Source: Candidatus Eiseniibacteriota bacterium (lineage in GTDB: Bacteria; Eisenbacteria; RBG-16-71-46; SZUA-252). From it: a stretch of DNA of 64,000 nucleotides. Positions 1 to 64,000 of the stretch are shown piece after piece (the stretch's first letter is position 1; each line of letters begins with the position of its first letter). A program made the translations under genes and the position numbers. The notes under the pieces were generated by a model. It saw only the letters and a list, made by a program, of their open reading frames with translations. It had not been told where the DNA came from and did no database searches. The DNA lies in contig VBOX01000085.1 of the NCBI GenBank assembly GCA_005893265.1, positions 5,017-69,016 on the forward strand, given 5' to 3'.

Positions 1-295
1 CGGTAGAGCTCCCGACTTCCGCAGTTGGGGCAAGGCGAAAGGCTGTTCATCGTCGATCACCCCCCCTTTGTCCCTCGATCTGCCGTCAGAACCCGATCCG
101 GATCGGGTGCGGCGGTGCGGCAGGTCGGAGACCGGCCACCACGTAACCTCGCCCATGAGTTCACGCTCCCCCGGGTCGGGGTTGCCCGAGGAGTCTGCCA
201 CGAACCGATCCGCGCGTACGAGATAGAAGTATTCCCGCTCGGCTCGGGTCTCGCCGGCCCGTGGTCGCGCGGGAGTTTGGTAATCTGGCTGGGTC

Positions 296-1180
296 ATGCG
301 GATCGCGACCTGGAACGTGAACTCCCTGGCAGCGCGGATGGAGAGGGTCTCCTGGTGGCTCGAGCGCGCCCGGCCGGACGTGCTCCTGATGCAGGAGACG
401 AAGCTCACGGACGCGGACGCGCTGGTCGCGGCCTTCCGCGAGGCGGGCTACGAGCTGGCCCATCACGGGGAGGGCCGCTGGAACGGCGTGGCCATTGCCA
501 GCCGCGGTGGGATCGAGGCGGTCGTCACCAACTTTGGTGAGCCGCTGCGCCCCGCGGCAACCCCGGACGTCGGCGACGACGAGCCGCTGGCCGAGGCGCG
601 GATGATCGCGGCCACTTGTGAAGGCGTCCGTGTCGTGTGCGTGTATGCGCCGAACGGGAGGAAGGTCGGATCGGAGTTCTATGAAGCCAAGCTCGCCTGG
701 TACGAGCGGCTCTTGGCTTGGCTCGAGACTTCAACGGATCCGGACGAGCCTCTCGTTCTCGGCGGTGACTTCAACGTCGCCCCAGCGGACGAGGATGTCT
801 GGGATCCGAGGCTCTGTCGTGGGGGAACGCACGTGTCGCCGCGGGAGCGTGAGGCGTTCTTTCGTTTGTGCGAGTGGGGGTTGGTCGATGTCTACCGCCG
901 GCATCATCCCGAGTCCGGCCGCTTCACGTGGTGGGATTACCGCGCCGGAGACTTCCACAAGAATTTCGGGATGCGAATCGACCACCTGCTTGCGACGCGC
1001 CCGGTCGCTGAGCGGGCGGTTTGGGCGGAGATCGATCGGGAGGCCCGGAAAGGCAAGCCCACCCCCTCGGACCATGCGCCGGTCGTCATGGATATCGACC
1101 GGCCCGGTCATCCCTTAGACGCGGGTTGGGCGTCCGCCGAGGAGCGAATCGCCGCAAGGCGGGGGAAGGCGAGGTCATGA
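296..1180 (+). CDS. xthA: Exodeoxyribonuclease III (AP endonuclease)
   Basis: 294-aa ORF starting MRIATWNVNSL, with LMQETK and DHAPV motifs typical of the ExoIII/EEP family. G/C-rich codon third positions. Confidence 0.9.
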   Translation: MRIATWNVNSLAARMERVSWWLERARPDVLLMQETKLTDADALVAAFREAGYELAHHGEGRWNGVAIASRGGIEAVVTNFGEPLRPAATPDVGDDEPLAEARMIAATCEGVRVVCVYAPNGRKVGSEFYEAKLAWYERLLAWLETSTDPDEPLVLGGDFNVAPADEDVWDPRLCRGGTHVSPREREAFFRLCEWGLVDVYRRHHPESGRFTWWDYRAGDFHKNFGMRIDHLLATRPVAERAVWAEIDREARKGKPTPSDHAPVVMDIDRPGHPLDAGWASAEERIAARRGKARS

Positions 1181-1852
1181 CGCCGCCTTGTCCGACCCGG
1201 AGCGCTTGCGCAGGTAGACATGCGTGGCGCGCTCGCCCGCCACGGACTTCCAGCATTCGTAGGCCAGCGCGCGCATGTCGATGTCGTGCAGGAGATGCTC
1301 GCCGGTGCCCAGCACGACCGGCCGGATCGCGAGGATCAGCTCGTCGACAAGACCGGCGCGCAGGAACTGTCGGATCGTGAACACGCCGCCGCCCAGGCGG
1401 ACGTCGCGAGCGCCCGCGGCGGCTTTCGCCTGCTCAAGAGCCGCATGGATGCCGTTGGTGACGAAGCGGAATTCGGTGCCGCCCTTCATGGGGATCGGCG
1501 CGCGCGGATGATGCGTCAGCACGAACACCGGCGTGTGATAGGGTGGCTCGTCGCCCCACCACCCCTTCCAGTTCTCGTCCGGCCACGGGCCGCGGATCGG
1601 GCCGAACATGTTCCGCCCCAGGATCCAGGCGCCAAGCCCGGACAGGCCTTGCTCGGCGATTCCGTTGTCGATCCCGGTCTCGCCGTCGGGCAAGCCGTGC
1701 ATCGAGCGCCAAGCGCGGGTGTGGAAAAACCACTCCATCAGCTCGGGGCCGCGCACGCCGAGGGGGTTATCGATGTCCTGGCTCGGGCCGGCGCCGAACC
1801 CGTCGATAGAGATGGCGAAGCTCTGGACGCGGAGTTTAGGGTCGGCCGACAC
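1175..1852 (-). CDS. Dihydrofolate reductase-family protein (RibD C-terminal domain-like)
   Basis: 225-aa ORF with a RibD_C/YyaP-like signature (ISIDGF...GGG.L...L...GLVDEL..V.PVVLG). Its end overlaps the xthA stop on the opposite strand. Confidence 0.7.
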   Translation of the reverse strand: MSADPKLRVQSFAISIDGFGAGPSQDIDNPLGVRGPELMEWFFHTRAWRSMHGLPDGETGIDNGIAEQGLSGLGAWILGRNMFGPIRGPWPDENWKGWWGDEPPYHTPVFVLTHHPRAPIPMKGGTEFRFVTNGIHAALEQAKAAAGARDVRLGGGVFTIRQFLRAGLVDELILAIRPVVLGTGEHLLHDIDMRALAYECWKSVAGERATHVYLRKRSGSDKAAS

Positions 1853-2424
1853 TAGGATTCCGATTCGCTCGCGACCGGCTCCGCCGCCGCGGCCTTGTCC
1901 CAGTGGGTCCGATGGTGAGCGGTCAAGGGCCTCAACACCAGCAGGGCGAACTGAAGGCCGGCAATGATCAGGAGGAGAAGGAGGCCCAGAACATACGGAC
2001 CCGGCTCACGATGAAAGAGAATAGAGATTGCGTTCAGGAGCTGGAGCAGGGCTGCCACCCCGGACGACGCCCACACGACGACCGAGGCCCGAGCCGAGAG
2101 CACCCCGGGGTGCTTGAGTATGAGGTGCTGCCAGTTTGGAACCAAGTTCACGATGTACGCCACGCAGTAGCCACACAGCAGTAGACGGGCAACCGCCCAG
2201 AGGTCAGAGCCGTGAAGGTGAAGCAGTACTCCGACCGTGGGAAGAAAAGCGAACAGGCAGGCGCCGAGTGATGTGGCCAGCATGTTCGTGAGGCGGAATC
2301 GGTCCTCGAGAAACCATTCTCCGTGGGCGCGACGGCCAAAAACCGCGACGACTCCGCTGAATCCGGCGAAGGTCGCCGCGACCCCGGCGAAGCCGAGGAG
2401 GATGAGGACTGTGCGTTCATCCAT
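1852..2424 (-). CDS. Hypothetical polytopic membrane protein
   Basis: 190-aa ORF with about 6 hydrophobic segments and good codon bias. No recognisable family. Confidence 0.5.
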   Translation of the reverse strand: MDERTVLILLGFAGVAATFAGFSGVVAVFGRRAHGEWFLEDRFRLTNMLATSLGACLFAFLPTVGVLLHLHGSDLWAVARLLLCGYCVAYIVNLVPNWQHLILKHPGVLSARASVVVWASSGVAALLQLLNAISILFHREPGPYVLGLLLLLIIAGLQFALLVLRPLTAHHRTHWDKAAAAEPVASESES

Positions 2425-2443
2425 TTAGACCCTCCGGCGCCTT

Positions 2444-2833
2444 TCAGCCCTTGCGCGACTGTATCTCATAGAGCTTGCCCCCAACCCAGCACTGCGGAAT
2501 GGCCAGCACGGCGAGCGCGATAGGATACCATCGGGGCCCTAGCTCCAGATTCCAAGTCGCCAGAACTCCCACGAGCCCCAAGACCACGCCCACGCAGCCG
2601 AGGATTATGGCGTGTTTCATGGGCTTTTCCGGGGCGAGCCGTGCGGTGACCCAGGCGCCCCCGATGCTGATGACGACGCGATAAGAGGTCGCAAGCAGGG
2701 CGAGCGCGTCGTTGATCGGCTGGTCCATGGGCGGGAAGATGCCGGTCACGTGCAGCACGATGTCGACCAGGGTCGTGACGGCGATGATGACGAGCACGCC
2801 CGCGACCACCGCCCAGATCGATTTCTTCTTCAT
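2444..2833 (-). CDS. Hypothetical membrane protein (4 TM segments)
   Basis: 129-aa ORF starting MKKKSIWAVVAGVLVII, with hydrophobic helices. Lies in the same minus-strand gene string as its neighbours. Confidence 0.5.
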   Translation of the reverse strand: MKKKSIWAVVAGVLVIIAVTTLVDIVLHVTGIFPPMDQPINDALALLATSYRVVISIGGAWVTARLAPEKPMKHAIILGCVGVVLGLVGVLATWNLELGPRWYPIALAVLAIPQCWVGGKLYEIQSRKG

Positions 2834-2834
2834 C

Positions 2835-3194
2835 CTACATATCCTCCAAGGGCCGCACCTCAGACTCCCCCTCGAACTCCGGCCAGTGGACCCGGTGCAG
2901 CTCCATGAATTGCCGCGCGAAGTGGAGGGCTTCCTCTTTCGAACTCACCTCGACCAGCGCGTAGCCGCCTATGATTTCCTTGGCCTCGGTGAAGGGTCCA
3001 TCCGTCACCTTCAACTTGCCGCCGCTCGAGCGAACTCGCAGCCCCTCGACGGTCCCCTTGAGTCCGGCGGTGTCCTTGAGAACGCCACTCTTGAACCCTT
3101 CGGTGACGAACTCCCCCATGGCGTCCAGCAGCCCTTGGGGGATGGGTTGGGAACGATAGCTTTCGGCATGTTTGATGAGCATCAGGTATTTCAT
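2835..3194 (-). CDS. YciI-like / DGPF-domain protein
   Basis: 119-aa ORF starting MKYLMLIKHAE with a conserved DGPFTE...GGY.L.E..S.EEA motif of the YCII-related (DGPF) family. Confidence 0.65.
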   Translation of the reverse strand: MKYLMLIKHAESYRSQPIPQGLLDAMGEFVTEGFKSGVLKDTAGLKGTVEGLRVRSSGGKLKVTDGPFTEAKEIIGGYALVEVSSKEEALHFARQFMELHRVHWPEFEGESEVRPLEDM

Positions 3195-3433
3195 GACCTG
3201 GCCTCCAAGGTACGGGAAGGAATTTGCCTTATCGGCGTTACGCGACGCGGGCGGTCACCACGAAGTGTGGCGATTCGTGGTCGCCCTCATCAAGACGACG
3301 ATCGAGGAGGGCCGAAATCGACAGCGTCAACGGCAGGTGGCTCTATTGACCAAGCAGGATGGTCACGCTATCGCTCTCGAGGTTACTTGCGGCCACGTCG
3401 GGTTTGCCTGGCCACTGCTAACGCCACAGGAGA

Positions 3434-3991
3434 TTAGTCCGCCTTACCATCGATAAGGCGTCGTTGATCGCGAATGCTGTCGACGCGAGACAATTTCCAG
3501 CCCTCAGAAGTCCTCCTCCAGATCTCGCGCTGCGTGACCCATGTCTCCACGTGGTGCACCAGACCGTCATTCCGGCGCGCGATTCGATCGGCATGCTGGC
3601 GTACGACAGCACGCGCGAGGTCGCCGGAGACCTCGAGGCTGTCGATCTCGAAGGTCAGCGAAATCCAGCGGTCGATTCCATCAAGGAGCGCGCGGGTGGA
3701 CTGCTCCATCTCGGCGCGGTAGTGCAGCACGCTGTCCGCGGTCACGGCGTGAAAGTCATCTGTTCGGAGCGCCATGATGGCATTGAAATCCTTTGCGAGG
3801 AAGGCGCGTCGATTTTCGTCATACCGGTGCTGCAGCTCGCGTCGAACGGCGGCCGAATCTAGTGCGCTCAGGTGCTGTGAGGGGGGTGACTTAGCAGTAC
3901 CAGCGCAACCCATCGCGCAGAGCATGGCGATCGCCATGAGGAAACGCATCGCGAGCACTATGCACCTGGGAAGTCTGGTCATGCAGGGCAC
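3434..3991 (-). CDS. Lipoprotein with NTF2-like (SnoaL/DUF4440-like) fold
   Basis: Signal peptide with a lipobox (LCAMGCAG). The true start is probably the internal Met near 3949 (MRFLMAIAML). The C-terminal W..E.W motif is typical of the NTF2-like superfamily. Confidence 0.5.
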   Translation of the reverse strand: MPCMTRLPRCIVLAMRFLMAIAMLCAMGCAGTAKSPPSQHLSALDSAAVRRELQHRYDENRRAFLAKDFNAIMALRTDDFHAVTADSVLHYRAEMEQSTRALLDGIDRWISLTFEIDSLEVSGDLARAVVRQHADRIARRNDGLVHHVETWVTQREIWRRTSEGWKLSRVDSIRDQRRLIDGKAD

Positions 3992-4044
3992 GAATCATAC
4001 GATCTGATCACCCACCAAGAAGATAGCAAAACGCCCTTGACAAC

Positions 4045-4058
4045 TGCACAAATGTGCA
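4045..4058. promoter_or_regulatory. Candidate LexA operator (SOS box): perfect palindrome TGCAC-AAAT-GTGCA
   Basis: The perfect 14-bp palindrome TGCACAAATGTGCA lies 15 bp upstream of the lexA ATG. From memory it fits the TGCNC-N4-GTGCA LexA-box class reported for Fibrobacteres. No second copy was found by eye elsewhere in the window. Confidence 0.55.
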
Positions 4059-4072
4059 CTATCCTATGTGTC

Positions 4073-4813
4073 ATGAGCAAGCCCAATCCGCCCAAGACGC
4101 CGGGGGGTGCCCGGAAGCGCAAGCCCAAGCGATTTGCCGCGATCGACGTGGGGGCCGATCGCGAGCAGGCGGTCCTGGACATGATTGCGGGGTCGCTTCG
4201 CGAGCAGGGACGGCCGCCCACGATCCGAGAAATCGGGGAGGCCTTCGGGATCGCCTCGACCAACGGGGTCCGCTACTACCTGGACCGCCTCGAGCGGGCG
4301 GGGAAGATCCACCGGGATCGCTGGACCTCGCGTGGGATCGGGCTCAAGGCGATTCCGGGAGGCGCCGCCGCGAGAGCATCCATCCCCGCGGTCCGCCCCA
4401 TTCCCGAGCACTCCACGCCACGCAACGCGATCGAAATTCCATTGCTGGGCCGCGTGGCCGCCGGCGCGCCGATTCTCGCCGAGGAAAATGTGGAGGACGT
4501 GCTCATCGTAGACGGCGCGTTCGTGCGGCCCGGCAAGCATTTCGCTCTCCGCGTGCGTGGGGACAGCATGAAGAACGCGGGGATCCTGGACGGCGACATC
4601 GCGATCGTGCACCACGACGCGCCGGTCAAGAGCGGAGAGATCGCGGTCGTGGTGATCGGCGAAGAGGCGACGGTGAAGCGCTTCTTCCCGCGTCGCGACA
4701 AGCTCCTCCTGATTCCCGAGAACGAGGACTACGAGCCGATCGAGGTGCGCCCGTCCGATCCCGATGTTCGGGTCGCGGGCAAGGTGGTGGGGGTTTTCCG
4801 GAGGCTTGGCTGA
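4073..4813 (+). CDS. lexA: LexA repressor (SOS regulator)
   Basis: An N-terminal wHTH (REIGEAFGIASTNGVRYYLDRLERAG) is followed by a linker and an S24 peptidase domain with catalytic Ser in the RVRGDSM motif and a Lys (KRF). The start is set at MSKPNPPK; the ORF-track start at 4037 would overlap the operator. Confidence 0.9.
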   Translation: MSKPNPPKTPGGARKRKPKRFAAIDVGADREQAVLDMIAGSLREQGRPPTIREIGEAFGIASTNGVRYYLDRLERAGKIHRDRWTSRGIGLKAIPGGAAARASIPAVRPIPEHSTPRNAIEIPLLGRVAAGAPILAEENVEDVLIVDGAFVRPGKHFALRVRGDSMKNAGILDGDIAIVHHDAPVKSGEIAVVVIGEEATVKRFFPRRDKLLLIPENEDYEPIEVRPSDPDVRVAGKVVGVFRRLG

Positions 4814-4815
4814 TG
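4799..4815 (+). repeat. 17-bp direct repeat copy 1 (CGGAGGCTTGGCTGATG), spanning the lexA stop and the next gene's start
   Basis: Exact 17-mer found again at 5232-5248. Contains a GGAGG RBS and ends in ATG. Confidence 0.8.
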
Positions 4816-5199
4816 ACACAGAGTCCAGTCGATACGGTCCGCCGGCTCGTCGCGGCGATCAACGCGGGTAACCTGGACGCCGCGGTCGCTCTCTACGAGC
4901 CTTCGGGAGTTCTCCTTTCCCCGGAGGGCGCCCCGGCCCGCGGTACGGCCGAGCTTCGCGCCGCGCTCGGAGGATTCATCGCGATGAAACCCAGGCTCGA
5001 GTCTCAGGCGGAGCGCGTCTTCGAATCGGGGGATCTCGCGCTCTACCTGAGTCGGTGGAGTCTCCACGGAACGGATCCCGGCGGGAAGCCGATCGCGCTC
5101 GCCGGGGAATCCACCGACGTGCTGCGGCGCCAGGCGGGCGGGAACTGGCTCATCGCGATCGACAATCCCTGGGGAGTGAAGACGCTGCCGCCCGCGTAG
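4813..5199 (+). CDS. NTF2-like / SnoaL-like (ketosteroid isomerase-like, DUF4440-type) protein
   Basis: 129-aa ORF whose ATG overlaps the lexA TGA (ATGA). Its pattern (VRRLVAAINAGNLDAAVALYEP...G....G) is typical of the NTF2-like superfamily. Confidence 0.6.
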   Translation: MTQSPVDTVRRLVAAINAGNLDAAVALYEPSGVLLSPEGAPARGTAELRAALGGFIAMKPRLESQAERVFESGDLALYLSRWSLHGTDPGGKPIALAGESTDVLRRQAGGNWLIAIDNPWGVKTLPPA

Positions 5200-5231
5200 G
5201 GAGGCTGACCGGGTTACTCGGGCTGGCATAT

Positions 5232-5248
5232 CGGAGGCTTGGCTGATG
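5232..5248 (+). repeat. 17-bp direct repeat copy 2 (CGGAGGCTTGGCTGATG)
   Basis: Identical to 4799-4815. Supplies the RBS and ATG of the small ORF at 5246. Confidence 0.8.
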
Positions 5249-5542
5249 GTCCATGCGAACTCATTTCCCAAGGCAAGCGACGGTTACTTCATGATCGAGT
5301 CGATCCACGATCCCATCGAAGTCATCACGATGTTCGGAAACGGAAAGATGCGCCCCATCCGATTCCGCTGGAAGAACAAGATCGTGAAGGTGGCCAAGGT
5401 GACGGGTGATTGGGTCCGCCACGAGGGGCAGAACAAGATCCACTACTTCGCGCTCCTGGCGGACAGCTCGGATTATTACGAGATCTGCTACAACGCGAAG
5501 GATATGACCTGGCAGCTCACCCGCGTCTGGATGGAAGGGTGA
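5246..5542 (+). CDS. Small uncharacterised protein (98 aa), AT-richer than its surroundings, immediately upstream of dinB
   Basis: An intact ORF with RBS+ATG supplied by the repeated 17-mer. It ends 6 nt before the dinB GTG start. Its composition is visibly less GC-rich than flanking genes. No family recognised. Confidence 0.45.
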   Translation: MVHANSFPKASDGYFMIESIHDPIEVITMFGNGKMRPIRFRWKNKIVKVAKVTGDWVRHEGQNKIHYFALLADSSDYYEICYNAKDMTWQLTRVWMEG

Positions 5543-5548
5543 CAGGCG

Positions 5549-6745
5549 GTGCGGGTCGTGCTGCACCTCGACATGGACTCGTTTTTCGCCTCGGTCGAAG
5601 AGAAGCTGAACCCGCGCCTCAAGGGGAAGCCGATCCTCGTCGGTGGCACGGAGCGGCGCGGTGTCGTCGCCTCGGCGAACTACGCGGCGCGCCCGTTCGG
5701 GATTCACGCCGGGATGCCCATGGCGGAGGCAAGGCGGCTCTGCCCGCACGCGGTCTTCGTCGAGGGTAATCCCCAGAAGTACGTCCACACGTCGCTTCAA
5801 TTCCTCGACGTATTGAAGAGCTTCACCCCCGCGGTGGAGCCGTTTAGCATCGATGAGGCGTTCCTCGATCTCACCCAGGTGCCTTATCCAGGCCGCCCCT
5901 CTCCCGAGGAACGCGACCCGGCGGTGATCCTCGACTCCGCGATCCCGGTCGCCCACGCGATCCAGCGCGCGGTCCAGCGACGCGTCGGGCTCACCGCCAC
6001 GATCGGGATCGCGCCCAACAAATACATCGCGAAGATGGCGAGCGGGGTGCAGAAGCCCCGGGGGCTCACAGTGTTGACCCTCGAGCGCTACCGTGAGCGG
6101 TTTTGGGAACGTGGGGTCCAAGAATTATGGGGGATCGGCGAAAAGACGAAGGAAGCGCTCGCCAAGCTCGGCATACGCACGATCGGACAGCTCGCGAAGT
6201 TTCCGCGTGAGTTCCTCACCTACCATTTCGGATTGAACGGCGAGCGGATGCAGGAGGCTGCGCTGGGACGCGACGAGAACCCGGTCATTCCGTACTACGA
6301 AGGGGTGCCAGTAAAATCGATGGGGCACGAGATCACGCTTTCGGAGGACGTCTCGGACAAAGAGGCGCTCAAGGCGCAACTGCTGCGTCTAAGCGACATG
6401 GTAGGCCGGCGGCTCCGCGCGGACGGCTACCTGGGAAGAATCATTTCCGTGAAGATCCGCGACTCGAAATTCCGTACCACGATCCGCCAGCGCGCGCTCC
6501 CGGAGGTTGTGGACGATGAGCACGAGATTTTCCACACGGCCGCATTGCTCCTCGAGGAGCATTGGGACGGGAGGCCTCTGCGGTTGATCGGAGTTTCCGT
6601 CTCGGGGCTGGTTTCCGCAGCGGGACACTACCAGCACAGCCTCTTCGGCCAGGATGAGCATCGTAGGAAGTTGCTCGAGGCGGTGGATTCGTTGAGAGAT
6701 CGCTTTGGGGAGACCTCGTTGGTGAAAGCTGGGGTGTTGCGGTGA
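5549..6745 (+). CDS. dinB: DNA polymerase IV (Y-family translesion polymerase)
   Basis: Starts VRVVLHLDMDSFFASVE (Y-family catalytic DMD motif), with a little-finger domain C-terminally. Length 398 aa; the start codon is GTG. Confidence 0.9.
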   Translation: MRVVLHLDMDSFFASVEEKLNPRLKGKPILVGGTERRGVVASANYAARPFGIHAGMPMAEARRLCPHAVFVEGNPQKYVHTSLQFLDVLKSFTPAVEPFSIDEAFLDLTQVPYPGRPSPEERDPAVILDSAIPVAHAIQRAVQRRVGLTATIGIAPNKYIAKMASGVQKPRGLTVLTLERYRERFWERGVQELWGIGEKTKEALAKLGIRTIGQLAKFPREFLTYHFGLNGERMQEAALGRDENPVIPYYEGVPVKSMGHEITLSEDVSDKEALKAQLLRLSDMVGRRLRADGYLGRIISVKIRDSKFRTTIRQRALPEVVDDEHEIFHTAALLLEEHWDGRPLRLIGVSVSGLVSAAGHYQHSLFGQDEHRRKLLEAVDSLRDRFGETSLVKAGVLR

Positions 6746-6782
6746 CATGCGCGTGGGTGGGCTTTACGGTTGGGACGGCGCG

Positions 6783-7643
6783 ATGATTCTCCTGGGCACT
6801 TCCGGCTACTCCTATCCTGATTGGGACGGCGTCTTCTATCCGCCGGGACTCGCTCGCGCAAAGCAGCTCGATTTCTACGTCCGCCAGTTCAAGACGGTCG
6901 AGGTCAACTCTACCTATTACCGGATCCCGCCGCCTTCGACCTTCGCCGCCATGGAGCGGAGGTCGCCGGCGGATTTCGAGTTCGTGGTGAAGGTGCACCA
7001 CGACATGACCCACGCCCAGACGCGCGACCCCGAGGCGTACGCTGCGTTCCATTCCGCCCTGGAGCCCCTGCGCCGCGCGCACAAGCTGAGCGGCGTGCTC
7101 GCGCAGTTCCCGCAGGCGTTCCACCGCTCGGAGGACCACGAGCGCTTCCTGACCGAGCTCCAGGAGCGGATGGAGGGCGCGCCGCTCTTCGTGGAGTTCC
7201 GGCACAACTCGTGGATGCACGAGGACGTGTTCGAATTCCTGGAGCGCGCGAGCCTGGGGTACGTGAGCGTGGACGAGCCTTCGCTTCCCGGGCTCCTGCC
7301 ACCGGTGGCGCGCGCGACAGGGGGGCTGGCGTATGTACGGTTCCATGGAAGGAATGCCAAGAGCTGGTACGCCGGGGACCAGGGCAAGGACTCGGACACC
7401 CCAAATGGTGCTCCCGCGCGTCCTGCCCGCGATCGCCGGCTTCTTCGCTACGACTATCTCTACTCCGAGGCGGAGCTCAAGGAATGGGCGGACAAGATTC
7501 GCGAGCTGAACCAGAAGACGCAGAAGACATTCGTCTTCTTCAACAACTGCCACGCGGGGCAGGCCGCGACAAGCGCCAAGCTCATGCGAAAGCTCCTCGA
7601 TATGCCGGAGCCCAGTTTCGCCGAGCAGACTGGATTGTTGTGA
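6783..7643 (+). CDS. DUF72 (YecE-like) family protein
   Basis: LLGTSGYSYPDW..FYP ... YVRFHGRN...WY...YDYLYSEAELKEW are signature DUF72 motifs. The ORF could begin at 6747, overlapping the dinB stop; the internal Met at 6783 is preferred. Confidence 0.75.
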   Translation: MILLGTSGYSYPDWDGVFYPPGLARAKQLDFYVRQFKTVEVNSTYYRIPPPSTFAAMERRSPADFEFVVKVHHDMTHAQTRDPEAYAAFHSALEPLRRAHKLSGVLAQFPQAFHRSEDHERFLTELQERMEGAPLFVEFRHNSWMHEDVFEFLERASLGYVSVDEPSLPGLLPPVARATGGLAYVRFHGRNAKSWYAGDQGKDSDTPNGAPARPARDRRLLRYDYLYSEAELKEWADKIRELNQKTQKTFVFFNNCHAGQAATSAKLMRKLLDMPEPSFAEQTGLL

Positions 7644-7691
7644 TCATGGCTCAGCTGCCTCCTCATCACCACCCCGTGACAAGGTGTTTCC

Positions 7692-8912
7692 ATGCAGAAC
7701 TACGCGCTGACCCATGTTGGTGATGAAGTCCTCCTTCGCGATCTGGCGGCGATTGTGGTTCGAGATCGCGCCACCACGGCGACCCTCTTGGCCTGTATCG
7801 CCGAGGTCGACGCCCGCCGGTTGTATGTCCCGGCGGGCTACTCATCCATGCATGCCTATTGCGTGGGCGAGCTACGCCTGTCAGAGGATGCGGCAAAGAA
7901 ACGCATTCAGGCGGCTCGGGCGGCTCGGCAATTCCCGGCCATCTTCCATGCTATCGCTGAAGGCAGACTTCATTTGACTGGGGTCTGCCTGCTTGCGCCG
8001 TATCTCACGACGGAAAACGCGAGGGGATTGATCGAGTCAGCGACCCACAAGCGCAAGACCGAAATCGAGGAGCTGCTTGCGAGGCACTTTCAGCTTCCAG
8101 ACGTGCGAGTGCGGCCCACGACACCAATTCATTCGGAGCTCCAGCTGGATGTGCCATCGCATAGCGGAGGAGATCCCGCACACGACGACAGCGCGCTCAG
8201 CCAAGGTGCGCCAGAGCACATCCCTAAATTACAAAGTGCGGTGCTACCTACTACCGCCGAGCGATTTCTCATGCAGCTCATTATTGCCAAGAGCACCCAC
8301 GACAAGCTACTGCACGCCCAAGCTTTACTGAGCCATGCCCTCCCCACCGGAGATGTTGCGCAGGTGCTCGACCGGGCGCTTGATGCTCTGATCGCACAGC
8401 TCGAGAAGCGCAAGCTCGGGGTCGTCACCCGTCGGCCTCGACGATCGACTGCAGGAAATCGCCCGGCCCCCCGGGGCCGCTACGTCCCGGCCCCTGTCCG
8501 GCGCGCCGTCTGGGAGCGGGATCGGGGTCAATGCACCTTCGTGAGCGCGAGCGGGACCCGCTGCACGGCACGCCGCTTCCTGGAATTCGACCATGTCGAC
8601 CCCGTGGCGCTAGGGGGACAGGCGTCCGTAGATCGAATGCGGCTGCGATGCCGCGCCCATAACCAGTACGAAGCCGAGCGGGTGTTCGGCGCGCGTTTCA
8701 TGAGACGAAAGCGACACGATGCACGGCTCGCGGCGGCAGAAGGAAGCGCGCGGCCCTCCAAAGAGCACACCGAGGCCGTGTTGGCCGGCCTACGCGTCCT
8801 CGGATGTAAGGCCAACGAGGCGCGCCGTGCGGTTGCGTTATCGGAAACCATCCCAGGCACCACGCTCGAGGAGCGCATGCGGCTCGCTCTCAAATCTCTC
8901 CGACCAGGGTGA
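7692..8912 (+). CDS. HNH endonuclease of the DUF222 (13E12-like) family with a RuvA-C-like tail
   Basis: An N-terminal DUF222-like region is followed by an HNH motif (C..C....FLEFDHVDP....G......L.C..HN). The C-terminal segment (EAVLAGLRVLGCKANEARRAV) resembles RuvA domain III. The 5' third of the gene is visibly AT-richer. Confidence 0.7.
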   Translation: MQNYALTHVGDEVLLRDLAAIVVRDRATTATLLACIAEVDARRLYVPAGYSSMHAYCVGELRLSEDAAKKRIQAARAARQFPAIFHAIAEGRLHLTGVCLLAPYLTTENARGLIESATHKRKTEIEELLARHFQLPDVRVRPTTPIHSELQLDVPSHSGGDPAHDDSALSQGAPEHIPKLQSAVLPTTAERFLMQLIIAKSTHDKLLHAQALLSHALPTGDVAQVLDRALDALIAQLEKRKLGVVTRRPRRSTAGNRPAPRGRYVPAPVRRAVWERDRGQCTFVSASGTRCTARRFLEFDHVDPVALGGQASVDRMRLRCRAHNQYEAERVFGARFMRRKRHDARLAAAEGSARPSKEHTEAVLAGLRVLGCKANEARRAVALSETIPGTTLEERMRLALKSLRPG

Positions 8913-8919
8913 TATTCGC

Positions 8920-11337
8920 ATGAAGACCAATCCCGTACGTTCGAGCCAGCAAGTCGGCCTAGGGGATCTGCTCGAACCTCAGCCGCGGCAGGCGGCGTCA
9001 CCCGCCGTCGAGTCGATCGAGGAATTCAAGACGCTCCTTCTCTCGCTGCAAGACGCTCGCGGCCGCGGCGAGCCCGAGCTGGTGCGCGCCCAGAGCCTGC
9101 CCGCTCGCCCTGCCCGCTACGGAGAGCTGGCCGAGCCGCTGCCTCGTGCGCTCGCGCACGTCCTCGATGCGCAGGGGATCGGGCGGCTCTACTCGCACCA
9201 GGCCGAGGCGATCGATCGCGCGCGCGCGGGGAAACACGTGGTGGTCGCGACCGGCACCGCCTCGGGGAAGTCGCTCGGGTATCACATTCCCGTTCTTGAG
9301 CGGCTCCTCCTCGAGAGGGAGGCCACCGCGCTCTACCTCTTCCCCACGAAGGCGCTCGCGCAGGATCAGCTCCGGGGGCTGCATCGCTTTGCGGACGCCT
9401 CGCGCGAGCTCGCCCTTGCCCTCGCGACCGGCACGTACGACGGCGATACGCCCGCCCCGGCGCGCCGGAAGCTTCGCGAGCGCGGGAACGCCATCCTCAC
9501 GAATCCCGACATGCTCCACCAGGGAATCCTGCCTTACCACGCGCGGTGGAGCAGGTTCCTCTCGAATCTGCGCTTTGTCGTCGTCGATGAGGTGCACACC
9601 TATCGGGGCATCTTCGGGTCTCACGTCGCGAACGTGCTCCGCCGCTTGAGGCGCATCGCCCGCCATTACGGCGCCGAGCCCCAATTCCTTCTCTCCTCGG
9701 CGACCGTCCGGAATCCACAAGAGCTGGCCGAGATTTTGGTGGGAGACGATGTCCACATCGTGGACAACGACGGCTCGCCGCGGGGCCCGAAACTCTTCGT
9801 CCTCTGGAACCCGCGCACCTTCGGCCCCGATTCGCCCGAGCGGCGAAGCGCCTCCGTCGATGCGGAGCGGATCCTGGTGGCCCTCATGAAGCGCGGGGTC
9901 CAGTCCATCGTCTTCACCAAAGCGCGCGTCGTCGCCGAGCTGATCTACCGCTACGCCCGCGAGCGGCTGGAGCGTGAGTCGCGGGGCCTGGCGGATCTCT
10001 TGAGCCCCTATAGAGGCGGGTACCTGCCCGAAGAAAGACGCGCGATCGAGCGACGGTTGTTCGACGGAGAGCTGCGCGGCGTCATATCGACCAACGCGCT
10101 CGAGCTTGGGATCGACGTCGGCTCGCTCGATGCCTCCATCCTCGTGGGATTCCCGAACACGATCGCGAGCACGTGGCAACAGGCGGGGCGCTCGGGCCGA
10201 AAGCAGGCGCCTTCGCTCGCGGTCGTGGTCGCATACGAGGACCCGGTCGACCAGTACCTCATGAGGCATCCTTCCTACTTCTTCGGCCAGTCGCCGGAAA
10301 ACGCGGTCCTGGATCCCGAGAACCCCTACGTGCTTGCCTCGCAGCTCTCGTGCGCCGCCTACGAGCTTCCTTTGAGGGAGGAGGACGAAGCGGTTTTCGG
10401 TCGCCGCGCCACGGCGATCGCCGAGCTTCTCGAGGAGGAAGGCTCGTTCAAGTCGCTCGACGGGCTCCGCTACTGGTCCTCCGCGGAGTACCCGGCGGGG
10501 AAGGTGAATCTGCGAACGATCTCGGACGACACATTCACCATCCTCGACCAGACGCGCGAGAACGCGGTCCTGGGCACGGTCGATTCGATCAGCGCGCCGG
10601 AGCTGTTGTATCCAGAAGCGATCTATCTTCACGAAGGCGACACCTATTTCGTCCGCGATCTTGATTTGAAGCAAAAGATTGCCTACGTCGAGCCGCGAGG
10701 GGTGGACTACTACACACAACCCGTGCTCGACACGCACTTGAAGCTCGAGGAGACGCGCGAATCGAAGAAGCTCGGAGGCGAGACGATCGGACTCGGGCCG
10801 GCGGCGGTTTCGTGGGCGACCGTCGCGATGAAGAAGATCCGGTTCCGGAGCCTCGACGCCATCGGCTATCACCCGCTGGATCTTCCACGGCAGAAGCTGG
10901 ACACCGTGGCGCTCTGGATCCAGCCGGGAGAGGGAACGCGAAATCAGGTCAAGATCGCCGGAATGAACCCGCGCGAGGGGATGTCGGGACTTCGCAACCT
11001 TCTCATCACTATTCTTCCGCTTCACGTCATGTGCGACCGGCCCGACATCGGCGGGATCCTGGACAGTGCGAATCTTGGAGAGCCCACGATTTTCATCTAC
11101 GACCGGTATCCGGGCGGACTGGGGTACGCCGAGCGCGGGTACGCGATCATCGGGGAGCTTTTGAGCGCTTCGCTCCGGCTGGTCGAGGACTGCCCGTGCG
11201 AGCTGGGATGTCCCTCCTGTGTCGGGCTACCTGTGCTGCGCCCCGCCCAACAGCAGGACCCGGATCTTTACGGAGGCTGGCCGATCCCGAGCAAGGCGGC
11301 GACCGTAGCGCTGCTGCGGCGGATGCTCGGCCGGTGA
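8920..11337 (+). CDS. mrfA: DEXH-box helicase with C-terminal DUF1998 zinc-finger domain (MrfA/YprA-like)
   Basis: Walker A (GTASGKS), a DEVH box (VVVDEVHTY) and helicase C motifs (QQAGRSGR) are present. The C-terminal Cys cluster DCPCELGCPSCVG is typical of DUF1998. The start is set at MKTNPV (ATG 8920), in frame with the longer track ORF. Confidence 0.8.
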   Translation: MKTNPVRSSQQVGLGDLLEPQPRQAASPAVESIEEFKTLLLSLQDARGRGEPELVRAQSLPARPARYGELAEPLPRALAHVLDAQGIGRLYSHQAEAIDRARAGKHVVVATGTASGKSLGYHIPVLERLLLEREATALYLFPTKALAQDQLRGLHRFADASRELALALATGTYDGDTPAPARRKLRERGNAILTNPDMLHQGILPYHARWSRFLSNLRFVVVDEVHTYRGIFGSHVANVLRRLRRIARHYGAEPQFLLSSATVRNPQELAEILVGDDVHIVDNDGSPRGPKLFVLWNPRTFGPDSPERRSASVDAERILVALMKRGVQSIVFTKARVVAELIYRYARERLERESRGLADLLSPYRGGYLPEERRAIERRLFDGELRGVISTNALELGIDVGSLDASILVGFPNTIASTWQQAGRSGRKQAPSLAVVVAYEDPVDQYLMRHPSYFFGQSPENAVLDPENPYVLASQLSCAAYELPLREEDEAVFGRRATAIAELLEEEGSFKSLDGLRYWSSAEYPAGKVNLRTISDDTFTILDQTRENAVLGTVDSISAPELLYPEAIYLHEGDTYFVRDLDLKQKIAYVEPRGVDYYTQPVLDTHLKLEETRESKKLGGETIGLGPAAVSWATVAMKKIRFRSLDAIGYHPLDLPRQKLDTVALWIQPGEGTRNQVKIAGMNPREGMSGLRNLLITILPLHVMCDRPDIGGILDSANLGEPTIFIYDRYPGGLGYAERGYAIIGELLSASLRLVEDCPCELGCPSCVGLPVLRPAQQQDPDLYGGWPIPSKAATVALLRRMLGR

Positions 11338-12221
11338 TCTCCTCCACGCTTCGGCAACGGATCGGGGAGATGCTCCGCGGCGAGGCTGCAGCTGGTCGCG
11401 CTGGCACGACGCTTGACCCCGCCGTGCGCCGTCCGCGCGAGCAGCGGATCGTACCCACTTCGATCGAGGACATCCTTCCCGGGGGCATGTTGATCGGTCG
11501 GGAGGGAGCCGTCTTCGTTCACGAACGGCTCTACACGGAGCTGAACGAGCGCCCGACCCCTCTGCTCAAAAAGTACGAGCAGATCGGGAGGCTGCCGGAC
11601 CCCGACGAGGCTCCCGTGCCCCACACGCTCCCTGAAGCGATCGAGGCGCTGGATCCGCCCGAGCGAGGACTCTTCCGGAAGTTCGGGCATCGCCGTATGC
11701 TGTTCCTCGATATCGAGACGTGCGGGCTTCAGTCGCAGCCTGTCTTTCTCGTCGGGCTCTGTCATGTCGGGGAGAGGAATCTCGTCTTGAGGCAGCTCTT
11801 CGCCCGCGACTACGCCGAGGAGCGTTCCCTGATCGCGGAGGTGGAGCGGGTTCTGGGCGAGCACGATTTTCTCGTCACCTACAATGGGAAGACCTTCGAC
11901 CTTCCGTTCCTGCGCCACCGCGCCGTGTACCACCGGCTGCGCTTCGAGACCCGGATCCCGCACCTGGACCTTCTCTGGATGGTGAGGCGCCGATGGAAGG
12001 ATCGTCTGCCCGATTGCAGACTCAAGACGCTCGAATGGCGCGTGCTGCGACGCCTGCGAGCAGGGGACATCGACGGCTCCGAGATTCCCGGCGCCTATCA
12101 CGAGTACGTGAAGCACGGCCAGCCGCACCGGCTCCTCCCTGTGTTCCACCACAACCTGCTCGATGTGGTCGCGATGGTTGAGCTTCTTCCGAGGCTCTTC
12201 GAGCCGGAGGAGGAGAGGTGA
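11334..12221 (+). CDS. mrfB: DEDDh 3'-5' exonuclease, RNase H-like (MrfB/YprB-like)
   Basis: Exo motifs I (FLDIETCGL), II (YNGKTFDLPFL) and III (HHNLLDVVAM) are present. The in-frame GTG at 11334 overlaps the helicase TGA (GTGA coupling); the alternative ATG is at 11370. Confidence 0.65.
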   Translation: MISSTLRQRIGEMLRGEAAAGRAGTTLDPAVRRPREQRIVPTSIEDILPGGMLIGREGAVFVHERLYTELNERPTPLLKKYEQIGRLPDPDEAPVPHTLPEAIEALDPPERGLFRKFGHRRMLFLDIETCGLQSQPVFLVGLCHVGERNLVLRQLFARDYAEERSLIAEVERVLGEHDFLVTYNGKTFDLPFLRHRAVYHRLRFETRIPHLDLLWMVRRRWKDRLPDCRLKTLEWRVLRRLRAGDIDGSEIPGAYHEYVKHGQPHRLLPVFHHNLLDVVAMVELLPRLFEPEEER

Positions 12222-12676
12222 AGCAAATCCGACTAGTAATTCTTGTCCTGGTTACTCTATTCGCGGGGTGCTCGGAGCAGCGATCAGGGTCACCCGTATC
12301 GAAGGCCCCCGACTCAACTAAGGCAGGTGGTCCCGCCGAAGATTGGTTGGCAACCACTAGGAGAGAGCGCGCGCTGAGTCCGCACCCCATACCGCAGTCG
12401 GATGTCGATCGCCTCAGGAGCCTCGGTTTCAAGAACCCAATCCGAGACATCATTGCGGACCTTCAAAGACACCCGGAGGTATTGCCGTTCCAGCCTCCGA
12501 AGGGTGGGAGCCGATTCGGGTTTTACGATTCGACCCAGATTCGGATCCTAACGGACGACTGGGTATACGCATACACTGAGGACGGCCATGTTGCGCGGCC
12601 GGTTCTGTTGAGATACCGGGTCCAAGAAGGCGGTCAAATTGAATGGAAGGTCATCGCGACGGATGGCGGCGAGTAG
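12218..12676 (+). CDS. Hypothetical lipoprotein
   Basis: Signal peptide plus lipobox (LFAGCS). Starts at an ATGA overlap with the exonuclease stop. AT-richer composition. Confidence 0.45.
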   Translation: MKQIRLVILVLVTLFAGCSEQRSGSPVSKAPDSTKAGGPAEDWLATTRRERALSPHPIPQSDVDRLRSLGFKNPIRDIIADLQRHPEVLPFQPPKGGSRFGFYDSTQIRILTDDWVYAYTEDGHVARPVLLRYRVQEGGQIEWKVIATDGGE

Positions 12677-12813
12677 TTCCATGGTCGACCCTGGATAGAA
12701 CTACTTGACCTGTCGATTCCGGGAACCCTCGTTCGTCGCATAGGTAGATGCGGAGGTACTACAGACCGAAATGAGGCCCGGGCGTTGACCGATGGGCCCG
12801 TTGGGCTTGAGAG

Positions 12814-12845
12814 CCTAAGACCCTAGGACCCTAGGACCCTAAGAC
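12814..12845. repeat. Tandem octamer repeat (CCTARGAC x4: CCTAAGAC CCTAGGAC CCTAGGAC CCTAAGAC)
   Basis: Read directly from the sequence. Lies 27 bp upstream of the ATG at 12873 and just 5' of the AAGGAGGA RBS. Units contain the CCTAGG palindrome. Confidence 0.6.
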
Positions 12846-12872
12846 TTTGTATCCTGAACAAGGAGGATCACA

Positions 12873-13373
12873 ATGAAAGCAATCAACCCCTGCTTGTGGT
12901 TCGACAACCAAGCCGAAGAAGCCGCGCGTTTTTACACCTCCATTTTCAAGGATTCCAAGATTGGGACCATTACCCGCTATGGAGATTCGGCGGCAGCGGC
13001 CGCCGGAAGGCCGAAGGGATCGGTGATGACCGTGACCTTCAAGCTCGATGGCCAGGAGTTCATGGCGCTGAACGGCGGCCCGATCTTCAAGTTCTCGGAG
13101 GCGATTTCGTTGATGGTGAACTGCGAAACGCAGGAAGAGATTGACCACTTCTGGACGAAGCTTTCGGAAGGTGGAGAAGAAGGGCCGTGCGGTTGGCTCA
13201 AGGACAAATTCGGCCTTTCCTGGCAAATCGTTCCCGCGATCATGGCCGAATGGATGAAGGACAGGGATACCACCCGATCCGAGAGGGTGATGGAGGCTCT
13301 CCTCAAGATGAAGAAGCTCGACATTAACGCCTTGAAGCAAGCGTACGAGGGCGAAAAGGCCGGAGTCCGCTGA
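12873..13373 (+). CDS. VOC-superfamily protein, PhnB / 3-demethylubiquinone-9 3-methyltransferase-domain type
   Basis: MKAINPCLWFDNQAEEAARFYTSIF...V.F.L.GQ.F.ALNGGP...F.EAIS are hallmarks of the PF06983 glyoxalase-like family. A strong RBS is present. Confidence 0.75.
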   Translation: MKAINPCLWFDNQAEEAARFYTSIFKDSKIGTITRYGDSAAAAAGRPKGSVMTVTFKLDGQEFMALNGGPIFKFSEAISLMVNCETQEEIDHFWTKLSEGGEEGPCGWLKDKFGLSWQIVPAIMAEWMKDRDTTRSERVMEALLKMKKLDINALKQAYEGEKAGVR

Positions 13374-13719
13374 CGGGGACCGCCAGCCCGGCCATCTGAC
13401 GCCGTCAGCGATTCGTCGCACGGGGGCCACCCGAGAGGCGTCTAGACGAAGTCAGATGCACGCTCGCCCAACGGCACGCGGTTTGCAAAGCCGCAGTATT
13501 GTGCCGCGGCCGGTGCGCCCCTGCTTGCGTGACGAGCACGCGGATCACGACCCGCTGGATGGGTAAGCCCGTGGACGGGGTGGTCGGAGGGGGAGGTGGA
13601 CGGCGCGGTGGAACCCGGCGCCGTCGCTCCCAGGGTGTGGTGGAGGGACCGCGCCTTGAGGTGTTGGGAAGCATCGTCCGCGACGGCCCCGGTCCACGCG
13701 GGACCGAACGAAGACTGGA

Positions 13720-13768
13720 AGGGCCCGGCGCCCACACATCTGCCTGAGCCGGGCCCTCTGTCTTTTTC
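13720..13768 (+). terminator. Rho-independent terminator-like hairpin (10-bp GC stem AGGGCCCGGC/GCCGGGCCCT, 18-nt loop, then CTGTCTTTTTC)
   Basis: Perfect inverted repeat read from the sequence, followed by a T-tract. Lies about 350 nt downstream of the gene ending at 13373. Confidence 0.5.
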
Positions 13769-13787
13769 GAGGCAGTGCCGTGCGGGC

Positions 13788-13931
13788 GGCCCGTCGCCGC
13801 GAGGCCCGGCCCGTCGCCGCGGGGCCCGGCCCGTCGCCGCAGCCTGGCCCGTCGCCGCGGGGCTCGGCCCGTCGCCGCGAGGCTCAGCCCGTCGCCGCAG
13901 CCTGGCCCGTCGCCGCGGGGCCCGGCCGCAG
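13788..13931. repeat. Tandem direct repeat, about 7 copies of a ~18-20-bp unit (GCCCGTCGCCGCGRGGCYCG)
   Basis: GCCCGTCGCCGC recurs every 18-20 nt. It sits between the convergent genes ending at 13373 (+) and 13937 (-). The track ORFs that span it encode reiterated low-complexity peptide and are judged non-coding. Confidence 0.6.
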
Positions 13932-13936
13932 TGCTT

Positions 13937-15994
13937 CTAGTAGACCCGTACCGGGAGAATCACCATGGGTAAGCCATGGAACGCGAGCCGCCGCTGCAGC
14001 GCGGGACAGGTCTGGTTGTGGAGCCAGCGGACGATCGCTCCTTCCTTCTGGAACACGAGCTGGCCGCCGAACGTGACCGAGCGCGGGTAGTCCTTGCTCG
14101 CCTCGAGGCAGAGCGCCTCCAGCTCGTCCACGATGTCGGTTCCGATCGAGTAGCGATACTCGGCTGGGATCCCCAGCTTCCGCGCGAAGTCGACGTACTT
14201 TTGCAGCTCCCTCTCGGTGCTCGTCCGCAATGACTCGATCTCGTCCGCCCCCTTGAACCTTCCTGAATCGATCGCGCCCACCGATATGAAGACGATCTGC
14301 TTGAACTGATTCGGGAAGATCCGGAACTGGTTCAAGAGCGAGTGGATGCCCAGCCCTCCGAAATTCGTCACCGTCAGGATCGCGGTCTGCGCGTGTCGCT
14401 GCATGGGGGCGGCCGTGGGCTCGCCCCGGGGGAGCGGAACCGTGGTCAGCGTGTCGTCCAGGCGGTGCAGGCTTTGCGCGGTCCGGATGTAATGCCGCCG
14501 GATCGCGACGCAGCACATCGCGAGGATCGTCGTGACCAGCAGCGTGGCCCAGCCTCCCTCACTGAATTTGAATCCAACCGTTCCGATCAGGAGTAGGCCG
14601 GTGACGAGGAACCCGAGGCCGCTCACCGTCAGAGGCTGGCGCCAAGGCTTACCCTCGCGTCTCAAGTTCAATGCGTCGCGAATCATCCCCAGCTGCGCGA
14701 GCGAGAACGTGAGAAAGACGTTGATGCTGTAGAGTACGACGAGAACGTGCACAGCCCCGCCGGTGATGGCGAGGACGGCGGCGGCGGCGATCCCCATGAA
14801 CATGACGCCGTTCGAGCTGACCAGCCGCTCGGAAAGGTTGGCGAACCGCGACGGGACCCAGCGGTCGAGCGCCATGTAGACGAGGACCCGGGGTCCGCCG
14901 AGAAAACCGGTTTGCGCCGCGACGAAGAGCAGGGCGCCCGCCGAAAGCAGGACGATGGCTACGAGGGCGCTCCCAAGATGGCTCCCGGGTGGAAAGAGCT
15001 GCCCGGCCACCGCGTACCACAGCACTGCGTTCAGGGTCTTTCCCGGAACCGGGTGAACCTGGTACAGCAGATACCCGAACAGGATTCCCCCGGCGATGAA
15101 CGCGAGCGAGAACGCCATGTACCGCATCGTCGCTTTCGCCGTCTCGACCTTCGGCTCGCGCAGCATCGGCACGCCGTTGCTCACCGCCTCGATCCCTGTG
15201 TAGGTGCCGCCGCCCAGCGTGAAGGCTCGGAAAAGCAGCATGAGGAGCGCGATCCACCCGGTCTCTTGCACCGCCCGGCTTGATTGCTCCCGCAGATGAT
15301 TCACCTCGACGGGGATCTGGTGGAGGTTCAAGACGACCGCGGCCACGATCGCCCCCACGTGGCTCACGATGAAGATCAGGAAGATGGGGGAGATGACCGC
15401 GACCGACTCGCGGACGCCCCGCAAGTTCAGCAGGGTGAGCGCCCCGAGAAGGAGAAACGTGAACGGGATCCTGAGCGCCTGCAGCGAGGGCGGAAACAAG
15501 CTGAAGATCGACTCGGAGCAGCTCGCGAGCGAGATCGCGATCGTGAGCACGTAATCGACGAGGAGGGCGGTCCCGGACATGAGGCCGGCCCCCGGGCCGA
15601 GAAGCTTCGTCGCGACGACGTACCCGCCGCCTCCCGCGGGAAAGCGCTCGATGATCCGCATGTAGCTGACCGCGATGACAACGACCGTGAAGGCGGTGAG
15701 GATCGAGAGCGGGATCGCGAGAAACGTGTTTTCCCCTAGCGCGCGGAACGCGGCTTCGGGACCGTAGGCCGACGACGAGAGCCCGTCCGCGCCCAAACCG
15801 ACCCAAGCCAGAAACGCCGCGAGCGAGATTTTATGGAATAGTTGGGGATCCGTGATCCGGCGCGCGGGCCCTACGACGATCTCGAACGCGCGCTGGAGGA
15901 ACCGCGTCACGCGGGAGACCTGGACCGGCCCTCCCTGGTCGGGAGGTAGCTCGGGGATGCTGGGCGTGGGTCCTTCCGGCAGGTGCTCAGCCAT
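13937..15994 (-). CDS. APC-superfamily transporter with a C-terminal cytoplasmic domain (possibly KimA-like)
   Basis: 685-aa ORF with about 12 TM helices of amino-acid/polyamine/organocation-type topology, plus a soluble C-terminal domain of about 180 aa. Any KimA (K+ importer) relationship is inferred from the architecture only. Confidence 0.65.
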   Translation of the reverse strand: MAEHLPEGPTPSIPELPPDQGGPVQVSRVTRFLQRAFEIVVGPARRITDPQLFHKISLAAFLAWVGLGADGLSSSAYGPEAAFRALGENTFLAIPLSILTAFTVVVIAVSYMRIIERFPAGGGGYVVATKLLGPGAGLMSGTALLVDYVLTIAISLASCSESIFSLFPPSLQALRIPFTFLLLGALTLLNLRGVRESVAVISPIFLIFIVSHVGAIVAAVVLNLHQIPVEVNHLREQSSRAVQETGWIALLMLLFRAFTLGGGTYTGIEAVSNGVPMLREPKVETAKATMRYMAFSLAFIAGGILFGYLLYQVHPVPGKTLNAVLWYAVAGQLFPPGSHLGSALVAIVLLSAGALLFVAAQTGFLGGPRVLVYMALDRWVPSRFANLSERLVSSNGVMFMGIAAAAVLAITGGAVHVLVVLYSINVFLTFSLAQLGMIRDALNLRREGKPWRQPLTVSGLGFLVTGLLLIGTVGFKFSEGGWATLLVTTILAMCCVAIRRHYIRTAQSLHRLDDTLTTVPLPRGEPTAAPMQRHAQTAILTVTNFGGLGIHSLLNQFRIFPNQFKQIVFISVGAIDSGRFKGADEIESLRTSTERELQKYVDFARKLGIPAEYRYSIGTDIVDELEALCLEASKDYPRSVTFGGQLVFQKEGAIVRWLHNQTCPALQRRLAFHGLPMVILPVRVY

Positions 15995-16049
15995 GCAAGG
16001 CGTGGACTATATAGGGAAAAGTGAATCCGGGCCACAGCCGGAAATAGTT

Positions 16050-16077
16050 CGCCCCGGCGAAGGTGCGCGCCGGGGCG
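16050..16077 (-). terminator. Hairpin (CGCCCCGGCG / CGCCGGGGCG, 8-nt loop) downstream of the csp gene
   Basis: Perfect 10-bp inverted repeat 27 nt past the csp stop codon. Only a weak T-run (CTATTTCC) follows on the minus strand. Confidence 0.4.
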
Positions 16078-16103
16078 GCATTCTATCGATGAATGGGACG
16101 GCT

Positions 16104-16307
16104 TTACACCGTCGTCACGTTGGCTGCTTGTTTGCCCTTCGGGCCCTCGACGATCTCAAACTCCACCGCCTGCCCCTCCGCGAGGGTCTTGAAGCCCTCG
16201 CCCTGGATGGCCGAGTAGTGTACGAACACGTCCTCGCCGCCCGGCTGCTGGATGAAGCCAAATCCCTTCGACTCATTGAACCACTTCACGGTTCCGCGCT
16301 TGCGCAT
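16104..16307 (-). CDS. cspA: Cold-shock protein (CspA family)
   Basis: Starts [19 protein letters not shown] with RNP1/RNP2 motifs. Strong RBS GGAGGAGG. The longer track ORF (to 16412) is an upstream in-frame extension lacking an RBS. Confidence 0.85.
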
Positions 16308-16773
16308 TGAATCTTCACCTCCTCCCGATTGCGGCTGCTTCGAGCTGAGACACAAGCCGATAGAGAGGCCCCGGGCCGATGCCCATTCGCGCGCGTGTGG
16401 GCCGCTCCGCATCGTGAGGCTCCGGCACCCTCGTCATTTGTCTTTTTCTAGGGGATTGCTTCAGCGTATCGACACCGATCGATGCTTTGAACCTTGCCGC
16501 GTGCCAGCGCTGAAGCCGAGATCCTAATGCGAGGCAACACCATTGCAGGTTTCCAAAGCGAGCCTTGACTGGCCGTTCTTGCCGGCCCGAAGACGCGCGT
16601 ACGTTAGCCTCGTAACGGTAGCGTGTCAACGTAAACTTGGCTCGACCGTCGCCCGGCGGTGTACGATTAGGACACCGCCCGTCGCCCGCGATTCTTGACC
16701 GCGCCACGCCAGCGCCGTAACGTGCGCCTCATACGAGAGAAACACCCAAACCGGTAACGCACCAGGAGGTCGA

Positions 16774-18138
16774 ATGGCCGGGTTCCGGCAGATCGTTCCC
16801 ACCCTCCTATCGATGCTCCTTATGGCGCTTCCCAACGCGGCGCACGCAGTGTTGGCCCAACGCGCGCCCGGCCGGGCGGAGCTCGTCATCTACAACAACG
16901 ACCTCGCCCTCGTGCGCGAGCCGTACGCACTGAAGCTCTCGCGCGGCCGAAACGAGGTGACGCTCGAGGGTGTGCCTCGCCGGATCGATTCAACCTCCGT
17001 GCGGCTCGAAGGGTACGGATTTCGGGTTCTGAGGCAGAGCTTCGATTACGACCTCTGGAGCGGTGACCGCGCCTTCCGCCGCTTCCTCGGCGACTCGATT
17101 GGGTACCGATATGGCGGCAGGACGTACCGCGGACGCCTCGTGGGAATCGAGGGAGACGATCTCTTCATCGAACGCCGCGATTCGGTCGGGGTCCTCACCA
17201 TGATGAACCGGCGCTCGCTCAGCGAGCTCGAGTTCCGGTCGAGTCCTGGCCTGGCCACCCGCCCCTCGCTTCGATGGCAGGTAGAGAGCGCGAAAGGCGG
17301 GGCTCTGCCCGCAATGCTCTCCTATCTGACCTCGGGGATCGAGTGGACGGCGGAGTACTCCGCGGAGATCGATCCGGGGGAGAAGGAAGTCGAGCTGTCA
17401 GGCTGGGCCACCATCGTGAACCGCACCGGGACGACCTACGAGGATGCCAAGGTGGCCCTGGTCGCCGGGGAGCTCCATCGCGCGGGGGAGACCCCCGACC
17501 GCGGTCCGGCCGCGGAGGAGGCAACCCCGGGGGCGCAGGCACCAGGCGCCCAGGATCTCTTTGCCTACCACTTTTACCCCGTCGCGGGCGCCATGGACCT
17601 TCCCTACCTCGAGACGACGCAGGTTCCCCTCGTGGGGCCGACACGCGTCCCCGCGCGTCGAGCCTACGTATATGACGCGGCGCGGGATGGATCGCGCGTT
17701 CGCGTGCGTCTCGAGCTCGGAAACGAGAAGTCGCAGGGTCTGGGAGTGACGCTCCCGGCGGGACGCGTGCGCGTGTACGAGGCTGGCCCGGGCGGGATGC
17801 GCGCGCTGGTCGGCGAGGACGCGATCGGCCACACCCCGGCCGGGGAGAAGGTCAAGATCCTGGCCGGTACCGCGTTCGATCTCGTGGGTGATAAAACCCG
17901 CCTATCGCACTCCCGCGTCTCGCGGAACGTGACCGAGGACGCGTACAAGATCACGATTCGAAACCGCGGCGAGAAGGCCGCGACCGTCACGGTCATGGAA
18001 ACGCTGTACGGGAACTGGGAAATCACCGCGAAATCCTCCGAGTACAGAAAGAAGGACGCCGATACGATCGAGTTCGACGTCGCGGTGGCCCCCGGCCAGT
18101 CGGCGGCCCTGACCTACACGGTTCGGTTCACGTACTAG
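16774..18138 (+). CDS. Secreted hypothetical protein (DUF4139/DUF4140-like)
   Basis: Signal peptide (LLSMLLMALPNAAHA) on a 454-aa beta-rich protein. The family assignment is from memory of the DUF4139 architecture and is uncertain. Confidence 0.45.
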   Translation: MAGFRQIVPTLLSMLLMALPNAAHAVLAQRAPGRAELVIYNNDLALVREPYALKLSRGRNEVTLEGVPRRIDSTSVRLEGYGFRVLRQSFDYDLWSGDRAFRRFLGDSIGYRYGGRTYRGRLVGIEGDDLFIERRDSVGVLTMMNRRSLSELEFRSSPGLATRPSLRWQVESAKGGALPAMLSYLTSGIEWTAEYSAEIDPGEKEVELSGWATIVNRTGTTYEDAKVALVAGELHRAGETPDRGPAAEEATPGAQAPGAQDLFAYHFYPVAGAMDLPYLETTQVPLVGPTRVPARRAYVYDAARDGSRVRVRLELGNEKSQGLGVTLPAGRVRVYEAGPGGMRALVGEDAIGHTPAGEKVKILAGTAFDLVGDKTRLSHSRVSRNVTEDAYKITIRNRGEKAATVTVMETLYGNWEITAKSSEYRKKDADTIEFDVAVAPGQSAALTYTVRFTY

Positions 18139-18147
18139 AGGAAACCG

Positions 18148-19899
18148 TTGGTGCCTTCCCCGCGCGCTTGGTGGAACGTGGCCCGGCTTCCCGCGGCGCT
18201 CGTCGCGTGCGCGGTCGTGGCCTTCGCAATCTCGACGCGAGCGCGAGCCAGCATGATCACGCCGGTCCCCGTGGCGCCGGCCGCCGAAGTGGCACAACCC
18301 AGCTGGGTCTTCTTCCGTGATCGCGGCGACCTGGCGAAGCCGGGACCCGCGCGCGACGCGGCGCTCGCCGAGGCCTCCCGGCGGATATCGCCGCGCGCGA
18401 TGATCCGACGCGCGAAAGCCGCCAGGGAAAGGGACCGCATCGCGCCGAAAGGAGCGGTCGCGACCGACCCGCTCGTCGGCGACCAGGACTTGGGGCCCGA
18501 TCCCACCTACGTTGCCGCCGTCTCCGCCCGCGGAGGCGTGATCCGCACGCGCTCGCGCTGGCTCAATGCCGTAAGCGTCGACGCATCGTCCGAAGCGCTC
18601 GAGCGGATCGGCGCGCTTCCATTCGTCGCGGGGATCCGTCCGGTCGCGTGCGAGTCGCGCGATGAGGCCGCCGCGACCGAGGCCGAATTCAACGCCGGTC
18701 CTTCCTACCTTCAGATCGACATGCTCCACGTGCCCGAGGTCCATGCGATGGGCCTTCACGGAGAGGGGATCCTCGTGTGCGTGCTCGATTCGGGATTCGA
18801 GCTCGACCACGAATCGCTGCGACAGCTCGAAGTCCGCGGGGTCCGCGATTTCGTGAACGGAGACAACGACCCGTCCTACGATCCGCGCACGGACCTGCCG
18901 ACCCAGTCGGTCCACGGCACCGCGGTTCTCTCAACGATCGGGGGCTACGCGCCGGGGAAGCTGATCGGCCCCGCGTACCGCGCCGACTATCTGCTGGGGA
19001 TGACGGAGCGCGTTGGTTCGGAGCGTCCGGTCGAGGAAGACTTCTGGTGTGCGGGGGTGGAGTGGGCCGAGGCCGAGGGGGCGGACCTGCTCACGAGCTC
19101 GCTCACCTACCACGCGTGGTATCGATGGCGCGATCTCGACGGCGGCACGGCGGTGTCGACGCGCGCCGCAAACCTCGCGCGTTCCAACGGGCTCCTCATC
19201 GTGAACGCGATCGGGAACGAAGGGCAACGGGAGGGAAGCATCGGTGCGCCCGCCGACGCCCCGGGCGCCATCTCGGTGGGCGCGGTGAACGGGATCGGCA
19301 ATCTGGCTGGGTTCAGCTCGGTGGGCCCAACTTACGACCGCCGGGTGAAGCCCGACGTGGTCGCGCCGGGTGTGGCCGTGCTGACCGCGGTGGCCCGCAC
19401 CAGGGACGCCTACGCGCGCGTGAACGGCACGTCCTTCTCGACGCCGCTCGTGGCCGGCTGCGTGGCGCTCATCATGGAGCGACATCCCGATTGGGGCCCG
19501 GAGATGGTGCGCGACGCGCTCACGATGAGCGCAAGCCGCGCCGAGAGGCCGGACACTCGATTCGGCTGGGGCGTCGTGAACGCCCGCGAGGCGGTCCTCT
19601 ATCCCCTGATCGAGGGGGTGGTCACGGACTTCCACACCCGCGAGCCGCTTGAGGGAGCGACCGTGCGATGGGAGCCCGCGGGAAGCGTCGACTCGCTCGA
19701 CGCCGCGGCCGGCGATTCGCCTCCGCGGGGCTCGGTCGAGACCGATTCCGCCGGCGCCTACGTCATCCCGAGCCTTCCGCGCGGATCCTTCAAGATCACG
19801 ATCTCGAAGACGGGATACTTCGACGCCGACGCCGGACCCTACGACGTGCCTCCGAATCTAGGCGACGCGAACGTCGCGCTTCGCTACCGGGAGAAGTGA
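18148..19899 (+). CDS. Secreted subtilisin-like serine peptidase (S8) with a C-terminal CarbopepD_reg-like beta-sandwich
   Basis: Catalytic triad motifs are present: D (VCVLDSG), H (HGTAV) and S (GTSFSTPLVAGCVAL). The N-terminal signal peptide starts at TTG 18148 or GTG 18151. A C-terminal domain of about 90 aa follows. Confidence 0.85.
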   Translation: MVPSPRAWWNVARLPAALVACAVVAFAISTRARASMITPVPVAPAAEVAQPSWVFFRDRGDLAKPGPARDAALAEASRRISPRAMIRRAKAARERDRIAPKGAVATDPLVGDQDLGPDPTYVAAVSARGGVIRTRSRWLNAVSVDASSEALERIGALPFVAGIRPVACESRDEAAATEAEFNAGPSYLQIDMLHVPEVHAMGLHGEGILVCVLDSGFELDHESLRQLEVRGVRDFVNGDNDPSYDPRTDLPTQSVHGTAVLSTIGGYAPGKLIGPAYRADYLLGMTERVGSERPVEEDFWCAGVEWAEAEGADLLTSSLTYHAWYRWRDLDGGTAVSTRAANLARSNGLLIVNAIGNEGQREGSIGAPADAPGAISVGAVNGIGNLAGFSSVGPTYDRRVKPDVVAPGVAVLTAVARTRDAYARVNGTSFSTPLVAGCVALIMERHPDWGPEMVRDALTMSASRAERPDTRFGWGVVNAREAVLYPLIEGVVTDFHTREPLEGATVRWEPAGSVDSLDAAAGDSPPRGSVETDSAGAYVIPSLPRGSFKITISKTGYFDADAGPYDVPPNLGDANVALRYREK

Positions 19900-21608
19900 A
19901 GCAGATCGCGCGTCGGGAACGAACCTTCCCACCGGATCCGGCCGCGCTTCTTGAATTCGTAACCGGGGTGTTTGCGAAGGAAGTCGATGGCGGCGTCCCG
20001 CGTGAAGATCCCGGTATCCTCGGCCGGTCCCGCCTTCTCGAACATCGTATAGCCGTCGCCGCCCCCGTACAGGAAATCGATCGTCGCGACGCGGTACACG
20101 CAATCGCTCTCCAGAATGGTGCCCCCCACGCGAATCTCCGCCGCCCGCCCGCGGCGGATCACGAACTGCACACCCGAGACCTGGGCGAATCCCCGCTTGC
20201 CCAGCCGGACCGCGATGAAATCGAGGAGCTCCCGCACCTGCCACCCCTTCATGGGGACGGTCACGACCGTGTTATCGAACGGGACCACGGTGTAGATGTC
20301 GCCCACGGTCACGGGGCCCTGGGGCAAGGGCGCGCGGATCCCGCCCGAGTTCATGATCGCGAGGTCCGCGCGCGCGGTCTCGAGGATGACGTCCGCGACA
20401 AAGTCCCCGAGGGGGGTTTCCCCTCGCTCGAGCCCGGACATGCTCACCGGGGCCGGGCTCCGGAAGACCGGCTTGTCCATAGCGGTCGCGATCGAATCTC
20501 GGAAGGGCTGGAGCATCGTCGCCACCTGGCGGTCCTCCCCATCGCCCGGACGGACGGGGATGAGCGCGCCGGTCAGGCCGCCGATTCCGCCCGGGCCGAT
20601 CGCGAGCGCGACACGCCCTACCCGCTCTCCCCAGCGGCCGGCCTGCACGATCGGCGTGCTCCGGGCCCCATTCGGATCTCGATGGGAAACGAACACGGGC
20701 TGCCAGAGAAATGTATGGCTGTGTCCTCCGACGATGAGATCGATCCCCGGGACGCGCGAGGCCAGGGCGCGGTCCACCTCGACTCCGACGTGGGTCAGGG
20801 CAACCACGAGGTCTGCTTTGGCCCTGAGCTCCGGGACGAGCGCCGACGCGACCTGAATCGGGTCGGATACCGCGACGCCCTGATTCCTGGCGCGGCTCAC
20901 GATCGATACGATCTCGCTCGTCGTGAGGCCCAGGATCGCGATCTTCAGGCCTCCCACCTCGCGCACAACGTAGGGCGTCGCGAGGTAACGGAGGGGGGCA
21001 TCGTCGGGGACCGGCGCCCCGCCGATCCACCGTGCGCCCCGGCGGACCCCGACCTGCACGGGGGAAAGCCCTTTGGCCCACGCGCTGTCCCCCGCGACGA
21101 ATACGTTGGCGCTGAGGATCGGGAATGCCGCCTCGGAACGGGTGCGAAGCCAGGCCGAGGGCCCGTCGTCCAGCTCGTGATTGCCAAGCGCGCCCGCGTC
21201 GTAGCGCATGAGGGTCATCGAGCGATAATCTGGGACTCCCCTGAAGAAGTTGTAGAGAGGAGTGCCCTGGAACACATCTCCGGCGTCCAGAAGCAGCGAT
21301 CTCCGGCTTGGGACACGCATCCGCTCGATCAGCGCGGCCCGCGCCGCCGCTCCGCCCACGACCGCCCCCTTCGAATCGTCGAAGGGAAGCAAATGCGCGT
21401 GGATGTCGTTCGTGTGAAGGATCACGAGGGAATCCGGATGGTCCGGCCAGGCCGCGAACGAATCCGGCCCGTGGGATGCCTGGAGGAGGAAGAGAGCCGC
21501 GAGAGTCGCGACGACTCGATACACGCGCCCGAGTGGGCGCACGGAGAGCGCTCCAATTTGGCGGCAGGTCGAGGGTTCCGGATGGGGGCGGCGCAAATCC
21601 CTTGACAC
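19884..21608 (-). CDS. Bifunctional metallophosphatase / 5'-nucleotidase (UshA-like)
   Basis: The metallophos motifs (ILHTNDIHAHL, DAGDVFQG, GNHELD) are followed by a 5'-nucleotidase C-terminal domain. An N-terminal signal-like segment is present. Its 3' end overlaps the convergent S8 gene by 16 nt. Confidence 0.85.
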   Translation of the reverse strand: MSRDLRRPHPEPSTCRQIGALSVRPLGRVYRVVATLAALFLLQASHGPDSFAAWPDHPDSLVILHTNDIHAHLLPFDDSKGAVVGGAAARAALIERMRVPSRRSLLLDAGDVFQGTPLYNFFRGVPDYRSMTLMRYDAGALGNHELDDGPSAWLRTRSEAAFPILSANVFVAGDSAWAKGLSPVQVGVRRGARWIGGAPVPDDAPLRYLATPYVVREVGGLKIAILGLTTSEIVSIVSRARNQGVAVSDPIQVASALVPELRAKADLVVALTHVGVEVDRALASRVPGIDLIVGGHSHTFLWQPVFVSHRDPNGARSTPIVQAGRWGERVGRVALAIGPGGIGGLTGALIPVRPGDGEDRQVATMLQPFRDSIATAMDKPVFRSPAPVSMSGLERGETPLGDFVADVILETARADLAIMNSGGIRAPLPQGPVTVGDIYTVVPFDNTVVTVPMKGWQVRELLDFIAVRLGKRGFAQVSGVQFVIRRGRAAEIRVGGTILESDCVYRVATIDFLYGGGDGYTMFEKAGPAEDTGIFTRDAAIDFLRKHPGYEFKKRGRIRWEGSFPTRDLLHFSR

Positions 21609-21831
21609 AAGTACCTGGAATTCTATATAGTTATCGTGTGTGTCGCCAAACCTCCGCGAGGCGGAGGCGTCTCCCGTAGCAACGAGCGGAACCCAGTGTA
21701 TCCTCTCTACCCCGATTCAACCTTTCCCGCATCGTCCCAACGAGCCTTTCGTTTGCTTCATCTTTGCCCCTGGCGTTACTCGCCCGCCGGGGGTTTCGTG
21801 TTTTCAAAGGCGAGGACGTCTCGGAGGCTTC

Positions 21832-22176
21832 ATGCTGGAGAACGATAAGGTAATCAAGTGTAGGGACTGTGGGGAGGAGTTCGTATTCACTGCGGGGGAG
21901 CAGGCCTTCTACAAGGAGCGCGGGTTCCAGCATGAGCCTACCCGCTGCCGGCGCTGCCGCGACGAAAAGAAGCGGCAGGGCGTGGGTGCGGTGGCGGGAG
22001 GACTCAGCGCGTCCCCGATGTCGGGTGGGATGTCCTCGCGTGAGTTTCACGAGGCGGTCTGCTCCTCGTGTGGTGTGACAACGCAGGTTCCGTTCAAACC
22101 GACGGCAGGCAAACCGGTCTACTGTCGGGACTGTTTCCAGTCTGTGCGTGCGGGAAGGGGGGTTGGAGCCTCGTAG
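21832..22176 (+). CDS. CxxC-x17-CxxC zinc-ribbon protein (two copies of the motif)
   Basis: MLENDKVIKCRDCGEEFVFTAGEQAFYKERGFQHEPTRCRRCR and ...VCSSCGVTTQVPFKPTAGKPVYCRDCF show two CxxC-x17-CxxC units. RBS GGAGG 6 nt upstream of ATG 21832. A roughly 220-nt untranslated leader precedes it. Confidence 0.6.
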   Translation: MLENDKVIKCRDCGEEFVFTAGEQAFYKERGFQHEPTRCRRCRDEKKRQGVGAVAGGLSASPMSGGMSSREFHEAVCSSCGVTTQVPFKPTAGKPVYCRDCFQSVRAGRGVGAS

Positions 22177-22225
22177 AGCCATCGAAGGTCCAATCGTACC
22201 AGGTCCGAAAGGAGGGGCCCTGGAA

Positions 22226-22435
22226 TTGAAGCACCACGGCTCGGTCAAGTGGTTCAACGAGACCAAGGGGTATGGGTTCATCCGTGAAGATTCCGGTGAG
22301 GAGTTCTTCGTTCATCACTCCGCGATTCAATGTGAGGGCTTTCGAACGCTCGCGGAAGGGGAGGTCGTCGAATTCGAATCGGTGGAGGGCCAGAACGAGA
22401 AGCAGGCCGCCAACGTCGTGAAGGTCCGGTCCTAG
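22226..22435 (+). CDS. Cold-shock protein (CspA family), probable TTG start
   Basis: GSVKWFNETKGYGFI with RNP motifs. No in-frame ATG is available; TTG at 22226 lies 10 nt after AAGGAGG. It overlaps the 3' end of the zinc-ribbon gene, suggesting co-transcription. Confidence 0.8.
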   Translation: MKHHGSVKWFNETKGYGFIREDSGEEFFVHHSAIQCEGFRTLAEGEVVEFESVEGQNEKQAANVVKVRS

Positions 22436-22459
22436 CCCGGACGGGACGAAAATCTGCGA

Positions 22460-22497
22460 CCCCGACGGGAATCCCCTCCGTCGGGGTTCGTTTTTTT
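22460..22497 (+). terminator. Rho-independent terminator (9-bp stem CCCCGACGG/CCGTCGGGG, 9-nt loop, then TTCGTTTTTTT)
   Basis: Read directly from the sequence, 25 nt after the csp stop. Confidence 0.65.
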
Positions 22498-22525
22498 CGG
22501 CCAATGCGATAGAGTTCCTCGGTCC

Positions 22526-25306
22526 ATGACCACCCGGCCGCTCGCGCTCTCGGAGGTCGTTCATCGAATGCGTCCCAACCCAGCGTTGCTCCTCCTTGCT
22601 CTGCTCCTTTGCCCGGCCCACGAGGCCGCCGCCCTGCCCGATCTCGTTCGGACACTCCCCAACAAGATCACGGTCGTCGTGCGCGAGGTTCACACCCGCC
22701 GGATCGTCTCGATCCAGGCATGGGTTCGCGCCGGAACGCGCGACGAGGCGCCGAAGGACCGCGGTCTGGCGGTCGGGACCTCGCAGTGCATGATGCAGGC
22801 GACCGCGGACCGCGATCCGGGAGCGATGCAGAAGGAGGTCTATGCGCTCGCGGGCACCTACGCGAGCGAGGCGGGCTACGATTATTCCTACTTTGACCTC
22901 ACGGTTCCGGCGCCTTCCTTCGCAAAGGGACTCAAGCTTCTCGCCGAGGGCCTGATTCACCCGCGCCTCGACGCGCCGGTCGTGGATCTGGCCTTCGGCA
23001 GGGCGAAGAGCCTGGCCCGCACGGTCCTCGCCCAAGCGGATCAGGCAGCGGTGAACGTTGTGCGCGCGCAACTGCACGACGGAACGCCGCTCGTCTCACC
23101 CCTTGCGATCCACGAGCACGAGTTTTCCGGGACGACCCCGACCCTCATCCAGCGGTTCCATCACGACTACTACGTCGCCGAGAATTTGACGCTCGTGGTC
23201 ACCGGAGACGTGGATGCGGAGGAGGTGGTCACGAAGGTAGGCGCGGCGTTCAGTGAGATGCCGCATGGGAGGGCCTCATCGCGCTCGCGTTTCAACGAGC
23301 GAGCGTTCGACGGCCCGCGCGCCGTTCTCGCGCACAATCCCCAGGATACGAACGGGGCGGCGGTCACCATCGGCTTCCGGGCTCCCGCCTGGGGAAGCGC
23401 CGACGCGCTCGCGCTCGACGTTCTCATGGCCGTGCTGGTGGACAGCCCGTCCTCACGGGCTCAAAAGCGGCTCGATTCCGGGAATGCCGAGTTCCTTCGC
23501 GCCTCGGCCATTCGACAATACGAGACGGACGGCGGCACGGTCGTGCTCTCGCTCGCGGCCGATGCCGACAGCTTGCAGGATGCGGAGGGCGCGATCTTGA
23601 CCATGGTCGAGCAGGCGCGCTCGACGCCGATCACCCCAGAGGAGCTCGAGGCCGCCGTCAGGTCCGTGTTGATGCGCGACATATTTGCGCGCATCGATCT
23701 GAGCGGGGTCGGACGCGCCACAGCGCTTGCCTTCCTGCGCGGCGCCCCCGGTTCGGAAGACGTCTACGTGCAACGTCTGAAGGCGCTCCACCCCGCGGAT
23801 CTGATCGCGGCCGCCCGAAAGTACCTCGACATGAAAGGGGCGGTGGTGGTGGAGATGGGCCCCGCCGACGTCATCGCCAAGACGAAGCAGAGCGATTTCG
23901 AGCGACGGGTTCGCGAGAAGCAAGCCGTGTATACGGCCGCCTACCGCAGCGGGCCCCAGGTGACGGCGAGCGTAGAAGCCGAGCGCCAAGCACGCGTCGA
24001 CGCGCCGCTCAAGCAGATCCCCACAAAGCCGGAGAGCGCGGGACGCGGCCGCGTCGTGCGAACGGCCCTTTCGGGAGGGGTCAGGCTCCTCACCGGCGAA
24101 GATCACAGCGCGCCGCTGGTCACGGTGGGGGTCTATCTCCTGGGAGGGGTGCGGTACGAGAACGACAAGTCGAACGGGATCACGGCGCTCGTGCGCGAGA
24201 CGCTTCTCAACTCCAACGATCCACAAGGCAAGGGGCGTAGCTACCGCCAGACGCTCGGAGCGATGGGGAAGCTGGTCTCCTACCAGGACAAGGACATGTG
24301 GGGTTGCGCGATCACGCTGCCTTCCGATTCCTGGCAGGATGCGCTCAGTCGAATGGGCACGATGTTCGCTCACCCCGATCTCGATACGGTGACCGTGGAC
24401 GCGACCCGGATCTACGTCCTCGACGAGCTCGACAACTGGCTCCACGACGACGAGGCGCAGCGCGAACGGCTCATTTTTTCGACCAAGTATCTCGTCAGCG
24501 GCTATCGGCTGCCGGCGTTGGGCTCGCACCGGACGCTCGTGAGCATCCAGCACTCGGAGATCGAGGGCTACTACCGCAAATTCGTGGTCCAGCCGAACAT
24601 GGTCGTCTGCGTCTTCGGGGACATCAACCCTTCCTCGACCCCGTCCTCTGTAGAAGCAGCGATCCGCGACGTGTCGGCGAAGCCGTTCCAACCGGGAACC
24701 GTGGCCCAAGAGGGCGATTTCGATGGATTCCGCGAGAAGTGGGAGCTGGGACAGGGCCCGAACTCGACCGTGACGCTCGCGTTTGCCGGACCGCCGGCGC
24801 GAAGCCCGGATGTCCCGGCTCTGTACGTCTTCGCCTCACTGCTGTCGGGCCCCAAGGGATGGTTCGAGCAATACATCACCAAGACGGGTGGTTCCAAGGG
24901 CACGAACGCCATCCTGTCGCAAGCCGTGGACGAGTGCCCCGTCATCGCGACCTTGACGGTGGGAGGCCCTCTTCAAGAAGAGGACATGGTCAAGCTCCTG
25001 TTCCGGCAGTTCAAGAAAGCCGCGCTCCTCCCGCTTCACGGAGATTTCGCGCCCGACCTCGTGAACGCGAAAATACTGGCCTCCGGCGGCTACCTGATGA
25101 TCCTCGATTCCAACCCGACTCGGGCCCTCCAGTTCGCACGGTCGGAGCTCTTTGGGTTGGGGATCGATTATCCGATCCTCCTGCCGGCGAAGATTGACGG
25201 CACGACCAGCGACGATATGCTTCGCATCGGGTCCAGGTATTTCCAAAAGAGTCAGTGGGATCGGGCGTCGTACGCGATTTGCGAGACGCGCCCCGGCGGC
25301 TGGTAG
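22526..25306 (+). CDS. M16 (pitrilysin/insulinase)-like protein, two tandem M16 units, zinc-binding HxxEH motif apparently absent
   Basis: 926 aa with a signal peptide. The M16 fold is recognisable, but the position expected to carry HxxEH reads GLAVGTSQCMMQAT. A non-catalytic M16 homologue or subunit is therefore likely. Confidence 0.65.
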   Translation: MTTRPLALSEVVHRMRPNPALLLLALLLCPAHEAAALPDLVRTLPNKITVVVREVHTRRIVSIQAWVRAGTRDEAPKDRGLAVGTSQCMMQATADRDPGAMQKEVYALAGTYASEAGYDYSYFDLTVPAPSFAKGLKLLAEGLIHPRLDAPVVDLAFGRAKSLARTVLAQADQAAVNVVRAQLHDGTPLVSPLAIHEHEFSGTTPTLIQRFHHDYYVAENLTLVVTGDVDAEEVVTKVGAAFSEMPHGRASSRSRFNERAFDGPRAVLAHNPQDTNGAAVTIGFRAPAWGSADALALDVLMAVLVDSPSSRAQKRLDSGNAEFLRASAIRQYETDGGTVVLSLAADADSLQDAEGAILTMVEQARSTPITPEELEAAVRSVLMRDIFARIDLSGVGRATALAFLRGAPGSEDVYVQRLKALHPADLIAAARKYLDMKGAVVVEMGPADVIAKTKQSDFERRVREKQAVYTAAYRSGPQVTASVEAERQARVDAPLKQIPTKPESAGRGRVVRTALSGGVRLLTGEDHSAPLVTVGVYLLGGVRYENDKSNGITALVRETLLNSNDPQGKGRSYRQTLGAMGKLVSYQDKDMWGCAITLPSDSWQDALSRMGTMFAHPDLDTVTVDATRIYVLDELDNWLHDDEAQRERLIFSTKYLVSGYRLPALGSHRTLVSIQHSEIEGYYRKFVVQPNMVVCVFGDINPSSTPSSVEAAIRDVSAKPFQPGTVAQEGDFDGFREKWELGQGPNSTVTLAFAGPPARSPDVPALYVFASLLSGPKGWFEQYITKTGGSKGTNAILSQAVDECPVIATLTVGGPLQEEDMVKLLFRQFKKAALLPLHGDFAPDLVNAKILASGGYLMILDSNPTRALQFARSELFGLGIDYPILLPAKIDGTTSDDMLRIGSRYFQKSQWDRASYAICETRPGGW

Positions 25307-25338
25307 CGAGCGGATTCGCGTCTTGACCGCCCACTGAT

Positions 25339-26160
25339 TTGGAGCCGGTCACCGTCATCGCCACCGTCCGAAACGAAGCCGCGTCGATCGGCGCTCTCCT
25401 CGATTCGATCCTCTCGGGTACCCGCCTTCCGGACGAGATCGTCGTGGCGGATGGCGGATCCACCGATCGAACCCTGGAGCTGCTCCGTTCCCGCGCCGCC
25501 GCGGATCCGCGGATTCACGCGGTTTCCGCTCCCGGCAACCGCTCGATCGGCCGGAACGCCGCGGTCAGGGCTTCACGCTCCCCGATCATCGCCTGTACCG
25601 ACGGCGGCGTGCAGGTCGAGCCGGAGTGGCTGGAGCGGATCACCCAACCGTTCGACGCCGACCCGGGAACCGACGTGGTCGCGGGTTTCTATTCCCCGGT
25701 GGGGACGACCTGGTTCGAGCGCGCCGCGGGCGTGATCTCCGCCCCTCGTGTCGAGGAGATCGACCCCGCGAGATTTCTCCCCTCGACGCGCTCCATCGCG
25801 TTTCGCCGCTCGGCGTGCCGCTGGCGTCCGCGTGGCGACGTGCGGTCCTTTTTCCGCCAACACAGGCGATTCGGTTTCGGGGACGGCGAGTCCCGCGTGC
25901 AGGGCTGGTTTTATGCGACCCTGGCCGCGAAGTACGTCCTGGGCGCGACTCTGTTCCTGGCCGGCTTTCCATTCCGCGCGGCGTGGTGGCTGCTCGGACT
26001 CGGCGTGCTCCTGTTCGCGGCGGGCCAGGCGCGGCGAGGGGCGGGAAGGGTAGGAATTCTGGTGTCGGCGCTGGTCGTGCCGTCCTTGAAGGTGGTCTAC
26101 GACGTGGCCTATTTGAGCGGGTACGTGCGCGGAAGGTTGAAGCCCCGGCCACCCGGCTAG
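25339..26160 (+). CDS. Family 2 glycosyltransferase-like protein with C-terminal TM helices
   Basis: VTVIATVRNEAASI....VADGGSTDRT is a GT2 N-terminal signature. The start is TTG at 25339 (ATG absent); C-terminal hydrophobic helices follow. Confidence 0.55.
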   Translation: MEPVTVIATVRNEAASIGALLDSILSGTRLPDEIVVADGGSTDRTLELLRSRAAADPRIHAVSAPGNRSIGRNAAVRASRSPIIACTDGGVQVEPEWLERITQPFDADPGTDVVAGFYSPVGTTWFERAAGVISAPRVEEIDPARFLPSTRSIAFRRSACRWRPRGDVRSFFRQHRRFGFGDGESRVQGWFYATLAAKYVLGATLFLAGFPFRAAWWLLGLGVLLFAAGQARRGAGRVGILVSALVVPSLKVVYDVAYLSGYVRGRLKPRPPG

Positions 26161-26213
26161 GCGGCTGGGCCCGGGCGGAAGAGTGCCCTCGGCCGGCGAA
26201 GGTCCGCCTACCC

Positions 26214-27008
26214 TTAACCTTCTTGTCCGACCTCTTCCGGGCCCGGACTTTCCTCGGGCCTCGGGTTGAAGATCCCGGCGAGCTCGCTTCGAAGCTGTCC
26301 CGAGTCGAGCTTCCACTTCAGCTCTCCTTTGTACGCGATCGAGATCGCACCGGTCTCCTCCGACACGACGATGACGACCGCGTCGGTCTCCTCGGCCAGG
26401 CCCAACGCGGCGCGATGCCGGGTGCCGAGAAGGGGCGAGAGCCCGCGCGTCTGGCTCAGGGGTAGGATGCAGCCGGCCGCCACGATTTGATCGCCGCGGA
26501 TGATGGCCGCGCCGTCGTGGAGGGGGGAGTGCGGTGTGAAGACCGTCTCGAGCAGCTCCGAGCTGACGCGCGCCTCGAGCTTGGTGCCGGTCTCCACATA
26601 ATTGCGAAGTCCCATGTCCCGCTCCACCACGACGAGCGCCCCGCGCCGTTCCTCGCTCATCTCCTCCACCGATTTCAAGATCTCCCCGACGACGCCGTAA
26701 CCCTCGACGCGGATGAGCGCGCGGAGAAGGCGGTTTTGGCCGATGTGGGTCAGGAGCGCGCGCAGCTCGGGCTGGAAGAGGATGACGAAGAGGATGACCC
26801 AGACCGTCTTCACGCTGTTGATGATCCAGTTCAAGGCATTCAGGCGGAACCATTGCGCCACAATCGAGACAAATCCAATGACGATGAGCCCCACGAACAT
26901 CTGCGAGGCGCGCGTGCCCTTGATCATCGCGAACAGACGGTAGAAAAGAAACGCCACGATGAGAATATCGAGGACGTCGAGGAGGATCTGAGGCTTGATC
27001 GCGATCAT
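26214..27008 (-). CDS. cdaA: Diadenylate cyclase (c-di-AMP synthase), CdaA type
   Basis: Three N-terminal TM helices precede a DAC domain with DGA (HDGAAIIRGD) and RHRAALG motifs. The ATGA overlap links it with upstream folP. Confidence 0.8.
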   Translation of the reverse strand: MIAIKPQILLDVLDILIVAFLFYRLFAMIKGTRASQMFVGLIVIGFVSIVAQWFRLNALNWIINSVKTVWVILFVILFQPELRALLTHIGQNRLLRALIRVEGYGVVGEILKSVEEMSEERRGALVVVERDMGLRNYVETGTKLEARVSSELLETVFTPHSPLHDGAAIIRGDQIVAAGCILPLSQTRGLSPLLGTRHRAALGLAEETDAVVIVVSEETGAISIAYKGELKWKLDSGQLRSELAGIFNPRPEESPGPEEVGQEG

Positions 27009-28018
27009 GCGCCGGCTCCCTGCCCGGCGGTTCCCACCAAGGTCGGATTCAGGAGCGTCTCGGCGAGGCGAAGGGCGGCCACGGTCTCGCGAACGTCGTG
27101 CGTTCGAAAGATCCTGGCGCCGAGAGCGTAGGCGGCGACAGCCGCTCCGAGGCCTGCGGCGAGCCTGCCTTCGAGCGGCGAGTCCGTCAAGGTGCCAAGG
27201 AACGACTTTCGGGAGAGGCCGACGTAGACCGGGCGACCGAGCGACTTGAGCCCCGGAATCCCGCGCAGCGCATCGATGCTCTGCTCGGCGCGCTTCGAGA
27301 ACCCGATCCCCGGATCGATCGCGATCCGCTCGCGCGGGACGCCCCGCGATTCCGCGAGCTGGATTCGCTCGGCGAGGAACGCGCGCACGTCGGCGGCCAC
27401 GTCGGCATAGTCACGCCGCGCGTGGAGCGCCCCCGGCGCGCCGAGCGAATGCATGAGCACGAGGCCCGCCCCCGCGCGCGCGGCCTCATCCGCCACGGTG
27501 GGCGCGACTCCCAGCCCGCTCACGTCGTTCACGATCGCGGCTCCGCATTCGAGCGCGCGACGCGCGACCTCGGGATGGTAGGTGTCGATCGAGACCGGCA
27601 GAGGGATGCGCGACACGATCGAGCGGAGCGCGGGTTCCACGCGGTTCCATTCCTCTCCGGACCCCACCGGAGCGCTGCCCGGGCGCGTGCTCTGCCCGCC
27701 GACGTCGATCGCGTCCGCCCCTTCGGAAGCCATCGCTTCCGCACGGGCGATCGCCGAATCGACGCTCTCAAAGCGGCCGCCGTCGTAAAAGGAATCGGGG
27801 GTCAGGTTCAAGATGCCCACCACGCGCGGGCGGTCGTTCAGGTCCCAGACGCCGGTGCGGTGGACGAAGGTCAGCGGCTCAGTCGGGACTCGCTGCGGGG
27901 AGATTTCGATACGCGGAGCATCGGGATCCAGGCGCACGGGATCACGCCAATCCCGGGCTCTCGCTGGGTGCGATCCGAGGCGCGTGCGCCCCATCGCGCG
28001 CGGACTCCTTGTTGTCAT
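27005..28018 (-). CDS. folP: Dihydropteroate synthase
   Basis: The pterin-binding domain shows VVGILNLTPDSFYDGG and DIGGQSTRPG. The true start is probably internal (near the Met at 27994 or further in), because the track ORF overlaps the ftsH 3' end. Confidence 0.8.
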   Translation of the reverse strand: MTTRSPRAMGRTRLGSHPARARDWRDPVRLDPDAPRIEISPQRVPTEPLTFVHRTGVWDLNDRPRVVGILNLTPDSFYDGGRFESVDSAIARAEAMASEGADAIDVGGQSTRPGSAPVGSGEEWNRVEPALRSIVSRIPLPVSIDTYHPEVARRALECGAAIVNDVSGLGVAPTVADEAARAGAGLVLMHSLGAPGALHARRDYADVAADVRAFLAERIQLAESRGVPRERIAIDPGIGFSKRAEQSIDALRGIPGLKSLGRPVYVGLSRKSFLGTLTDSPLEGRLAAGLGAAVAAYALGARIFRTHDVRETVAALRLAETLLNPTLVGTAGQGAGA

Positions 28019-30029
28019 CCGATTCCTGCGTGAAGCCGCTCTCGTCCTGACCGTCGGTCGAGGAGCGCGGGCGCGGGAGCGGCTCGAGCTTCTCCCCGCG
28101 CAGCACCTTCTCGACTTGCTCGCCGTCCAGCATCTCGCGCTCGAGGAGGGCCCCCGCCAGGAGATGAAGCTTGTCCACGTTGTCGACGAGGAGCTGGCGG
28201 GCGTGGTTGTAGGCGCCGTCCACCAGGCTACGCACCTCCTCGTCGATCATGATCGCGGTCTTCTCGCTGTAATCGCGATGCTGTGAGATCTCGCGACCCA
28301 GGAACACGAACTCTTCCTTGGTTCCGAACGTCAGCGGGCCCAGCCGTTCGCTCATGCCCCACTCGCAGACCATGCGGCGGGCGATGTTGGTTGCGCGGCG
28401 TATGTCGTCCTGCGCCCCCGTGGTGAGCTGATTCAGCACGACCTGCTCGGCGGCGCGCCCTCCCATCAGGTGGGTGAGAACCATGAGCCAGTATTCGCGC
28501 GAGAAGGAGTGGCGTTCGTCCTGGGGCAGGTACGCGGTCAATCCGAGCGCGCGACCCCGTGGGATGATCGTCACCTTGTGAACCTTGTCGCTCCCGGGTT
28601 GCAACCACGCCATGAGCGCGTGTCCCGCCTCGTGGTAGGACGTGCTTTTCTTCTCGGCATCCGAGATGACGAGGCTGCGCCGCTCGGTCCCCATCATCAC
28701 CTTGTCTTTCGCGTCCTCGAAATCCGGCGCGGAGACCCGCTTGTGGTTGCGCCGCGCCGCGAGGAGCGCGGCTTCGTTCACGAGATTGGCCAGGTCCGCG
28801 CCCACCATGCCCGGGGTGCCGCGCGCGATGGTGTTCAGATTGACGTCCTCGCCGACGGGAATGTTGCGCGTGTGCACGCGCAGGATTCCCTCACGCCCGC
28901 GCACGTCCGGAACGTCGACCACGATCTGGCGGTCGAATCGGCCCGGGCGCAGGAGCGCCGGATCGAGCACGTCCGGACGGTTCGTGGCCGCGATCAGGAT
29001 CACGCCGTCGTTCGATTCGAAACCGTCCATCTCGACGAGGAGCTGATTCAGTGTCTGCTCGCGCTCGTCGTGCCCGCCGCCCAAGCCCGCGCCGCGGTGG
29101 CGTCCGACAGCGTCGATCTCGTCGATGAAGATGATGCAAGGCGCGTTACGTTTGCCCTGGTCGAAAAGGTCACGGACCCGCGAGGCGCCGACCCCGACGA
29201 ACATCTCCACGAAGTCGGAGCCGGAGAGTGAGAAGAACGGCACGTTTGCCTCGCCCGCGACCGCCTTGGCGAGGAGCGTCTTTCCCGTTCCCGGTGGGCC
29301 GAGCAAGAGCGCGCCCTTGGGAATCCGTCCGCCGAGCCGCTGGAACTTCTTCGGGTCGCGAAGAAACTCGATGATTTCCTCCAGCTCCTGCTTCGCCTCG
29401 TCCGCGCCGGCCACGTCCTTGAAGGTGACCTTGGGGCTGTTTTCCATGAGCACCTTGGGCCGGCTCTTCCCGAACTTCATCGCGTTCGCGCCGCCCGACT
29501 GAATCTGCCGGATCATGAACATCCAGAGAACGAGGAGCGCCACGAACGGCAGGTAGGAGAGTGCCAGGCTCCACCAATTCATCCCGGGGGGCTTCGAGTT
29601 GACCGTCGCGTCGGGGCTCTTGGCGAGGACCGCTCTTCCGAGATCCTTGTCCTCGGCGGGAAGATAAACTTTGAAGAAGACGTAGGAGGCCGGCCGCCCC
29701 TCCTCGTGCGTGAGGGCGCTCTGCTTGAGCTCGCCCACGACCTCGCGGTCGACGATGGTGACGGCCTTGAGGTTGCCGGAGTCCACCTGCGCGAGGAACT
29801 CGGAGTAGGGAATCTCGTGCGTTTTGGCCTTGATCTCACCGTAGATCTGCACGAAGAGAATCACGCCGAGCACGAGGATGAGCCAAAGTAGCGCGGTGCG
29901 GATCGGCCGTGCCGGTCCGAAGGGCGCGGACTTCCGCTGCGGCATCCTCGGCGGGCGACCCTTCCGGGGCGGCGGACCGGCGGACTTGCGGAGCATGGTG
30001 AGCGCCTTCTCGTTGTCGATTCGAATCAT
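27942..30029 (-). CDS. ftsH: ATP-dependent zinc metalloprotease FtsH
   Basis: N-terminal TM and periplasmic region, then AAA+ Walker A (GPPGTGKT), Walker B, SRH, and a HEAGH zinc motif. Confidence 0.9.
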
Positions 30030-30095
30030 AGGCTGGCTAGGTCCTGTCTGGGTTCGAGGGCGTCGACCGGGATATCGGCCCGAACGCCCGGTTAC

Positions 30096-31169
30096 TCAAG
30101 TCTTGGATGGCGATTCGGCGCGCTCCGGTTCCGCTTCGCGCTTCCTCAGCACGAGTGTTTCCCGCCCGCGGCGAGCCTGGATCCCCAACGGGATGTCCGC
30201 GGACCGGCCGGCGTGTGACGTGAGGAGCGAGTGGAGGGCGTCGATGTGAGCCGTCGAGAATTCGAGGATGTCCCCGTTCAACTCCTGCAAGACGCAGCGG
30301 AAGAGGTACTTCCGCAGAAGCTCAGGGTAGTGGAGCATCCCGGCCGCATCAAGCTCGATTTTCCCGGAATCGCTTGCTCGGACGAGGCTCGGCAGGATCC
30401 GACGAGCCTCCACGGTCAAATAGGCGTCCGCTTCGCGAAAAAGCGCCGCCTCTCGGACCAGGGATTGAGAGATGGATGGGTTCATGGCCTCCCGGATGCG
30501 CGGCAGGATCTCGAGCCTCAAGAAATTCCGCCGGGCGTCCGGCACCAGATTGGATGAATCCAGCCTGTGCGCGAGAGCGCGGCGCTTCAGGTAGTCGAGG
30601 ACCTGCTCCCGTGTGGTTGTGAGGAGCGGGCGCACCAGATAAAGGCCATGCAATTTCCTTACCGGCAACATCCCGGAGAGCCCTGTGAGCCCGGCGCCGC
30701 GGATCAACCGAAGGAGCACGGTCTCGGCCTGATCATCCGCGGTGTGGGCGACGGCCACCCGGTCCGCTCCGACCTCCTCCGCCATCTTACGGAGCGCCTC
30801 GTAGCGTACCACCCGGGCCGCAGCCTCCTTGGATTCGCGGCGTTCGCGCTGCCTGAGCCCTGGCAGGACCCGTGTCGAAAGGCACCGGACGCCGAGCTGC
30901 TCCGCGGCCCGCTCCACAAATGAGGCATCCTCCTCCGACTCGGTCCCTCGGAGCCCGTGGTTCACATGCCCCGCGACGAGCTTTCCCGCCGGAATTCCCG
31001 AGCGCTCGCGGTATCCGGCAAGGAAATCGAGGAGCGCGATCGAGTCGGGCCCCCCCGAAACGCCCACCAGCAGGGTTGATTCCCGCGGAATGAGCCCATG
31101 CGCGACGATGAGGCGCTCGGCGTTGAGCTCCAGGCGCTGATCGAGTGGGTTGGGGCGGGCCGCCTTCAT
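30096..31169 (-). CDS. tilS: tRNA(Ile)-lysidine synthetase
   Basis: PP-loop SGGPDS (LLVGVSGGPDSIAL) and a TilS substrate-binding C-terminal region. The start is set at MKAARPNPLD (ATG 31169); the track ORF extends to 31241. Confidence 0.85.
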   Translation of the reverse strand: MKAARPNPLDQRLELNAERLIVAHGLIPRESTLLVGVSGGPDSIALLDFLAGYRERSGIPAGKLVAGHVNHGLRGTESEEDASFVERAAEQLGVRCLSTRVLPGLRQRERRESKEAAARVVRYEALRKMAEEVGADRVAVAHTADDQAETVLLRLIRGAGLTGLSGMLPVRKLHGLYLVRPLLTTTREQVLDYLKRRALAHRLDSSNLVPDARRNFLRLEILPRIREAMNPSISQSLVREAALFREADAYLTVEARRILPSLVRASDSGKIELDAAGMLHYPELLRKYLFRCVLQELNGDILEFSTAHIDALHSLLTSHAGRSADIPLGIQARRGRETLVLRKREAEPERAESPSKT

Positions 31170-31263
31170 GCCCCGGGGCCGTCGTGTCGGAAAGGGAGCC
31201 ACCCAAGGAGTATACCGGAGGGCGCAAAAAGCGCGGGGCAAAGCCCCGCGCCCAAGCGCAAGA

Positions 31264-31339
31264 TGGTGGCGGCGCAGGGATTCGAACCCCGGACCAAGGG
31301 ATTATGATTCCCCTGCTCTACCAGCTGAGCTACACCGCC
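31264..31339 (-). tRNA. tRNA with CAU anticodon (elongator tRNA-Met, or tRNA-Ile2 whose CAU is lysidinylated by TilS)
   Basis: 76 nt (GGCGGTGTAGCTCAGCTGGTAGAGCAGGGGAATCATAATCCCTTGGTCCGGGGTTCGAATCCCTGCGCCGCCACCA) folds as a cloverleaf with a 7-bp acceptor stem, a D-arm, an anticodon loop AUCAUAA, TPsiC GTTCGAATC and an encoded CCA. The G1-C72 pair argues against an initiator tRNA. Confidence 0.85.
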
Positions 31340-31488
31340 AGCGAGAATAGGATCGTAGTCACGCGACCCCGCAGTGTCAAGGCGGGCCGGTTGACATGGC
31401 CGGATGCCGATTCGTATACTCAAGAATTACCATTTCGCAGGCCGGCTCCACCGGCGCACCGGCGCCTTCAGGGAGATCTCCAAACCTC

Positions 31489-33662
<2,174 letters not shown>

Positions 33663-33670
33663 AAGCGCGG

Positions 33671-33693
33671 CGCCCCGCCGGGGGAGCGGGGCG
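33671..33693 (+). terminator. Hairpin (CGCCCCGC/GCGGGGCG, 7-nt loop) after guaB
   Basis: Perfect 8-bp inverted repeat 9 nt after the guaB stop. Only a weak T-run (TGGTGTTCG) follows. Confidence 0.35.
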
Positions 33694-33784
33694 TGGTGTT
33701 CGACCGCGTTTGTTCAAGGGGTGCGTGCCCTCCGGGGGTGAGTCGGTCGGGGGACGAAGGGCACGCGGGGGATCGGTGCTCCCG

Positions 33785-34566
33785 CTAGGGGCCTCCTGCG
33801 GGCAACGAAAAGTGGAAATCGGGCGACAGCTGACGGATCTCGCGAGCGAGTCCGCGCATCTGATCCAGGAGCTTCCGCTCGCCGGTCCGCTTCCATTCCG
33901 AGTAGGCATCAAGCAACAGGTCCTGCATATCCCGAAGCGATTGTTCCTTCGCGTCTTCGTCGACCTTGCGCTCGAGCCGAATCACATGCGCCTTCCGGAA
34001 CCGCTTCGAGACGCTCCAGTACTCGCCCTTCATGTGCGAGAGAAGCTTGTGGTAGCGCTCCAGCCCGAGCGTCAGCTTCTCCAGCACTGACGCGATCGTC
34101 TCGGCCGGATTCTCGAGCAGCTCGCCGTACGTATACGTGAAGTGATACCAGTTGGGGCTCCGCCCCACGTCCGCTTCCTCACCGGGGAGCATGCCGTCGC
34201 GTCGGCTCGGCACGTTGGGCCCGTGGTGCTCGAAGATGCCGATCGAGATGAGCAAGAGGTCGTCGGGCGTGCGAAGGATGAGGTATTTCAGGGCGCCGTG
34301 ATTCGAGTTGGCCAACCGGCGCCAGGCGCCGATGTCGTACCGGGAGAGAAGCCGGGTGCGCTCCGACGGTAGGGGCACCTGCGCCTCGAACTGGTCGCGC
34401 AACGCGCTCAAGTAAGCATCCACATCCTCCTGAGGAAGCGGGTCGCCGTTCTGCGGCGTGCCCTCCGCTTTCGTGAGGAGGAGGCAGTTCATCGTGAAAT
34501 AGAGTGTCGGCTGCAGCTTCCTCTGCACCGCCTTGCCTGCGAGATACTTTCGCGCTGCCGACATTG
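33785..34566 (-). CDS. Hypothetical protein
   Basis: 260 aa from the Met at 34566 (the track ORF extends to 34711). Composition is AT-richer than its neighbours. No confident family; a faint sulfotransferase-like motif (LILRTPDD) is too weak to call. Confidence 0.4.
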
Positions 34567-35050
34567 CCGTACTCCTTGGAAGGGCATCCCCTGCCCGGAC
34601 CGCATCCCATCCACATTCCGAATCGAGTACCACTGCATCCGGCGTGCCGCATGGGATGGGCCGTGTACGCATGGGGTGGCAACTCCTGCTGCAGCATGGA
34701 GATCGGGCCAAGTGAGATCGCGCGCGACATCGGGGTCACACGTGCCGATGTGTCGCGGTGTGGCTTGAAGGAACCGAGGAAACGGGCGTAAGCACCCATT
34801 TATATAGATGGGCCCGATCTTGCGTTTTGCGGTCCTACAAGCCTTTTGCAATTCGGACGGCGCCAAGCACTCTGCATTCGTTGGAGAAGCGGTCCGAAGA
34901 GACGAGGAGAAGTCACCCAATGTGCAAACGTACCCAGGCCTGCGGGCAGGATTTACACGAAACAGGTGGCACAGTATTTGCGGTTCATTCCGATTTCGCC
35001 ATAGCCACCGCATCAACGTCGCAACGGATCGAGGAGAAGTCGACGTGAAC

Positions 35051-35533
35051 ATGAACCTCGGCACGAGGGGCGCGCTTACCTTCCGGCTCGGTGATTTCTC
35101 GTTCGCCGTCCGTGTCGAGGAAGCCGGCGGAGTCCTCGACGCCGAACGGCTCGCGCATTTGCCGTGCGTTGCCGAGTCTGTCGCCGGGGTCGCAGCCTTT
35201 CGCGGCGAAATGGTCCCGGTCGTGGACCTCGCCGTATACCTAGGCATCGAGACCCAGGGCCTCCCGGGCCCCCGCTACGCACTCGTGCTCACCCGCGGCG
35301 TGGACCGATTCGCGCTGCTCATTCCTGAGATCCCCAAGCTGGTCCTGGGCCGCGACCTTCGCGAAGCGCCCGCTTCCGCTGTGGATCCCGAGCTGGGCGA
35401 GCTTTTCGAATCGGAGCTGGAGACGGACCAGGATCACTTCCACTGCCTCAACTACTGGAAGATTTTCGAATCCATGATTCCGCCCAGCGGCGCCGCTGGC
35501 CCGGGCCGGTCTTCCACGGAACGGGGGAACTAG
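35051..35533 (+). CDS. cheW: CheW-like coupling protein
   Basis: LTFRLGDFSFAVRVEEAGGV ... VAGVAAFRGEMVPVVDLA matches the CheW domain. The ATG is at 35051; GTG at 35045 is an alternative. Confidence 0.8.
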   Translation: MNLGTRGALTFRLGDFSFAVRVEEAGGVLDAERLAHLPCVAESVAGVAAFRGEMVPVVDLAVYLGIETQGLPGPRYALVLTRGVDRFALLIPEIPKLVLGRDLREAPASAVDPELGELFESELETDQDHFHCLNYWKIFESMIPPSGAAGPGRSSTERGN

Positions 35534-35535
35534 AG

Positions 35536-36858
35536 ATGCTAGGGCGGAGGGAAGACGACCGCGGGGGCAGTGCAGGACCGTCCGCGGTCCTCGTTACGTT
35601 CGCCACGGCAGTCCTGGCCGGGGCCGCCGGAATCATCCTTGCGGGGCTGGCCGCCTGGGTCTGGGTTGGGGCGATTACGTTCGGCGGCGCGTACCTCGCC
35701 TCGAGGACATCCAGGGGGGTGAAGGCCGAAAGCCCCCTCAAGGCGCGACGACTCCTCCTCATGCTCGACCGCGGTGGGTCCCAGGAGGCGAAGGCGCCGG
35801 TGGAGTTCACGGAGGAATGGGGGACGCTCTATGAGCGTCTGAACAAGATGGCCCTCGAGGCGCGGACCAGCTCGACCGCCCTTGCCGAGCTCGAACGATT
35901 CCGCCAGCAGGCCAATCTCGCCGCCTCCATTCTGAGGGACGGCAAGGACCCGCTGACCGAAGCGCCCGAGCTGCGCGTCGGACCGCTCCAGTCCCTGCTC
36001 GAAGGCATCAAGAGCGCGGCATCCACCCCGGTCGTGAGCCGGCTTCCGCTCGGGGAGGAAGAATTGATCGGCACGGACGGGGAGGGGCTGCCCCCGACCT
36101 GGCCCAAACCGACCGGGGAGTCATCCCCTCGCGGCCCCGCGATCGCGGAGGGAGTCGCGCGCGGGCTCCGGAACCTCGTTCAGGATCTCGAGGCGCTTGG
36201 CGCCACCCTGGGGGGCGAAGGCCGGAGGCCGACCACGCCGGGGGGCGAGAACCCGGATCTCAGGAGCCCAGCTCAGCTGGTGGATGCCGTCGTGCTCACC
36301 GCCGCGGACGGAATCGAGGACCTCGCGGCGGGCCTCATGCGGGCGAATGAGCTGGCGTCCGTCGCGGAGCGCGTGACCAATCGCGCAACCCTGCTCGCGT
36401 TGAACGCGGCGCTCGAGGCGACCCGCTCCGGCAGCGAAGCGTTCGCCGCCATCGCCGAGGAGACACGGCGGCTGGCCGAGTTCGCGCGGGAGGCCACCGA
36501 CACGATCTCGCGCCTTGCGTCCGAGATCGAGTACAAGGTCGGCGAAACGATCACCGCGATCCACGCCACCAGCGAGCACGCGAAGACGTCGTTGGCGGAG
36601 ATGTCCGGCGCCGCCACACCCCTCCCGGCGTCGGCACGGAGCGCGCGAGCCCAAATCGGGAAGCTGCTCGATCGGGCCCGCGAGCTTCAGCGAGCGCTCA
36701 ACACCCCCTCCTCCGACCGGGTCGGTGGGGACCCCATGGCCGGCCCGAATTCGGTGCAGGAACACGTGGAGAACGATCCGCCACCCGCCGACAAATTGCC
36801 TGCGGAGGGGATCTTGCTGATCGAAGGGCTGAAGCCCGGAGCCCGCCTCGAGAGCTGA
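35536..36858 (+). CDS. Methyl-accepting chemotaxis protein-like transducer (2 TM, MCP signalling domain)
   Basis: N-terminal TM helices precede a coiled-coil MCP signalling domain with a highly conserved tip (TNRATLLALNAALEATRSGSEAFAAIAEETRRLAE). Confidence 0.75.
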   Translation: MLGRREDDRGGSAGPSAVLVTFATAVLAGAAGIILAGLAAWVWVGAITFGGAYLASRTSRGVKAESPLKARRLLLMLDRGGSQEAKAPVEFTEEWGTLYERLNKMALEARTSSTALAELERFRQQANLAASILRDGKDPLTEAPELRVGPLQSLLEGIKSAASTPVVSRLPLGEEELIGTDGEGLPPTWPKPTGESSPRGPAIAEGVARGLRNLVQDLEALGATLGGEGRRPTTPGGENPDLRSPAQLVDAVVLTAADGIEDLAAGLMRANELASVAERVTNRATLLALNAALEATRSGSEAFAAIAEETRRLAEFAREATDTISRLASEIEYKVGETITAIHATSEHAKTSLAEMSGAATPLPASARSARAQIGKLLDRARELQRALNTPSSDRVGGDPMAGPNSVQEHVENDPPPADKLPAEGILLIEGLKPGARLES

Positions 36859-36886
36859 CCCCTCGCCCAGGCCATCGAGAGGCAGC

Positions 36887-38620
36887 ATGAGAACCGCCGC
36901 GTCCGAGTACCTAAGCCAAACTCAAATCATGTCTCGTCTGGGCGCGACCTTCGGTGCGCTCATTCACGAGCAGGTCGCGGCCGTACGCCGCTTCCTCGAC
37001 GATGAGACCAACTACGACTCGAGCGACTTCCTCCCGATCGCCGAGCTTGCGGTGCGGCTCGTCGAGCGGAGCGCCGAATGGCTCGAGGTCAGCGAGATCG
37101 CGAGCTTAGCCTTCGAGATGAGAGAGACATTGGCGCAATTGGGCCAGCTACGGCCCGCCGAGCGTCAGGACGTGGTCACGCAGTGCCGGGTCGCGCTGGA
37201 GGCCGAGGAGCGCCTGGTCGAGCGCCTGCGCTCCGACGGGTTCGCGGCCCTGGTCGATCACGCGGGCCTCGTGAGCGACGCCCTGGACGGTCTGCGCGCG
37301 AATCTGAAGCAGGCACGCGCGCAAGAGCTCAACTCGGCCCGCGGCATGATCGACGATGCCACGCCGGACGTGGGGAGCCAGGAAAACCTCCTTGCCCTTA
37401 CCTTCGAGATCAAGAACTCGCTCATTCATCAGAATGAACGGATCGGCTCGATGAGCGAGGTCGTCGGCGAGACGCTGGACGCCGCGCACTCGGCGCTGAC
37501 CGAGTGGGACATCGTCCAAAAGGCTGTGGAGCGCCAGCGGATCTCGCATGGAAAGAAGGCGAGCCAGCACCCGAGCCCCCTGGAGGGGAGGTCGCTGACC
37601 ATCAACCAGCGCCTCCAAGAGACGGCGTCGGGGCTCCGCACCATCTCCCATGAGCTGAACATGCTGTTGGGCCTTCAGTACTCGCTCGAGCGAAGGGCCC
37701 GCGATCTGGACGAGCATCTCCTGTGGGAATTCCTGGATCCACTCGACCGCTATCTCGACGACATGTATACCGCCGCCCAGTGCGGAAGCCGCGGCCAGAG
37801 GATGGGTCTCTCGATTCAGACCGGCGGGGTCGGTTTCGAGCCTGAGATCGGGGCGATCCTACTCCCGCTGGTGCTGCGGCTCCTCGAGACCATGCAGCCT
37901 TTGACCGAAGCCGGTGAGACGCTCGAGATCCGGATCACGGCTGCCCGGGAAGGGCTCGAGGCGCGGCTTCAAATCGAGGGTCCTATCACGCTCGATCTGG
38001 AGCCGGTCCGGCTCCTCGAGAACGCTCTGGAAAGCCTCGGGGGCTTTGCCTCGCTGAACGAATCGCCCGGCGCGGGGACGAGCCTGAGGTTGCAGTTCCC
38101 CATGGCGAGATCCCTCCGGAGCTTCTTGATCGTGGAAGCGGGGGGGCAACGGATCGCGCTCCCGTGGAGTGCGGTGGAGCGAATCTATTCGAGCGATTCC
38201 GATCCAGCCTGGACGTCAGCCGGCAGCCCCAGGCGAATCTACTCGCTTGCGGCGCTCTTCGGCCGCGATCCGGACGGGGCGCGGTCGGAGGCGAGTCCGT
38301 CGACGGGCACCGCGGGCCGCGGCTCGAGAACGGAGAACGGCGGCGAGGGGCATCCCCTGGCTGTGCTTCGGTCCGGGAGCGGGTCGGCGGTGGTCAGCTT
38401 CGACCGGCTCGTGTGGCGCGAGAACGCGCGTTTGAAGCCCCTTCCTCCGAGACTCTTTCCCGTCGAGGAAGTCCTCGGAGGCATCATGACTCCCGATTCC
38501 GGCATCACGCTCGTATTGAACCCAAGCGCCCTCCTGAAGCGCACGCGCGCGGAAGGCGACCCGCCCACGGACGCCGGGGGTCCCGACGCGCACGCCGACT
38601 CGGGAGGCGCCGCCTCGTGA
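36887..38620 (+). CDS. CheA-like protein with C-terminal CheW-like domain; ATPase region degenerate and no clear HPt histidine motif
   Basis: The domain order resembles CheA P3-P4-P5, and a C-terminal CheW-like domain is present (SFLIVEAGGQRIALPWSAVERI). The P4-like segment lacks a recognisable N-box Asn and DxGxG G1 box (LVLRLLETMQ...IEGPITL). No H..KG HPt motif was seen. Read by eye. Confidence 0.55.
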   Translation: MRTAASEYLSQTQIMSRLGATFGALIHEQVAAVRRFLDDETNYDSSDFLPIAELAVRLVERSAEWLEVSEIASLAFEMRETLAQLGQLRPAERQDVVTQCRVALEAEERLVERLRSDGFAALVDHAGLVSDALDGLRANLKQARAQELNSARGMIDDATPDVGSQENLLALTFEIKNSLIHQNERIGSMSEVVGETLDAAHSALTEWDIVQKAVERQRISHGKKASQHPSPLEGRSLTINQRLQETASGLRTISHELNMLLGLQYSLERRARDLDEHLLWEFLDPLDRYLDDMYTAAQCGSRGQRMGLSIQTGGVGFEPEIGAILLPLVLRLLETMQPLTEAGETLEIRITAAREGLEARLQIEGPITLDLEPVRLLENALESLGGFASLNESPGAGTSLRLQFPMARSLRSFLIVEAGGQRIALPWSAVERIYSSDSDPAWTSAGSPRRIYSLAALFGRDPDGARSEASPSTGTAGRGSRTENGGEGHPLAVLRSGSGSAVVSFDRLVWRENARLKPLPPRLFPVEEVLGGIMTPDSGITLVLNPSALLKRTRAEGDPPTDAGGPDAHADSGGAAS

Positions 38621-40377
38621 GAGCCCTCCAGATCGAGCGCTTGGGACCGCGGGACGATTTCCATTTCGCGCTCCGGGGAGTCATCGATGCGGAAGGGGCG
38701 CGCTCGATCGACCGCCTCCTCCTGAATTGCCAGGGACGAAGCGCGCCGTGCGTGCGACTCGATTTGGCGCAAGTCGAGAGCATCTCGACCCTCGGCATCT
38801 CCGTCTTGAGCCGTTGGGGCCGCGTCTACGAGAAGACCGAGCGCCGAATCGAGCTGAACGGTTTGGCGCCGGAGGTCCAGGCGACGCTTCAGCAGTCTGG
38901 GGCGATCGTCTACGTCGCGAACACGATGCCCACGGCGGGCGCCATCGCCGTCGCGGCTGAGACCGCTCCAAGTCCCCCCGTTCCAAGGCCGCCCGACCGT
39001 CTCGTCGAGCCTCCGGGGATCACGGTCGATCCGGATCCCGCGAGGCGTTTTCAGGCCACGCCGCTCGATGCCCCCACCGGCCCGGAGCTGGCTTCGCTCC
39101 AATCGAAGCTCAAGCGGAAGATCGTCGAATTCCGAAATCTGTTCGAGATCACCCAAGCGCTCAACCTGGCGCAAGACCTGGACGAGGTTCTGAACCTCTT
39201 CGGCCTGAGCGTCATGGGCCAGTTCGGCTTGGAGCGGCTCGCGCTCTTTCTCAGCGATCCCGACAAGGACGGCCACTTGGTCCCCCGCCACGTGCGCGGG
39301 TTCGCACAAAACCATTTTCAGGATTTCACCGTTCCGTGGACCGCGTTTCGAAGGTTCGCCCCCGATCGCTCGTTCGTGGCCCTTCACGAAATGGAGGGCA
39401 AGCAGAGCGGCTCCGAGGAGATCGAGGCCTTGCGGGAGTCGGGGTTCGAGTGGGCGATCCTGCTCTGGGTCCGTCGCGATCTGGAGGGGGTGCTCTTCCT
39501 CGGGGGCCGCGGCAGCCGGAAGAAATTCGAGGAAGATGAGCGGGACCTCTTGACCATTCTCTCGCACCAGGGAGCCGTTGCGATCTCGAACGCAAGGGTT
39601 CAGCGGGCCCAGGAGGAGCGGAATCTCGGGCTCGTGCGCGGGATGATGGCGCTGATCGAGAGCCGCGATGGATACGCGAAGGGCAGCACCGAGCGCGTCG
39701 TCCGGTACGTGAGCGCGGTGGCTCGCCTTCTCGATTATCCGAAGGAATACCTGAAATCGCTCGTGTACGGAGCGGTGCTTCGCGACATCGGGATGATCAC
39801 GGTGAGCGGGCTCATCTTGAAGAATCCCGCGCATCTCTCGGAAGAGGAGTGGGCGCTCATCAAGCAGCACCCCCTTCGCGGGGCCCAGATCCTCGAGGAG
39901 ATGAACTTCCCCAAGGAAGTGATCGCGATCGTCTTGAATCACCACGAGCGCTGGGGCGGGGAAGGATACCCGAACGGGATCCGCGGCCAGGAAATCCCGC
40001 TGGGTGCGCGGATCGTCTCGCTCGTGGACGCCTACGTCGCCATGACGAGCGAGCGGCCCTATCGCCGGGCGCTCCCCTACGAGAAAGCGCGTCAGGTGAT
40101 CGCGGAAAACTGGGGGAGTCCCTTCGATCCGAGCGTCATCGAGGTGTTCCTGACCGTTCTCGACAAGATCGAACGCCGTACGCGCTTGCGCGAAGGCCAA
40201 CCCCTGCCCGAAGCGGCCGGAACCGCGGCGGGCGCGGAGCCCGGGCCAGCAGGCGGCTCGGCGGCTCTGGATCCTCTCGCCTCGGGCGCCACGATTCCCC
40301 TTGAGAAGGACCCGGCTCCGGACCGCTCTACCAAGTTCGGGTCCGGGCCCGCGATGGAAGCGGAGACACGCCGATGA
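38617..40377 (+). CDS. STAS - GAF - HD-GYP domain protein (HD motif apparently degenerate: RD instead of HD)
   Basis: The GTG start overlaps the previous stop (GTGA). An N-terminal STAS/anti-sigma-antagonist-like domain is followed by a GAF domain and an HD-GYP domain with HHERWGGEGYP. The HD dyad reads LRDIGM and the first His-containing motif reads KGSTERV. Confidence 0.75.
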   Translation: MRALQIERLGPRDDFHFALRGVIDAEGARSIDRLLLNCQGRSAPCVRLDLAQVESISTLGISVLSRWGRVYEKTERRIELNGLAPEVQATLQQSGAIVYVANTMPTAGAIAVAAETAPSPPVPRPPDRLVEPPGITVDPDPARRFQATPLDAPTGPELASLQSKLKRKIVEFRNLFEITQALNLAQDLDEVLNLFGLSVMGQFGLERLALFLSDPDKDGHLVPRHVRGFAQNHFQDFTVPWTAFRRFAPDRSFVALHEMEGKQSGSEEIEALRESGFEWAILLWVRRDLEGVLFLGGRGSRKKFEEDERDLLTILSHQGAVAISNARVQRAQEERNLGLVRGMMALIESRDGYAKGSTERVVRYVSAVARLLDYPKEYLKSLVYGAVLRDIGMITVSGLILKNPAHLSEEEWALIKQHPLRGAQILEEMNFPKEVIAIVLNHHERWGGEGYPNGIRGQEIPLGARIVSLVDAYVAMTSERPYRRALPYEKARQVIAENWGSPFDPSVIEVFLTVLDKIERRTRLREGQPLPEAAGTAAGAEPGPAGGSAALDPLASGATIPLEKDPAPDRSTKFGSGPAMEAETRR

Positions 40378-42041
40378 CCCCCGAGAGCTTGAAACCCGCT
40401 CTCGAGACCCGCGAGGGCAAGCAGAAGCGGACGATCCTCGTCGTCGACGACGACCGGCGCGTCGTGGATCTCCTGCAAATCTCCCTGTCGCAGAACGGCT
40501 ACCGCGTGACGACCGCTTCCACCGGCGAGGAAGCGCTGGAGGCGGTGCGCCGGGAGACTCCGGATATGGTGATTCTCGATTTGAGGCTCCCGAAGAAGAA
40601 CGGGTATGAAGTCTGTGCCGCGCTGAAGAGCTCGAAGGAGACCTCCGCGATCCCGGTCATCATGGTCTCCGCGACCGCCGAGGTCGACGCGCGTCTCCAG
40701 GGCCTCATGCACGGCGCGGACGACTACCTGACGAAGCCGTTCTCGCCGAAGGAACTCCTGATCAAGGTGCGTCGCATTTTCGAGCGGATGGAAAAGGCCG
40801 AGGTCCTGAGCACCAAGAACCGGGAGCTCGAGACGGAGGTGGCCCGGAACCGCGAGGACCTGGTCGTTCGGAACAAGGAGCTCCGCTTCCAGGTGTTCAG
40901 CCTCGAGACCCTGATGGGCCTCACCCACCAGCTCAATTCCTCGCTCGATCTCGACTCCCTGATGGGTACGGTCATTCTGAGCGTAGTGGGCCAGCTCCGC
41001 GTCAACTCCGCCTGCCTCTTCCTGACCGACTCGCGCGAAAATCCGAAACGGCTGGATGCCTGGACCTTCAAGGGCGTGAAGGAGGAGCTGGTTCGTTCGA
41101 TCACGTTCGCATACGACGATGATTTCGCCCACGCGATCCGGCCGGTCGACGGCGAGGAAGCGCGTCCGATCCGGCTGCAAGACCTGTCGGAGGACCCCTC
41201 CCTCGAGCACGACGTGGGGCCACTCTACGCGGCCGGATTCACGCTTGCATGCCCGGTCATGATGAAGGAGAAGCTCACCGCCATTCTGGCCGTCGGCGAG
41301 AAGGTGAGCGGACAGGACTTTCAGTCCACCGATCTCGAGATGGTGAAAGCGCTCTCCGAGTCGGCGGGCATCGCGATCGAGAACGCTCGGTTGTTCAAAG
41401 ACCTCCAGGATACGTATCTCGCCACCGTCCGGGTCCTGGTCTCGACGATCGAGGCGAAGGATCCCTACACGCACGGGCACACCGAGCGCGTGGCGCAGTA
41501 CGCGGTCGGGATCGCGAGGGCGATGGATTTCGGCTCGGACGAGATCCAGACGATCCAGTTGGGTGCGATCCTCCACGACATCGGCAAGCTCCACACGAGC
41601 GACTCGATCCTGCATAAGCCCGGAGCGCTCACCGACGAAGAGTGGCGCCTCGTCAAGGCACACCCGGTTCGCGGCGCGCAAATGCTCCAAGGAGTGAAGT
41701 TCCTCGAGAAGGCGACCGACCTGGTCCGCCACCACCACGAGCGCGTCGATGGAAAGGGCTACCCGGACGGGCTGCGCGGCGACGAAATCACCATCGGGGC
41801 GAAGATCGTGAACGTGGCGGATGCGTTCGACGCGATGACGACGGAGCGTCCCTATCGCGCGGGCCTGACCATCGAGCAGGCTGTCGATCAGATGCAGCAA
41901 AAGGCCGGCACCCAATTTGCCGCCGAAGTGGTCGAGGTGCTCGTGCGCGCGCTCCAAGACGGGAGCATCCAGTTGATCCGGAATCCCACGGTCTTCGACG
42001 ATTCGGTCAGGGCAACCACCTCCTTCGACCGCGGCCAGTAG
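40374..42041 (+). CDS. Response regulator: REC - GAF - HD-GYP (c-di-GMP phosphodiesterase, motifs intact)
   Basis: REC domain (ILVVDDD..., phospho-acceptor D in MVILDL, and K in LTKP). GAF domain. HD-GYP domain with HGHTERVA, LHDIGK and HHHERVDGKGYP all present. The ATGA overlap links it with the upstream gene. Confidence 0.85.
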   Translation: MTPESLKPALETREGKQKRTILVVDDDRRVVDLLQISLSQNGYRVTTASTGEEALEAVRRETPDMVILDLRLPKKNGYEVCAALKSSKETSAIPVIMVSATAEVDARLQGLMHGADDYLTKPFSPKELLIKVRRIFERMEKAEVLSTKNRELETEVARNREDLVVRNKELRFQVFSLETLMGLTHQLNSSLDLDSLMGTVILSVVGQLRVNSACLFLTDSRENPKRLDAWTFKGVKEELVRSITFAYDDDFAHAIRPVDGEEARPIRLQDLSEDPSLEHDVGPLYAAGFTLACPVMMKEKLTAILAVGEKVSGQDFQSTDLEMVKALSESAGIAIENARLFKDLQDTYLATVRVLVSTIEAKDPYTHGHTERVAQYAVGIARAMDFGSDEIQTIQLGAILHDIGKLHTSDSILHKPGALTDEEWRLVKAHPVRGAQMLQGVKFLEKATDLVRHHHERVDGKGYPDGLRGDEITIGAKIVNVADAFDAMTTERPYRAGLTIEQAVDQMQQKAGTQFAAEVVEVLVRALQDGSIQLIRNPTVFDDSVRATTSFDRGQ

Positions 42042-42582
42042 GCTACGGCGGCGCTCCTCCCGTTGACGCCCGGCGAAGCCGCCGAGCACCAGCCGTTTGA
42101 CTCACCCCACGAGATCCCGGTCCGCCTCCTCGCGTCAACAAGCGTCGCCATCGTCCAATGCGGCCTCCCGCGGCCGGGGCTCCTCCGCCCCCCGTTAGTC
42201 CCTGTGGCATAGAGGCTTCCTCGCGGTGTGGGCTGCCAGCCGGTGATCGGCACGCCCGTTGCGATGCTGCGATGGCGGCGGGACGCTCTGTTTGGGGGAG
42301 AGCACTGCGGAGTCGGGGCCGCGGTGTGATGAAGCCGAGGAGGCAAAGAGGCGTCCCGCCTTGAAGTTATAGTGGGGGTAGGCGCGGTCGGTAGACTCGG
42401 CATTGGCGTTTCCAGCCGGTCCTCCGTGGTCGCGCCGCCCTCATTTTTCGTTGACCCATCCCGCCGCGTTCGATATCTTCTTCCGCTCGAAGTCGACGGT
42501 ACTATTCCTCCTGCAAACATGGACGTTGGGCCTTCTGCGGCGTTCCGTTCGCCGCCGCGAGTTCGGCGCGCGGAGATCCCAG

Positions 42583-42813
42583 GTGGCCGGGAAGACACCG
42601 AAAAAGGTCACGGGCTGGCGGCAGGTGGGGCTGCTTTCGTCGATTCCGTTCATTCTCGCCCTGGCACCGATCATCGGACTTGTCATCGGGCAACAACTTG
42701 AGCGGCGCTTTCGGACACCTTCCTGGCTGACCTACGTCTTGTGCGGCCTGGGATTTGTCGCGGGAGTGCGCGAAACGATCAAGATCGTCAAGCTTTCGCA
42801 ACAGGAGGACTGA
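42583..42813 (+). CDS. atpZ: AtpZ-like small membrane protein (putative ATP synthase operon protein)
   Basis: A two-TM peptide of about 76 aa immediately upstream of atpI, with GTG start at 42583 10 nt after GGAG. The longer track ORF (from 42403) has a non-hydrophobic N-terminus and was judged an extension. Confidence 0.45.
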   Translation: MAGKTPKKVTGWRQVGLLSSIPFILALAPIIGLVIGQQLERRFRTPSWLTYVLCGLGFVAGVRETIKIVKLSQQED

Positions 42814-42821
42814 CCCCCGAT

Positions 42822-43256
42822 ATGGATCAGGCCCGCCCCGGGCGCGACATCCTGGATCGTGCGCTCCGGACCTCGTGGCTCGCGGCGCTCGCGCTTGCCG
42901 CGACCGTGGCGCCCGGCCGTCCGCGCGATGCGGCGGCGATCCTCGCGGGCCAGCTCCTCGCGTTCCTCCACTTCACTTCCCTCCGCAAGATTGTGAAACT
43001 CTTCACAGAGGGGAGAAGGGATCGGCGCCTGGCGCTCATGATCGCGGCCAAGGTCACGCTCGTGTACGGGGGGCTTGCCGCGCTGATCACTCTGGGTGGC
43101 GTCCGCTATGTGCCGCTCTGCGCCGGCTTCGCGCTCCCGTTTCTCATGCTTTTCCTCAAATCCATCATGCTGGCCCTGGGTGCAGGGCCAGCCTCGCTTA
43201 CCGCACGGCGGGCAACCGAAACGGCCCGTTCCCTAGGGAACGCGGCCAAGCCCGCC
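42822..43256 (+). CDS. atpI: AtpI-like ATP synthase protein I (no stop codon; reads in frame into atpB)
   Basis: A 4-TM hydrophobic peptide in the position and size expected for AtpI, with ATG 42822 after GGAGGA. No stop codon exists between here and the atpB region; the end coordinate is nominal. Confidence 0.45.
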
Positions 43257-44216
43257 GTGTTTCTCCTCCTCCTTGGTGTGGCGGCGCTCCTCGCATTCTC
43301 GGCGCTGCCCGGGGTGGCGCTCGCGGACGAGGCGGCGCATGGCGCGCCGGCGACCCATGACGCGGCGGTTGCCCATGGGGGCGCGGCGGTTGCCCATGGG
43401 GACGCGGCCCAGCACAACGAGGAAGGCGCGGCGGAGCTTCCCAACTGGCTCGTGATCCTCCACGATTTCAACCCTGGGAACCCGCTCGTCAGCTGGCTCG
43501 AGAAAAACCAGGTCATCGTGTTCGCGTGGATCGCGGGGCTCCTCTTCCTCCTCGTGAGCTGGCTCGCGATGCGCAAGCCGAAGATGGTGCCGGGCCCCTT
43601 TCAGAACGCCGTCGAGTGGATGGTCGAGAGCATGGAGGAAGTGTGCGGGGGGCTCCTTGGACCGCAGATCGACAAACACTTCCCGCTCATCGGGGCGCTC
43701 TTCTTCTACATCCTTACGATCAACATGCTGGGGATCATCCCTGGGATGAAGTCGGCGACTTCCTCGCTCGACCTGACCCTGGCCCTGGCGCTGATCACGT
43801 TTCTCTACGTGCAGTTCTGGGGGATCTGGAATCTCGGGATCGTCGGCTACCTGGACCACCTCGCAGGGTCGCCCCGCGACGCGATCGGCTGGGCCATGCT
43901 CCCGGTGATGCTTCCGGTCCACGTCCTAGGAGAGCTCGCCAAGCCCGTGAGCCTCTCCTGCCGACTCTTCGGCAACATTTTCGGCGAGGACACGCTGATC
44001 GTGGTGTTCGTCGGGGCCACGGCGCTCTTGATCAAGGCTTCCCTCGTCGCGCTCGCGGTACCGCCCATGGCCGGTATTACCGCGCTCTTCATGATGCTCC
44101 AGACGCTCACGAGCATCGTGCAGGCGCTGATTTTTTCCCTCCTCGCGACCGTGTACCTCTACATGATGCTGCCGCACGAGGCGCACGCGCACGAGGAGGC
44201 ACACGAGACGCACTGA
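43257..44216 (+). CDS. atpB: F0F1 ATP synthase subunit a
   Basis: The conserved C-terminal helices include the essential Arg (SCRLFGNIFGEDTL). The N-terminus is taken from an in-frame GTG giving a signal-peptide-like VFLLLLGVAALLAFSALPGVALA followed by a His-rich segment. The start is uncertain. Confidence 0.75.
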   Translation: MFLLLLGVAALLAFSALPGVALADEAAHGAPATHDAAVAHGGAAVAHGDAAQHNEEGAAELPNWLVILHDFNPGNPLVSWLEKNQVIVFAWIAGLLFLLVSWLAMRKPKMVPGPFQNAVEWMVESMEEVCGGLLGPQIDKHFPLIGALFFYILTINMLGIIPGMKSATSSLDLTLALALITFLYVQFWGIWNLGIVGYLDHLAGSPRDAIGWAMLPVMLPVHVLGELAKPVSLSCRLFGNIFGEDTLIVVFVGATALLIKASLVALAVPPMAGITALFMMLQTLTSIVQALIFSLLATVYLYMMLPHEAHAHEEAHETH

Positions 44217-44230
44217 ATCGAAACCGTTGA

Positions 44231-44479
<249 letters not shown>

Positions 44480-44493
44480 GTTCGAAAGGGCCC

Positions 44494-44985
44494 ATGGAAA
44501 AGCTCGTTCATCTGAATCAACTCCTCGCCCACGCGATCAGCTTCATCATTTTCCTCTTCCTCGTCCGTGGGGCGTTCAACGCGATCATCTTCCCCCCGAT
44601 GCGCGAGCGCCGCGAGCGGATCCGCGCGGAGTTCGAGCGCATCGAGCGGGAAAAGGCGGAGGTCCAGAAGATCCGCCAGGAGTACGAGGCGCACTCGAAG
44701 AAGCTGGACGCCGAAAGCCGCCAGCGGATCCAGGAAGCGGTCGCCGAAGGCCAACGGGTGGCGGGCGAAATCCGCGAGGCGTCGCGCAAGGAAGCCCAGG
44801 AGATGATCACCCGCGCGCGCCAGGAGATCGGGATCGAACGGGACAAGGCCCAGGCCACCCTCCGGAACGAGGTGGTCGATCTGGCGGTCGAGATCGCGGG
44901 GAAGGTGATCAGGGAAGAGCTGACGGCCGAGAAGCACCGGAAGCTCGTGGATGAGTTCCTCGCCGAGGTCGAAGAGGTCAAGTGA
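44494..44985 (+). CDS. atpF: F0F1 ATP synthase subunit b
   Basis: One N-terminal TM helix and a long charged coiled-coil (E/R/K/A-rich). Confidence 0.85.
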   Translation: MEKLVHLNQLLAHAISFIIFLFLVRGAFNAIIFPPMRERRERIRAEFERIEREKAEVQKIRQEYEAHSKKLDAESRQRIQEAVAEGQRVAGEIREASRKEAQEMITRARQEIGIERDKAQATLRNEVVDLAVEIAGKVIREELTAEKHRKLVDEFLAEVEEVK

Positions 44986-45527
44986 TCTCCGCCGTCCTCG
45001 CGCGCCGCTACGCCCGCGCCCTTCTCGGTCTCTCCCAGCGCCTCGGAGATCTAAAGGAGACACATCAGGATCTCCAGGGGGTCGCGGGCATCTTCGAGAG
45101 CGACCCGCGCGTCCGGCGGTTCTTCGAGGCGCCGAACATCGCGCGCACCGAGAAGGAAGCGTTCCTCGCCCGGAGATGGAAGCCCAAGCTCAACCGGAAC
45201 GTGTACGGGCTGCTGGTGCTCCTGCTCCGCCGCCGGCGCTTCGACCATCTGGTCGCGATCGGGGCTGAGTTCCACAAGCTCGCGGAGGAAGCACAGGGGA
45301 TCACCCGCGCGGTCGTCCGGACCGCGGTCGCGATCAGCGACCGGCAGGCGGACGCCCTGACGCGCGCGCTCAACAAGCGCACCGGCAGGAAGGTCACGCT
45401 CACCCGCGAAGTGGATCCCGCGCTCCTCGGGGGCGCGGTCCTCTCGTTGGATCACAAAGTCATCGACGGCACCTTCGCGACGCAGCTTTGGCGCATTCGC
45501 CGGCAGCTGCGTGAGGCGAGGGTCTGA
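44982..45527 (+). CDS. atpH: F0F1 ATP synthase subunit delta (OSCP)
   Basis: Starts [16 protein letters not shown], typical of the delta subunit. ATGA overlap with atpF. Confidence 0.85.
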
Positions 45528-45543
45528 GGCCAGAGGTCAACGC

Positions 45544-49682
<4,139 letters not shown>

Positions 49683-49727
49683 TAACGGCGCCCGAGATTC
49701 CAGTATCACCCAACTTGGAGCGGAATC

Positions 49728-50309
49728 GTGGCCCGCTCGACGGCCTTCCTCCCCACTCTCCTCCTTTTCACATTAACTGTCTTTGGCTGCATTCCTGAAG
49801 CCAAGGCGAACCTCAGCACTACCGGGAACGTCAACTTTCTCCTGGGTGCGAAGCACGTGGAGTACAGCCGTACGGATGACCAACTTGCGGCTTCACTCGA
49901 CGTCACGTGTGGGGTCCGAGGATGTCCTGTGCTTCTGGATGCCTATTCCAGCGGCTCCTGGGGCGAGGGTCAAAACTCATTCGATGACCCCATAACCGAG
50001 GCGAGATATGAGACGGGAGGAGGACTGATGGGTATCTGGCGCTTTGGATCCTTCTTCCCTCACCTGGGGTTTGGGTGGGGGCGCATCACGAGGAAGGCTC
50101 ACATCGGGCCAGGAGGTGAGAGTGGGGAACGGAGGTTCCAAGAGACCGAACCCCAGCGCTGGGTATCGTGGGGTGGATTCTGGCGCTTCCCGTCCGGGGT
50201 CAATCTAGGTCTAGCGGTCCGTTCGAGCGCAGGGCATCAGCGGTATCCATCACTCGGCGGAACCCATTACGGTCTTACATTGGGCTGGGGGTGGCCAGGG
50301 AAGCCGTAG
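49728..50309 (+). CDS. Hypothetical lipoprotein / outer-membrane-like protein (Gly/Trp-rich)
   Basis: Signal peptide plus lipobox (LTVFGCIP). Aromatic/Gly-rich repeats GFGWG, LGWGW. AT-richer composition. Confidence 0.45.
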   Translation: MARSTAFLPTLLLFTLTVFGCIPEAKANLSTTGNVNFLLGAKHVEYSRTDDQLAASLDVTCGVRGCPVLLDAYSSGSWGEGQNSFDDPITEARYETGGGLMGIWRFGSFFPHLGFGWGRITRKAHIGPGGESGERRFQETEPQRWVSWGGFWRFPSGVNLGLAVRSSAGHQRYPSLGGTHYGLTLGWGWPGKP

Positions 50310-50336
50310 CACCCTCCGATTTCGTACAATCCCACC

Positions 50337-51347
50337 ATGCGCATCCTCGGCATCGAGACCTCATGCGACGACACAGGTGCCGCCGTCGTCGAAGACGGCC
50401 GCATTCTCTCCAACATCGTCGCGGCACAGGATATCCACCTCGAGTACGGAGGCGTGGTCCCGGAGCTGGCGTCGCGGGCCCACATCACGCTGCTTCCGCG
50501 TGTCGTGCAGCAGGCTCTCGACACAGCCCAAGTTACGGTGGATCAGATCGAAGCCGTCGCGGCCACGGTCGGACCCGGGCTCGTCGGCTCGCTCCTCGTC
50601 GGGATCGAGTTCGCCAAGGGATTCGCGCTAGCGCGCGGGATCCCCTGGGTGGGGGTGAACCACGTCGAGGCGCACCTCGTCTCCGCGGGGCTCGAGGCGG
50701 ACCTCCAGGCACCCTACGTCGGCATGGTCGCCTCTGGAGGGCACACCGAGATCTATCACGTGCCGGAGCCGGGCGTCTTCCGTCGCGTCGGCTCGACCCG
50801 TGACGACGCGGCGGGGGAGGCATTCGACAAGATCGGGAAACTCCTCGGGCTGCCTTACCCGGCGGGCCCCCATCTGGATCGGCTCGCGCGTGAGGGGAGG
50901 GCGGATGCGATCCCCCTCCCCAGGGCACGCCTCAAGGGAGACACCCTCGACCTAAGCATGAGCGGGCTCAAGACCGCGGCGAAGCTCTTCCTCGAGCGCG
51001 AGCCTCGCCCGATCCCGGACCCGAGAATCCGTGACATCGCGGCTTCGGTCGAGAAGGCGATCGTGGACGTTCTCGTCGAGCGGCTGGGGCAGGCGCTTTC
51101 GCGGTTCGAAGCCCGCGCCGTGACCGTGGCGGGTGGCTGCGCCTGCAACACCCTCCTCCGTGAGGAGACCGCACGACTGGCCGCGGCCCGCGGGATTCCG
51201 GCGCGGTTTCCCTCGCCAAAGCTCTGCCGGGACAACGGGGCGATGATCGCCCACGCCGGCTCCCTCGCGATCCAGCGCGGCCAAACGACCCCCTTCAGCG
51301 CGACCGCCATCGCTAACCTGGACTCGTTTTCGCTGCTGCCGGTCTGA
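50337..51347 (+). CDS. tsaD: tRNA N6-adenosine threonylcarbamoyltransferase
   Basis: MRILGIETSCDDTGAAVV, HLEGH-like metal-binding motifs, and the GGV.AN sequence. Confidence 0.9.
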   Translation: MRILGIETSCDDTGAAVVEDGRILSNIVAAQDIHLEYGGVVPELASRAHITLLPRVVQQALDTAQVTVDQIEAVAATVGPGLVGSLLVGIEFAKGFALARGIPWVGVNHVEAHLVSAGLEADLQAPYVGMVASGGHTEIYHVPEPGVFRRVGSTRDDAAGEAFDKIGKLLGLPYPAGPHLDRLAREGRADAIPLPRARLKGDTLDLSMSGLKTAAKLFLEREPRPIPDPRIRDIAASVEKAIVDVLVERLGQALSRFEARAVTVAGGCACNTLLREETARLAAARGIPARFPSPKLCRDNGAMIAHAGSLAIQRGQTTPFSATAIANLDSFSLLPV

Positions 51348-51698
51348 ATTCTTGAGTTTCGACGACCCTCGGGCCGCGGGTACCCGCCTATTTCTCCACC
51401 TCCGCAACTCGCCCCGGGGCGAGTTGAACGTGCGCTGGCGCACGTAGGTCGTCGCATCGCGGGCAAGCAGCTCCTCGACTTCCGACTTCCCCCTCGAACT
51501 TCCCCTTCCGATTTCACCTCCTGGGCTGCCCCCGCCGTGCAAATTGCAACGTTCTCGTCCGCACGCCGTATTTGTCCCTCCGTGGCTCAAGAATGACGCG
51601 GGCGAGGCCGAACAATTCGAAGAGCGGTACCAAGTTCCGCCCTTTGGCGGTTCCGGGATCCGACCGCGCGGGCCGCGGCGCATGCAACGGAATTCGAG

Positions 51699-52736
51699 GT
51701 GTCACGCGTGAACCAGTCCTCACCCACGCCCGAGACTGGACGAATCCTCGTCATCGAGGACGATCCCAAGCTCCGGTTCATTCTGGAGAAGCAACTAAGC
51801 GACGCTAAGGACGCGCAGTACGAAGTGCGCACCGCGGAGGACGGGGTGCGCGGGCTGCAGGAAGTTCGTCGCGACGCACCCGAGCTGATCCTGCTCGACG
51901 TGATGATGCCCGGTCTCGACGGGTACGAGGTGTGCCGGCAGCTCAAAGCGAATCCGCTCACGTCGCGTATCCCGATCATCTTTCTCACCGCCAAGTCGAC
52001 GTTCGAGGATCGGATCCACGGTCTCGAGCTTTACGCCGACGACTACATCACGAAACCGTGGGCGCAGAGCGAGCTTCTCTTCCGGGTCAGGAATCAGCTC
52101 AAGACCCGGCGAGCCCAGCTCCAATCCAACGCCCTGACCGGGCTGCCCGGAAACGTGCTCATCGAGACGGAGCTCTCGCGCAGGATCGCGCAAGGAGAGA
52201 AGTTCGCGTTCCTGCACATCGACCTGGATTACTTCAAGGCCTACAACGACTACTACGGCTACGCGCGCGGCGACGCGGTCATCCGCTTCGTGGCCGCGCT
52301 GCTCCACGAGCAGATCCAGCGCTACGGGATCGTGGGGGACTTCGTGGGTCACATCGGCGGAGACGACTTCGTCGTGATCACGATGCCGGATCGCGCCCAG
52401 CTCGTCGCGGACGCGGTTCACGCGAGCTTCGACGCCCGGATCACGGAACACTACGACGACCTGGACTTGAAGCGCGGCCACATCACCGTCCTTTCGAGCC
52501 GGCAAGGGGGTATCAAGAAGTTCGGCATGATGTCGATCACGATCCTGATCGTGAGCAACGTGGGCCGGGACATCCAGCACAGCGCCCAGGTCAGCGACAT
52601 CGCGAAGGAGCTCAAGAAAAAGGGCAAGGCGATGGTTGGGAGCGTGGTCGTGCCCGACAGGCGACTGGACGGCACGCCGATCATGCCCGCCGCCGAGCTC
52701 CCCGCGTCCGACGGGTCGGAACCACCGGCATGTTGA
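51699..52736 (+). CDS. Response regulator REC - GGDEF-family domain (motif GGDDF)
   Basis: REC domain with D in ILLDVMMPGLDG and K in ITKP, followed by a GGDEF-type domain with the signature HIGGDDFVV. The start is GTG at 51699. Confidence 0.8.
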   Translation: MSRVNQSSPTPETGRILVIEDDPKLRFILEKQLSDAKDAQYEVRTAEDGVRGLQEVRRDAPELILLDVMMPGLDGYEVCRQLKANPLTSRIPIIFLTAKSTFEDRIHGLELYADDYITKPWAQSELLFRVRNQLKTRRAQLQSNALTGLPGNVLIETELSRRIAQGEKFAFLHIDLDYFKAYNDYYGYARGDAVIRFVAALLHEQIQRYGIVGDFVGHIGGDDFVVITMPDRAQLVADAVHASFDARITEHYDDLDLKRGHITVLSSRQGGIKKFGMMSITILIVSNVGRDIQHSAQVSDIAKELKKKGKAMVGSVVVPDRRLDGTPIMPAAELPASDGSEPPAC

Positions 52737-55111
52737 GCCGCCCCGATGAGAATCCCGGCCGCGGCGCCGGCTCGGCCATCCGACTCCTCCCGGGACTCTC
52801 CAGCCTCAGCTTCGCCGTTCAATCCGCGTTCGACGCGCAGGGCCTCGTGGCGGCGGTGGCGCGGCACGTCCTGGAGCTCGCGCGGGCCGACTCATTCTCG
52901 CTCCTTCTGCTCGACTACGAAACCGGCGAGCTGCACGGGGATCACTTCGAGCACGGCACGCACGGGCCCACGGGAACGTGCCGGGTCACGCCGCGTCCCG
53001 GTGGCTTTCTCGCGCAGGTGCTGCGACGGGAGACGCTCATCGTCGAGGACGCGCTCCGCATGGAGGCCGCCGATTGGAAGGAGCTCCATTGGGGCGGGCG
53101 GGTGCCCCACGCTCTCGTCGGGGTACCGATCATCGTGGGTACCTCGCTCCTGGGCGTAGCGCTCTTGGGCTTCAACCGGCCGCTCAAGGCGAGTGCGCGC
53201 AGGCGCCGGGCGCTGCTCTTCCTCGCCGATCAGATCGGTCTCGCGGTCGACCGGATCCGCACGCACGCGGAGCTCGAGCAGAAGACGGTCCAACTCGAGG
53301 AAGCCAGCGTGTCTCTCCGGCGGATCGACGAGATGAAATCGGAGCTGATCTCGGTCGTGTCGCACGAGCTTCGGACTCCCCTGACCTCGATCAAGGCGTA
53401 TACCGAGACCCTGCTCGACAACGTGCACAATCCCGCCTTCACGATGCACGAGAAGTTCCTCGGGATCATCAACGAGGAATGCGACCGCTTGACGAGAATC
53501 GTGAACGACGTGCTCGACCTGAGCCGGATGGATTCCGGGCGGCGGAGGCTCAAGTCGGAACCGGTCGCGCTGGACCGCCTGCTCGACGAGGTCCTGCCGA
53601 CCGTAGGGCCGCAGCTCGCGCCCAGGCGCCTCTCCGTCGTGCCCGACTTCGCCCCTGGGCTCCCTCTGATCGAGGCGGATCCCGATCTACTGAAGCAGGT
53701 GCTGGTGAACCTCATCACCAACGCGGCCAAGTTCTCCCGCGAAAGCTCCCCCATCACGATTCACGCGAGGACTGTGGCCGATCGAATGCACATCGTCGTC
53801 GAGGACCATGGGATGGGGATTCCCGCCGACAAGCTGAACCGCGTGTTCGAGCGCTTCTTCCGGGTCGAAGAGGGAGGAGCGGAGCGGATCGGCGGATCGG
53901 GGCTGGGGCTCGCGATCGTGAAGAGCGTCGTGGAGCTTCACGGCGGCACCGTTCGCGTCGAGAGCGACCTGGGACGGGGGAGCCGGTTCGTGATGGAGCT
54001 TCCCTTGGTCCAGCGCGGATTCCGGAATCTGATGCGCTCGCTCGAGCCGTTCTTCGAGATGCCGGAGCTGCGCACCCTTCTCTCGAGCGCGGTCGAGATG
54101 GTGGCCGAGGTGATGGAGGCGCGGAACGTCTCGATCATGTTCTTCAACGAGGACGGCACCGAGCTTCACATCCGCGCGGCGCACGGCCTCGACCCGGACA
54201 TGGTGGCGAGGGCCCGGGTCAAGACCGGGGCGTCGATTGCGGGGTGGGTCGCCCAGACCAACGAGAACCTCCTCGTGAACGACATCGAAAACGACCGGAG
54301 ATTTCGCAAGCTGAACCATCCGCAGTACGAGACGAAGTCGCTCCTGTGCGTGCCGCTCCGGATCTCCGGCGAGACGGTCGGGGTCGTGAACGTGAGCAGC
54401 AAGTCGACGGGGCTTCCGTTCGATCCCGACGATCTGAGTCTCCTGGTCGCGATCTCGAAGCGGGTTGGCACCGCGCTGGAGCGCGTGCGGTCGGCCGGTT
54501 CCTCCGGGGACGTTTACACGACCCTGAATACCATCCGCACCGTCATCCGCGCCAAGCGGAGCTACTCCCTCTGGAGCTCGCGCCGCGCGTTCAAGCTCGC
54601 GACCGACCTCGGCCGGAAGCTCGGACTCGCGGAGGAGGAGCTCGAGGTTCTCGGCTACGTGGCGCGCGTCCACGACGTCGGCATGCTCGCGGTGGGCGAG
54701 GACCTCGTCTTGAGCTCACGGCGGTGGACGGAGCAGGAGCGGCGCCGCGTCGAGACGCATCCGCGCGACGGCGTTCGCGTGCTTCAGCCGATCGAATTCG
54801 CCTCTCGCGCGAACGAAATCATCCTGAGCCACCACGAGCACTTCGACGGCCACGGCTATCCGCGTGGCCTCGCCGGGGAGGAGATCCCGCTCGCGGCCCG
54901 TATCCTGGCGGTCGTGGACGCGTTCGAGGCCATGACGCTGGGACGGCCCTACCGCGATTCCATACCCGAGGCTGAGGCGCTCGCCGAAGTGAGGCGGTGC
55001 TCCGGGACGCAGTTCGATCCACGGGTCGTGAAGGAGTTCGAGCGTCTGATCGCCCGGAAGGGGACGGTCCGCGCCAGCTCCTTGCTGGCGCACCGGAAGG
55101 TATCCACATGA
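52730..55111 (+). CDS. Hybrid sensor: GAF - HisKA/HATPase_c histidine kinase - GAF - HD-GYP
   Basis: HisKA H-box (SHELRTPLTSIKAY), HATPase N/G boxes (NLITNAAKF, DHGMGI, GGSGLGLAI), a second GAF, then HD-GYP (ARVHDVGM, HHEHFDGHGYP). The start ATG 52730 overlaps the previous stop (ATGTTGA). Confidence 0.8.
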   Translation: MLSRPDENPGRGAGSAIRLLPGLSSLSFAVQSAFDAQGLVAAVARHVLELARADSFSLLLLDYETGELHGDHFEHGTHGPTGTCRVTPRPGGFLAQVLRRETLIVEDALRMEAADWKELHWGGRVPHALVGVPIIVGTSLLGVALLGFNRPLKASARRRRALLFLADQIGLAVDRIRTHAELEQKTVQLEEASVSLRRIDEMKSELISVVSHELRTPLTSIKAYTETLLDNVHNPAFTMHEKFLGIINEECDRLTRIVNDVLDLSRMDSGRRRLKSEPVALDRLLDEVLPTVGPQLAPRRLSVVPDFAPGLPLIEADPDLLKQVLVNLITNAAKFSRESSPITIHARTVADRMHIVVEDHGMGIPADKLNRVFERFFRVEEGGAERIGGSGLGLAIVKSVVELHGGTVRVESDLGRGSRFVMELPLVQRGFRNLMRSLEPFFEMPELRTLLSSAVEMVAEVMEARNVSIMFFNEDGTELHIRAAHGLDPDMVARARVKTGASIAGWVAQTNENLLVNDIENDRRFRKLNHPQYETKSLLCVPLRISGETVGVVNVSSKSTGLPFDPDDLSLLVAISKRVGTALERVRSAGSSGDVYTTLNTIRTVIRAKRSYSLWSSRRAFKLATDLGRKLGLAEEELEVLGYVARVHDVGMLAVGEDLVLSSRRWTEQERRRVETHPRDGVRVLQPIEFASRANEIILSHHEHFDGHGYPRGLAGEEIPLAARILAVVDAFEAMTLGRPYRDSIPEAEALAEVRRCSGTQFDPRVVKEFERLIARKGTVRASSLLAHRKVST

Positions 55112-57687
55112 TTCCGTCCGTGGAGCTGGTCTGGGCCCTCGCGGCCGCCGTGCTCCTCATCATGGAGCAGCTGCGCCATCGCCGCTCGCTTCGGCACGAG
55201 CTCAAGTCGCTCCGCTCGTCCTACGACGCCGTGATCCACCGGAACGAGGAGCTGACCCAGGCAAGCGACAAGATGAGCGACCTCTACCGATACCAGCTCC
55301 TCACGAGCCGCAAGCGCGCGGCCAGGATCAAGAAGGTGCTGGAGATCGCGACGAGCATCAATTCGAACCTCTCGTTGGACAAGGTCCTCCATGAGATCGT
55401 GCACGCGGTCTCGGACGCGGCGGGGTTCCGGATGGTCCTGCTGCGCGTCCTCAATGAGTCGAGCGGGGCGTTCGAGGCTCGGGCGTTCGCGGGGCTGAAC
55501 CGAGAGGCGATCCGAAAGCTCGAGCAGCATCGAATCCCACGCTCCGAGTTCGACAGCTGGCTGAAGGAGGAGTTCCGGGTCAGCCGCTCCTACTTCATCA
55601 GCCACGACCGGAAGTTCTGGGGGAAGGAAGACGACGAGGGCTTCACGCCGGACTTGGGGATCCGCAAGGAGGGGGAGTGGCATCAGGAGGACGTCCTCTT
55701 CGTCCCGCTCTATACGAAAGACGGCGCGACGATCGGCTACCTCTCCGTCGACGATCCGGTGGACCGCCGGCTCCCTTCCCGGGAGACCGTCGAGACCTTG
55801 GAGATCCTCGCGACCCATGCGGTCGTGGCCATCCAGAACGCGAGCCTCTACGAGCGTCTGAACCAGAGCATGGGTCAGCTCGAGGAGGCGACCGAGCGCG
55901 CCGAGGAGCTGAACGACCTCAAGTCCTCCTTCGTCTCGACCGTTTCCCACGAGCTCCGGACGCCCTTGACCGCGATCCGCGCGTACGTGGAAGCGCTCCT
56001 CGAGAGCGTGGGCTCACCCAACATCGAGATGCAGCGTCAGTTCTTGGGCGTGATCGACGACCAGAGCCTGAAGCTCCGGCGACTCATCGATTCCGTTCTC
56101 GAGCTGTCTCAGCTCGAGTCGGGCCGGTTCCGCATGAACCGCGAGCCGTTCAACCTGGTCGCCCTGACCGACGAGGTCGTCGAGGCTCTGCACCCGATGG
56201 CCGATCCGAAAAGGATCACGATCCGGACCGAGTCGGAGGTGCCCGAGATCGTGGTCGAGGCGGACCGCGCGCTGATGAAGCGCGTCCTCAACAACCTGGG
56301 AAGCAATGCGATCAAGTTCACCCACGAGGGCGGGACGGTCACCTTACGGACGAAAAACGAGGGGCGCGCGGTGCGCATCCAGGTGGAGGACACGGGGATC
56401 GGGATCCCGAAAGAGGAAATCGAGAAGATCTTCGACAAGTTCTATCAGATCGACAGCTCCCTGTCGCGCGAGTATCCGGGCGTGGGCTTGGGCCTCACCG
56501 TCTCGAAGAGCATCATCGAATGGCACGGTGGGGAAATCCTGGCGGAGAGCGAGACGGGTGTGGGATCGCGCTTCACCGTGCTCATGCCGGTCACCCCCGG
56601 GGACGCGAACGTAATCACCCACGCCACCTGGACTCCCTCCCGCTCGGTCTCGGATCACTTGACCCGGCTCACGGTGGAGATGATCGCTGAGGTCATGAAC
56701 GCGCGCACCGCGTCCTTCATGCTCGTGGACGAGGAGAAGTCCGAGCTCTACATACGCGCCGCCCGCGGCCTGCGTGAAGAAGTGGTCTGCGGCACCCGCG
56801 TCAAGATCGGCGACTCGATCGCCGGGTGGGTGGCGAAGCACGGCCAGCCGCTCCTCGTCACCAACATCGAGGAGGACCCGCGGTTCGGCAGGCCGAACGG
56901 CCATCAATACGAGACCAAGTCGCTCCTTTCGGTCCCGGTCAAGATCGGGGGACGGGTGGTCGGCGTGATCAACATCAACAACAAGGTCTCGTGCACTCCA
57001 TTCACGGAGGACGACCGCGCGCTCCTCTCCTCCCTCTCGGATCGGGTCGCCTTGGCCTGGCAGCGCGTCTCCGACCACGAACGCACGTCCGACCGAACCG
57101 AGGAGACCGCGAAGGCTCTGGCCGCGATCATCGAGAACGCGCGGCGCAGCCGGCTCAAGCTGAGCTCCGGCTCGATGGCGGGCCGGGCGGTGGCGCTGGC
57201 GCGGAAGATGGAGCTCAAGGATGAGGACGTGGAGGTGCTCGCCTACGTCGCGAGCGTCCACGACGTCGGGATGTCGCAGATTGACCTTTCCGTCCTGCAG
57301 GAGCCGGGCAAGTTGGACGACGAGGCCTGGGCCGAAGTGGCGCTCCATCCCCTGCGCTCCGCGGAGATCGTGAAACCGATCGAGTTCCAGGAGCAGGTGA
57401 CCGAAATCATTCTGGCGCACCACGAGCGGATGGATGGACGTGGATACCCACGGGGCATCAAGGGGGACCGAATTCCCCTCGGCGCCCGGATCATCGCCGT
57501 TCTCGACGCCTACGAGTCGATGACGATGGGGAGGCCCTACCGGCACGCGATGAGCCACCAGGACGCGGTCCAAGAGCTGCGTCAGTGCAAGGGAACCCAG
57601 TTTGACTCGAGGGTGGTGGAGGCGTTCGCGCAACTTCCTGAGTTTCAGGAGAATACAAAGCTAGTTCGGGCTGGAGAACCGGCTTAA
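55108..57687 (+). CDS. Paralogous hybrid sensor: TM - GAF - histidine kinase - GAF - HD-GYP
   Basis: Same architecture as the upstream gene, with an N-terminal TM helix. H-box SHELRTPLTAIRAY, G-boxes DTGIGI/GVGLGL, HD-GYP (ASVHDVGM, HHERMDGRGYP). ATGA overlap at 55108-55111. Confidence 0.8.
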   Translation: MIPSVELVWALAAAVLLIMEQLRHRRSLRHELKSLRSSYDAVIHRNEELTQASDKMSDLYRYQLLTSRKRAARIKKVLEIATSINSNLSLDKVLHEIVHAVSDAAGFRMVLLRVLNESSGAFEARAFAGLNREAIRKLEQHRIPRSEFDSWLKEEFRVSRSYFISHDRKFWGKEDDEGFTPDLGIRKEGEWHQEDVLFVPLYTKDGATIGYLSVDDPVDRRLPSRETVETLEILATHAVVAIQNASLYERLNQSMGQLEEATERAEELNDLKSSFVSTVSHELRTPLTAIRAYVEALLESVGSPNIEMQRQFLGVIDDQSLKLRRLIDSVLELSQLESGRFRMNREPFNLVALTDEVVEALHPMADPKRITIRTESEVPEIVVEADRALMKRVLNNLGSNAIKFTHEGGTVTLRTKNEGRAVRIQVEDTGIGIPKEEIEKIFDKFYQIDSSLSREYPGVGLGLTVSKSIIEWHGGEILAESETGVGSRFTVLMPVTPGDANVITHATWTPSRSVSDHLTRLTVEMIAEVMNARTASFMLVDEEKSELYIRAARGLREEVVCGTRVKIGDSIAGWVAKHGQPLLVTNIEEDPRFGRPNGHQYETKSLLSVPVKIGGRVVGVININNKVSCTPFTEDDRALLSSLSDRVALAWQRVSDHERTSDRTEETAKALAAIIENARRSRLKLSSGSMAGRAVALARKMELKDEDVEVLAYVASVHDVGMSQIDLSVLQEPGKLDDEAWAEVALHPLRSAEIVKPIEFQEQVTEIILAHHERMDGRGYPRGIKGDRIPLGARIIAVLDAYESMTMGRPYRHAMSHQDAVQELRQCKGTQFDSRVVEAFAQLPEFQENTKLVRAGEPA

Positions 57688-57733
57688 GGCGCCGATAGAA
57701 CCCATGCCGGGCAGGCAGGAGGAGGTGAGTCGG

Positions 57734-58135
57734 ATGTCCAAAGGGAAAATCCTGGTCGTGGATGATGAAATCTACATTGTCCACATCCTGGACTTCAGTT
57801 TGGGGATGGAAGGCTACGAGGTCGTAACGGCACTGGATGGCGAACAGGCGCTCGAAAAGGTGAAGAACGAGAAGCCCGACCTCATCGTGCTCGACATCAT
57901 GATGCCGAAGCTGGACGGATACGAAGTTTGCAAGAGCATCAAGTCGAGCGCCGCGACCCAACATATTCCGGTGATCCTCCTCTCGGCCAAGGGACGAAAC
58001 GTCGACCAGAAGCTCGGCTTCGACGTGGGCGCGGACGATTACATCACGAAGCCGTTCAGTCCCCGAAAGCTGGTCGAGCGCATCAACCAGCTGCTCGGCC
58101 AGACCGTCACCGAGCGACCCGCTCCCTCCGCGTAG
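57734..58135 (+). CDS. Single-domain response regulator (CheY-like)
   Basis: MSKGKILVVDDE ... DLIVLDIMMP ... ITKPF. RBS GGAGGAGGTGAG. 133 aa. Confidence 0.75.
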   Translation: MSKGKILVVDDEIYIVHILDFSLGMEGYEVVTALDGEQALEKVKNEKPDLIVLDIMMPKLDGYEVCKSIKSSAATQHIPVILLSAKGRNVDQKLGFDVGADDYITKPFSPRKLVERINQLLGQTVTERPAPSA

Positions 58136-58248
58136 GCTCCCCTCGGCTCCACGAGTCGAGCTTGAGGGGACGCCGCGCGCGTGCCCATCGGCTCTGTTGA
58201 GGGCTCCCTCCAGGTCTTTTCCCTCCGCGAGTGCTACCATGCGTCGCT

Positions 58249-60267
58249 ATGGCCTTGGTCCGCGTCGCAGTTCCCATCCCTCTTGCCCGCGAAGAGTCGC
58301 TCGTCTATGAGATCCCGGAGGAAGACACCCCGGAGGTAGGGCTCCGCGTGCTCGTGCCGGTCGGTCCGCGGCGCGTCTGGGGCACGGTGCTTGGGGTCGA
58401 AAAGACCCGGCCGGAATTTCGGGTACGCCGCATCGCCGGAATTCCCGAGCCCCGCCTGGTGGTCACGCCGGAGCTTCTCGGGCTTTGCCGCTGGGTGGCG
58501 GACTACTATGCCGCCAATCTGAGCGACGTGCTGCAGGCGGCCGTGCCGTCCCCGATCGGGCTCACGCGACGCGCGGTGCGCGCCCCGGAGGAGGGGGAGG
58601 CTGCGTGGCTCGCGGTCGCTCCCCCGCGTCGGGAGGAGTTGAACGAGGAGCAGCACGCGGCGCTCACCGCGTTGGAAGAAGCGCTCCGCACGCGCGAGTT
58701 CCGCGCCTTCCTTCTTTTCGGTGTAACCGGAAGCGGAAAGACGGCGGTTTACCTCCACGCCGCCGCCGAAGCGTTGAAGCTCGGCGGACAGACACTCATT
58801 CTCGTTCCCGAGATCGCGCTCTCCCCCCAGACGCTCGACTCCTTCCGCCGCGCGGGATTCGAGCGGGTGGCGCTCTACCACAGCACGCTTCGTCCCCGGG
58901 AGCGCGCCGACGTGTGGCGGGCCGCGGCCATGGGGGAAATCGACCTGGTCGTCGGTACCCGGTCGGCGGTATTCCTGCCCTTCCGGAACCTCCGCCTCGT
59001 CGTCGTGGACGAGGAGCAAGACGGAGCCTACAAGCAGGATGATTCTCCGCGGTACCACGCGCGCGACGTGGCGCTCGTGCGCGCCCAGCGGCTGGGCGGG
59101 ACCGTCATCCTCGCGTCGGCGACTCCCAGCCTGGAAAGCTTCGCGCGCGTAAAGCGCGGGCAGTGCGGGCTCCTTCGCCTTTCGAGGCGGATCGACGGAA
59201 GGCCGCTCCCGACGGTGCGAATCACCGATCTACGGCACCGCGCGGCGTCCACCGCCCCTTCCGGCGGGTCGCGCTACATCACCCCACCCCTCGTCGAGGC
59301 GATGGCGAAGACGCTCGAGAGGCGCGAGCAGGCGATCCTTTTCTTGAACCGCCGGGGCCACTCCACGTATCTACAGTGCCGGGGTTGTGGGGACGTGGCG
59401 CGGTGCAAGCGCTGCGACGTTTCGTTTACGGTGCACTTGGATGACGGGTCGCTCCGGTGTCACTACTGCGGCGCGGAGCGGAAGCTCATGCCCACATGCG
59501 CCGGCTGCGGCGCCTCGAACCTATGGTTCGGAGGCGTCGGAATCCAGCGCATCGAGCGCGAGGTTGGAAAGCTCTTCCCCGAGGCCCGGATCGCGAGGCT
59601 CGACTTCGACGCCACGCGGAAGCGCGGCTCCGCGGCCGCGATCCTGAGCGCGTTCCGTGCGGGGGAAACCGATTTCCTCCTCGGCACGCAGATGGTCGCG
59701 AAGGGATTCGATTTCCCCATGGTCACCCTCGTGGGGATCATCGTGGCGGACCTGCAGCTGTATCTGCCCGATTTCCGCGCCGCCGAGAGAACCTTCCAGC
59801 TCCTGACCCAGGTTGCCGGCCGTGCGGGACGCGGGGCACGAGCCGGAGAGGTGATCCTCCAGACTTACGATCCCGACCATCCGGCGCTGCGGTGCGCGGC
59901 GGCTCAGGATTTCGAGATGTTTTTCGATCAGGAGGCCGCCGAAAGAATGGAGCTTCACTATCCGCCCTTCGGCCATCTGGTGGAGGTGGAGATCCGCGGC
60001 GCGAAGAAAGAACGCGTCATTCGGGCGGCCGGCATGATCCGGGACGCCCTTGGCGTGCTCGCGCGCCAGCTCGACGTGGAGCTTCTCGGCCCCGCCCCCA
60101 AGCCGATCGCGCGAATCCAGGGGGCGGAGCGGTGGCACATCCTGATAAGGAGCGGCTCGCGGAAAACGCTCCAAGCCTATTTGAAGGGCGCGGTTCCAGT
60201 CCTCCGCACCCGAACCTGGCCGGGCGTTCGAGTCAGCGTGGATGTAGATCCCAGGCACGTGTTGTAA
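58249..60267 (+). CDS. priA: Primosomal protein N' (replication restart helicase PriA)
   Basis: Walker A (GVTGSGKT), a DEEQD box, and a double Cys cluster (CRGCGDVARCKRCDVS...CHYCGAERKLMPTCAGCG) typical of PriA. Confidence 0.85.
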   Translation: MALVRVAVPIPLAREESLVYEIPEEDTPEVGLRVLVPVGPRRVWGTVLGVEKTRPEFRVRRIAGIPEPRLVVTPELLGLCRWVADYYAANLSDVLQAAVPSPIGLTRRAVRAPEEGEAAWLAVAPPRREELNEEQHAALTALEEALRTREFRAFLLFGVTGSGKTAVYLHAAAEALKLGGQTLILVPEIALSPQTLDSFRRAGFERVALYHSTLRPRERADVWRAAAMGEIDLVVGTRSAVFLPFRNLRLVVVDEEQDGAYKQDDSPRYHARDVALVRAQRLGGTVILASATPSLESFARVKRGQCGLLRLSRRIDGRPLPTVRITDLRHRAASTAPSGGSRYITPPLVEAMAKTLERREQAILFLNRRGHSTYLQCRGCGDVARCKRCDVSFTVHLDDGSLRCHYCGAERKLMPTCAGCGASNLWFGGVGIQRIEREVGKLFPEARIARLDFDATRKRGSAAAILSAFRAGETDFLLGTQMVAKGFDFPMVTLVGIIVADLQLYLPDFRAAERTFQLLTQVAGRAGRGARAGEVILQTYDPDHPALRCAAAQDFEMFFDQEAAERMELHYPPFGHLVEVEIRGAKKERVIRAAGMIRDALGVLARQLDVELLGPAPKPIARIQGAERWHILIRSGSRKTLQAYLKGAVPVLRTRTWPGVRVSVDVDPRHVL

Positions 60268-60327
60268 GTCACGCCACAGTATCATGTTATGTAGAACTGT
60301 CCCCATCCGTGGATCCGGTGAACCTGC

Positions 60328-60356
60328 TTGACAGGCCGGGCATCGGAGGCTCTAAT
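60328..60356 (+). promoter_or_regulatory. Sigma70-like promoter candidate (TTGACA - 17 nt - TCTAAT)
   Basis: Read from the sequence about 80 nt upstream of the TPR gene ATG. A TATATATAG run follows at about 60393. Confidence 0.35.
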
Positions 60357-60434
60357 CGAACGATGGGCGGAACGAGGGCCGTAGCGGACGGTATATATAG
60401 TAGACGTCGAACGAGCACCAGTCTCGGAGGTCGG

Positions 60435-62069
60435 ATGCAACTCGTTACCATGAAAGTGAAACGTTGTCTGGCTTCGGCGGGAATCGCGAGCCTCGCCGTC
60501 TTTTCCGTCCAGCCGGCTTCCGCCAGCGTCTGTTTCACGAGCGGCAAGGTCTACGTCCAGCAAAAGGTCTACGACAAGGCCGCCTATTTTCTCGAGTGCG
60601 CGCGAAAAGGGGAGCCTACGAACGTCGAGGCGCTGTCGCTCCTCGCGTTCGCCCGCGCCCAACAGCGTGAGTACATTTCCGCCGGGGCCGCCTTCCAGCT
60701 CGGCCTCGACGCCGCGAACAAGAAGGGTGACAAGAAGAAGGTGGAGGACTTGCAGCGAAACCGGCTCGCGGTGAACGCGCAGCTGTTCAACGCCGGAATC
60801 GGGGCGCTGAACCGCGCGGGCGGCGTTGAAGTGGAGAACGATCGCTCCTCAGGGGACGAGGGGACGCCGCAGGGCAAGATCGAGAAGCAGTACGGTCCGC
60901 CGCGCGAGTACTCGCGATTCAAGGAGGCGGGGCGTGTGCACGAGTTCTGGTACTACCCTGACTCGGGCCTGACCTTCCACTTCGCTCCCAGCTCGGATGA
61001 GGCGACGAGGCTGGAATACAAGCCCTACGAGGGGCTCGGGGATCTGCAACGCGCGGTTACCGACACGACCCTCTTCCCGCTCTATTCGGGCGGCTCGTAC
61101 GTGGCCGAGGCCGCGTACGATTTCCAGCTGGCGTCGTACGTTGATCCCACGTCGCTCGAGACCTACCAAAACCTCGCCTACGTACTGAGCCTCATGGGAA
61201 GAACCGAGGACGCGATGCGCGCCGCGCAAGCCGGGCTCGCGATCAAGCCGGACGACGAGAGGCTGCATAACAACCTGCGGGCCGCCGCGATGTCACGGGG
61301 GAACCGGCTCTACAACGCGAAGAAGTACCCCGAGGCGATCAAGGCGTACCGACAGGCCATGCTCGTCGATCCGAAGAGCGCGCCGGGATATGTCCTCAAG
61401 ATCGCGGACGCCTGGTACGCCATTGCGCAGCCGCTCGCCAAAGGATCGCCGGCGCAGAAGGCTGCCTACGACAGCGCCGCGGTCGGGTACGCCGCCGTCG
61501 TGGAACAGCCGGGAGCCTCCGACGAGGTCAAGCAGAACGCGCTCTACAACGCGGCCGTGATCTACGCCAATCAGGAGATCTATCCCAAGGCCATCGAGAT
61601 CCTTGACCGGGCCTGCGGGCTCTATCCCAAGTACAAGGAGATTTGGGCCCTGGCAGGGCAGGCGAAGTACCACGCGAAGGACGGGAAGGGCGCGGAAGCG
61701 GCCTTGCGCCACGCCCTCGAGCTGGACCCCCAAGACCCCGACAACCACCAGTACCTGTTCCTGACCTTGAACTTGCTGAACAGGAAGGAAGAGTCGGTCG
61801 CCGAGTACACGATCTACAAGGCCTTGAGCGAAGGCACGAAGAAGACGGAGGTCAAGGTCTGGGTCGATTCCGCCGATAACCGTCTGGGCGCCGCCAATCA
61901 GCTCAAGACCGTGGTCAAGACCGAAGGCGTCCCGGAAGAGGTCTACACGTACAGCGAAGGGGACAAGCGGTTCGAGACCTGGTTCTACTGGTCCAAGGGA
62001 AAATCGTTTACGTTCATGGAAGGGCAGATTTTCTCGAAGGGTGCCTTCCCTCCGAAGAAGTCGAGTTAG
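60435..62069 (+). CDS. Secreted TPR-repeat protein
   Basis: Signal peptide (VKRCLASAGIASLAVFSVQPASA) and multiple TPR-like helical repeats (AYRQAM..DPK..., ALELDPQDPDNH). The long track ORF from 59457 overlaps priA; the start is set at ATG 60435. Confidence 0.65.
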   Translation: MQLVTMKVKRCLASAGIASLAVFSVQPASASVCFTSGKVYVQQKVYDKAAYFLECARKGEPTNVEALSLLAFARAQQREYISAGAAFQLGLDAANKKGDKKKVEDLQRNRLAVNAQLFNAGIGALNRAGGVEVENDRSSGDEGTPQGKIEKQYGPPREYSRFKEAGRVHEFWYYPDSGLTFHFAPSSDEATRLEYKPYEGLGDLQRAVTDTTLFPLYSGGSYVAEAAYDFQLASYVDPTSLETYQNLAYVLSLMGRTEDAMRAAQAGLAIKPDDERLHNNLRAAAMSRGNRLYNAKKYPEAIKAYRQAMLVDPKSAPGYVLKIADAWYAIAQPLAKGSPAQKAAYDSAAVGYAAVVEQPGASDEVKQNALYNAAVIYANQEIYPKAIEILDRACGLYPKYKEIWALAGQAKYHAKDGKGAEAALRHALELDPQDPDNHQYLFLTLNLLNRKEESVAEYTIYKALSEGTKKTEVKVWVDSADNRLGAANQLKTVVKTEGVPEEVYTYSEGDKRFETWFYWSKGKSFTFMEGQIFSKGAFPPKKSS

Positions 62070-62362
62070 CGACCGCGCGTCCGGGGGTACGTTGCCTACC
62101 AGATCCCACGCGTTGATCTGCGCGCCTCGGACGTTTTCAGAATAGACCTTGACACCTTCCGGGGAGATCAGTAGTCTAAGTATACGGACCAGCAGGGGGT
62201 CCCTAGGGCCGGGATGGCGCCGACCCTGAGCAAGTTCCCCGATGATCGGATCGCCTGTGTGCGGTCCCGCGCCAAGCCACACCGGAATCAACCAACAACC
62301 CTCTGACGTAATAACGATTCCCGGGCTCCCTCTACCTTGAGGACCGCAGTGCGGTTAGCATA

Positions 62363-63766
62363 ATGTCCCGCTCAACAACCCCGACCCGGCGACGCGGCGT
62401 AGATGCGCCGAGCGCCACAATCAACACCGAGGAGCCGCAGAACGATATGGAACAGCAAACCCAAACGCCGCCTACCCCAGCTCCAAGCAGCGCACCGCCG
62501 TTGCCCTCCCAGAAGGGCCTCGACATCATTCAGCTCAAGAGCAAGACCATTGCCGAGCTGATGGAGCTCGCGCACTCGCTGGGCATCCAGGGTACGAGCG
62601 GCCTCAGAAAACAAGAGCTGATCTTCAAGATCCTGGAGGGGCAGACCGAGAAAAACGGTCTCATCTTCGCGGAAGGGGTGTTGGAGATCCTCTCCGAGGG
62701 GTACGGGTTCCTCCGTTCCCCCGACTACAATTATTTGCCGGGCCCGGACGACATCTATGTGTCCCCGTCCCAGATCAAACGTTTCGATCTGAGGACCGGA
62801 GACACCGTCTCGGGTCAGGTCCGCCCGCCGAAGGACGGCGAGCGTTACTTCGCGCTTCTCCGGGTCGAGGCGGTCAACTTCGAGCCACCCGAGGCGGCGA
62901 AGGACAAGATTCTCTTCGACAACCTCACGCCGCTCTATCCTCAAGAAAAGCTCAGGCTTGAATCGAGAGCGGAGGATATGCCGACGCGGATCATGGACCT
63001 CCTGACGCCGATCGGAAAAGGGCAGCGCGGACTCATCGTGTCGCCCCCGCGCGCGGGGAAGACGGTCCTGCTGCAAAAAATCGCGAACTCGATCACGGAC
63101 AATCATCCCGAGGTGATGCTCATCGTGCTCCTGATCGACGAGCGCCCCGAGGAAGTCACCGACATGGAGCGATCGGTCAAAGGAGAGGTTGTCTCCTCGA
63201 CGTTTGACGAGCCCGCGGAGCGGCATGTGCAGGTGGCGGACATGGTCATCGAAAAGGCGAAGCGGCTCGTGGAGCACAACCGGGACGTCGTGATCCTTCT
63301 GGATTCGATCACTCGACTCGCGCGCGCCCACAACACCGTGGTGCCCCACTCGGGCAAGATCCTCTCGGGAGGCGTGGACGCGAACGCTCTTCAGAAGCCG
63401 AAGCGCTTCTTCGGGGCGGCCCGCAACATCGAGAACGGCGGGAGCCTCACGATCGTCGCGACGGCGCTCATCGAGACCGGGAGCCGCATGGACGACGTGA
63501 TCTTCGAGGAGTTCAAAGGCACCGGTAACATGGAGGTCGTGCTCGATCGCAAGCTCGCCGACAAGCGCATCTTCCCGGCCATCGACATCAACCGCTCGGG
63601 AACGCGCAAGGAAGAGCTCTTGATGAGCCAGGAGGAGTTGAACAAGGTCTGGATCCTCCGGAAATTCTTGAACGAACTCAACCCAGTCGAAGCCATGGAA
63701 TTCTTGATCGGCAAGATGAGCCAGACCAAGACGAACAAGAAATTCCTGGCGATGATGAACACGTAA
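62363..63766 (+). CDS. rho: Transcription termination factor Rho
   Basis: N-terminal extension, then CSD-like OB domain ([14 protein letters not shown]) and RecA-like ATPase (Walker A PPRAGKT, Q/R loops). 467 aa. Confidence 0.9.
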
Positions 63767-63780
63767 GAGGGAGCGGCGCC

Positions 63781-64000
63781 ATGAAACGAGGAGTTCACCC
63801 CGGCTACTACAACACCAAGATCGTCTGCGTCTGCGGCAACGTCATCGAGACGCGCGCGACCGTGAAGGACACCGTACACGTGGAAATCTGCTCGAACTGC
63901 CACCCGTTCTTCACGGGCAAGCAGAAGCTCGTGGATACCGCGGGCCGGATCGAGCGATTCCGCCGGAAATACGGGATCAAGGACAAGAACGCCGAGGCCG
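63781..64000 (+). CDS. rpmE: 50S ribosomal protein L31 (3' end runs to the window edge)
   Basis: [49 protein letters not shown]... is canonical zinc-binding L31. No stop before position 64000. Confidence 0.85.

Follow-up and report, generated by a model that had tools for sequence, protein, structure and literature searches.

Gene content of the lexA locus

The window, i.e., the whole stretch of 64,000 nucleotides (64 kb) that was analyzed, contains a long run of genes on the plus strand that opens with lexA (positions 4073 to 4813). This gene encodes a 246-residue protein with a wHTH DNA-binding domain and an S24 autopeptidase domain (Pfam LexA_DNA_bind, 4e-14, and Peptidase_S24, 1e-31); its start was placed at the ATG at 4073 on the basis of a 98% identical homologue of equal length. 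The protein features a basic N-terminal extension of 28 residues and a long linker, and translation and alignment show a VAAG cleavage site, the GDSM serine, and the TVKRF lysine. lexA is followed on the same strand by a gene for a 128-residue NTF2-like protein (SnoaL_2/DUF4440, 4813 to 5199; Pfam, 1e-14), a small open reading frame (ORF) for a 98-residue protein (5246 to 5542), dinB (5549 to 6745), and a gene for a 298-residue DUF72 TIM-barrel protein (6747 to 7643, with the internal ATG at 6783 as an alternative start; Pfam, 1.4e-63). A first-pass annotation had proposed a lexA-led operon of these genes, and its identification of LexA, the SnoaL_2/DUF4440 protein, DinB, and DUF72 was confirmed by Pfam. 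The dinB product, a Pol IV of 398 residues (Pfam IMS, 1.5e-47; IMS_C, 3e-30; HHH; NCBIfam DNA polymerase IV, 2.5e-108), has intact catalytic motifs (DMDSFFASVE and SIDEAFLD) and a clamp-like QHSLF motif near its C terminus, as seen in the translation; a RecA-binding motif proposed for the C terminus was seen by eye only and gave no match in BLASTP or Pfam. The DUF72 protein matches PDB entry 1vpq at 3.7e-51, and its predicted structure is of poor confidence (pLDDT, 38.6).

The first-pass annotation let the run end at DUF72, but it reaches position 12676. Specifically, it continues with a 406-residue ORF having a weakly HNH-like C-terminal region (orf406, 7692 to 8912; weak matches to HNH_5, IscB-HNH, and RuvA_C), genes for an MrfA-like DEXH helicase (8917 to 11337; Pfam DEAD, Helicase_C, WHD_HRQ1, and MZB; TIGR03817 at 3e-225, yet below the cut-off of that model) and an MrfB-like RNase H-fold exonuclease (11334 to 12221; Pfam RNase_H_2, 2e-32), and a terminal 152-residue ORF (orf152, 12218 to 12676); the next gene (12831 to 13430) lies on the opposite strand. 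Gaps of at most 7 nt or overlaps had been claimed from lexA to DUF72. This holds for lexA and the SnoaL gene, whose TGA and ATG overlap by one base (TGATG, 4811 to 4815), for the small-ORF stop at 5542 and the dinB GTG at 5549 (6 nt), and for the dinB stop at 6745 and the DUF72 ATG at 6747 (1 nt), but not for the SnoaL stop at 5199 and the small-ORF ATG at 5246, which are 46 nt apart. Further downstream, DUF72 and orf406 are separated by 48 nt (7644 to 7691) and the orf406 stop and the mrfA ATG by 4 nt, while mrfB begins at a GTG overlapping the stop codon of mrfA (GTGA) and orf152 overlaps mrfB by 4 nt.

A putative LexA operator within the lexA promoter

The sequence TGCACAAATGTGCA is located at 4045 to 4058, leaving 14 nt to the lexA ATG, and its two arms of 5 nt each form an exact inverted repeat. 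As AAAT, the 4-nt spacer between them, lacks self-complementarity, the site (TGCAC-AAAT-GTGCA) is an inverted repeat and not a strict 14-nt palindrome, so that its earlier description as a perfect palindrome was loosely worded. A promoter scan placed a -35 hexamer, TTGACA, at 4037 to 4042 and a -10 hexamer, TATCCT, at 4060 to 4065, both on the plus strand (10 of 12 consensus matches), and the site fills the 17-nt spacer between them; this is the sole sigma-70-like promoter that the scan detected within 3400 to 9200. The lexA ATG follows the -10 hexamer by 7 nt (6 to 11 nt among close relatives) and is not preceded by a Shine-Dalgarno sequence; consequently, the lexA mRNA probably has no leader or almost none. 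The exact form TGCACNNNNGTGCA occurs once in the window, compared to 0.01 occurrences expected from shuffles, whereas the looser form TGCNCNNNNGTGCA with one mismatch allowed is at chance level (13 versus 12.9 expected). A weight matrix derived from related sites gave 24.7 bits for 4045 to 4058 and 7.4 bits for the runner-up in the window, maxima in shuffled windows being 8.4 to 16.8 bits, and revealed no second operator anywhere in the 64 kb. The site claimed upstream of lexA is thus present, lies inside the -35/-10 spacer, and is unique in the window.

For comparison, loci (L numbers) from related Eisenbacteria, Ignavibacteria, Latescibacterota, and Zixibacteria were used, and in these groups the promoter/operator layout is kept upstream of lexA. 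The footprint TTGACA-NN-TG[C/A]AC-N4-GT[G/T]CA-N-TATNNT was found in 23 loci of several phyla, with the -35 hexamer in the same register, and lexA is preceded by the conserved operator in L001, L002, L006, L008, L013, L081, and others; in the boxes sampled, the left arm invariably has A as its middle base. The loci compared contain no recA or uvrA gene. Among 73 evaluable metagenomic instances of TTGACNNNTGCACAAATGTGCA, 66 lie ahead of SOS or repair genes; the gene that follows is lexA, imuB-C, or dinB in 41 and a Zn-ribbon gene in about 25, with a gene for a Hel308-like helicase next in 21 of the latter. In precisely those relatives in which other genes part dinB from lexA/imuB-C (L002 to L005, L111, L132, and L102), a second promoter/operator copy is found 70 to 90 nt upstream of dinB. 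The presence of its own copy at a dinB gene split from lexA is a strong argument for selection on LexA control of dinB. Together with the lexA-first operons including dinB that are the rule among relatives, it favors the earlier proposal that dinB is under a LexA-controlled promoter.

Overlapping the promoter, conserved across phyla, and duplicated ahead of dinB in loci with a split operon, the site at 4045 to 4058 is very probably the LexA operator it had been taken for, through which LexA would repress its own promoter and, with it, the error-prone polymerase and its helpers. The inverted repeat might instead serve another regulator or be a feature of the promoter spacer, with the LexA of this clade binding elsewhere: binding to it is deduced here from sequence, and Balneolaeota, another phylum of the FCB group, have a very different LexA motif, a direct repeat (PMC7739468). 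Such a reading is highly improbable, as the site accompanies lexA, imuB-C, dinB, and a repair-helicase operon through many lineages, and no other palindrome is common to the lexA and dinB promoters compared. In addition, the site is the classical GAAC-N4-GTTC LexA box varied at one position, and hybrids of the two exist (TGCAC..GTTCA and TGAAC..GTGCA). In the two clades sampled, arm position 3 tracks the residue after STNGV of the recognition helix. This is Arg in 11 aligned LexA proteins whose boxes, hybrids among them, have a C-type arm (TGCAC or GTGCA) on one or both sides and Glu in 4 aligned LexA proteins with the box TGAAC/TAAAC-AAAT-GTTCA.

The SnoaL gene as a recent insertion

The SnoaL gene stems from a recent insertion specific to its lineage. 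The inserted segment measures 433 bp, a length equal to the spacing of two identical 17-nt direct repeats, CGGAGGCTTGGCTGATG, which a repeat search located at 4799 to 4815 and 5232 to 5248 (plus strand). The left copy includes the 3' end of lexA with its stop codon, as well as a GGAGG ribosome-binding site and the ATG that comes next, and in L089 and L090 the junction is uninterrupted (...CGGAGGCTTGGCTGATGGTCCATGCG). The gene is absent from L001 to L005, L089, and L090, no homologue was detectable in any related locus, and it was found only in L088, L125, L127, and L168, which are apparently contigs of the same species. L133 and L127 have an identical 48-nt promoter/start stretch; the SnoaL gene is present in L127, whereas L133 reads lexA-imuB-C-dinB.

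Since relatives with LexA proteins 63 to 91% identical lack it, the gene is a probable passenger outside the conserved function of the operon, in disagreement with its initial designation as a candidate damage-response factor. The insertion would have copied the lexA-stop/Shine-Dalgarno/ATG junction and would now ride on the operon. That intact ribosome-binding site and start-stop coupling make coexpression with lexA expected, and unrelated NTF2-like genes lie divergently beside LexA-box promoters at 3434 to 3991 of the window and at the dinB promoter of L002 and L004, as might be the case for a genuine, newly recruited damage-response factor. Genomes of this kind abound in NTF2-like genes, however, and given the distribution described above, recruitment appears unlikely compared to passenger status.

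A standalone ImuB-C-like protein and DUF72

The 98-residue protein, listed as unknown in the first-pass annotation, is a divergent DUF6504 protein, or standalone ImuB-C domain, as judged from profile matches that are themselves below threshold (4e-4 for Pfam DUF6504, below the family threshold, and 6.5e-3). DUF6504 matches 66 of the 101 members of the family of the 98-residue protein (best Pfam E value, 7.7e-8), and the C-terminal domain of Sinorhizobium meliloti ImuB is matched both by DUF6504 and by the profile of the 98-residue family. The AlphaFold2 model is all-beta, with seven strands and a pLDDT of 91. In the related loci, the imuB-C-like gene always adjoins lexA and/or dinB; standalone ImuB-C/DUF6504 proteins have been described as an SOS family associated with DinB and LexA (PMC3765255).

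By its position, DUF72 is a conserved operon partner, its gene following dinB in L001 to L005, L089, L090, L111, L121, L132, L160, and L168. Enrichment of DUF72 in the vicinity of SOS-type polB2 operons and its relationship to UV-damage endonuclease have been described (PMC11791011); a putative nuclease role for it is based on that published structural comparison.

Extent of the operon

Gene order and spacing are observed, and cotranscription is deduced from them. The order lexA-imuB-C-dinB-DUF72-(orf)-mrfA-mrfB, with overlaps or short gaps, recurs in L001, L089, and L090, and mrfB homologues are present in L001 and L089. At the position of orf406, only the closest relatives have an ORF (a homologue in L005 and ORFs of 365 and 375 residues in L089 and L090, respectively); orf406 is absent from L001 to L004, where mrfA follows DUF72.

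LexA might govern only lexA or lexA-dinB, with DUF72, orf406, mrfA, mrfB, and orf152 on constitutive promoters. The DUF72/orf406 border, with its 48-nt gap, a weak hairpin at 7612 to 7633 with a T-poor tail, and the evolutionary fluidity indicated by the missing orf406, is where such a division could fall, and no operator precedes mrfA in any locus examined or in the window. The hairpin, however, folds no better than shuffles (z = -0.76), and terminator-like hairpins within 3400 to 9200 are fewer than chance (1 versus 3.5 expected). Moreover, orf406, mrfA, mrfB, and orf152 are joined by gaps or overlaps of at most 4 nt, DUF72 and mrfA lie downstream of dinB in every relative, L111 has dinB-DUF72-mrfA behind a duplicated LexA-box promoter, and lexA-dinB-mrfA is also found in other lineages (L103, L137, and L144). 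Separate downstream promoters are therefore the less likely arrangement, although a real contender, and the same standing applies to the related view that the long same-strand run reflects plain gene packing instead of one SOS unit. Because scans for consensus promoters and terminators have little power in a candidate phylum with 65% G+C, internal promoters may exist, most likely in the gaps at 5200 to 5245 (46 nt) and 7644 to 7691 (48 nt).

We consider it likely, with good confidence, that the locus is an autoregulated SOS operon for translesion repair in a soil Eisenbacteria-like bacterium. Judging from its position, a LexA dimer on TGCAC-AAAT-GTGCA would fill the whole -35/-10 spacer and thereby keep RNA polymerase off the promoter. 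As in the LexA family generally, DNA damage would lead to RecA-ssDNA filaments and LexA self-cleavage, for which the required Ala-Gly site and Ser/Lys dyad are present, and the promoter would open. The near-leaderless transcript would encode LexA, the ImuB-C-like adaptor, Pol IV, and the DUF72 protein, and read-through would probably extend it to the HNH-like ORF, the MrfA-like helicase, the MrfB-like exonuclease, and the 152-residue ORF. ImuB-C is probably a noncatalytic partner of Pol IV, targeting it to lesions or assembling it there, and DUF72 and MrfAB would probably supply lesion incision, unwinding, and resection; their presence in the same unit would couple the induction of excision to that of gap filling.

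Comparison with known systems

The LexA box of Fibrobacter succinogenes, attributed to Mazon et al. in 2004, is reportedly TGCNC-N4-GTGCA, which would have the 14-bp architecture and arms of the site at 4045 to 4058; here, the site is in addition fixed within the -35/-10 spacer, and its left arm invariably has A in the middle. The FCB superphylum is where Eisenbacteria are usually classified, together with Fibrobacterota. NCBI taxonomy lists the phylum under candidate phyla only. The LexA boxes GAAC-N4-GTTC of Gram-positive bacteria/Actinobacteria and TGTTC-N4-GAACA of Verrucomicrobia (PMC4951493) are likewise inverted repeats with a 4-nt spacer for canonical LexA. Arm position 3 is C/G in the window site and A/T in GAAC-N4-GTTC-type boxes; L083 to L087 carry TGAAC-AAAT-GTTCA in the same promoter register, and hybrid sites bridge both forms.

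The closest precedent, already named in the first-pass annotation as lexA-dinB of Geobacter, is the operon lexA-imuB-C-polY, described in the account of Jara 2003 given in PMC6511836 as damage induced and transcribed as a single mRNA. As far as that account goes, the Geobacter sulfurreducens genes (lexA1/lexA2-dinB) have the same order, with lexA followed by an all-beta ImuB-C-like protein of about 80 to 100 residues (prototype, GSU0042; PMC3765255) and a catalytically intact Y-family polymerase; autoregulation via a palindrome within the operon promoter and expression of the polymerase only together with the repressor gene are shared features, both predicted from sequence in the present case. 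The operators differ (TGCAC-N4-GTGCA here versus GGTT-N10-AACC in Geobacter; PMC8565304), and the conserved DUF72, MrfA, and MrfB-like exonuclease genes, as well as the SnoaL insertion, are additional here. The operon design is thus already known from Geobacter, and the novelty lies in a few new passengers; the Eisenbacteria-like host is outside the groups that PMC6511836 lists for this polymerase type (delta-proteobacteria, Deferribacteres, and Planctomycetes).

With the ImuA-ImuB-DnaE2 mutasome, likewise a LexA-controlled mutagenic cassette (a control predicted here), the locus shares the ImuB C-terminal domain family to which the small protein belongs, but it lacks ImuA and DnaE2, and its Y-family protein is catalytically intact, unlike the inactive ImuB. 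MrfAB of Bacillus subtilis is a helicase/exonuclease pair for mitomycin repair. The window encodes the same domain pair, in which the DEXH helicase carries the Zn-binding domain of MrfA and the exonuclease encoded next has an RNase H fold; here, the pair is placed in a lexA-dinB gene run behind a putative LexA box.

The lexA promoter and its putative operator

Upstream of lexA, the sequence TGCACAAATGTGCA occupies positions 4045 to 4058, with fully complementary 5-nt arms separated by the spacer AAAT. The first-pass annotation had described a perfect palindrome at this place; the arms do form a perfect inverted repeat, but since the AAAT spacer is not complementary, TGCACAAATGTGCA is not a strict palindrome. 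It takes up the 17-nt spacer that separates a −35 hexamer TTGACA (4037 to 4042) from a −10 hexamer TATCCT (4060 to 4065), the sole sigma-70-like promoter found by a scan of positions 3400 to 9200. In the 64 kb, the arms with their exact spacing were found a single time against an expectation of 0.01, and a weight matrix built from related sites gave 24.7 bits for the site at 4045 to 4058, 7.4 for the runner-up in the window, and 8.4 to 16.8 for shuffled windows. As the looser TGCNCNNNNGTGCA, with one mismatch allowed, occurs in the window at chance level, these values together point to exactly one such site; the weight-matrix and pattern scan of the window revealed no further operator, neither before mrfA nor elsewhere. 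A chance repeat and an upstream terminator were considered as alternative readings and rejected because of the position inside the promoter and the conservation in relatives. The overlap with the promoter and the same conservation support, indirectly, autoregulation of lexA through this putative LexA operator.

The lexA start codon (ATG 4073) lies 7 nt past the −10 hexamer and lacks a Shine-Dalgarno sequence, so the lexA mRNA is probably leaderless or near-leaderless. A distance of only 6 to 11 nt between −10 and ATG, again without a Shine-Dalgarno sequence, was seen in the window (4060 to 4075) and in loci L001, L002, L097, L106, L115, and L121, which suggests that this trait is conserved in the clade.

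The register TTGACA-NN-TGCAC-N4-GTGCA-N-TATNNT is present upstream of lexA in the Eisenbacteria loci L001, L002, and L088 to L090, and also in L006 (Ignavibacteria) and L008 (Latescibacterota). L081 and L082, contigs of Zixibacteria type according to the source name of the protein, show it with a 3-nt spacer, and L013 (Eisenbacteria) has kept the box, with a 3-nt spacer between −35 and box and the weaker hexamers TTGACT and TAGGAT. Hybrid boxes were found in L003 and L004 (TGCAC..GTTCA) and in L009 and L014 (TGAAC..GTGCA), while L083 to L087 possess TGAAC-AAAT-GTTCA and L040, read directly from the sequence, TAAAC-AAAT-GTTCA in the same register. Given these hybrid and A-type (TGAAC/TAAAC-AAAT-GTTCA) boxes, the window motif differs at one position from the classical LexA box GAAC-N4-GTTC. 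It also displays the 14-bp layout of the class TGCNC-N4-GTGCA, in which the inverted arms TGCNC/GNGCA, 5 nt each, stand 4 nt apart. LexA of Fibrobacter succinogenes reportedly binds boxes of this class, to which the window operator thus appears to belong; a Fibrobacter LexA-box consensus was not stated in the literature searched by full text.

LexA protein and box specificity

LexA (4073 to 4813) features a DNA-binding domain (PF01726, residues 29 to 88, E 3.7e-14) and an S24 peptidase domain (PF00717, residues 123 to 239, E 1e-31). An Ala-Gly cleavage site (VAAG) and the Ser/Lys dyad (GDSM, TVKRF) of a canonical repressor are present, and the segments GRVAAGAP, RGDSMKNAG, and EATVKRF are invariant across the LexA alignment. 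The closest homologues and their loci are labelled Candidatus Eisenbacteria or Eiseniibacteriota, a phylum that NCBI taxonomy lists under candidate phyla only and that is usually placed in the FCB superphylum.

In all 11 aligned LexA proteins from loci with a C-type arm (TGCAC or GTGCA) on one or both sides of the box, hybrids included, the recognition helix reads STNGV-R; in all four with an A-type box, it reads STNGV-E. This covariation of helix residue and box type, sampled in two clades only, is suggestive and makes LexA residue 67 (codon 4271 to 4273) a candidate determinant of whether C or A is preferred at the third arm position. Two further traits are a clade-typical basic, Pro/Lys/Arg-rich N-terminal extension of 28 aa (MSKPNPPKTPGGARKRKPKRF..., residues 1 to 28, 4073 to 4156) and an unusually long linker of approximately 35 aa between the two domains (4337 to 4438), both missing in the approximately 204-aa LexA proteins of L006, L081, L083, and L040. 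A contact of this extension with the A/T-rich spacer of the operator is conceivable but speculative.

Operon structure and probable LexA control of dinB

As assigned by Pfam, lexA is followed on the same strand by genes for a SnoaL_2/DUF4440 protein (4813 to 5199), a 98-aa protein (5246 to 5542) with a weak DUF6504 match, DinB (5549 to 6745), and a DUF72 protein (6747 to 7643). The junctions comprise, in order, a 1-nt overlap and gaps of 46, 6, and 1 nt; the claim that all gaps measure 7 nt or less hence fails at the second junction. The described lexA-headed gene series behind the inverted repeat was confirmed, and comparative evidence supports its reading as an SOS operon well. The order lexA-small ORF-dinB-DUF72, tightly packed, recurs in L001, L089, and L090. 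With lexA on the same strand as its neighbors, overlapping or short junctions, and conservation in relatives, the design matches Geobacter's lexA-imuB-C-polY operon, and the locus adds a candidate phylum without cultured members to the hosts of the lexA-imuB-C-Pol IV cassette.

In L002 to L005, a block of opposite-strand genes, which judged from sequence look HAD-like, methyltransferase, NTF2-like, and MqsA-like, separates the small ORF from dinB, and here dinB has its own promoter/operator copy 70 to 90 nt upstream. Leftover codons from the lexA 5′ end and from the 3′ end of the small ORF accompany these copies, which are duplicates of the lexA promoter in which the first lexA codons are fused to the last imuB-C codons. 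The two-promoter arrangement is also found in three metagenomic contigs (L102, L111, and L132). That dinB possesses its own box in exactly the split loci is the strongest argument for its dependence on LexA and supports the earlier proposal that dinB is transcribed from a LexA-controlled promoter; in the window, where dinB adjoins imuB-C without separation, it would be read from the lexA promoter. Duplication of promoter and operator whenever the operon is split shows strong selection for LexA control of Pol IV.

The second LexA-box promoters before dinB are located at 1894 to 1985 in L005, 2881 to 2990 in L002, 9144 to 9240 in L003, and 9709 to 9800 in L004; a further one is present in L098. 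The duplication left in L005 a 14-codon mini-ORF (ATGATCAAG...GGTTGA), which stops 6 nt short of the dinB start and may preserve translational coupling.

Small ORF and DinB

A profile search with the small ORF yielded 170 relatives, and an exhaustive search 1104 cluster representatives, the top 150 of which all measure 74 to 122 aa. DUF6504 was matched by 66 of 101 aligned family members (best E 7.7e-8), the small ORF itself scoring below threshold (E 4e-4). Its model is all-beta (pLDDT 91); in the family alignment, W56 and W89 do not vary, and R39/R41 are conserved. Regarding gene neighborhoods, L083 to L087 display the order small ORF-dinB-lexA and L081 and L082 lexA-small ORF, and L006 and L040 possess a small ORF with the same lexA/dinB associations. 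The ImuB-C superfamily described by Aravind and colleagues (PMC3765255), with GSU0042 as prototype, comprises beta-rich proteins of approximately 80 residues with a conserved C-terminal Trp, encoded mostly beside DinB and LexA.

For comparison with ImuB, imuB and dnaE2 were located on Sinorhizobium meliloti pSymA by direct reading of the plasmid sequence; a tblastn search with DinB against plasmids was dominated by UmuC and DinB matches and hence not used for ImuB. DUF6504 matched residues 430 to 500 of the 505-residue S. meliloti ImuB with a sub-threshold E of 6.5e-3, and the same residues were the best match of the small-ORF family profile in a 49-kb pSymA stretch, likewise below threshold (E 0.04). 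These matches are sub-threshold but consistent with a link between DUF6504 and ImuB-C; the term DUF6504 is absent from the literature searched by full text. With traits that fit the ImuB-C description and sub-threshold matches, the 98-aa protein, previously called unknown, probably belongs to the SOS-associated ImuB-C/DUF6504 family. P0136 (127 aa), a candidate homologue, looks like a frameshifted lexA/imuB-C fusion and was left out of the alignments.

DinB contains the Pfam domains IMS, IMS_C, and HHH, and matches the NCBIfam model of DNA polymerase IV with an E of 2.5e-108. Both DMDSFFASVE and SIDEAFLD are preserved, so the enzyme should be catalytically active. Residues 361 to 365 (QHSLF, 6629 to 6643) resemble a beta-clamp-binding pentapeptide. 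In the tail behind them (6653 to 6745), RRKLLEAVDSLRDRFGETSLVKAG lines up by eye with a stretch of E. coli RecA and, likewise by eye, resembles the RecA N-terminal oligomerization motif that has been described for Y-family polymerases (PMC6511836); BLASTP left this stretch unaligned, its sole alignment (E 2.5) involving another part of RecA, and Pfam returned nothing.

SnoaL insertion

The SnoaL gene (4813 to 5199) is bracketed by a perfect 17-nt direct repeat, CGGAGGCTTGGCTGATG, at 4799 to 4815 and 5232 to 5248, 433 bp apart. The repeat comprises the lexA 3′ end with its GGAGG ribosome-binding site and stop codon as well as the ATG that follows; translational coupling is thereby kept for the insert and for imuB-C alike. 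In L089 and L090, whose LexA proteins are 90 to 91% identical, the uninterrupted junction ...CGGAGGCTTGGCTGATGGTCCATGCG equals the window sequence without the insert. Carriers of the insert are L088 (98% LexA identity), L125, L127, and L168 only, apparently of the same species; L133 has an identical 48-nt promoter/start stretch but lacks the insert. No SnoaL homologue was found in any related locus, and no transposase or integrase gene was evident near the insert among the ORFs and Pfam matches of the flanking genes. The SnoaL gene is therefore best read as a 433-bp insertion and a passenger, not as the damage-response candidate proposed earlier.

Other, unrelated NTF2-like genes also lie divergently beside LexA-box promoters, all on the minus strand: at 3434 to 3991 in the window (DUF4440/SnoaL_3 by Pfam), and, judged SnoaL-like from sequence, at 2368 to 2800 in L002 and 9209 to 9655 in L004. 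This could be due to chance, such genes being abundant, or to divergent coregulation.

DUF72 and MrfAB

The same-strand run continues beyond DUF72, where the first-pass annotation had stopped, to 12676, after which the next gene lies on the opposite strand. A 48-nt gap precedes orf406 (7692 to 8912, 406 aa), followed after 4 nt by the gene for an MrfA-like helicase (8917 to 11337), which overlaps via GTGA with that for an MrfB-like RNase H-fold exonuclease (11334 to 12221); a 152-aa ORF (12218 to 12676) overlaps the latter by 4 nt. Neither an operator (weight-matrix scan of the window) nor a promoter (scan of 3400 to 9200) was predicted before the DUF72, orf406, mrfA, and mrfB genes, and the operon unit probably reaches 12676. 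The sole terminator-like hairpin between 3400 and 9200, at 7612 to 7633, was rejected as its fold is no better than that of shuffled sequences.

DUF72 matches PF01904 at full length (profile positions 1 to 216 of 217, E 1.4e-63) and PDB entry 1vpq (3.7e-51), and its gene stands behind dinB in every Eisenbacteria-type locus and in several metagenomic ones. DUF72 is reported to be a TIM barrel related to UV-damage endonuclease and to be enriched near damage-inducible polB2 operons (PMC11791011). The MrfA-like protein contains the domains DEAD, Helicase_C, WHD_HRQ1, and MZB, and the product of 11334 to 12221 matches RNase_H_2 at 2e-32; this pairing, in which an exonuclease gene of the RNase H fold comes after that of a DEXH helicase whose C terminus holds the MrfA Zn-binding domain, is the MrfAB arrangement. 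In L001 to L004, mrfA comes right after DUF72, and in L005, L089, and the window an extra ORF stands between the two. This ORF is also present in L090, whose contig ends before the next gene can be identified. The mrfB-like gene follows mrfA in L001 and L089. DUF72 and the standalone ImuB-C/DUF6504 proteins, both widespread and of unknown function, thereby gain a clean, testable context beside Pol IV and MrfAB.

The orf406 product displays only weak HNH-like (IscB HNH region, HNH_5) and RuvA_C-like matches. At its position, the closest relatives likewise have an ORF: L005 carries a homologue, and L089 and L090 contain ORFs of 365 and 375 aa, respectively; L001 to L004 have none. Possibly, orf406 is an HNH element within the operon, either domesticated or selfish.

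Wider regulon

A metagenome scan for TTGACNNNTGCACAAATGTGCA returned at least 120 stretches; among the matches listed, 80 loci held 83 promoter instances, 73 of them with enough downstream sequence. Within these 73 instances, again among the matches listed, the downstream gene was lexA in 31, imuB-C in 6, dinB in 4, and a small Zn-ribbon gene in approximately 25, in 21 cases followed by a gene for an 800- to 900-aa Hel308-like DEXH helicase. Wherever the sequence behind a listed lexA instance extended for about 1 kb or more, imuB-C and/or dinB came next (16 of 16). As the motif precedes several SOS genes, i.e., dinB (L002 to L005, L098, L111, L132), imuB-C (L102, L108, L110, L136), and the Zn-ribbon/Hel308-like operon, it marks a regulon, not a single site. 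Neither the window nor the first 91 loci examined contain a recA. The defined putative operator could serve for computational mapping of the SOS regulon in these uncultured soil bacteria.

The promoter TTGACA-NN-TGCACAAATGTGCA-N-TATNNT was observed before the two-gene Zn-ribbon/helicase operon in L094, L096, L099, L101, L105, L128, L129, L138, and L147, as well as in L148, L151, L154, L155, L158, L159, L162 to L165, L167, and L169. The first gene encodes a protein of 60 to 110 aa with the C terminus CPDCGxGMxRQGxCxxCPxCGFxSC, the second the helicase, with the Pfam domains DEAD, Helicase_C, and archaeal helicase domain 4. The operon, which has no homologue in the window, looks like an undescribed member of the SOS regulon. 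It is one of three modest new leads, beside the DUF72/MrfAB linkage and the promoter duplication.

Tentatively, and with considerable doubt, one LexA-controlled promoter in Eisenbacteria-like bacteria could drive, beyond a translesion polymerase, a whole lesion-processing line, with DUF72 as a UVDE-like damage endonuclease, MrfA/MrfB for unwinding and resection, and Pol IV, guided by ImuB-C, for gap filling, the same operator controlling the Zn-ribbon/Hel308-like SOS operon in related lineages. If true, DUF72 and ImuB-C would each receive a first defined role in biochemical terms.

A few metagenomic promoter/operator matches precede non-SOS genes, as judged from sequence: BrnT/BrnA-like toxin-antitoxin genes (L104, L143), a sigma-70-family factor (L116, L170), and an HD-domain protein (L118). 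Since the −10 hexamer deviates from TATNNT in L104/L143 and L116/L170, these matches may be due to chance.

Follow-up and report, generated by a model that had tools for sequence, protein, structure and literature searches.

A gene between lexA and dinB in a Candidatus Eisenbacteria operon almost certainly encodes a divergent standalone ImuB-C protein

[quoted passage not shown] The gene, which we call imuB-C, belongs to an operon headed by lexA and immediately precedes a gene for a Y-family DNA polymerase, and we think it probable, on balance, that this operon is LexA-repressed and that the protein serves the polymerase as an accessory. The family has already been described, so the protein is new only as a further, divergent member of it.

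The frame codes for 98 residues, from an ATG to a TGA stop at 5540-5542, with a GGAGG ribosome-binding site (RBS) at 5233-5237, separated from the ATG by 8 nt, and a gap of 6 nt between its stop and the GTG start of dinB at 5549. An earlier note on this DNA had described a frame with RBS and ATG ending 6 nt before dinB, and its coordinates and translation were exact. It had also rightly called the frame AT-richer, since the GC content is 0.552 where the window averages 0.651, and lies within the lowest ~1% of 297-nt windows; its placement of the frame inside an operon stands as well, with the correction that two genes come before it, lexA and an inserted SnoaL-like gene, which makes it the third. 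The low GC content results from an amino-acid composition rich in K, I, F, Y, N and W: GC3 is 0.83, as compared with 0.81-0.85 in neighbouring genes, and GC1 and GC2 are 0.47 and 0.35. A foreign origin, as the low GC content might suggest, is ruled out by a GC3 equal to that of the neighbours. Spurious reading frames are common in GC-rich genomes (75 frames that reach 60 aa or more overlap the window's first 12 kb), and one could suppose that this frame arose by chance and is no gene. We give practically no credence to this supposition, which the conservation data effectively refute. An exhaustive profile search returned 514 cluster representatives (50% identity) at E<=1e-3, and the ~240 exact-sequence relatives of the protein, falling in two 90% clusters, come from Candidatus Eisenbacteria metagenome-assembled genomes, where they bear the label 'hypothetical protein'. 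Codon differences in the core are more often synonymous (8109) than non-synonymous (5342) and third positions vary most, neither the upstream GGAGG nor its spacing varies across 31 loci, GC3 is like that of the neighbours, and the AlphaFold2 (AF2) model is confident. The frame is a real, conserved gene that evolves as coding sequence.

The assignment to ImuB-C draws on profiles, on fold class and on conserved residues. Against Pfam PF20114 (DUF6504) the protein scores 20.9 bits (E 4.4e-4), below the gathering threshold of 24.2 bits, which is an operational limit; the model is matched at E<=0.01 by 93 of the 129 relatives, two relatives (P0004 and P0006) have precomputed PF20114 matches, and another (L072) reaches 24.5 bits. 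We read these scores as those of a divergent relative that the current DUF6504 model under-detects. An HMM of the 129 relatives, our family profile, matches the core of the protein at 1.8e-37. DUF6504 matches the C-terminus of ImuB from canonical imuA-imuB-dnaE2 cassettes with 25.0 bits in Novosphingobium and 27.9 bits in Shinella (cut-off 24.2). In hhalign, run against the C-terminal 100 aa of ImuB from cassettes that had been verified, the 129-sequence profile aligns to two ImuB C-termini with probabilities of 94.1% (E 1.2e-7; Novosphingobium ImuB residues ~520-605) and 81.3% (E 1.2e-5). The same profile aligns with 99.2% (E 8e-20) to an 84-aa Geobacter protein encoded next to lexA, to which BLASTP finds 36% identity (E 6e-15). 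This protein, ANA41728.1 of the Geobacter anodireducens plasmid pSD, is our stand-in for the prototype GSU0042, and its gene is flanked by lexA and a frameshifted dinB. The ImuB-C superfamily has been defined as a small (~80 residue) globular domain made mainly of beta-strands (Aravind et al. 2013, PMC3765255), and its published signature is found here, namely ~80 aa, an all-beta fold, an invariant C-terminal tryptophan and conserved basic residues. The tryptophan, W89, is present in 129/129 sequences, and lysine or arginine occupies position 45 in 77% of them, position 93 in 72%, and positions 39, 41 and 43 in 52-59%. The weak DUF6504 match, the matches of most relatives and the published superfamily together overturn the view of the earlier note that the protein could not be placed in any family.

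Other searches returned little. The protein has no match in PHROGs or in NCBIfam, and a PDB sequence search, run with the protein alone and again with the 129-sequence profile, gave nothing meaningful, the sole match being a fucose lectin at E 0.029. The term 'DUF6504' was not found in the literature searched. Several candidates were set aside: a match to JetB in PADLOC (E 0.012, 13 bits), dismissed as noise; P0080, a protein of 1346 aa showing 7 weak stretches, rejected as a repeat artefact; and a Ralstonia tblastn match (E 6), which falls outside any ImuB gene. A copy on a Pelobacter plasmid, interrupted by an in-frame stop and lacking lexA and dinB, is probably a relic, and one contig (L005) was left out as palindromic or chimeric and of low quality.

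The core beta domain covers residues 16-98 (5291-5539, forward strand), where family members of 80-88 aa align, and holds the HMM match, the AF2 strands and W89. AF2 folds the protein into six beta-strands, all-beta, with a pLDDT of 90.9 (88-95 in the strands) and a pTM of 0.82. Foldseek found no relative of this model in the PDB (best E 0.3, TM<=0.36) and, over the PDB and the BFVD viral models, no match reaching E<0.08 or TM>0.38. The core is preceded by a clade-specific 15-codon extension, MVHANSFPKASDGYF (5246-5290, forward strand), which most of the family, at ~83 aa, lacks. In 31 loci its variable codon sites number 7, 5 and 13 at first, second and third positions, and in ten full-length homologues A4, F7, P8, G13, Y14 and F15 are invariant within the consensus M-[VIL]-H-A-x-[ST]-F-P-x3-[DS]-G-Y-F; the pLDDT is ~72 for residues 1-10. 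UmuD' and YqjX have N-terminal arms that insert into their polymerases (2026 study). By analogy, the standalone ImuB-C of Eisenbacteria might have gained an arm that inserts into its polymerase, which would make a convergent, Pol V-like three-part mutasome, coupled through the operon to MrfAB-type crosslink repair and DUF72; we regard this scenario as a long shot.

The sole promoter-like site between 3800 and 12600 lies upstream of lexA at 4037-4065 (forward strand). It is sigma-70-like (TTGACA, 17 nt, TATCCT) and conserved almost base for base in 22 related loci. Within its spacer, at 4045-4058, stands the palindrome TGCAC-AAAT-GTGCA, which has one exact match in the window and by itself is no rarer there than chance; it is a candidate LexA operator (SOS box) because it is placed between the -35 and -10 elements and is conserved in the 22 loci. 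The LexA box of Fibrobacter reportedly reads TGCNCN4GTGCA, which the palindrome resembles, and LexA would be expected to bind TGCACAAATGTGCA. The lexA gene itself (4073-4813, forward strand) encodes 246 aa from an ATG at 4073, the mechanical frame starting from a TTG at 4037, and its product matches LexA_DNA_bind (3.9e-14) and Peptidase_S24 (1.1e-31) and carries the VAAGAP cleavage site, GDSM serine and VKRF lysine of the self-cleaving type. Since the ATG follows the -10 box by 7 nt, the transcript probably has little or no leader. Between lexA and imuB-C, a SnoaL/DUF4440-like gene (4813-5199, forward strand; SnoaL_2 9e-14, DUF4440 5e-12) begins with an ATG that overlaps the lexA stop codon. 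Among the relatives examined, this insertion occurs in the window and in one other locus (L018) only. A 17-nt junction, CGGAGGCTTGGCTGATG, made up of the lexA end, an RBS and an ATG, lies at 4799-4815 and recurs identically at 5232-5248 on the same strand, where the second copy supplies the RBS and ATG of imuB-C.

The arrangement of lexA, imuB-C and a Y-family polymerase gene, all on one strand in the window, is widely conserved. DinB is encoded downstream on the same strand in 30/35 species-level genome loci, 14/15 loci of a second clade and 5/7 distant cases; LexA is encoded upstream in 22/31, 16/17 and 5/7, respectively; and the full triad is present in 19/29, 9/10 and 5/7 evaluable loci. 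From Eisenbacteria to anammox Planctomycetes, ~80-90% of the loci that could be evaluated keep the order lexA, imuB-C, polymerase. The earlier note had proposed a survey of co-occurrence with such polymerase genes and had held that homologues scattered in unrelated contexts would speak against the link. Adjacency to a Y-family polymerase proved dominant (~85-90% of evaluable loci), and a minority of orphan copies do lie among unrelated genes. The note was right that the gene adjoins dinB and missed that its link to lexA is no less tight: in most Eisenbacteria loci the imuB-C ATG overlaps the lexA stop (ATGA or TGATG), with the RBS inside the 3' end of lexA. In a related sediment clade, a UmuD-like S24-only gene and imuB-C stand together ahead of one polymerase gene in one operon, a hint of a mutasome of four components, so far undescribed.

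The polymerase gene (dinB/polY; 5549-6745, forward strand) encodes 398 aa from a GTG start, and the product matches IMS (1.5e-47), IMS_C (3.4e-30) and, over its full length, NCBIfam Pol IV models (up to 2.5e-108). It contains the catalytic motifs DMDSFF and SIDEAF; to judge by these it is catalytically intact and apparently active. Its tail bears a motif of the beta-clamp-binding type, QHSLF (6632-6646), read from the sequence; most of the related polymerases examined have a QxxLF-type motif in the corresponding position, and in some distant ones it is degenerate. The C-terminus carries a candidate RecA-NT-like motif, DEHRRKLLEAVDSLRDRFGETSLVKAGVL (6653-6739), conserved in 25 related polymerases. 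The tail profile aligns to E. coli RecA residues 5-33 in hhalign (probability 61%, E 8e-5, a short match of moderate score), and the 41-aa tail has no Pfam RecA match. A class of polymerase C-terminal extensions with a RecA-NT motif has been described (PMC6511836).

Downstream, on the same strand, comes a DUF72 gene (6747-7643; DUF72 1.4e-63), which follows dinB in most Eisenbacteria loci, and then a 406-aa frame (7692-8912) with no confident family, weak matches to RuvA_C and HNH_5 only, and a GC3 of 0.68, below that of its neighbours. Only the closest relatives have it (tblastn positives L016, L017, L019 and L020). A 406-aa uncharacterised product is encoded at the same relative position on contig L006, a likeness of length and place. 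Two further genes are conserved in the operon: an MrfA-like SF2 helicase (8719-11337; DEAD, Helicase_C, WHD_HRQ1 and MZB), whose true start is uncertain, and after it an MrfB-like exonuclease of the RNase_H_2 family (10812-12221; 6.4e-32 over residues 297-459 of the mechanical frame), whose true start is probably near 11337. In tblastn, ImuA, DnaE2 and RecA were not found within the 64-kb window.

We propose that DNA damage would lead to RecA-stimulated self-cleavage of LexA and thereby de-repress an operon that runs from the promoter/operator through lexA, the SnoaL-like gene where present, imuB-C, polY/dinB, DUF72 and the unassigned frame to the mrfA-like helicase and mrfB-like exonuclease genes. 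ImuB-C and the polymerase would be made together from adjacent, closely spaced cistrons, possibly by translational coupling, and ImuB-C would be a non-catalytic accessory subunit of a translesion complex of the PolY-RecA type. In such a complex the polymerase would bind the clamp via QHSLF and RecA via its RecA-NT-like tail, while ImuB-C, itself perhaps binding the polymerase or RecA, would supply a protein-protein interface like the one formed for ImuA and DnaE2 when the domain is fused in ImuB. We incline, with modest conviction, to the view that ImuB-C is an accessory subunit of the translesion polymerase that works in this manner. AlphaFold models of the mycobacterial mutasome have ImuB-C as a beta-barrel contacting DnaE2 and ImuA, and transcript data for the module as a damage-induced single unit come from Geobacter only (PMC6511836); in the window such a unit is indicated indirectly, by the single promoter-like site with its conserved palindrome upstream of lexA and by gaps between genes that are short or replaced by overlaps. 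Both the conserved gene order and the published view of the family agree with the suggestion of the earlier note that the protein is a small accessory partner of a Y-family polymerase. Standalone ImuB-C genes have also been found next to Ku/ligase and SplB genes (PMC3765255), and these contexts argue against an obligate, polymerase-only partnership.

Other roles have to be weighed against that of a polymerase accessory. ImuB-C has been proposed to act as a DNA-damage sensor, a small DNA-binding domain that would detect lesions or stalled structures and call in the product of any neighbouring repair gene (Aravind et al. 2013, PMC3765255). The conserved basic residues and the lack of any catalytic-looking motif would suit a binding domain, as would the published contexts without a polymerase (Ku/ligase, SplB photolyase-like and SRAP genes; PMC3765255) and the DUF72 and MrfAB-like repair genes of this operon. 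The orphan copies, with neither lexA nor a polymerase gene within ~7 kb and with unrelated genes as neighbours, point in the same direction; they make up 4/29 fully evaluable genome loci, with L061, L063 and L093 in addition, and those that bear on this proposal are L030, L033, L041, L044, L061 and L093. However, polymerase adjacency is far dominant, the fold is unlike known DNA-binding folds in the PDB by Foldseek, and for the domain fused in ImuB both models and genetics point to contacts with the proteins DnaE2 and ImuA, not with DNA (PMC6511836; 2026 study), which leaves a sensor role rather unlikely in our view. The tight linkage to lexA raises another option, that ImuB-C modulates the LexA/SOS switch by acting on LexA cleavage, on DNA binding or on RecA filament activity. 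Overlap of its ATG with the lexA stop and an RBS within lexA would fit this, and so would the 10/30 loci in which 0.9-6.5 kb insertions separate imuB-C from dinB while imuB-C stays joined to lexA, and two loci (L001 and L002) with lexA and imuB-C where a polymerase was not found nearby. Yet insertions between lexA and imuB-C (6/22 loci, the window included) are about as frequent, five loci (L049-L053) have an imuB-C-dinB pair with no lexA in the 1.7-7 kb upstream, and when fused, the domain belongs to ImuB rather than to a regulator. We consider such a modulator distinctly improbable.

Least probable among these roles, and to our mind very nearly out of the question, is a subunit of the UmuD/YolD type, either a divergent member or a structural analogue with an arm inserted in the polymerase. 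The place of the gene beside a Y-family polymerase under presumptive LexA control does parallel umuDC and yqjX-yqjW (PMC6511836), and the 15-residue extension before the barrel loosely recalls the UmuD'/YqjX arms, so that the positional resemblance pointed out in the earlier note stands. Kinship does not: in line with the statement there that no sequence similarity was recognised, the protein has no Peptidase_S24 or YolD (PF08863) match at E<=1, and Foldseek yields no UmuD, LexA or SH3-like match in the PDB. The six-stranded all-beta fold without a PDB relative is therefore neither UmuD- nor YolD-like, the ImuB-C barrel being unlike the SH3 barrel of UmuD'/YqjX (2026 study), and most family members have no N-terminal extension. 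Moreover, the sediment clade encodes an S24-only UmuD-like protein and ImuB-C in one operon, and the two are therefore not simple substitutes. Membership of the UmuD/YolD group is already contradicted.

Turning back to a polymerase accessory, the closest counterpart is the published lexA-imuB-C-polY module (PMC3765255; PMC6511836), which shares with the window the ~83-aa all-beta core, the C-terminal Trp and the order lexA, ImuB-C, polymerase. A LexA of self-cleaving type, a promoter with a candidate operator and an apparently intact polymerase with clamp motif match as well, and the polymerase tail, moderately similar to RecA-NT, may do so too. The window differs in its 15-residue N-terminal extension, its SnoaL insert and the DUF72, MrfA-like and MrfB-like genes downstream, and its host, Candidatus Eisenbacteria, is absent from the described hosts, which are delta-proteobacteria, Deferribacteres, Planctomycetes and Clostridia (PMC3765255; PMC6511836). 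[quoted passage not shown] ImuB, however, carries the domain attached to an inactive polymerase, and the partners it binds there are ImuA and the PHP domain of DnaE2, whereas here it is a separate protein beside an apparently active polymerase, with no imuA or dnaE2 in the 64-kb window. [quoted passage not shown] In these cassettes the protein is paired with DnaE2, to which an inactive PolY may or may not be added; in the window its partner is an active-looking PolY of the DinB type without DnaE2. UmuD' of Pol V and YolD/YqjX are likewise small, LexA-controlled and associated with a RecA-contacting Y-family polymerase, an analogy drawn from the literature (PMC6511836), but they are unrelated to ImuB-C in fold and sequence, and ImuB-C has no autoproteolytic motif.

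Our analysis closes an annotation gap rather than reporting a discovery. Thousands of metagenomic copies of the protein are labelled 'hypothetical' because DUF6504 under-detects this branch and Pfam does not carry the name ImuB-C. Once ImuB-C is recognised, the locus can be read as a compact, LexA-controlled operon for translesion synthesis and repair in an uncultured phylum of the FCB group. The role of a standalone ImuB-C beside an active Y-family polymerase bears on how bacteria license mutagenic synthesis, and this lineage, with an apparently active PolY and ImuB-C and neither DnaE2 nor ImuA nearby, offers a clean two-partner system in which to test it.

Comparison with its relatives indicates that the 98-codon frame upstream of the polymerase gene is genuine. 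It runs from the ATG at 5246 to the TGA at 5540-5542 on the forward strand, with a gap of 6 nt to the dinB start, as the earlier note had described together with the translation, which we reproduced. GGAGG stands at 5233-5237, 8 nt before the ATG, and the dinB GTG is at 5549. The neighbour is rightly called dinB, since it matches Pfam IMS (1.5e-47) and IMS_C (3.4e-30), as well as the NCBIfam Pol IV models (up to 2.5e-108). The ORF had also been regarded as AT-richer than its surroundings, and its GC content is indeed low (0.552 vs 0.651 for the window, among the lowest ~1% of 297-nt windows), but its GC3 of 0.83 is at the level of lexA, dinB and DUF72 (0.81-0.85), and it is GC1 (0.47) and GC2 (0.35) that are low. 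The AT-richness is thus an effect of amino-acid composition in a native gene and does not point to foreign DNA. MAGs of Candidatus Eisenbacteria contain identical proteins under the label 'hypothetical protein' (TMQ53406.1, HEY3156645.1). A word-indexed search with the window protein gave 18 relatives, and scanning 1.84 billion cluster representatives exhaustively with a profile gave 514 at E<=1e-3 and 99 at E<=1e-10, nearly all of 80-88 aa and aligning to query residues 16-98. Across 31 close loci, third codon positions are the most variable and the core codon differences are 8109 synonymous vs 5342 non-synonymous. The family core starts at M16, and the Eisenbacteria clade has 15 additional codons. 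In this clade the 98-aa form is likely the product, because variation in the extension is dominated by third positions (7/5/13 variable sites per codon position), residues A4, F7, P8, G13, Y14 and F15 are invariant in 10/10 full-length homologues, the GGAGG ahead of the extension ATG is invariant, and this ATG overlaps the lexA stop codon in most loci (ATGA or TGATG).

The protein, which the earlier note could not place in any family, is assigned by a Pfam match and by profile matches to a Geobacter homologue and to the C-termini of ImuB proteins. Its sole Pfam match is DUF6504 (PF20114; 20.9 bits, E 4.4e-4), below the cut-off of 24.2, and 93 of the 129 aligned relatives match the same model (best E 8.7e-9). 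Three loci establish that DUF6504 is the domain named ImuB-C in the literature. On a Novosphingobium plasmid, within a cassette annotated as imuA, 'DNA polymerase Y family protein' and 'error-prone DNA polymerase', it lies above threshold at residues 531-603 of a 607-aa ImuB; on the Shinella plasmid pShin-01 (locus L067, 1981-3504), a full-length ImuB between an ImuA-position gene and dnaE2 consists of IMS, IMS_C and a C-terminal DUF6504; and a Nonomuraea protein consisting of DUF6504 on its own (58.9 bits) adjoins dnaE2. The RefSeq label of the Shinella protein, 'DUF6504 family protein', is an annotation quirk that masks its identity. ImuB-C was defined from Geobacter sulfurreducens GSU0042 (Aravind, Anand and Iyer 2013, PMC3765255) as an all-beta domain of ~80 residues in which a C-terminal Trp and basic residues are conserved; it was noted either as a part of ImuB or as a protein of its own, mostly beside dinB and often with lexA. 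W89 is invariant in our family (129/129), and K or R occupies positions 45 and 93 in 77% and 72% of the sequences. A Geobacter anodireducens plasmid has the order lexA, 84-aa 'hypothetical protein', frameshifted dinB; this 84-aa protein matches the family profile (99.2%, E 8e-20) and is 36% identical to the window protein (E 6e-15). The profile also matches the last 100 residues of two ImuB proteins (94.1%, E 1.2e-7; 81.3%, E 1.2e-5), with significance of the same order as in the original ImuB-C paper. The Geobacter module is damage-induced as one transcription unit, according to evidence cited in PMC6511836, where the module polymerases are described as bearing a RecA-NT-like motif and imuA as absent. 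Routine annotation misses the window protein because its score falls just under the Pfam threshold and the Pfam name is only a DUF.

The gene neighbourhood was surveyed with three HMMs, for LexA, for the polymerase and for ImuB-C, run on six-frame translations of all fetched loci, the denominators being those with flanking sequence long enough to evaluate. Among 38 species-level genome loci, mostly from Eisenbacteria and also from Krumholzibacteriia and Latescibacterota, a polymerase follows on the same strand in 30/35, LexA precedes in 22/31, and the full triad is present in 19/29 (four orphans). The corresponding values are 14/15, 16/17 and 9/10 (one orphan) in a sediment-metagenome clade 40-46% identical to the window protein, and 5/7 for each (two orphans) in distant members at ~30% identity, from Jettenia and other MAGs and two plasmids. 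Such neighbours dominate in the co-occurrence survey that the earlier note had proposed, and the homologues, apart from the few orphans, are not scattered over unrelated contexts. The commonest gap to the polymerase is 7 nt. In 10/30 loci the ORF and dinB are held apart by inserted DNA of 0.9-6.5 kb, and in 6/22 an insertion separates lexA from the ORF. At L056/L057 (6348-6988) a Gp49/HTH (HigB/HigA-like) toxin-antitoxin pair lies between imuB-C and the polymerase, and several further toxin-antitoxin genes lie just 5' of lexA in the same locus. In L030 (5903-7297), on a contig assigned to a Hyphomicrobiales bin, the ImuB-C region shares its reading frame with an upstream-extending open stretch of 464 aa that has no Pfam match; neither lexA nor polymerase was found at this locus, and the apparent fusion is probably a GC-rich read-through artefact. 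The whole contig L005, with fragments of lexA, imuB-C and dinB on both strands in mirror order and many frameshifts, appears to be an artefact of assembly, palindromic or chimeric in kind; the relatives P0016 and P0017 come from low-quality contigs of this kind.

In the window, a SnoaL/DUF4440-like gene (4813-5199) has been inserted precisely where lexA and imuB-C would otherwise meet. The junction sequence of 17 nt, CGGAGGCTTGGCTGATG, spanning the lexA end, RBS and ATG, occurs on either side of it (4799-4815 and 5232-5248), such that the inserted gene and imuB-C each retain an RBS and a start. Relatives without the insertion, e.g. L017, have one copy, and among related loci only the window and L018 carry it. 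A second SnoaL/DUF4440-like gene (3434-3991, reverse strand) lies directly 5' of the lexA promoter, so that two members of the superfamily flank lexA. Within 3800-12600 this promoter is the sole sigma-70-like site; it consists of TTGACA at 4037, a spacer of 17 nt and TATCCT, whose last base is 4065. The spacer contains the palindrome TGCAC-AAAT-GTGCA (TGCACAAATGTGCA, 4045-4058), and promoter and palindrome are kept nearly base for base 5' of lexA in 22 loci. We read the palindrome as a candidate LexA operator. It resembles TGCNCN4GTGCA, probably the LexA box of Fibrobacter, a likeness that would accord with a phylum of the FCB group. The lexA ATG at 4073 follows the -10 box by just 7 nt (7-13 nt overall), which suggests a leaderless or near-leaderless mRNA. 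LexA itself carries a VAAGAP cleavage motif together with the serine of GDSM and the lysine of VKRF.

The polymerase retains the catalytic motifs DMDSFF and SIDEAF and ends with QHSLF, of the clamp-binding type, followed by a tail, DEHRRKLLEAVDSLRDRFGETSLVKAGVL, that is conserved in 25 related polymerases and whose profile aligns moderately well with the oligomerisation motif of E. coli RecA (residues 5-33; 61% probability, E 8e-5). Downstream (6747-12221) are DUF72, a 406-aa ORF, an MrfA-like helicase (DEAD, Helicase_C, WHD_HRQ1, MZB) and an MrfB-like RNase_H_2 exonuclease; in Eisenbacteria the LexA-headed operon reaches past dinB into the DUF72, helicase and exonuclease genes. The order of DUF72, helicase and exonuclease is kept out to relatives with ImuB-C 54% identical (L007-L010, L012, L013), and we found no mention in the literature consulted of a translesion module linked to MrfAB-like genes and DUF72. 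The 406-aa ORF (7692-8912) could not be assigned to a family with confidence, its matches to RuvA_C and HNH_5 being weak. It was found by tblastn in the closest relatives only (L016, L017, L019, L020), has a GC3 of 0.68, clearly below the 0.81-0.85 of its neighbours, and runs at its 3' end over the helicase ORF's mechanical start; on contig L006 an uncharacterised 406-aa product is called at the corresponding place in the gene order. No DnaE2, ImuA or RecA was found in the 64-kb window.

A 2021 review called the role of standalone ImuB-C 'not clear'. Homology, fold class, gene order and sequence motifs are what the analysis shows; the best-supported reading of the mechanism is that LexA would repress the operon by binding the palindrome embedded in its promoter, that self-cleavage of LexA upon DNA damage and RecA filament formation would induce it, that ImuB-C and the polymerase would be produced jointly, possibly with translational coupling, and that ImuB-C would be a small non-catalytic subunit of a translesion complex of the PolY-RecA type, where it may dock proteins by analogy with the ImuB-fused domain, which does so for ImuA and DnaE2. 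The original 2013 proposal makes ImuB-C a lesion-sensing DNA-binding protein, which orphan copies and non-polymerase contexts would favour; the orphans are few, and their neighbours are genes of no related function, such as those for a PKD surface protein, an M43/ricin protein and a lipocalin-like protein. ImuB-C might instead act on LexA, in line with the overlap between the ORF start and the lexA stop codon.

The earlier note had thought of UmuD or YolD. The AlphaFold2 model, computed from 43 aligned sequences, has six beta-strands and is confident (pLDDT 90.9, pTM 0.82), with lower confidence limited to the first ~10 residues; neither the PDB (best E 0.3, TM<=0.36) nor the viral models searched with Foldseek contained a relative. 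This agrees with a 2026 account (PMC12926913), by which the beta-barrel of ImuB-C has no close relatives in the PDB and differs from the SH3 barrel of UmuD'/YqjX. A UmuD/YolD-type subunit therefore fails as a claim of membership and remains a loose analogy. In the sediment clade, the operon of L072 (3745-6788) encodes LexA (219 aa), a UmuD-like S24-only protein without DNA-binding domain (148 aa), ImuB-C (DUF6504 at 24.5 bits) and PolY (410 aa), and the same type occurs in L071, L073, L075, L078-L080, L082-L084, L086, L092, L097 and L104. A UmuD-like gene and imuB-C hence coexist 5' of a single polymerase, an arrangement of which we found no description in the literature consulted.

Standalone ImuB-C is itself a known family, and what is undescribed for it is the host phylum of the window gene. 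The local features of note are the clade-specific N-terminal extension, the SnoaL insertion that duplicated the junction, and an operon that reaches to DUF72 and the MrfAB-like genes.

Follow-up and report, generated by a model that had tools for sequence, protein, structure and literature searches.

A predicted LexA-controlled MrfAB repair operon of Candidatus Eisenbacteria that probably carries an inserted HNH nuclease cassette

Introduction

Three consecutive open reading frames on the + strand (7692-8912, 8920-11337 and 11334-12221) encode an HNH nuclease, an SF2 helicase and a DEDDh exonuclease in the 64-kb stretch of Eisenbacterial DNA analysed here, which we call the window. Among genomes it matches Candidatus Eisenbacteria assemblies best, and the source is an uncultured bacterium from soil. 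Their close packing raises the question of what they form together. An earlier note on this DNA had suggested a three-component nuclease-helicase-exonuclease unit, possibly of a defence type, rather than plain housekeeping repair. In our judgement the locus is probably a damage-inducible MrfAB repair operon of Candidatus Eisenbacteria into which an HNH cassette has been inserted.

Results

The earlier note had placed the three genes next to an SOS operon. The repair-gene neighbourhood with lexA is confirmed, but the genes lie inside the lexA-headed array and not beside it. This array runs in the order lexA, SnoaL-like gene, DUF6504-like gene, DNA polymerase IV, DUF72 gene, HNH gene, mrfA and mrfB; every gene is on the + strand and the intergenic gaps range from -4 to 48 nt. 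The features are as follows.

4037..4065, + strand: lexA promoter (TTGACA, 17 nt, TATCCT), with the candidate LexA operator TGCACAAATGTGCA at 4045-4058 in the spacer
4073..4813, + strand: lexA, 246 aa; NCBIfam TIGR00498 at 179 bits (cut-off 111); Pfam LexA_DNA_bind and Peptidase_S24
4813..5199, + strand: SnoaL/DUF4440-like gene, 128 aa; gene call and Pfam domains taken from identical contigs
5246..5542, + strand: DUF6504-like small protein, 98 aa; Pfam DUF6504 at E=4.4e-4, under the gathering score
5549..6745, + strand: DNA polymerase IV (DinB-type Y-family); Pfam IMS, IMS_C and IMS_HHH; NCBIfam NF002677 at 294.6 bits (cut-off 256)
6747..7643, + strand: DUF72 protein (Tm1631/YecE family); Pfam DUF72 at 1.4e-63; PDB 1vpq (TM1631) at E=3.7e-51
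7667..7691, + strand: remnant of the HNH leader, CCCCGTGACAAGGTGTTTCC, followed by ATG; matches the 3' end of the leader and includes a likely ribosome-binding site
7692..8912, + strand: HNH nuclease gene, 406 aa; domain limits from an AlphaFold2 model
8920..11337, + strand: MrfA/YprA-type SF2 helicase, 805 aa; MZB/DUF1998 zinc domain at 10993-11223
11334..12221, + strand: MrfB/YprB-type DEDDh 3'-5' exonuclease, 295 aa; exonuclease core at 11682-12188
12218..12676, + strand: orf152, doubtful; its start overlaps the mrfB stop, GC3 0.63

Of all genes in the array, that of the DUF6504-like protein is the best conserved, with 96-98% identity in the loci L011, L121 and L159, and the SnoaL/DUF4440-like gene is a variable member that only some relatives carry. 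At the other end orf152 is species-specific: no contig from another species contained it, and it was called in two of the six identical-species contigs and gave no family match in Pfam and NCBIfam profile scans.

The sigma-70-like site upstream of lexA is the only one between 3400 and 13500 (about 10 kb). Between its -35 and -10 elements lies the palindrome TGCACAAATGTGCA (TGCAC-N4-GTGCA), which occurs exactly once in the 64-kb window and which we take to match the LexA box reported for Fibrobacter. Some 20 promoters of Eisenbacteria, lying before either lexA or polY, share this palindrome. It is kept upstream of lexA in L012, L013, L015 (with one mismatch), L020, L021, L022, L025 and L085, and polY in L011, L012, L015, L017 and L037 has an exact copy some 80 nt ahead of it. 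In L011, L012 and L015 the array is split by minus-strand genes between polY and lexA; the contigs of L017 and L037 end before lexA. A search inside the operon for an internal promoter, a LexA box or a strong terminator returned nothing beyond chance, and terminator-like sites were no commoner than in shuffled sequence. From the lexA gene and the conserved operator we infer that the array is a LexA-controlled (SOS-type) damage-response operon, in which LexA would bind the palindrome and the genes would be induced and transcribed together.

The helicase had been assigned to the MrfA(YprA) type and the exonuclease to the MrfB(YprB) type, and both assignments held. The helicase translation contains the Walker A motif GTASGKS, a DEVH box and the four-cysteine cluster CPCELGCPSC, all as described in the earlier note, and the MZB profile matches the C-terminal DUF1998 region. 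Its Pfam matches are DEAD (3e-30), Helicase_C (5.7e-11), WHD_HRQ1 (4.1e-12) and MZB/DUF1998 (1.3e-22). It aligns with B. subtilis YprA/MrfA (6znp) over nearly the whole length (residues 45-772 against 14-734, E=2.5e-189). The exonuclease matches Pfam RNase_H_2 (PF13482) at 2.2e-32 and the core of B. subtilis MrfB (8un9) at E=4.6e-18; its motifs DIET, YNGKTFD and HHNLLD align with the DEDDh motifs of MrfB. The GTGA overlap between the two genes is present in the sequence (GTG at 11334-11336, TGA at 11335-11337). Furthermore, mrfA and mrfB are neighbours in the Eisenbacteria loci that reach far enough downstream. Judged by sequence, the two proteins represent an ordinary MrfA-MrfB-related pair for DNA repair.

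The exonuclease differs from its B. subtilis counterpart at both ends. B. subtilis MrfB has a C-terminal TPR domain (PMC11194089). The Eisenbacterial protein stops 10 residues past the core and has no TPR match in Pfam; instead, some 116 residues precede the core at the N-terminus. Gene callers place an alternative exonuclease start at ATG 11370 in identical contigs, which gives a protein of 283 aa.

A second reading sees in the three genes an anti-phage module built around a YprA-type helicase and akin to DISARM, Druantia, Dpd or ARMADA. The PADLOC helicase models BrxHI, SngC, DruE, DrmA and DpdJ/F do match the helicase, with E values from 1e-40 to 1e-8. These matches are, however, confined to the generic RecA-like core (residues ~75-445), and none of the models covers the whole protein, whose best full-length match is the repair helicase MrfA, with an MrfB homologue as neighbour. 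A full-length match of the MrfA type together with an MrfB neighbour marks the repair branch, as does colinearity with MrfA without the large inserted domains seen in defence homologues (PMC12458937); the window helicase is colinear with MrfA and lacks such insertions. The exonuclease matched only a generic DEDDh model of PADLOC, and the HNH protein and 10 neighbours matched none of its models. Scans of the three proteins and the 10 neighbours thus gave no defence-system partner genes beside the helicase. The context is lexA and polymerase IV instead of a defence island, and the operon is syntenic across the phylum and apparently vertically inherited. A defence system was rejected on these scans and on the gene context; the defence reading of the three genes is close to refuted, and we regard it as extremely unlikely.

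The HNH protein had been labelled DUF222/HNH. The DUF222 part of this label fails: PF02720 gave no match in the window protein with E values admitted up to 10, nor in any of the 65 relatives scanned (58 family members and seven divergent relatives). According to the AlphaFold2 model, the protein consists of an N-terminal helical domain (residues 11-133; 7722-8090), which corresponds to no Pfam family in the HNH family as a whole, a disordered linker (residues 137-200), the HNH core (residues 263-335; 8478-8696) and a tail resembling RuvA domain III (residues 355-403; 8754-8900). The beta-beta-alpha-metal motif is intact (C281, C291, D300-H301, C320 and H323-N324); C281, D300, H301, C320, H323 and N324 are among the positions invariant across the family, and C291 is found in at least 90% of its members. 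The Pfam HNH match of the window protein is sub-threshold (HNH_5, E=0.063), and PF01844 was detected in 15 of 58 relatives. A profile of the family returned nothing below E=0.86 from the PDB sequences. Foldseek, run with the model, found the HNH domains of McrA, Gme HNH and Cas9, as well as RuvA domain III.

A resemblance of the tail to RuvA domain III, already suspected from the sequence, is probable on several grounds. RuvA_C (PF07499) matches the window protein at E=0.011, albeit under the gathering score, and 10 of 58 relatives at 0.01 or better (best 6.9e-6). In Foldseek the tail matched RuvA domain III with a probability of 0.97-0.98, a target-normalised TM-score of 0.69-0.71 and 30-38% identity over 46-47 residues.

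Next we consider where the HNH gene occurs. The survey of the HNH-helicase-exonuclease triplet returned the pattern that had been named beforehand as speaking against a three-gene unit, the HNH gene being absent while mrfA and mrfB are kept, which fits an independent insertion of HNH beside a standard MrfAB pair; damage-inducibility of the remaining genes is predicted from the LexA operator. Twelve related Eisenbacteria loci preserve the synteny of the polymerase-DUF72-mrfA-mrfB core without an HNH gene (L012, L013, L015, L016, L017, L018, L025, L026, L028, L037, L085 and L021, the last with a different insert). In four of these (L016, L025, L037 and L085) DUF72 and mrfA overlap, stop codon on start codon, in a GTGA. 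The HNH gene is found at the DUF72|mrfA junction in only one subclade, in which mrfA is 81-88% identical (L010, L011, L091, L121, L146, L159 and L164, and the partial contigs L098, L108 and L144). An mrfA identity of 81% or more always goes with its presence, and one of 74% or less always with its absence.

The family to which this gene belongs has more than 3,840 homologues, most of which stand alone in unrelated contexts. Among 80 metagenome loci, 29 extend at least 1.2 kb on both sides of the HNH gene and have neither DUF72 nor mrfA there. Assembly GCA_041484545.1 contains two HNH paralogues that are 53% identical, one in the operon (L010) and one beside efp (L170), their assignment to one genome being by metagenome binning. 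The slot adjacent to efp is occupied by HNH genes repeatedly and in both orientations. The idea of a three-gene unit is not supported by these observations; judging from this distribution, the HNH gene is neither an ancestral nor an obligatory part of the repair unit.

It has nevertheless been preserved where it occurs. The catalytic motif is intact in every locus of the subclade whose sequence spans the junction, and the gene lies tightly against mrfA, with a 7-nt gap in the window, an ATGA overlap in L010 and an 11-nt overlap in L011. Such integrity and packing throughout the subclade could mean that the nuclease has acquired a function with MrfAB. It may have been recruited there to act as a third functional partner. 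Once induced by the SOS response, the endonuclease would incise or process a branched intermediate, MrfA would then unwind and MrfB degrade, and the tail would possibly dock on RuvB, in keeping with its resemblance to RuvA domain III. The MrfAB pathway, which is UvrABC-independent in B. subtilis, has no known incising enzyme, a place that such a nuclease could fill. However, six operon copies have lost the tail, most family members are located far from mrfA, the operon copies form no co-evolving clade (see below) and 12 loci retain DUF72-mrfA-mrfB without the gene; the partner that is conserved across most Eisenbacteria loci is DUF72 and not HNH. Recruitment is on balance unlikely. We hold it distinctly unlikely that the captured protein is a damage-induced endonuclease which acts with DUF72, MrfA and MrfB, supplies the incision or branch-cleaving step and is recruited to RuvB by its tail.

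The operon copies were monophyletic in none of 200 neighbour-joining bootstraps, in a tree with short internal branches. The window copy is 69-71% identical to the tail-bearing operon copies and 68-75% identical to free-standing copies. Because the branches are short and the identities close, a single insertion followed by unequal rates is not cleanly separable from re-insertion or gene conversion.

Repeated invasion is what would be expected if the HNH gene encoded a free-standing homing endonuclease with the DUF72|mrfA junction as its target. This one junction indeed holds non-monophyletic copies whose identity to the window copy on conserved columns lies between 58% and 71%, presence and absence vary among related lineages, and the efp-adjacent slot has been filled more than once in either orientation. 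Yet presence and absence follow the host phylogeny cleanly, as the mrfA identities above indicate, and this fits one ancestral insertion. Moreover, neither a conserved flanking target sequence nor element ends were found around the HNH copies beyond the leader described below, phage and viral collections hold no relatives, and a discordant tree would arise just as readily from gene conversion among paralogues. Homing into the junction is very unlikely. For the collections, tblastn against 50,697 phage records gave no match, plasmids gave only matches to the HNH core (in two Deinococcus plasmids), and the IMG/VR viral contigs contained no confirmed relatives. A phage or plasmid origin of the gene was rejected on the basis of these searches. 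The 64-kb window itself contains no second HNH copy.

About 40 free-standing HNH copies are preceded by a conserved leader of their own, some 270 nt in length. The window retains only its last ~25 nt; the remainder is absent from the window. The leader matched no Rfam family, whether at gathering scores or with the limit relaxed to E=1, and RNAalifold gave no consensus structure for the whole leader alignment of 325 columns; the supported structure is a 3' hairpin only. A LexA-box match was not found in the leader of the family.

The AT-rich 5' region of the HNH gene had been read as a hint of horizontal acquisition. The AT-richness is real: GC is 0.594 in the 5' half as against 0.670, and GC3 of the gene is 0.68, while that of the neighbouring genes is 0.81-0.84. 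It is not specific to the window copy, however. At nine loci the HNH copies have a GC3 of 0.64-0.75 against 0.71-0.89 in their neighbours, with a clear deficit in eight; in the exception, L008, one neighbour has a GC3 as low as that of the HNH gene. Low GC3 is a trait of the family and so does not mark recent transfer of the window copy; recent horizontal transfer, as proposed from the AT-rich 5' half, was rejected for this copy.

Discussion

Taken as a repair operon with an inserted cassette, the locus would most likely work as follows. DNA damage would lead to RecA-stimulated self-cleavage of LexA, which would free the single predicted promoter. The cell would now produce, alongside the translesion polymerase and the DUF72 protein, a MrfA-like 3'-5' helicase and a MrfB-like 3'-5' DEDDh exonuclease. 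By analogy to B. subtilis MrfAB, the helicase would unwind the lesion-bearing strand and the exonuclease would degrade it. The HNH cassette (leader and ORF), normally a free-standing, multi-copy Eisenbacterial element, would have entered the DUF72|mrfA junction in a common ancestor of the subclade and would have lost its own leader save for the last ~25 nt. The gene would now be read from the operon transcript, so that the nuclease is presumably made only under SOS conditions. In the operon it may be merely tolerated, selfish or recruited. Appealing as it was, the proposal of a novel module made up of nuclease, helicase and exonuclease, or of a module for defence, need no longer be entertained.

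The pair shares with B. subtilis MrfA-MrfB the helicase architecture (DEAD, Helicase_C, winged helix and four-cysteine MZB/DUF1998) and an adjoining gene for the DEDDh exonuclease core that is probably translationally coupled. It differs from it in the ends of the exonuclease, described above, and in being part of an operon that begins with lexA and also encodes polymerase IV and DUF72. LexA goes unmentioned in the preprint on the B. subtilis pair. The SF2 core with the DUF1998/MZB zinc module also occurs in the YprA-family defence helicases (DISARM DrmA, Druantia DruE, Dpd DpdJ/F, ARMADA, BRIGADE and TALON; PMC12458937). In contrast to these, the window helicase is of the short repair type, colinear with MrfA, paired with MrfB and free of defence partners.

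A Y-family polymerase behind lexA, with an operator overlapping the promoter, is also found in the LexA-regulated, lexA-linked dinB or imuA-imuB-dnaE2 cassettes. Unlike those, the Eisenbacterial cassette continues into DUF72-mrfA-mrfB, which puts an excision-type helicase-exonuclease pair into the same predicted transcription unit. Across this uncultured phylum the MrfAB pair thus appears to be wired into a predicted LexA regulon with a translesion polymerase and to be translationally coupled to a DUF72 protein. The upstream neighbour of mrfA is a clear DUF72 member by its match to 1vpq, and its coupling to mrfA is known from genomic context alone. For the Tm1631 family, DNA binding like that of endonuclease IV has been predicted computationally (PMC3828134). 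The locus offers genomic-context support on two questions, the function of DUF72 proteins and the identity of the incision nuclease in the UvrABC-independent MrfAB pathway.

The 13E12 repeat family (REP13E12) of M. tuberculosis consists of DUF222-HNH proteins. Most of its members are directly LexA-controlled or damage-inducible (PMC3381160). The Eisenbacterial HNH family likewise is a multi-copy chromosomal family with an N-terminal helical region and a C-terminal HNH domain, scattered in unrelated contexts, and one of its copies lies in a LexA-headed operon. It differs from 13E12 in lacking Pfam DUF222 in the 65 proteins scanned and in having both a tail like RuvA domain III and a ~270-nt leader of its own without a LexA-box match. 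With its more than 3,840 members, this tail and a conserved leader, the HNH family revealed here is large and has so far gone without annotation; its behaviour resembles that of the mycobacterial 13E12 elements.

Gene array and promoter

The window has a G+C content of 65%, and a GC3 near 0.8 makes its coding frames easy to recognise. Among genomes, Candidatus Eisenbacteria assemblies match it best, and several soil metagenomes contain contigs identical to it. In the 4.0 to 12.7 kb region ten ORFs on the + strand are arranged head to tail.

Genes of the array (window coordinates, strand, identity)
4073-4813, +, lexA, above the NCBIfam equivalog cut-off
4813-5199, +, SnoaL/DUF4440-like gene
5246-5542, +, DUF6504-like ORF of 98 aa, directly after lexA in the conserved order; sub-threshold Pfam match
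5549-6745, +, DNA polymerase IV gene, above a DNA polymerase IV equivalog cut-off
6747-7643, +, DUF72 gene (Tm1631/YecE family)
7692-8912, +, HNH gene
8920-11337, +, helicase gene (mrfA)
11334-12221, +, exonuclease gene (mrfB)
12218-12676, +, doubtful ORF of 152 aa
12873-13373, +, PhnB-like gene, separated from the preceding ORF by about 200 nt

The DUF6504-like protein matched no NCBIfam family. It is the product of the operon's most conserved gene, with 96-98% identity in three related loci (L011, L121 and L159; L numbers denote fetched genome or metagenome loci), compared with 80-96% for lexA and 81-84% for mrfA. The 152-aa ORF, with a GC3 of 0.63, has a GTG start that overlaps the mrfB stop. 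It matches no family, is confined to contigs of the same species and has been called on just some of these; it may be a spurious ORF.

The only sigma-70-like promoter within 3400-13500 (TTGACA, 17 nt, TATCCT) lies at 4037-4065. Its spacer carries a perfect palindrome, TGCACAAATGTGCA, which has one exact occurrence in the 64 kb window, and the same arrangement of promoter and palindrome precedes lexA in distant Eisenbacteria loci. Most exact copies in 1.6 Mb of fetched loci are located upstream of lexA or the polymerase IV gene; one lies elsewhere, in the non-Eisenbacteria locus L067. Five loci contain an exact copy roughly 80 nt ahead of the polymerase IV gene (L011 1902; L012 2889; L015 4543; L017 1720; L037 999). 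In L011, L012 and L015 this is a second copy, and inserted, unrelated minus-strand genes separate lexA and the DUF6504-like gene from the polymerase gene and the rest of the operon; the contigs of L017 and L037 end before lexA. For Fibrobacter, which belongs to the same superphylum, a TGCNC-N4-GTGCA LexA box has been described, which provides a lead only. LexA would bind the palindrome, and the operon is a candidate for LexA control and damage induction.

The helicase and exonuclease form a MrfAB pair

Pfam detected DEAD, Helicase_C, WHD_HRQ1 and the MrfA zinc-binding domain in the helicase, and its residues 45-772 align with B. subtilis YprA/MrfA (E=2.5e-189). The exonuclease matches RNase_H_2 (2.2e-32) and the crystallised core of B. 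subtilis MrfB (E=4.6e-18), with every DEDDh motif aligned. Both alignments support the MrfAB identity proposed in the earlier note. The GTGA overlap that it described between the two genes is present in the sequence, and some gene callers start mrfB at an ATG 36 nt downstream. Unlike B. subtilis MrfB, which has a C-terminal TPR domain (PMC11194089), the window exonuclease lacks this domain.

A published classification separates a repair branch (MrfAB/YprAB) from a defence branch (PMC12458937), and the window helicase falls in the former. PADLOC matches were confined to the generic helicase core and the neighbouring genes matched no defence model; the suggestion that the locus is a defence module is therefore not supported. 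The pair has a variant organisation: an exonuclease without TPR, candidate LexA control, mrfA coupled to DUF72 and an inserted HNH gene.

In ten other loci (L045, L048, L060, L072, L074, L078, L079, L082, L087 and L088) two tandem mrfA paralogues follow a mrfB homologue, an arrangement that does not occur in the window. Relative to the window helicase these paralogues, from Planctomycetota, Victivallales, Armatimonadota and other assemblies, show identities of 40-47% and 47-51%.

The HNH gene is restricted to one subclade

The window proteins were compared with 80 genome loci found via the helicase. In Eisenbacteria the recurrent order is polymerase IV, DUF72, mrfA, mrfB, in most cases with lexA and the DUF6504-like gene in front. 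The HNH gene is missing from 12 loci which keep this order (L012, L013, L015, L016, L017, L018, L021, L025, L026, L028, L037 and L085) and from every locus with a helicase 74% identical or less. Its presence is limited to the species of the window and the closest relatives of that species, with helicases 81-88% identical (L010 and L011; in the metagenome scan L091, L121, L146, L159 and L164, and the partial contigs L098, L108 and L144). This distribution argues against a three-gene nuclease-helicase-exonuclease unit. Absence of the HNH gene from syntenic loci with a conserved, putatively damage-inducible mrfA-mrfB is the outcome that the earlier note itself had set against its proposal.

Unrelated inserts gather at the operon junctions; the labels below are readings of the translations.

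Inserts at operon junctions
L011 1080-1855, - strand: zinc-ribbon/HTH antitoxin-like gene and small toxin-like ORF
L012 1198-3009 and L015 2403-4547: HAD-type hydrolase and other genes
L021 4325-7001: signal-peptide protein gene, in about 2.7 kb inserted at the DUF72-mrfA junction

The assemblies of L012, L016 and L017 are labelled Limnocylindrales, Hyphomicrobiales and Omnitrophota. These loci have a typical Eisenbacteria operon with helicases 71-74% identical to that of the window, and binning errors are a more likely origin of the labels than a true distribution.

Across most Eisenbacteria loci mrfA is adjoined by DUF72, and four of the HNH-less loci (L016, L025, L037 and L085) have a DUF72 stop codon that overlaps the GTG with which mrfA begins. 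This predicted translational coupling is the more suggestive association of the locus. An endonuclease IV-like function of DUF72 (Tm1631 family) is a computational prediction only (PMC3828134); by its adjacency and the stop/start overlap, DUF72 is a candidate for a nuclease that works with MrfAB.

The HNH family and its leader

The window HNH protein has an intact HNH motif and an N-terminal helical domain (residues 11-133, pLDDT above 90) that matches no Pfam family. The three helices at its C-terminus form a domain similar to RuvA domain III, in agreement with the earlier description. That description was largely correct as a whole, but its DUF222 label fails: Pfam DUF222 was unmatched in this protein and in the 65 relatives scanned. 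AT content is indeed higher in the 5' half of the gene, and the gene has a GC3 of 0.68 compared with 0.81-0.84 in the neighbouring genes. Across the family the HNH gene has a GC3 of 0.64-0.75 versus 0.71-0.89 in its neighbours, with a clear deficit in 8 of 9 loci. Because the deficit is seen in operon and free-standing copies alike, it is largely a family trait and does not serve as a hint of recent transfer for this copy.

At an E of 0.001 or better the family counts more than 3,840 members, most of them full-length with 55-70% identity. Members on long contigs have unrelated neighbourhoods; among 80 metagenome loci, 29 extend at least 1.2 kb to both sides of the HNH gene and contain neither DUF72 nor mrfA. 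The slot beside efp, the elongation factor P gene, is a recurrent home in different Eisenbacteria genomes; here the gene occurs in both orientations (same direction as efp in L007 and L171, convergent in L009 and L170) while the other neighbours are unchanged. Searches of phage, plasmid and viral-contig collections gave no relatives beyond the HNH core.

Assembly GCA_041484545.1 carries two copies, 53% identical to each other; the window copy is 70% identical to the efp-adjacent one (L170) and 54% to the operon one (L010). Over conserved columns the window copy shows 68-75% identity with free-standing copies, 69-71% with operon copies that bear the RuvA-like tail and 58-62% with six operon copies that have lost it. 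The operon copies were monophyletic in none of 200 bootstrap neighbour-joining trees, in which internal branches are short. The junction may have seen one insertion followed by unequal rates, gene conversion between copies, or re-invasion of the slot.

A non-coding leader, about 270 nt long and running up to the start codon, is common to about 40 free-standing members.

Leader of free-standing HNH copies
L007, L008 and L009: 7725-8003
L170: 120-400
L171: 5720-6003

It contains an invariant TTGAC near the 5' edge, C-rich tracts and, some 85 nt ahead of the ATG, the extended -10-like element CGTGGTAyAAG. The hairpin GCCTGG-N8-CCAGGC shows compensatory changes (94% of cells paired, 3 of 6 pairs changed on both sides), and its covariation score was reached by none of 500 shuffles. 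The leader matched no Rfam family. It may act as promoter and regulatory 5' UTR, or mark an element end. Only its last ~25 nt are left in the window (7667-7691); the operon HNH copy has thus lost the control region of the cassette, and its expression must depend on the operon transcript.

Proposed mechanism

We propose that LexA would repress the single promoter and that, after damage, polymerase IV, DUF72, the MrfA-like helicase and the MrfB-like exonuclease would be made together. By analogy with B. subtilis, where strand removal by MrfAB is UvrABC-independent (10.1101/426304; PMC7797055; PMC11194089), helicase and exonuclease would remove the lesion-bearing strand without UvrABC. The HNH cassette is most likely a secondary insertion in one subclade, now SOS-timed by its position; that the captured nuclease is a working SOS-induced partner of DUF72-MrfAB appears quite improbable.

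The 13E12 repeat family of M. tuberculosis, which has a DUF222-HNH architecture, offers a likeness. Most of its members are directly LexA-controlled (PMC3381160); here one copy of the HNH gene lies in the operon headed by lexA.

Follow-up and report, generated by a model that had tools for sequence, protein, structure and literature searches.

A conserved five-gene operon of Candidatus Eisenbacteria joining a chemoreceptor module and a CheA descendant without catalytic motifs to two HD-GYP proteins

In the 64-kb window (the whole stretch of DNA analysed), we found that plus-strand positions 35045–42041 carry five genes encoding a CheW, a short membrane-anchored MCP, a CheA-like protein, a STAS-GAF-HD-GYP protein and a REC-GAF-HD-GYP protein. 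These co-directional genes are translationally coupled and lie behind a promoter element conserved across the phylum. The CheA-like product is a CheA descendant, a full-length pseudo-CheA lacking only P2, which keeps the P1, P3, P4 and P5 folds but has no conserved His, no ATP lid and none of the N, G1, F and G2 determinants. We put at about even the chances that this is a sigma-54-dependent operon in which a chemoreceptor-type complex without a kinase is wired to c-di-GMP degradation. The five-gene chemosensory-like operon with HD-GYP proteins proposed by the sequence-only reading of this DNA is borne out, as all five plus-strand ORFs lie where it had placed them, with domains matched by Pfam. 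The genes are, in order:

35045–35533, plus strand: gene 1, cheW, 162 aa from GTG 35045, or 160 aa from ATG 35051; Pfam CheW match
35536–36858, plus strand: gene 2, MCP-like receptor, 440 aa; MCPsignal match
36887–38620, plus strand: gene 3, pseudo-CheA, 577 aa
38617–40377, plus strand: gene 4, STAS-GAF-HD-GYP protein with a degenerate active site, 586 aa; Pfam
40374–42041, plus strand: gene 5, REC-GAF-HD-GYP response regulator, 555 aa; Pfam and NCBIfam

Reading the junctions directly in the sequence, we found a 2-nt gap between cheW and the MCP gene (TAG-AG-ATG), a 28-nt gap containing a GAGAGG ribosome-binding site between the MCP and CheA-like genes, and GTGA and ATGA overlaps at the CheA-like/STAS and STAS/REC junctions, respectively. 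Of the tight linkage by 3-nt gaps or ATGA/GTGA overlaps claimed earlier, both overlaps hold, and the gaps are to be corrected to 2 and 28 nt. Likewise, cheW is present, but its start, formerly set at 35051, is probably GTG 35045, 6 nt upstream of ATG 35051, because the product then has the 162 aa called in three assemblies.

The region upstream of cheW contains the following features:

33785–34564, minus strand: divergent orphan gene, 259 aa, always between IMPDH and cheW
34759–34852, no strand assigned: four invariant blocks of the divergent intergenic region (TGTGGCTTGAA, GGGnGnAnnCnCCCATT, TGCGnnnTGCG and CAnGAGCCTTTTGCAA), from an alignment of 10 loci
34967–34981, plus strand: sigma-54 type −24/−12 promoter element TGGCAC-AGTAT-TTGC, about 65–70 nt upstream of cheW

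The TGGCACN5TTGC pattern has one exact match in the window, against 0.13 expected. It recurs 58–79 nt upstream of cheW in 31/31 orthologous loci with upstream sequence, 20 of them exact, 10 with one mismatch and one with two, and the GG-N10-GC core is intact in all 31. This putative sigma-54 promoter is a new addition to the earlier reading. Among the 10 aligned loci, whose columns average 65% identity, the intergenic blocks are invariant; they might serve as enhancer sites, bound by a sigma-54 activator, or as the divergent gene's promoter.

All 36 related genome loci that extend far enough have an identical gene order; nearly all of them carry the label Candidatus Eisenbacteria, an uncultured phylum, and such recurrence puts the arrangement beyond chance. 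The position of cheW is conserved in all loci. Identity of pseudo-CheA across the 36 syntenic loci ranges from 44% to 95%, and a search of 1.84 billion cluster representatives returned only three full-length pseudo-CheA clusters. Since the order of the flanking OMP and IMPDH genes is conserved along with the operon, synteny alone overstates functional linkage, and this housekeeping context is what could speak for a degenerating CheA remnant among neighbours held together merely by the gene order of a small phylum. Yet, such a relic, already disfavoured, appears most improbable. The CheA-like gene has dN/dS values of 0.12–0.17 (0.05–0.08 for IMPDH), which indicate purifying selection, and some 140 of the 577 columns do not vary among 25 sequences; start/stop overlaps occur, and the five genes stay closely spaced even in distant loci; the dedicated promoter upstream of cheW is conserved; and a 480-bp gap separates the operon from the next gene downstream, with the atp operon adjacent in closer relatives only. 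The dN/dS values of cheW are 0.11–0.22 and those of the REC-GAF-HD-GYP gene 0.07–0.10, the latter being the most conserved gene of the operon (70–97% identity, mostly 71–89%).

In pseudo-CheA, we delimited four domains:

36917–37237, plus strand: P1/HPt-like bundle, aa 11–117, followed by a linker helix
37376–37732, plus strand: long P3-like helical hairpin, aa 164–282
37742–38101, plus strand: truncated P4-like domain, aa 286–405
38114–38530, plus strand: P5/CheW-like domain, aa 410–548

The P3-P4-P5 composition assigned earlier is therefore correct for those three domains and incomplete, as an HPt-like P1 is also present. A single sequence yields only a CheW-like (P5) match in Pfam, below threshold; the family profile aligns with the P4 end and P5 of Thermotoga maritima CheA (E 1.4e-5), and structural neighbours of the P4-like domain include DivL (4q20) and RetS (6dk8). 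The P1-like domain is a four-helix bundle without His. No invariant His column occurs anywhere in the family alignment, and helix B of the bundle carries no His in 25 aligned family members or 7 divergent loci, although 10 of its 19 columns are invariant and its VRLVERSAEWL motif is nearly so. Residues 292–505 hold no Asn or Asp column at a conservation of at least 80%. In the structure model, about 5 residues connect the hairpin (strands 345–365) and helix 371–384 of the P4-like domain; by our reading against the E. coli sequence, the corresponding stretch of canonical CheA comprises ~60 residues with the G1, F and G2 boxes and the lid. Scanning the protein in segments gave no Pfam signal for Hpt, H-kinase_dim or HATPase_c at E<=10. 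Alignment columns, structure model and segment-wise scan thus agree with the earlier claim that the HPt H..KG motif and the G1 box are missing, the other ATP-binding boxes being absent as well, and our check revealed neither intact motifs of this kind nor a described chemosensory class with HD-GYP output.

It is hence very doubtful that the operon encodes a conventional phosphorelay, with the CheA-like protein as a kinase of non-canonical nucleotide binding that uses a non-His or poorly conserved His acceptor and phosphorylates gene 5 as WspE does WspR. The overall CheA architecture, the REC-containing enzyme in the same operon and the presence of His125 and His181 in about 90% of sequences would suit such a relay; no His is invariant or lies on the P1-like helix B, however, and the P4-like domain offers no conserved Asn/Asp, no room for an ATP lid and no HATPase_c signal. 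Instead, the chemoreceptor module probably signals by protein contacts.

The P3-P4 junction region of CheA transmits receptor control, and in pseudo-CheA this stretch (aa 255–299) is the most conserved of all (mean column identity 0.87). The P1-, P3- and P4-like domains are conserved as well as P5 (0.68–0.75), which is unexpected for a simple anchor. We therefore find it rather improbable that the MCP, CheW and pseudo-CheA only place the phosphodiesterase pair at the membrane or pole, with regulation left to REC phosphorylation and GAF ligands, even though inputs for regulation already come from the REC and GAF domains and the receptor, conserved over only ~100 tip residues, has no recognisable sensor domain.

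As for this receptor (MCPsignal, E 1e-10), two segments stand out:

35581–35700, plus strand: N-terminal transmembrane hairpin, aa 16–55 (hydropathy)
36271–36570, plus strand: conserved hairpin tip, aa 246–345 (alignment of 29 orthologs)

One hydrophobic stretch of ~40 aa, found in all full-length orthologs, serves as the anchor, in keeping with the membrane location proposed earlier; there is no periplasmic domain, and the linker is variable and Pro/Gly-rich. Conservation among the 29 orthologs is limited to aa ~246–345. The tip aligns with that of T. maritima TM1143, with a 2-residue deletion at the U-turn. As conservation is also poor over most of the receptor and in the C-terminal half of CheW (PF01584, E 7.8e-13), a canonical array geometry is not assured. 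It is conceivable, if unlikely, that pseudo-CheA and CheW insert into a conventional Che baseplate encoded elsewhere, like ParP/CheV, and tether the HD-GYP pair there, with a real CheA phosphorylating REC. The P5-like and CheW folds are retained, as is the LLALNAA...EETRRLAE core of the MCP tip; one Eisenbacteria MAG is reported to have moderate chemotaxis-protein abundance and others are cited with nutrient-attracted motility (preprint 10.1101/2025.11.25.690425), and Vibrio has non-kinase baseplate components (PMC7534058). Yet, a receptor and a CheW are both encoded in the operon itself, the receptor having a shortened, atypical tip and lacking a sensor domain, and the whole set is passed on together, which fits an insulated complex better. 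Moreover, no canonical che gene was found in the 64-kb window, and a check for cheR and cheB detected neither in the operon nor among the annotated ORFs of the window.

The two HD-GYP proteins are organized as follows:

38659–38904, plus strand: gene 4 STAS, aa 15–96
39172–39591, plus strand: gene 4 GAF, aa 186–325
39643–40137, plus strand: gene 4 HD-GYP, aa 343–507
39781–39786, plus strand: RD replacing HD in gene 4, aa 389–390, 31/31 orthologs
40434–40769, plus strand: gene 5 REC, aa 21–132
40947–41381, plus strand: gene 5 GAF, aa 192–336
41433–41924, plus strand: gene 5 HD-GYP, aa 354–517

The gene 4 product matches STAS_2 (1.5e-10), GAF weakly and HD_5 (3.5e-32). Not only is the substitution of RD for HD, noticed earlier, common to all orthologs; the first metal-binding His is lost as well, being replaced by S/N/G/A/T in 31/31, while HHE, GYP and the distal Asp are retained. 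Missing two metal-ligand histidines in every ortholog, the domain is by its sequence a degenerate phosphodiesterase, although it could retain residual activity, since some RpfG proteins may be able to do without at least one of the HD-GYP metal histidines (10.1101/2021.11.05.467447). By our reading, the Lys that contacts c-di-GMP in the KPG motif has its counterpart in KNPAHLS, a motif invariant in the gene 4 family. In turn, gene 5 (Response_reg 3.1e-30, GAF_2, HD_5 2.7e-40) is predicted to encode an active c-di-GMP phosphodiesterase: every HD-GYP metal ligand is kept in 24/24 orthologs, as the earlier reading had it for this sequence, and the REC residues D69, S99 and K121 are likewise present in 24/24, D25 and D26 in 23/24 (one gap).

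From these features we infer a chemosensory-type scaffold that is coupled to the hydrolysis of c-di-GMP and contains no kinase. The MCP, lacking a periplasmic sensor, would respond to a membrane or cytoplasmic cue and assemble with CheW and the pseudo-CheA P5 into an array-like baseplate, and its conformational change would be relayed through pseudo-CheA by protein-protein contact rather than phosphotransfer. The His-less P1 helix B is the best candidate for holding the gene 5 REC domain, because canonical CheA docks receiver domains at that surface, and the gene 4 STAS domain would provide a further attachment, either to the P4 remnant with its GHKL fold or to another baseplate component. The gene 4 and 5 products would pair via the GAF and HD-GYP domains of both, and the degenerate subunit would regulate its active partner by binding c-di-GMP or allosterically, in the manner of HnoD and HnoB. 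REC would have to be phosphorylated by another kinase, e.g., one of the two GAF-HisKA-HATPase-GAF-HD-GYP hybrids encoded 10 kb downstream, and this would provide a second input. The HD-GYP proteins would thus be the outputs in a division of labour between scaffold and effectors, and the net effect would be a stimulus-dependent, probably localised fall in c-di-GMP.

The Wsp system of Pseudomonas (ACF-class, WspA-F and WspR) is likewise an operon of a membrane MCP, a CheW-type coupler, a CheA-type protein and a REC-containing c-di-GMP enzyme, and also has CheR and CheB homologs. The Eisenbacteria operon differs in its CheA homolog without His and ATP site, its HD-GYP hydrolases, the lack of cheR/cheB and the additional STAS-fused pseudo-enzyme. 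The Wsp stimulus is presumably perceived via the membrane region and not at a periplasmic ligand site, and WspE is an active kinase which phosphorylates WspR, a GGDEF cyclase making c-di-GMP (PMC8846402). The sequence-only reading did not recognise the pairing of a c-di-GMP phosphodiesterase output with a STAS partner-switch; the combination of STAS with chemosensory genes as such has a precedent in the ancestral stage 1/2 F7 clusters (Vibrio cholerae cluster III, P. aeruginosa and relatives), proposed for stress response and not motility, of which stage 1 carries anti-sigma-factor antagonists and a serine phosphatase (PMC7184735). These clusters encode a stand-alone STAS, a serine phosphatase, an active CheA, CheY, CheR, CheD and CheB, whereas here STAS is fused to GAF-HD-GYP, CheA is catalytically dead and no phosphatase or Ser kinase lies nearby; the STAS-GAF-HD-GYP fusion itself looks new. 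Control of a c-di-GMP enzyme by a STAS-type partner switch is known from SiaABCD (PMC9239204).

Like pseudo-CheA, DivL, RetS, ParP and CheV are signalling scaffolds without catalysis that are built on a kinase or CheW fold, and the latter two join arrays without kinase activity (PMC7534058). However, DivL and RetS are DHp-CA kinases and not CheA homologs, and ParP and CheV have a CheW-like domain only; in the literature searched, we found no description of a CheA retaining P1, P3, P4 and P5 without His and ATP site. REC-GAF/PAS-HD-GYP regulators are known, and the survey of HD-GYP proteins makes no mention of STAS, CheW, CheA or chemotaxis (10.1101/2021.11.05.467447). Gene 5 shares its architecture and all active-site residues with the RpfG/RpfX family (REC-HD-GYP, REC-PAS/GAF-HD-GYP), but known members pair with HisKA-type sensor kinases, e.g., RpfC, none being described in an operon with cheW, MCP and CheA-homolog genes. 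Degenerate HD-GYP proteins such as HnoD and ECA3548 regulate other phosphodiesterases or c-di-GMP levels through binding (10.1101/2021.11.05.467447), and in HnoB/HnoD of Shewanella oneidensis and ECA3548 a degenerate HD-GYP stands beside an active phosphodiesterase, as we propose for genes 4 and 5. Yet, HnoD is a REC-HD-GYP protein with HD changed to SE and HHE to QLE, which works with an EAL enzyme under the control of an H-NOX kinase, in contrast to the STAS-GAF-(RD)GYP protein of gene 4, with its intact HHE, presumed HD-GYP partner and chemoreceptor-like upstream module.

The chemosensory-like operon with HD-GYP proteins that the sequence-only reading had proposed was confirmed at the level of open reading frames, junctions and Pfam domains. 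We found five ORFs on the forward strand, extending from 35045 or 35051 to 42041:

35045-35533, forward strand: gene 1, cheW (Pfam CheW)
35536-36858, forward strand: gene 2, MCP (Pfam MCPsignal)
36887-38620, forward strand: gene 3, pseudo-CheA, 577 aa
38617-40377, forward strand: gene 4, STAS-GAF-HD-GYP protein (Pfam STAS, weak GAF, HD_5/HD)
40374-42041, forward strand: gene 5, REC-GAF-HD-GYP protein (Pfam Response_reg, GAF, HD_5/HD)

Genes 1 and 2 lie 2 nt apart and genes 2 and 3 lie 28 nt apart, the wider gap containing a ribosome-binding site; genes 3 and 4 overlap at GTGA, genes 4 and 5 at ATGA. The tight linkage of the genes stood, except that the gaps read initially as 3 nt are 2 nt and 28 nt wide; with small corrections of this kind, the overall interpretation was supported. 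NCBIfam agrees with Pfam, and the nearest model for both HD-GYP domains is NF053512 (REC-type c-di-GMP phosphodiesterase).

The window is matched by VBOU01000086.1 (assembly GCA_005893175.1) and by three soil-metagenome assemblies; the host is uncultured. Among 36 related loci, almost all labelled Candidatus Eisenbacteria, tblastn mapping returned the order OMP-IMPDH-orphan(-)-cheW-MCP-pseudoCheA-STAS_HDGYP-REC_HDGYP in every locus long enough, with pseudo-CheA identity of 44-95% over the 36 loci. The G+C content is ~65% across the window, with no compositional break at the locus, and the neighbors are housekeeping genes: cdaA, folP, ftsH, tilS, a tRNA gene, an outer-membrane beta-barrel gene and IMPDH upstream, and the atpI-BEFHAGD operon downstream. 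A functional tie to this ATP synthase operon was considered and rejected on the basis of the 480-bp non-coding stretch located 3' of gene 5 and of the adjacency of the atp operon to the gene set in closer relatives only.

Several features of the surroundings deserve mention on their own. In the cdaA-folP-ftsH-tilS string, the gene of a CdaA-type diadenylate cyclase (c-di-AMP synthase; 26214-27008, reverse strand) lies 8 kb upstream of the operon, so that c-di-AMP and c-di-GMP genes are near neighbors here. The tRNA gene (31267-31339, reverse strand) is the sole Rfam match in the window at the gathering threshold. Farther upstream, a LexA-like repressor gene (4037-4813, forward strand), a small ORF and a Y-family (IMS/DinB-type) polymerase gene (5549-6745, forward strand) form what looks like an SOS mutagenesis cassette. 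The orphan gene between IMPDH and cheW, divergent from the latter (33785-34564, reverse strand; 259 aa), is unusually well conserved for a gene without known relatives: it shows 65-96% identity across the related loci, no Pfam, PDB-sequence or fold match, and 49 database homologs, all at least 70% identical.

The central element of the operon is gene 3, which is recognizable as CheA mainly by fold. In Pfam it gives just a sub-threshold CheW-like match (residues 413-552), and searches of NCBIfam and Pfam with the whole protein and with three segments yielded nothing usable past the weak P5 signal. We retrieved 172 homologs; the 120 matches listed, some of them fragments, are 53-95% identical to gene 3 and carry no precomputed Pfam domain, and where an organism is named, in a small number of cases, it is mostly Eisenbacteria. 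The profile built from 25 homologs matches the Thermotoga maritima and Escherichia coli CheA sequences in PDB, covering the last part of P4 and the whole of P5 (E 1.4e-5), and hhalign against E. coli CheA recovers the same P4-end/P5 span only. The AlphaFold model (mean pLDDT 74, ~90 in the first bundle and in the P4 and P5 cores) consists of four helices (11-117), a linker helix, a long helical hairpin (164-282), a small alpha/beta domain (286-405) and a beta-rich domain (410-548). Its top Foldseek matches are the CheA P3-P4-P5 structures 6s1k_A (2.8e-17) and 1b3q. From the model and these matches we derive a P1-P3-P4-P5 architecture devoid of P2, in which the P3 dimerisation hairpin and the CheW-like P5 regulatory domain are present; the P3-P4-P5 composition proposed earlier was thus recovered, with the correction that a P1-like bundle is present as well. 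When 1.84 billion cluster representatives were searched exhaustively with the profile, three full-length clusters plus fragments came up, followed by ordinary CheAs matching residues 375-546 only. By its distribution in sequence databases, the pseudo-CheA family is confined to the Eisenbacteria lineage.

When the P1 and P4 regions were force-aligned to E. coli CheA, the result was too noisy for residue mapping, and we relied instead on family-wide residue censuses and on the fold matches. Helix B of P1 is the site of the phospho-His in CheA. In the P1-like bundle of gene 3, this helix reads VRLVERSAEWL in essentially all members, including the most divergent group (44% identity), so the P1/HPt domain lacks the phospho-accepting His; there is no invariant His column anywhere in the family. 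Nor is any Asn or Asp column conserved at 80% or more within residues 292-505, which implies the loss of both the N-box Asn that binds Mg and the G1-box Asp. As a HATPase_c domain, P4 is devoid of the N, G1, F and G2 boxes and of the ATP lid, and by our reading the model holds about five residues where canonical CheA would have about sixty (G1, F box, ATP lid, G2). No segment of gene 3 gives a Pfam signal for Hpt, H-kinase_dim, HisKA or HATPase_c at E<=10. The absence of the HPt His motif and of the G1 box, seen by eye beforehand, was thereby borne out in the whole family. A cryptic kinase, to which the CheA fold would lend itself and these losses would not, seems highly improbable, and we predict from the missing motifs that phosphate on the gene 5 REC domain cannot come from gene 3.

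The dN/dS ratio of gene 3 is 0.12-0.17 vs. 0.05-0.08 for IMPDH, which shows purifying selection, and about 140 columns of the protein are invariant. As judged from these substitution patterns, gene 3 is a maintained pseudokinase, not a decaying gene. The dN/dS values led us to reject the pseudogene reading of gene 3, and we give very little credence to the related notion that the system is a relic.

Gene 1 is a CheW by Pfam (48.7 bits vs. a cut-off of 23.5), and the MCPsignal match of gene 2 (E 1e-10) is above the gathering score. The MCP has one hydrophobic stretch of ~40 residues (aa 16-55), found in all orthologs, which forms a transmembrane hairpin; the receptor has no periplasmic domain. 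Its middle part is variable and Pro/Gly-rich, and strong conservation is limited to ~100 residues (246-345); this segment is the hairpin tip, and compared with the tips of TM1143 and Tsr, to which it aligns, it lacks 2 residues at the U-turn. To judge from how much is conserved and where the Pro/Gly-rich segment lies, the helical hairpin appears to fall below the length of even the shortest known heptad class among the named MCP classes. CheR and CheB, considered earlier as possibly encoded elsewhere, are absent from the operon, from the annotated ORFs of the 64-kb window and from the 10-kb flanks of related contigs. Integration of the proteins into a canonical array, which the retained CheW and P5-like folds and the receptor-tip core would favor and the operon's own CheW and receptor, with its shortened tip, would not, is in our estimate rather unlikely.

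Residue counts at motif positions, made on orthologs extracted from the related loci, separate the two HD-GYP proteins. As the sequence-only reading had it, the REC-linked protein keeps all metal-binding motifs: H..H, HD, H, HHE, GYP and the distal Asp are present in 24/24 orthologs of gene 5, and so are D25, D26, D69, S99 and K121 of its REC domain (D25/D26 in 23/24, with one gap). Gene 5 thus combines, like RpfG/RpfX, the REC phospho-acceptor Asp with the full H..HD..H..HHE..GYP..D set, and catalysis is predicted; its NF053512 match (E 1e-62) scores under the curated full-length cut-off of 400 bits. In gene 4, the replacement of HD by RD likewise proved general (31/31 orthologs), and the first metal His is changed to S/N/G/A/T in all 31. 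Gene 4 thus lacks two of the metal-binding His residues of active HD-GYP proteins and retains HHE, GYP and the distal Asp, although some RpfG proteins may manage without one "key" metal His (10.1101/2021.11.05.467447), which tempers its reading as inactive. The invariant KNPAHLS of gene 4 is, by our reading, a putative equivalent of the KPG motif, whose Lys in PmGH (Lys235) contacts c-di-GMP. A purely localising scaffold for the HD-GYP pair, with regulation by REC phosphorylation and GAF ligands and no signal through the receptor, we regard as quite unlikely. In the locus L020 (OY969801.1, the one complete chromosome), the REC-GAF-HD-GYP ortholog (13440-15049) is split over three frames and ~72% identical throughout, most likely owing to a long-read indel error rather than to a pseudogene.

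The STAS fold of gene 4 is supported by Pfam STAS_2 (E 1.5e-10) and STAS (E 2.5e-7), both above the gathering scores, while TIGR00377 gives 23.8 bits, under its cut-off of 53.45. T58 (ESISTLG), a candidate by eye for the phosphorylatable Ser/Thr position of SpoIIAA (start of helix 3, DSSG-type motif), is Thr or Ser in 28/31 orthologs, with the preceding Asp replaced. Neither a Ser kinase of the RsbW/SpoIIAB GHKL type nor a PP2C phosphatase was found in the window, and the only nearby domain with a GHKL fold is the degenerate P4 of gene 3. Of 445 STAS-GAF-HD-GYP homologs, the best 120 are all orthologs (identity at least 58%; the organism-labelled ones are mostly Eisenbacteria) and are uninformative on other lineages.

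Downstream, we observed a second tightly coupled signalling operon (51699-58135, forward strand):

51699-52736, forward strand: REC-GGDEF-like gene
52730-55111, forward strand: first of two tandem paralogous GAF-HisKA-HATPase_c-GAF-HD-GYP hybrids, joined to the preceding gene by a 7-nt overlap
55108-57687, forward strand: second hybrid, joined to the first by an ATGA overlap
57704-58135, forward strand: single-domain REC

The fusion of a histidine kinase to HD-GYP is an unusual architecture, and these hybrids, the downstream histidine kinases of the sequence-only reading, are candidate phosphate donors for the REC domain of gene 5. In both, HD, HHE, GYP and the distal Asp are retained; by eye, the H..HD motif seems to be without its first His (SSRRAFKL, SMAGRAV). 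The REC-GGDEF-like protein carries GGDDF at the active-site motif and matches positions 5-105 of the 161-position Pfam model only; its GGDEF-like domain may not be an active cyclase. In three more distant genomes (loci L017, L020 and L026), two adjacent REC-domain matches follow the operon at a distance of ~4 kb and on the other strand (~18660-19470, reverse strand).

The region upstream of cheW, aligned from ten loci, shows 65% mean identity, yet it contains an invariant GTGGCAC-N5-TTGC. This corresponds to a sigma-54 element (consensus TGGCAC-N5-TTGC) at 34967-34981, the sole exact match in 64 kb (0.13 expected), which recurs 58-79 nt 5' of cheW wherever upstream sequence is available (31/31 loci). 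Twenty of these elements match the consensus exactly, ten deviate at one position (TGGCAT or CGGCAC) and one at two, with the GG-N10-GC core kept in all; the -24 GG/-12 GC element thus lies at a suitable distance from the first gene and is a predicted promoter. Four further invariant blocks (34759-34852), 115-210 nt further upstream, include a GGGTG..CACCC inverted repeat (consensus) and a TGCG-N3-TGCG repeat, and could serve a sigma-54 activator as enhancer sites or form the promoter of the divergently transcribed gene. No Sigma54_activat protein is encoded among the annotated ORFs of the window, no riboswitch or other RNA element 5' of cheW matches Rfam, and simple sigma-70 and terminator scans gave background levels. 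One-mismatch sigma-54-like matches number six in the window vs. 2.2 expected; two of them read CGGCAC-N5-TTGC, at 13472-13486 (forward strand, ~110 nt 5' of ORF 13596-13940) and at 42248-42262 (forward strand, in the gap between gene 5 and atpI).

As the structural elements are kept and only the chemistry is lost, we propose a kinase-independent array-like complex. Its anatomy is observed, all contacts within it we infer, and the chances that the mechanism belongs to this class, with the complex controlling the HD-GYP pair, seem to us about even. A membrane-anchored receptor would control, via pseudo-CheA, the activity or availability of the pair by two handles, the STAS domain and the REC domain, the latter being docked by the P1-like bundle. 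The degenerate gene 4 protein would act as a c-di-GMP-sensing or allosteric partner of the active gene 5 protein, whose REC domain would be phosphorylated from elsewhere, possibly by the candidate kinases 10 kb downstream. In a more specific and tentative version, which we hold possible rather than probable, the Eisenbacteria chemoreceptor array signals without phosphorylation by its CheA: the dead but structurally complete CheA would relay conformational changes of the receptor, its His-less P1 docking REC and another baseplate surface docking the STAS domain of a heteromeric HD-GYP phosphodiesterase, so that the array would be an allosteric switch for local c-di-GMP hydrolysis. If true, the chemoreceptor-CheW-CheA machine would here follow a new signalling logic.

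Chemoreceptor arrays are generally seen as devices that control a kinase, and the characterised classes (flagellar motility, type IV pili, and alternative systems such as Wsp) are all known to end in CheA autophosphorylation. Here, CheA keeps all structural domains under purifying selection, has lost the His and the ATP site, and is encoded together with CheW, a receptor and two c-di-GMP enzymes in one operon. To specialists, a full-length CheA that is conserved but kinase-dead and coupled to HD-GYP proteins would be surprising, the mechanism being a proposal. Should the complex work as suggested, array architecture could signal by binding alone, the catalytic role of CheA could be told apart from its scaffold and allosteric ones in a natural system, and a c-di-GMP-degrading output with an active/degenerate HD-GYP pair would join the outputs of chemosensory modules. 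Domain censuses of the MiST/Pfam type would register just an orphan CheW and an MCP here, since this CheA homolog has no domain match above threshold, and systems of such kind may be under-counted.

Whole-word literature searches returned no description of a kinase-dead CheA or of one lacking both the His and the ATP site, and the survey of HD-GYP architectures (10.1101/2021.11.05.467447) does not mention STAS, CheW, CheA or chemotaxis. Single parts of the system have known counterparts. Histidine-kinase folds are used as pseudokinases in DivL and RetS, which appear among the structural neighbors of the P4-like domain of gene 3. REC-GAF/PAS-HD-GYP regulators are a recognised group, and degenerate HD-GYP proteins that regulate and do not hydrolyse are known (HnoD, ECA3548), with HnoD/HnoB as a case in which a degenerate HD-GYP controls an active phosphodiesterase (10.1101/2021.11.05.467447). 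STAS genes belong to ancestral F7 chemosensory clusters too, but there they encode stand-alone proteins accompanied by a phosphatase (PMC7184735). Because two defining chemosensory features, the phospho-His and the ATP-binding domain, are missing and no CheR or CheB is encoded locally, we file the operon as a variant of chemosensory parts and not as a member of an existing class; the Eisenbacteria system is set outside these classes by the features tested here. Modulation of c-di-GMP is known from chemosensory systems of two classes, ACF and TFP; in Wsp, WspE phosphorylates WspR to this effect (PMC8846402). Wsp is also the closest in logic, as an MCP, CheW and a CheA homolog control a REC-linked c-di-GMP enzyme; yet, unlike the Eisenbacteria operon, it relies on an active kinase and a cyclase (PMC8846402).
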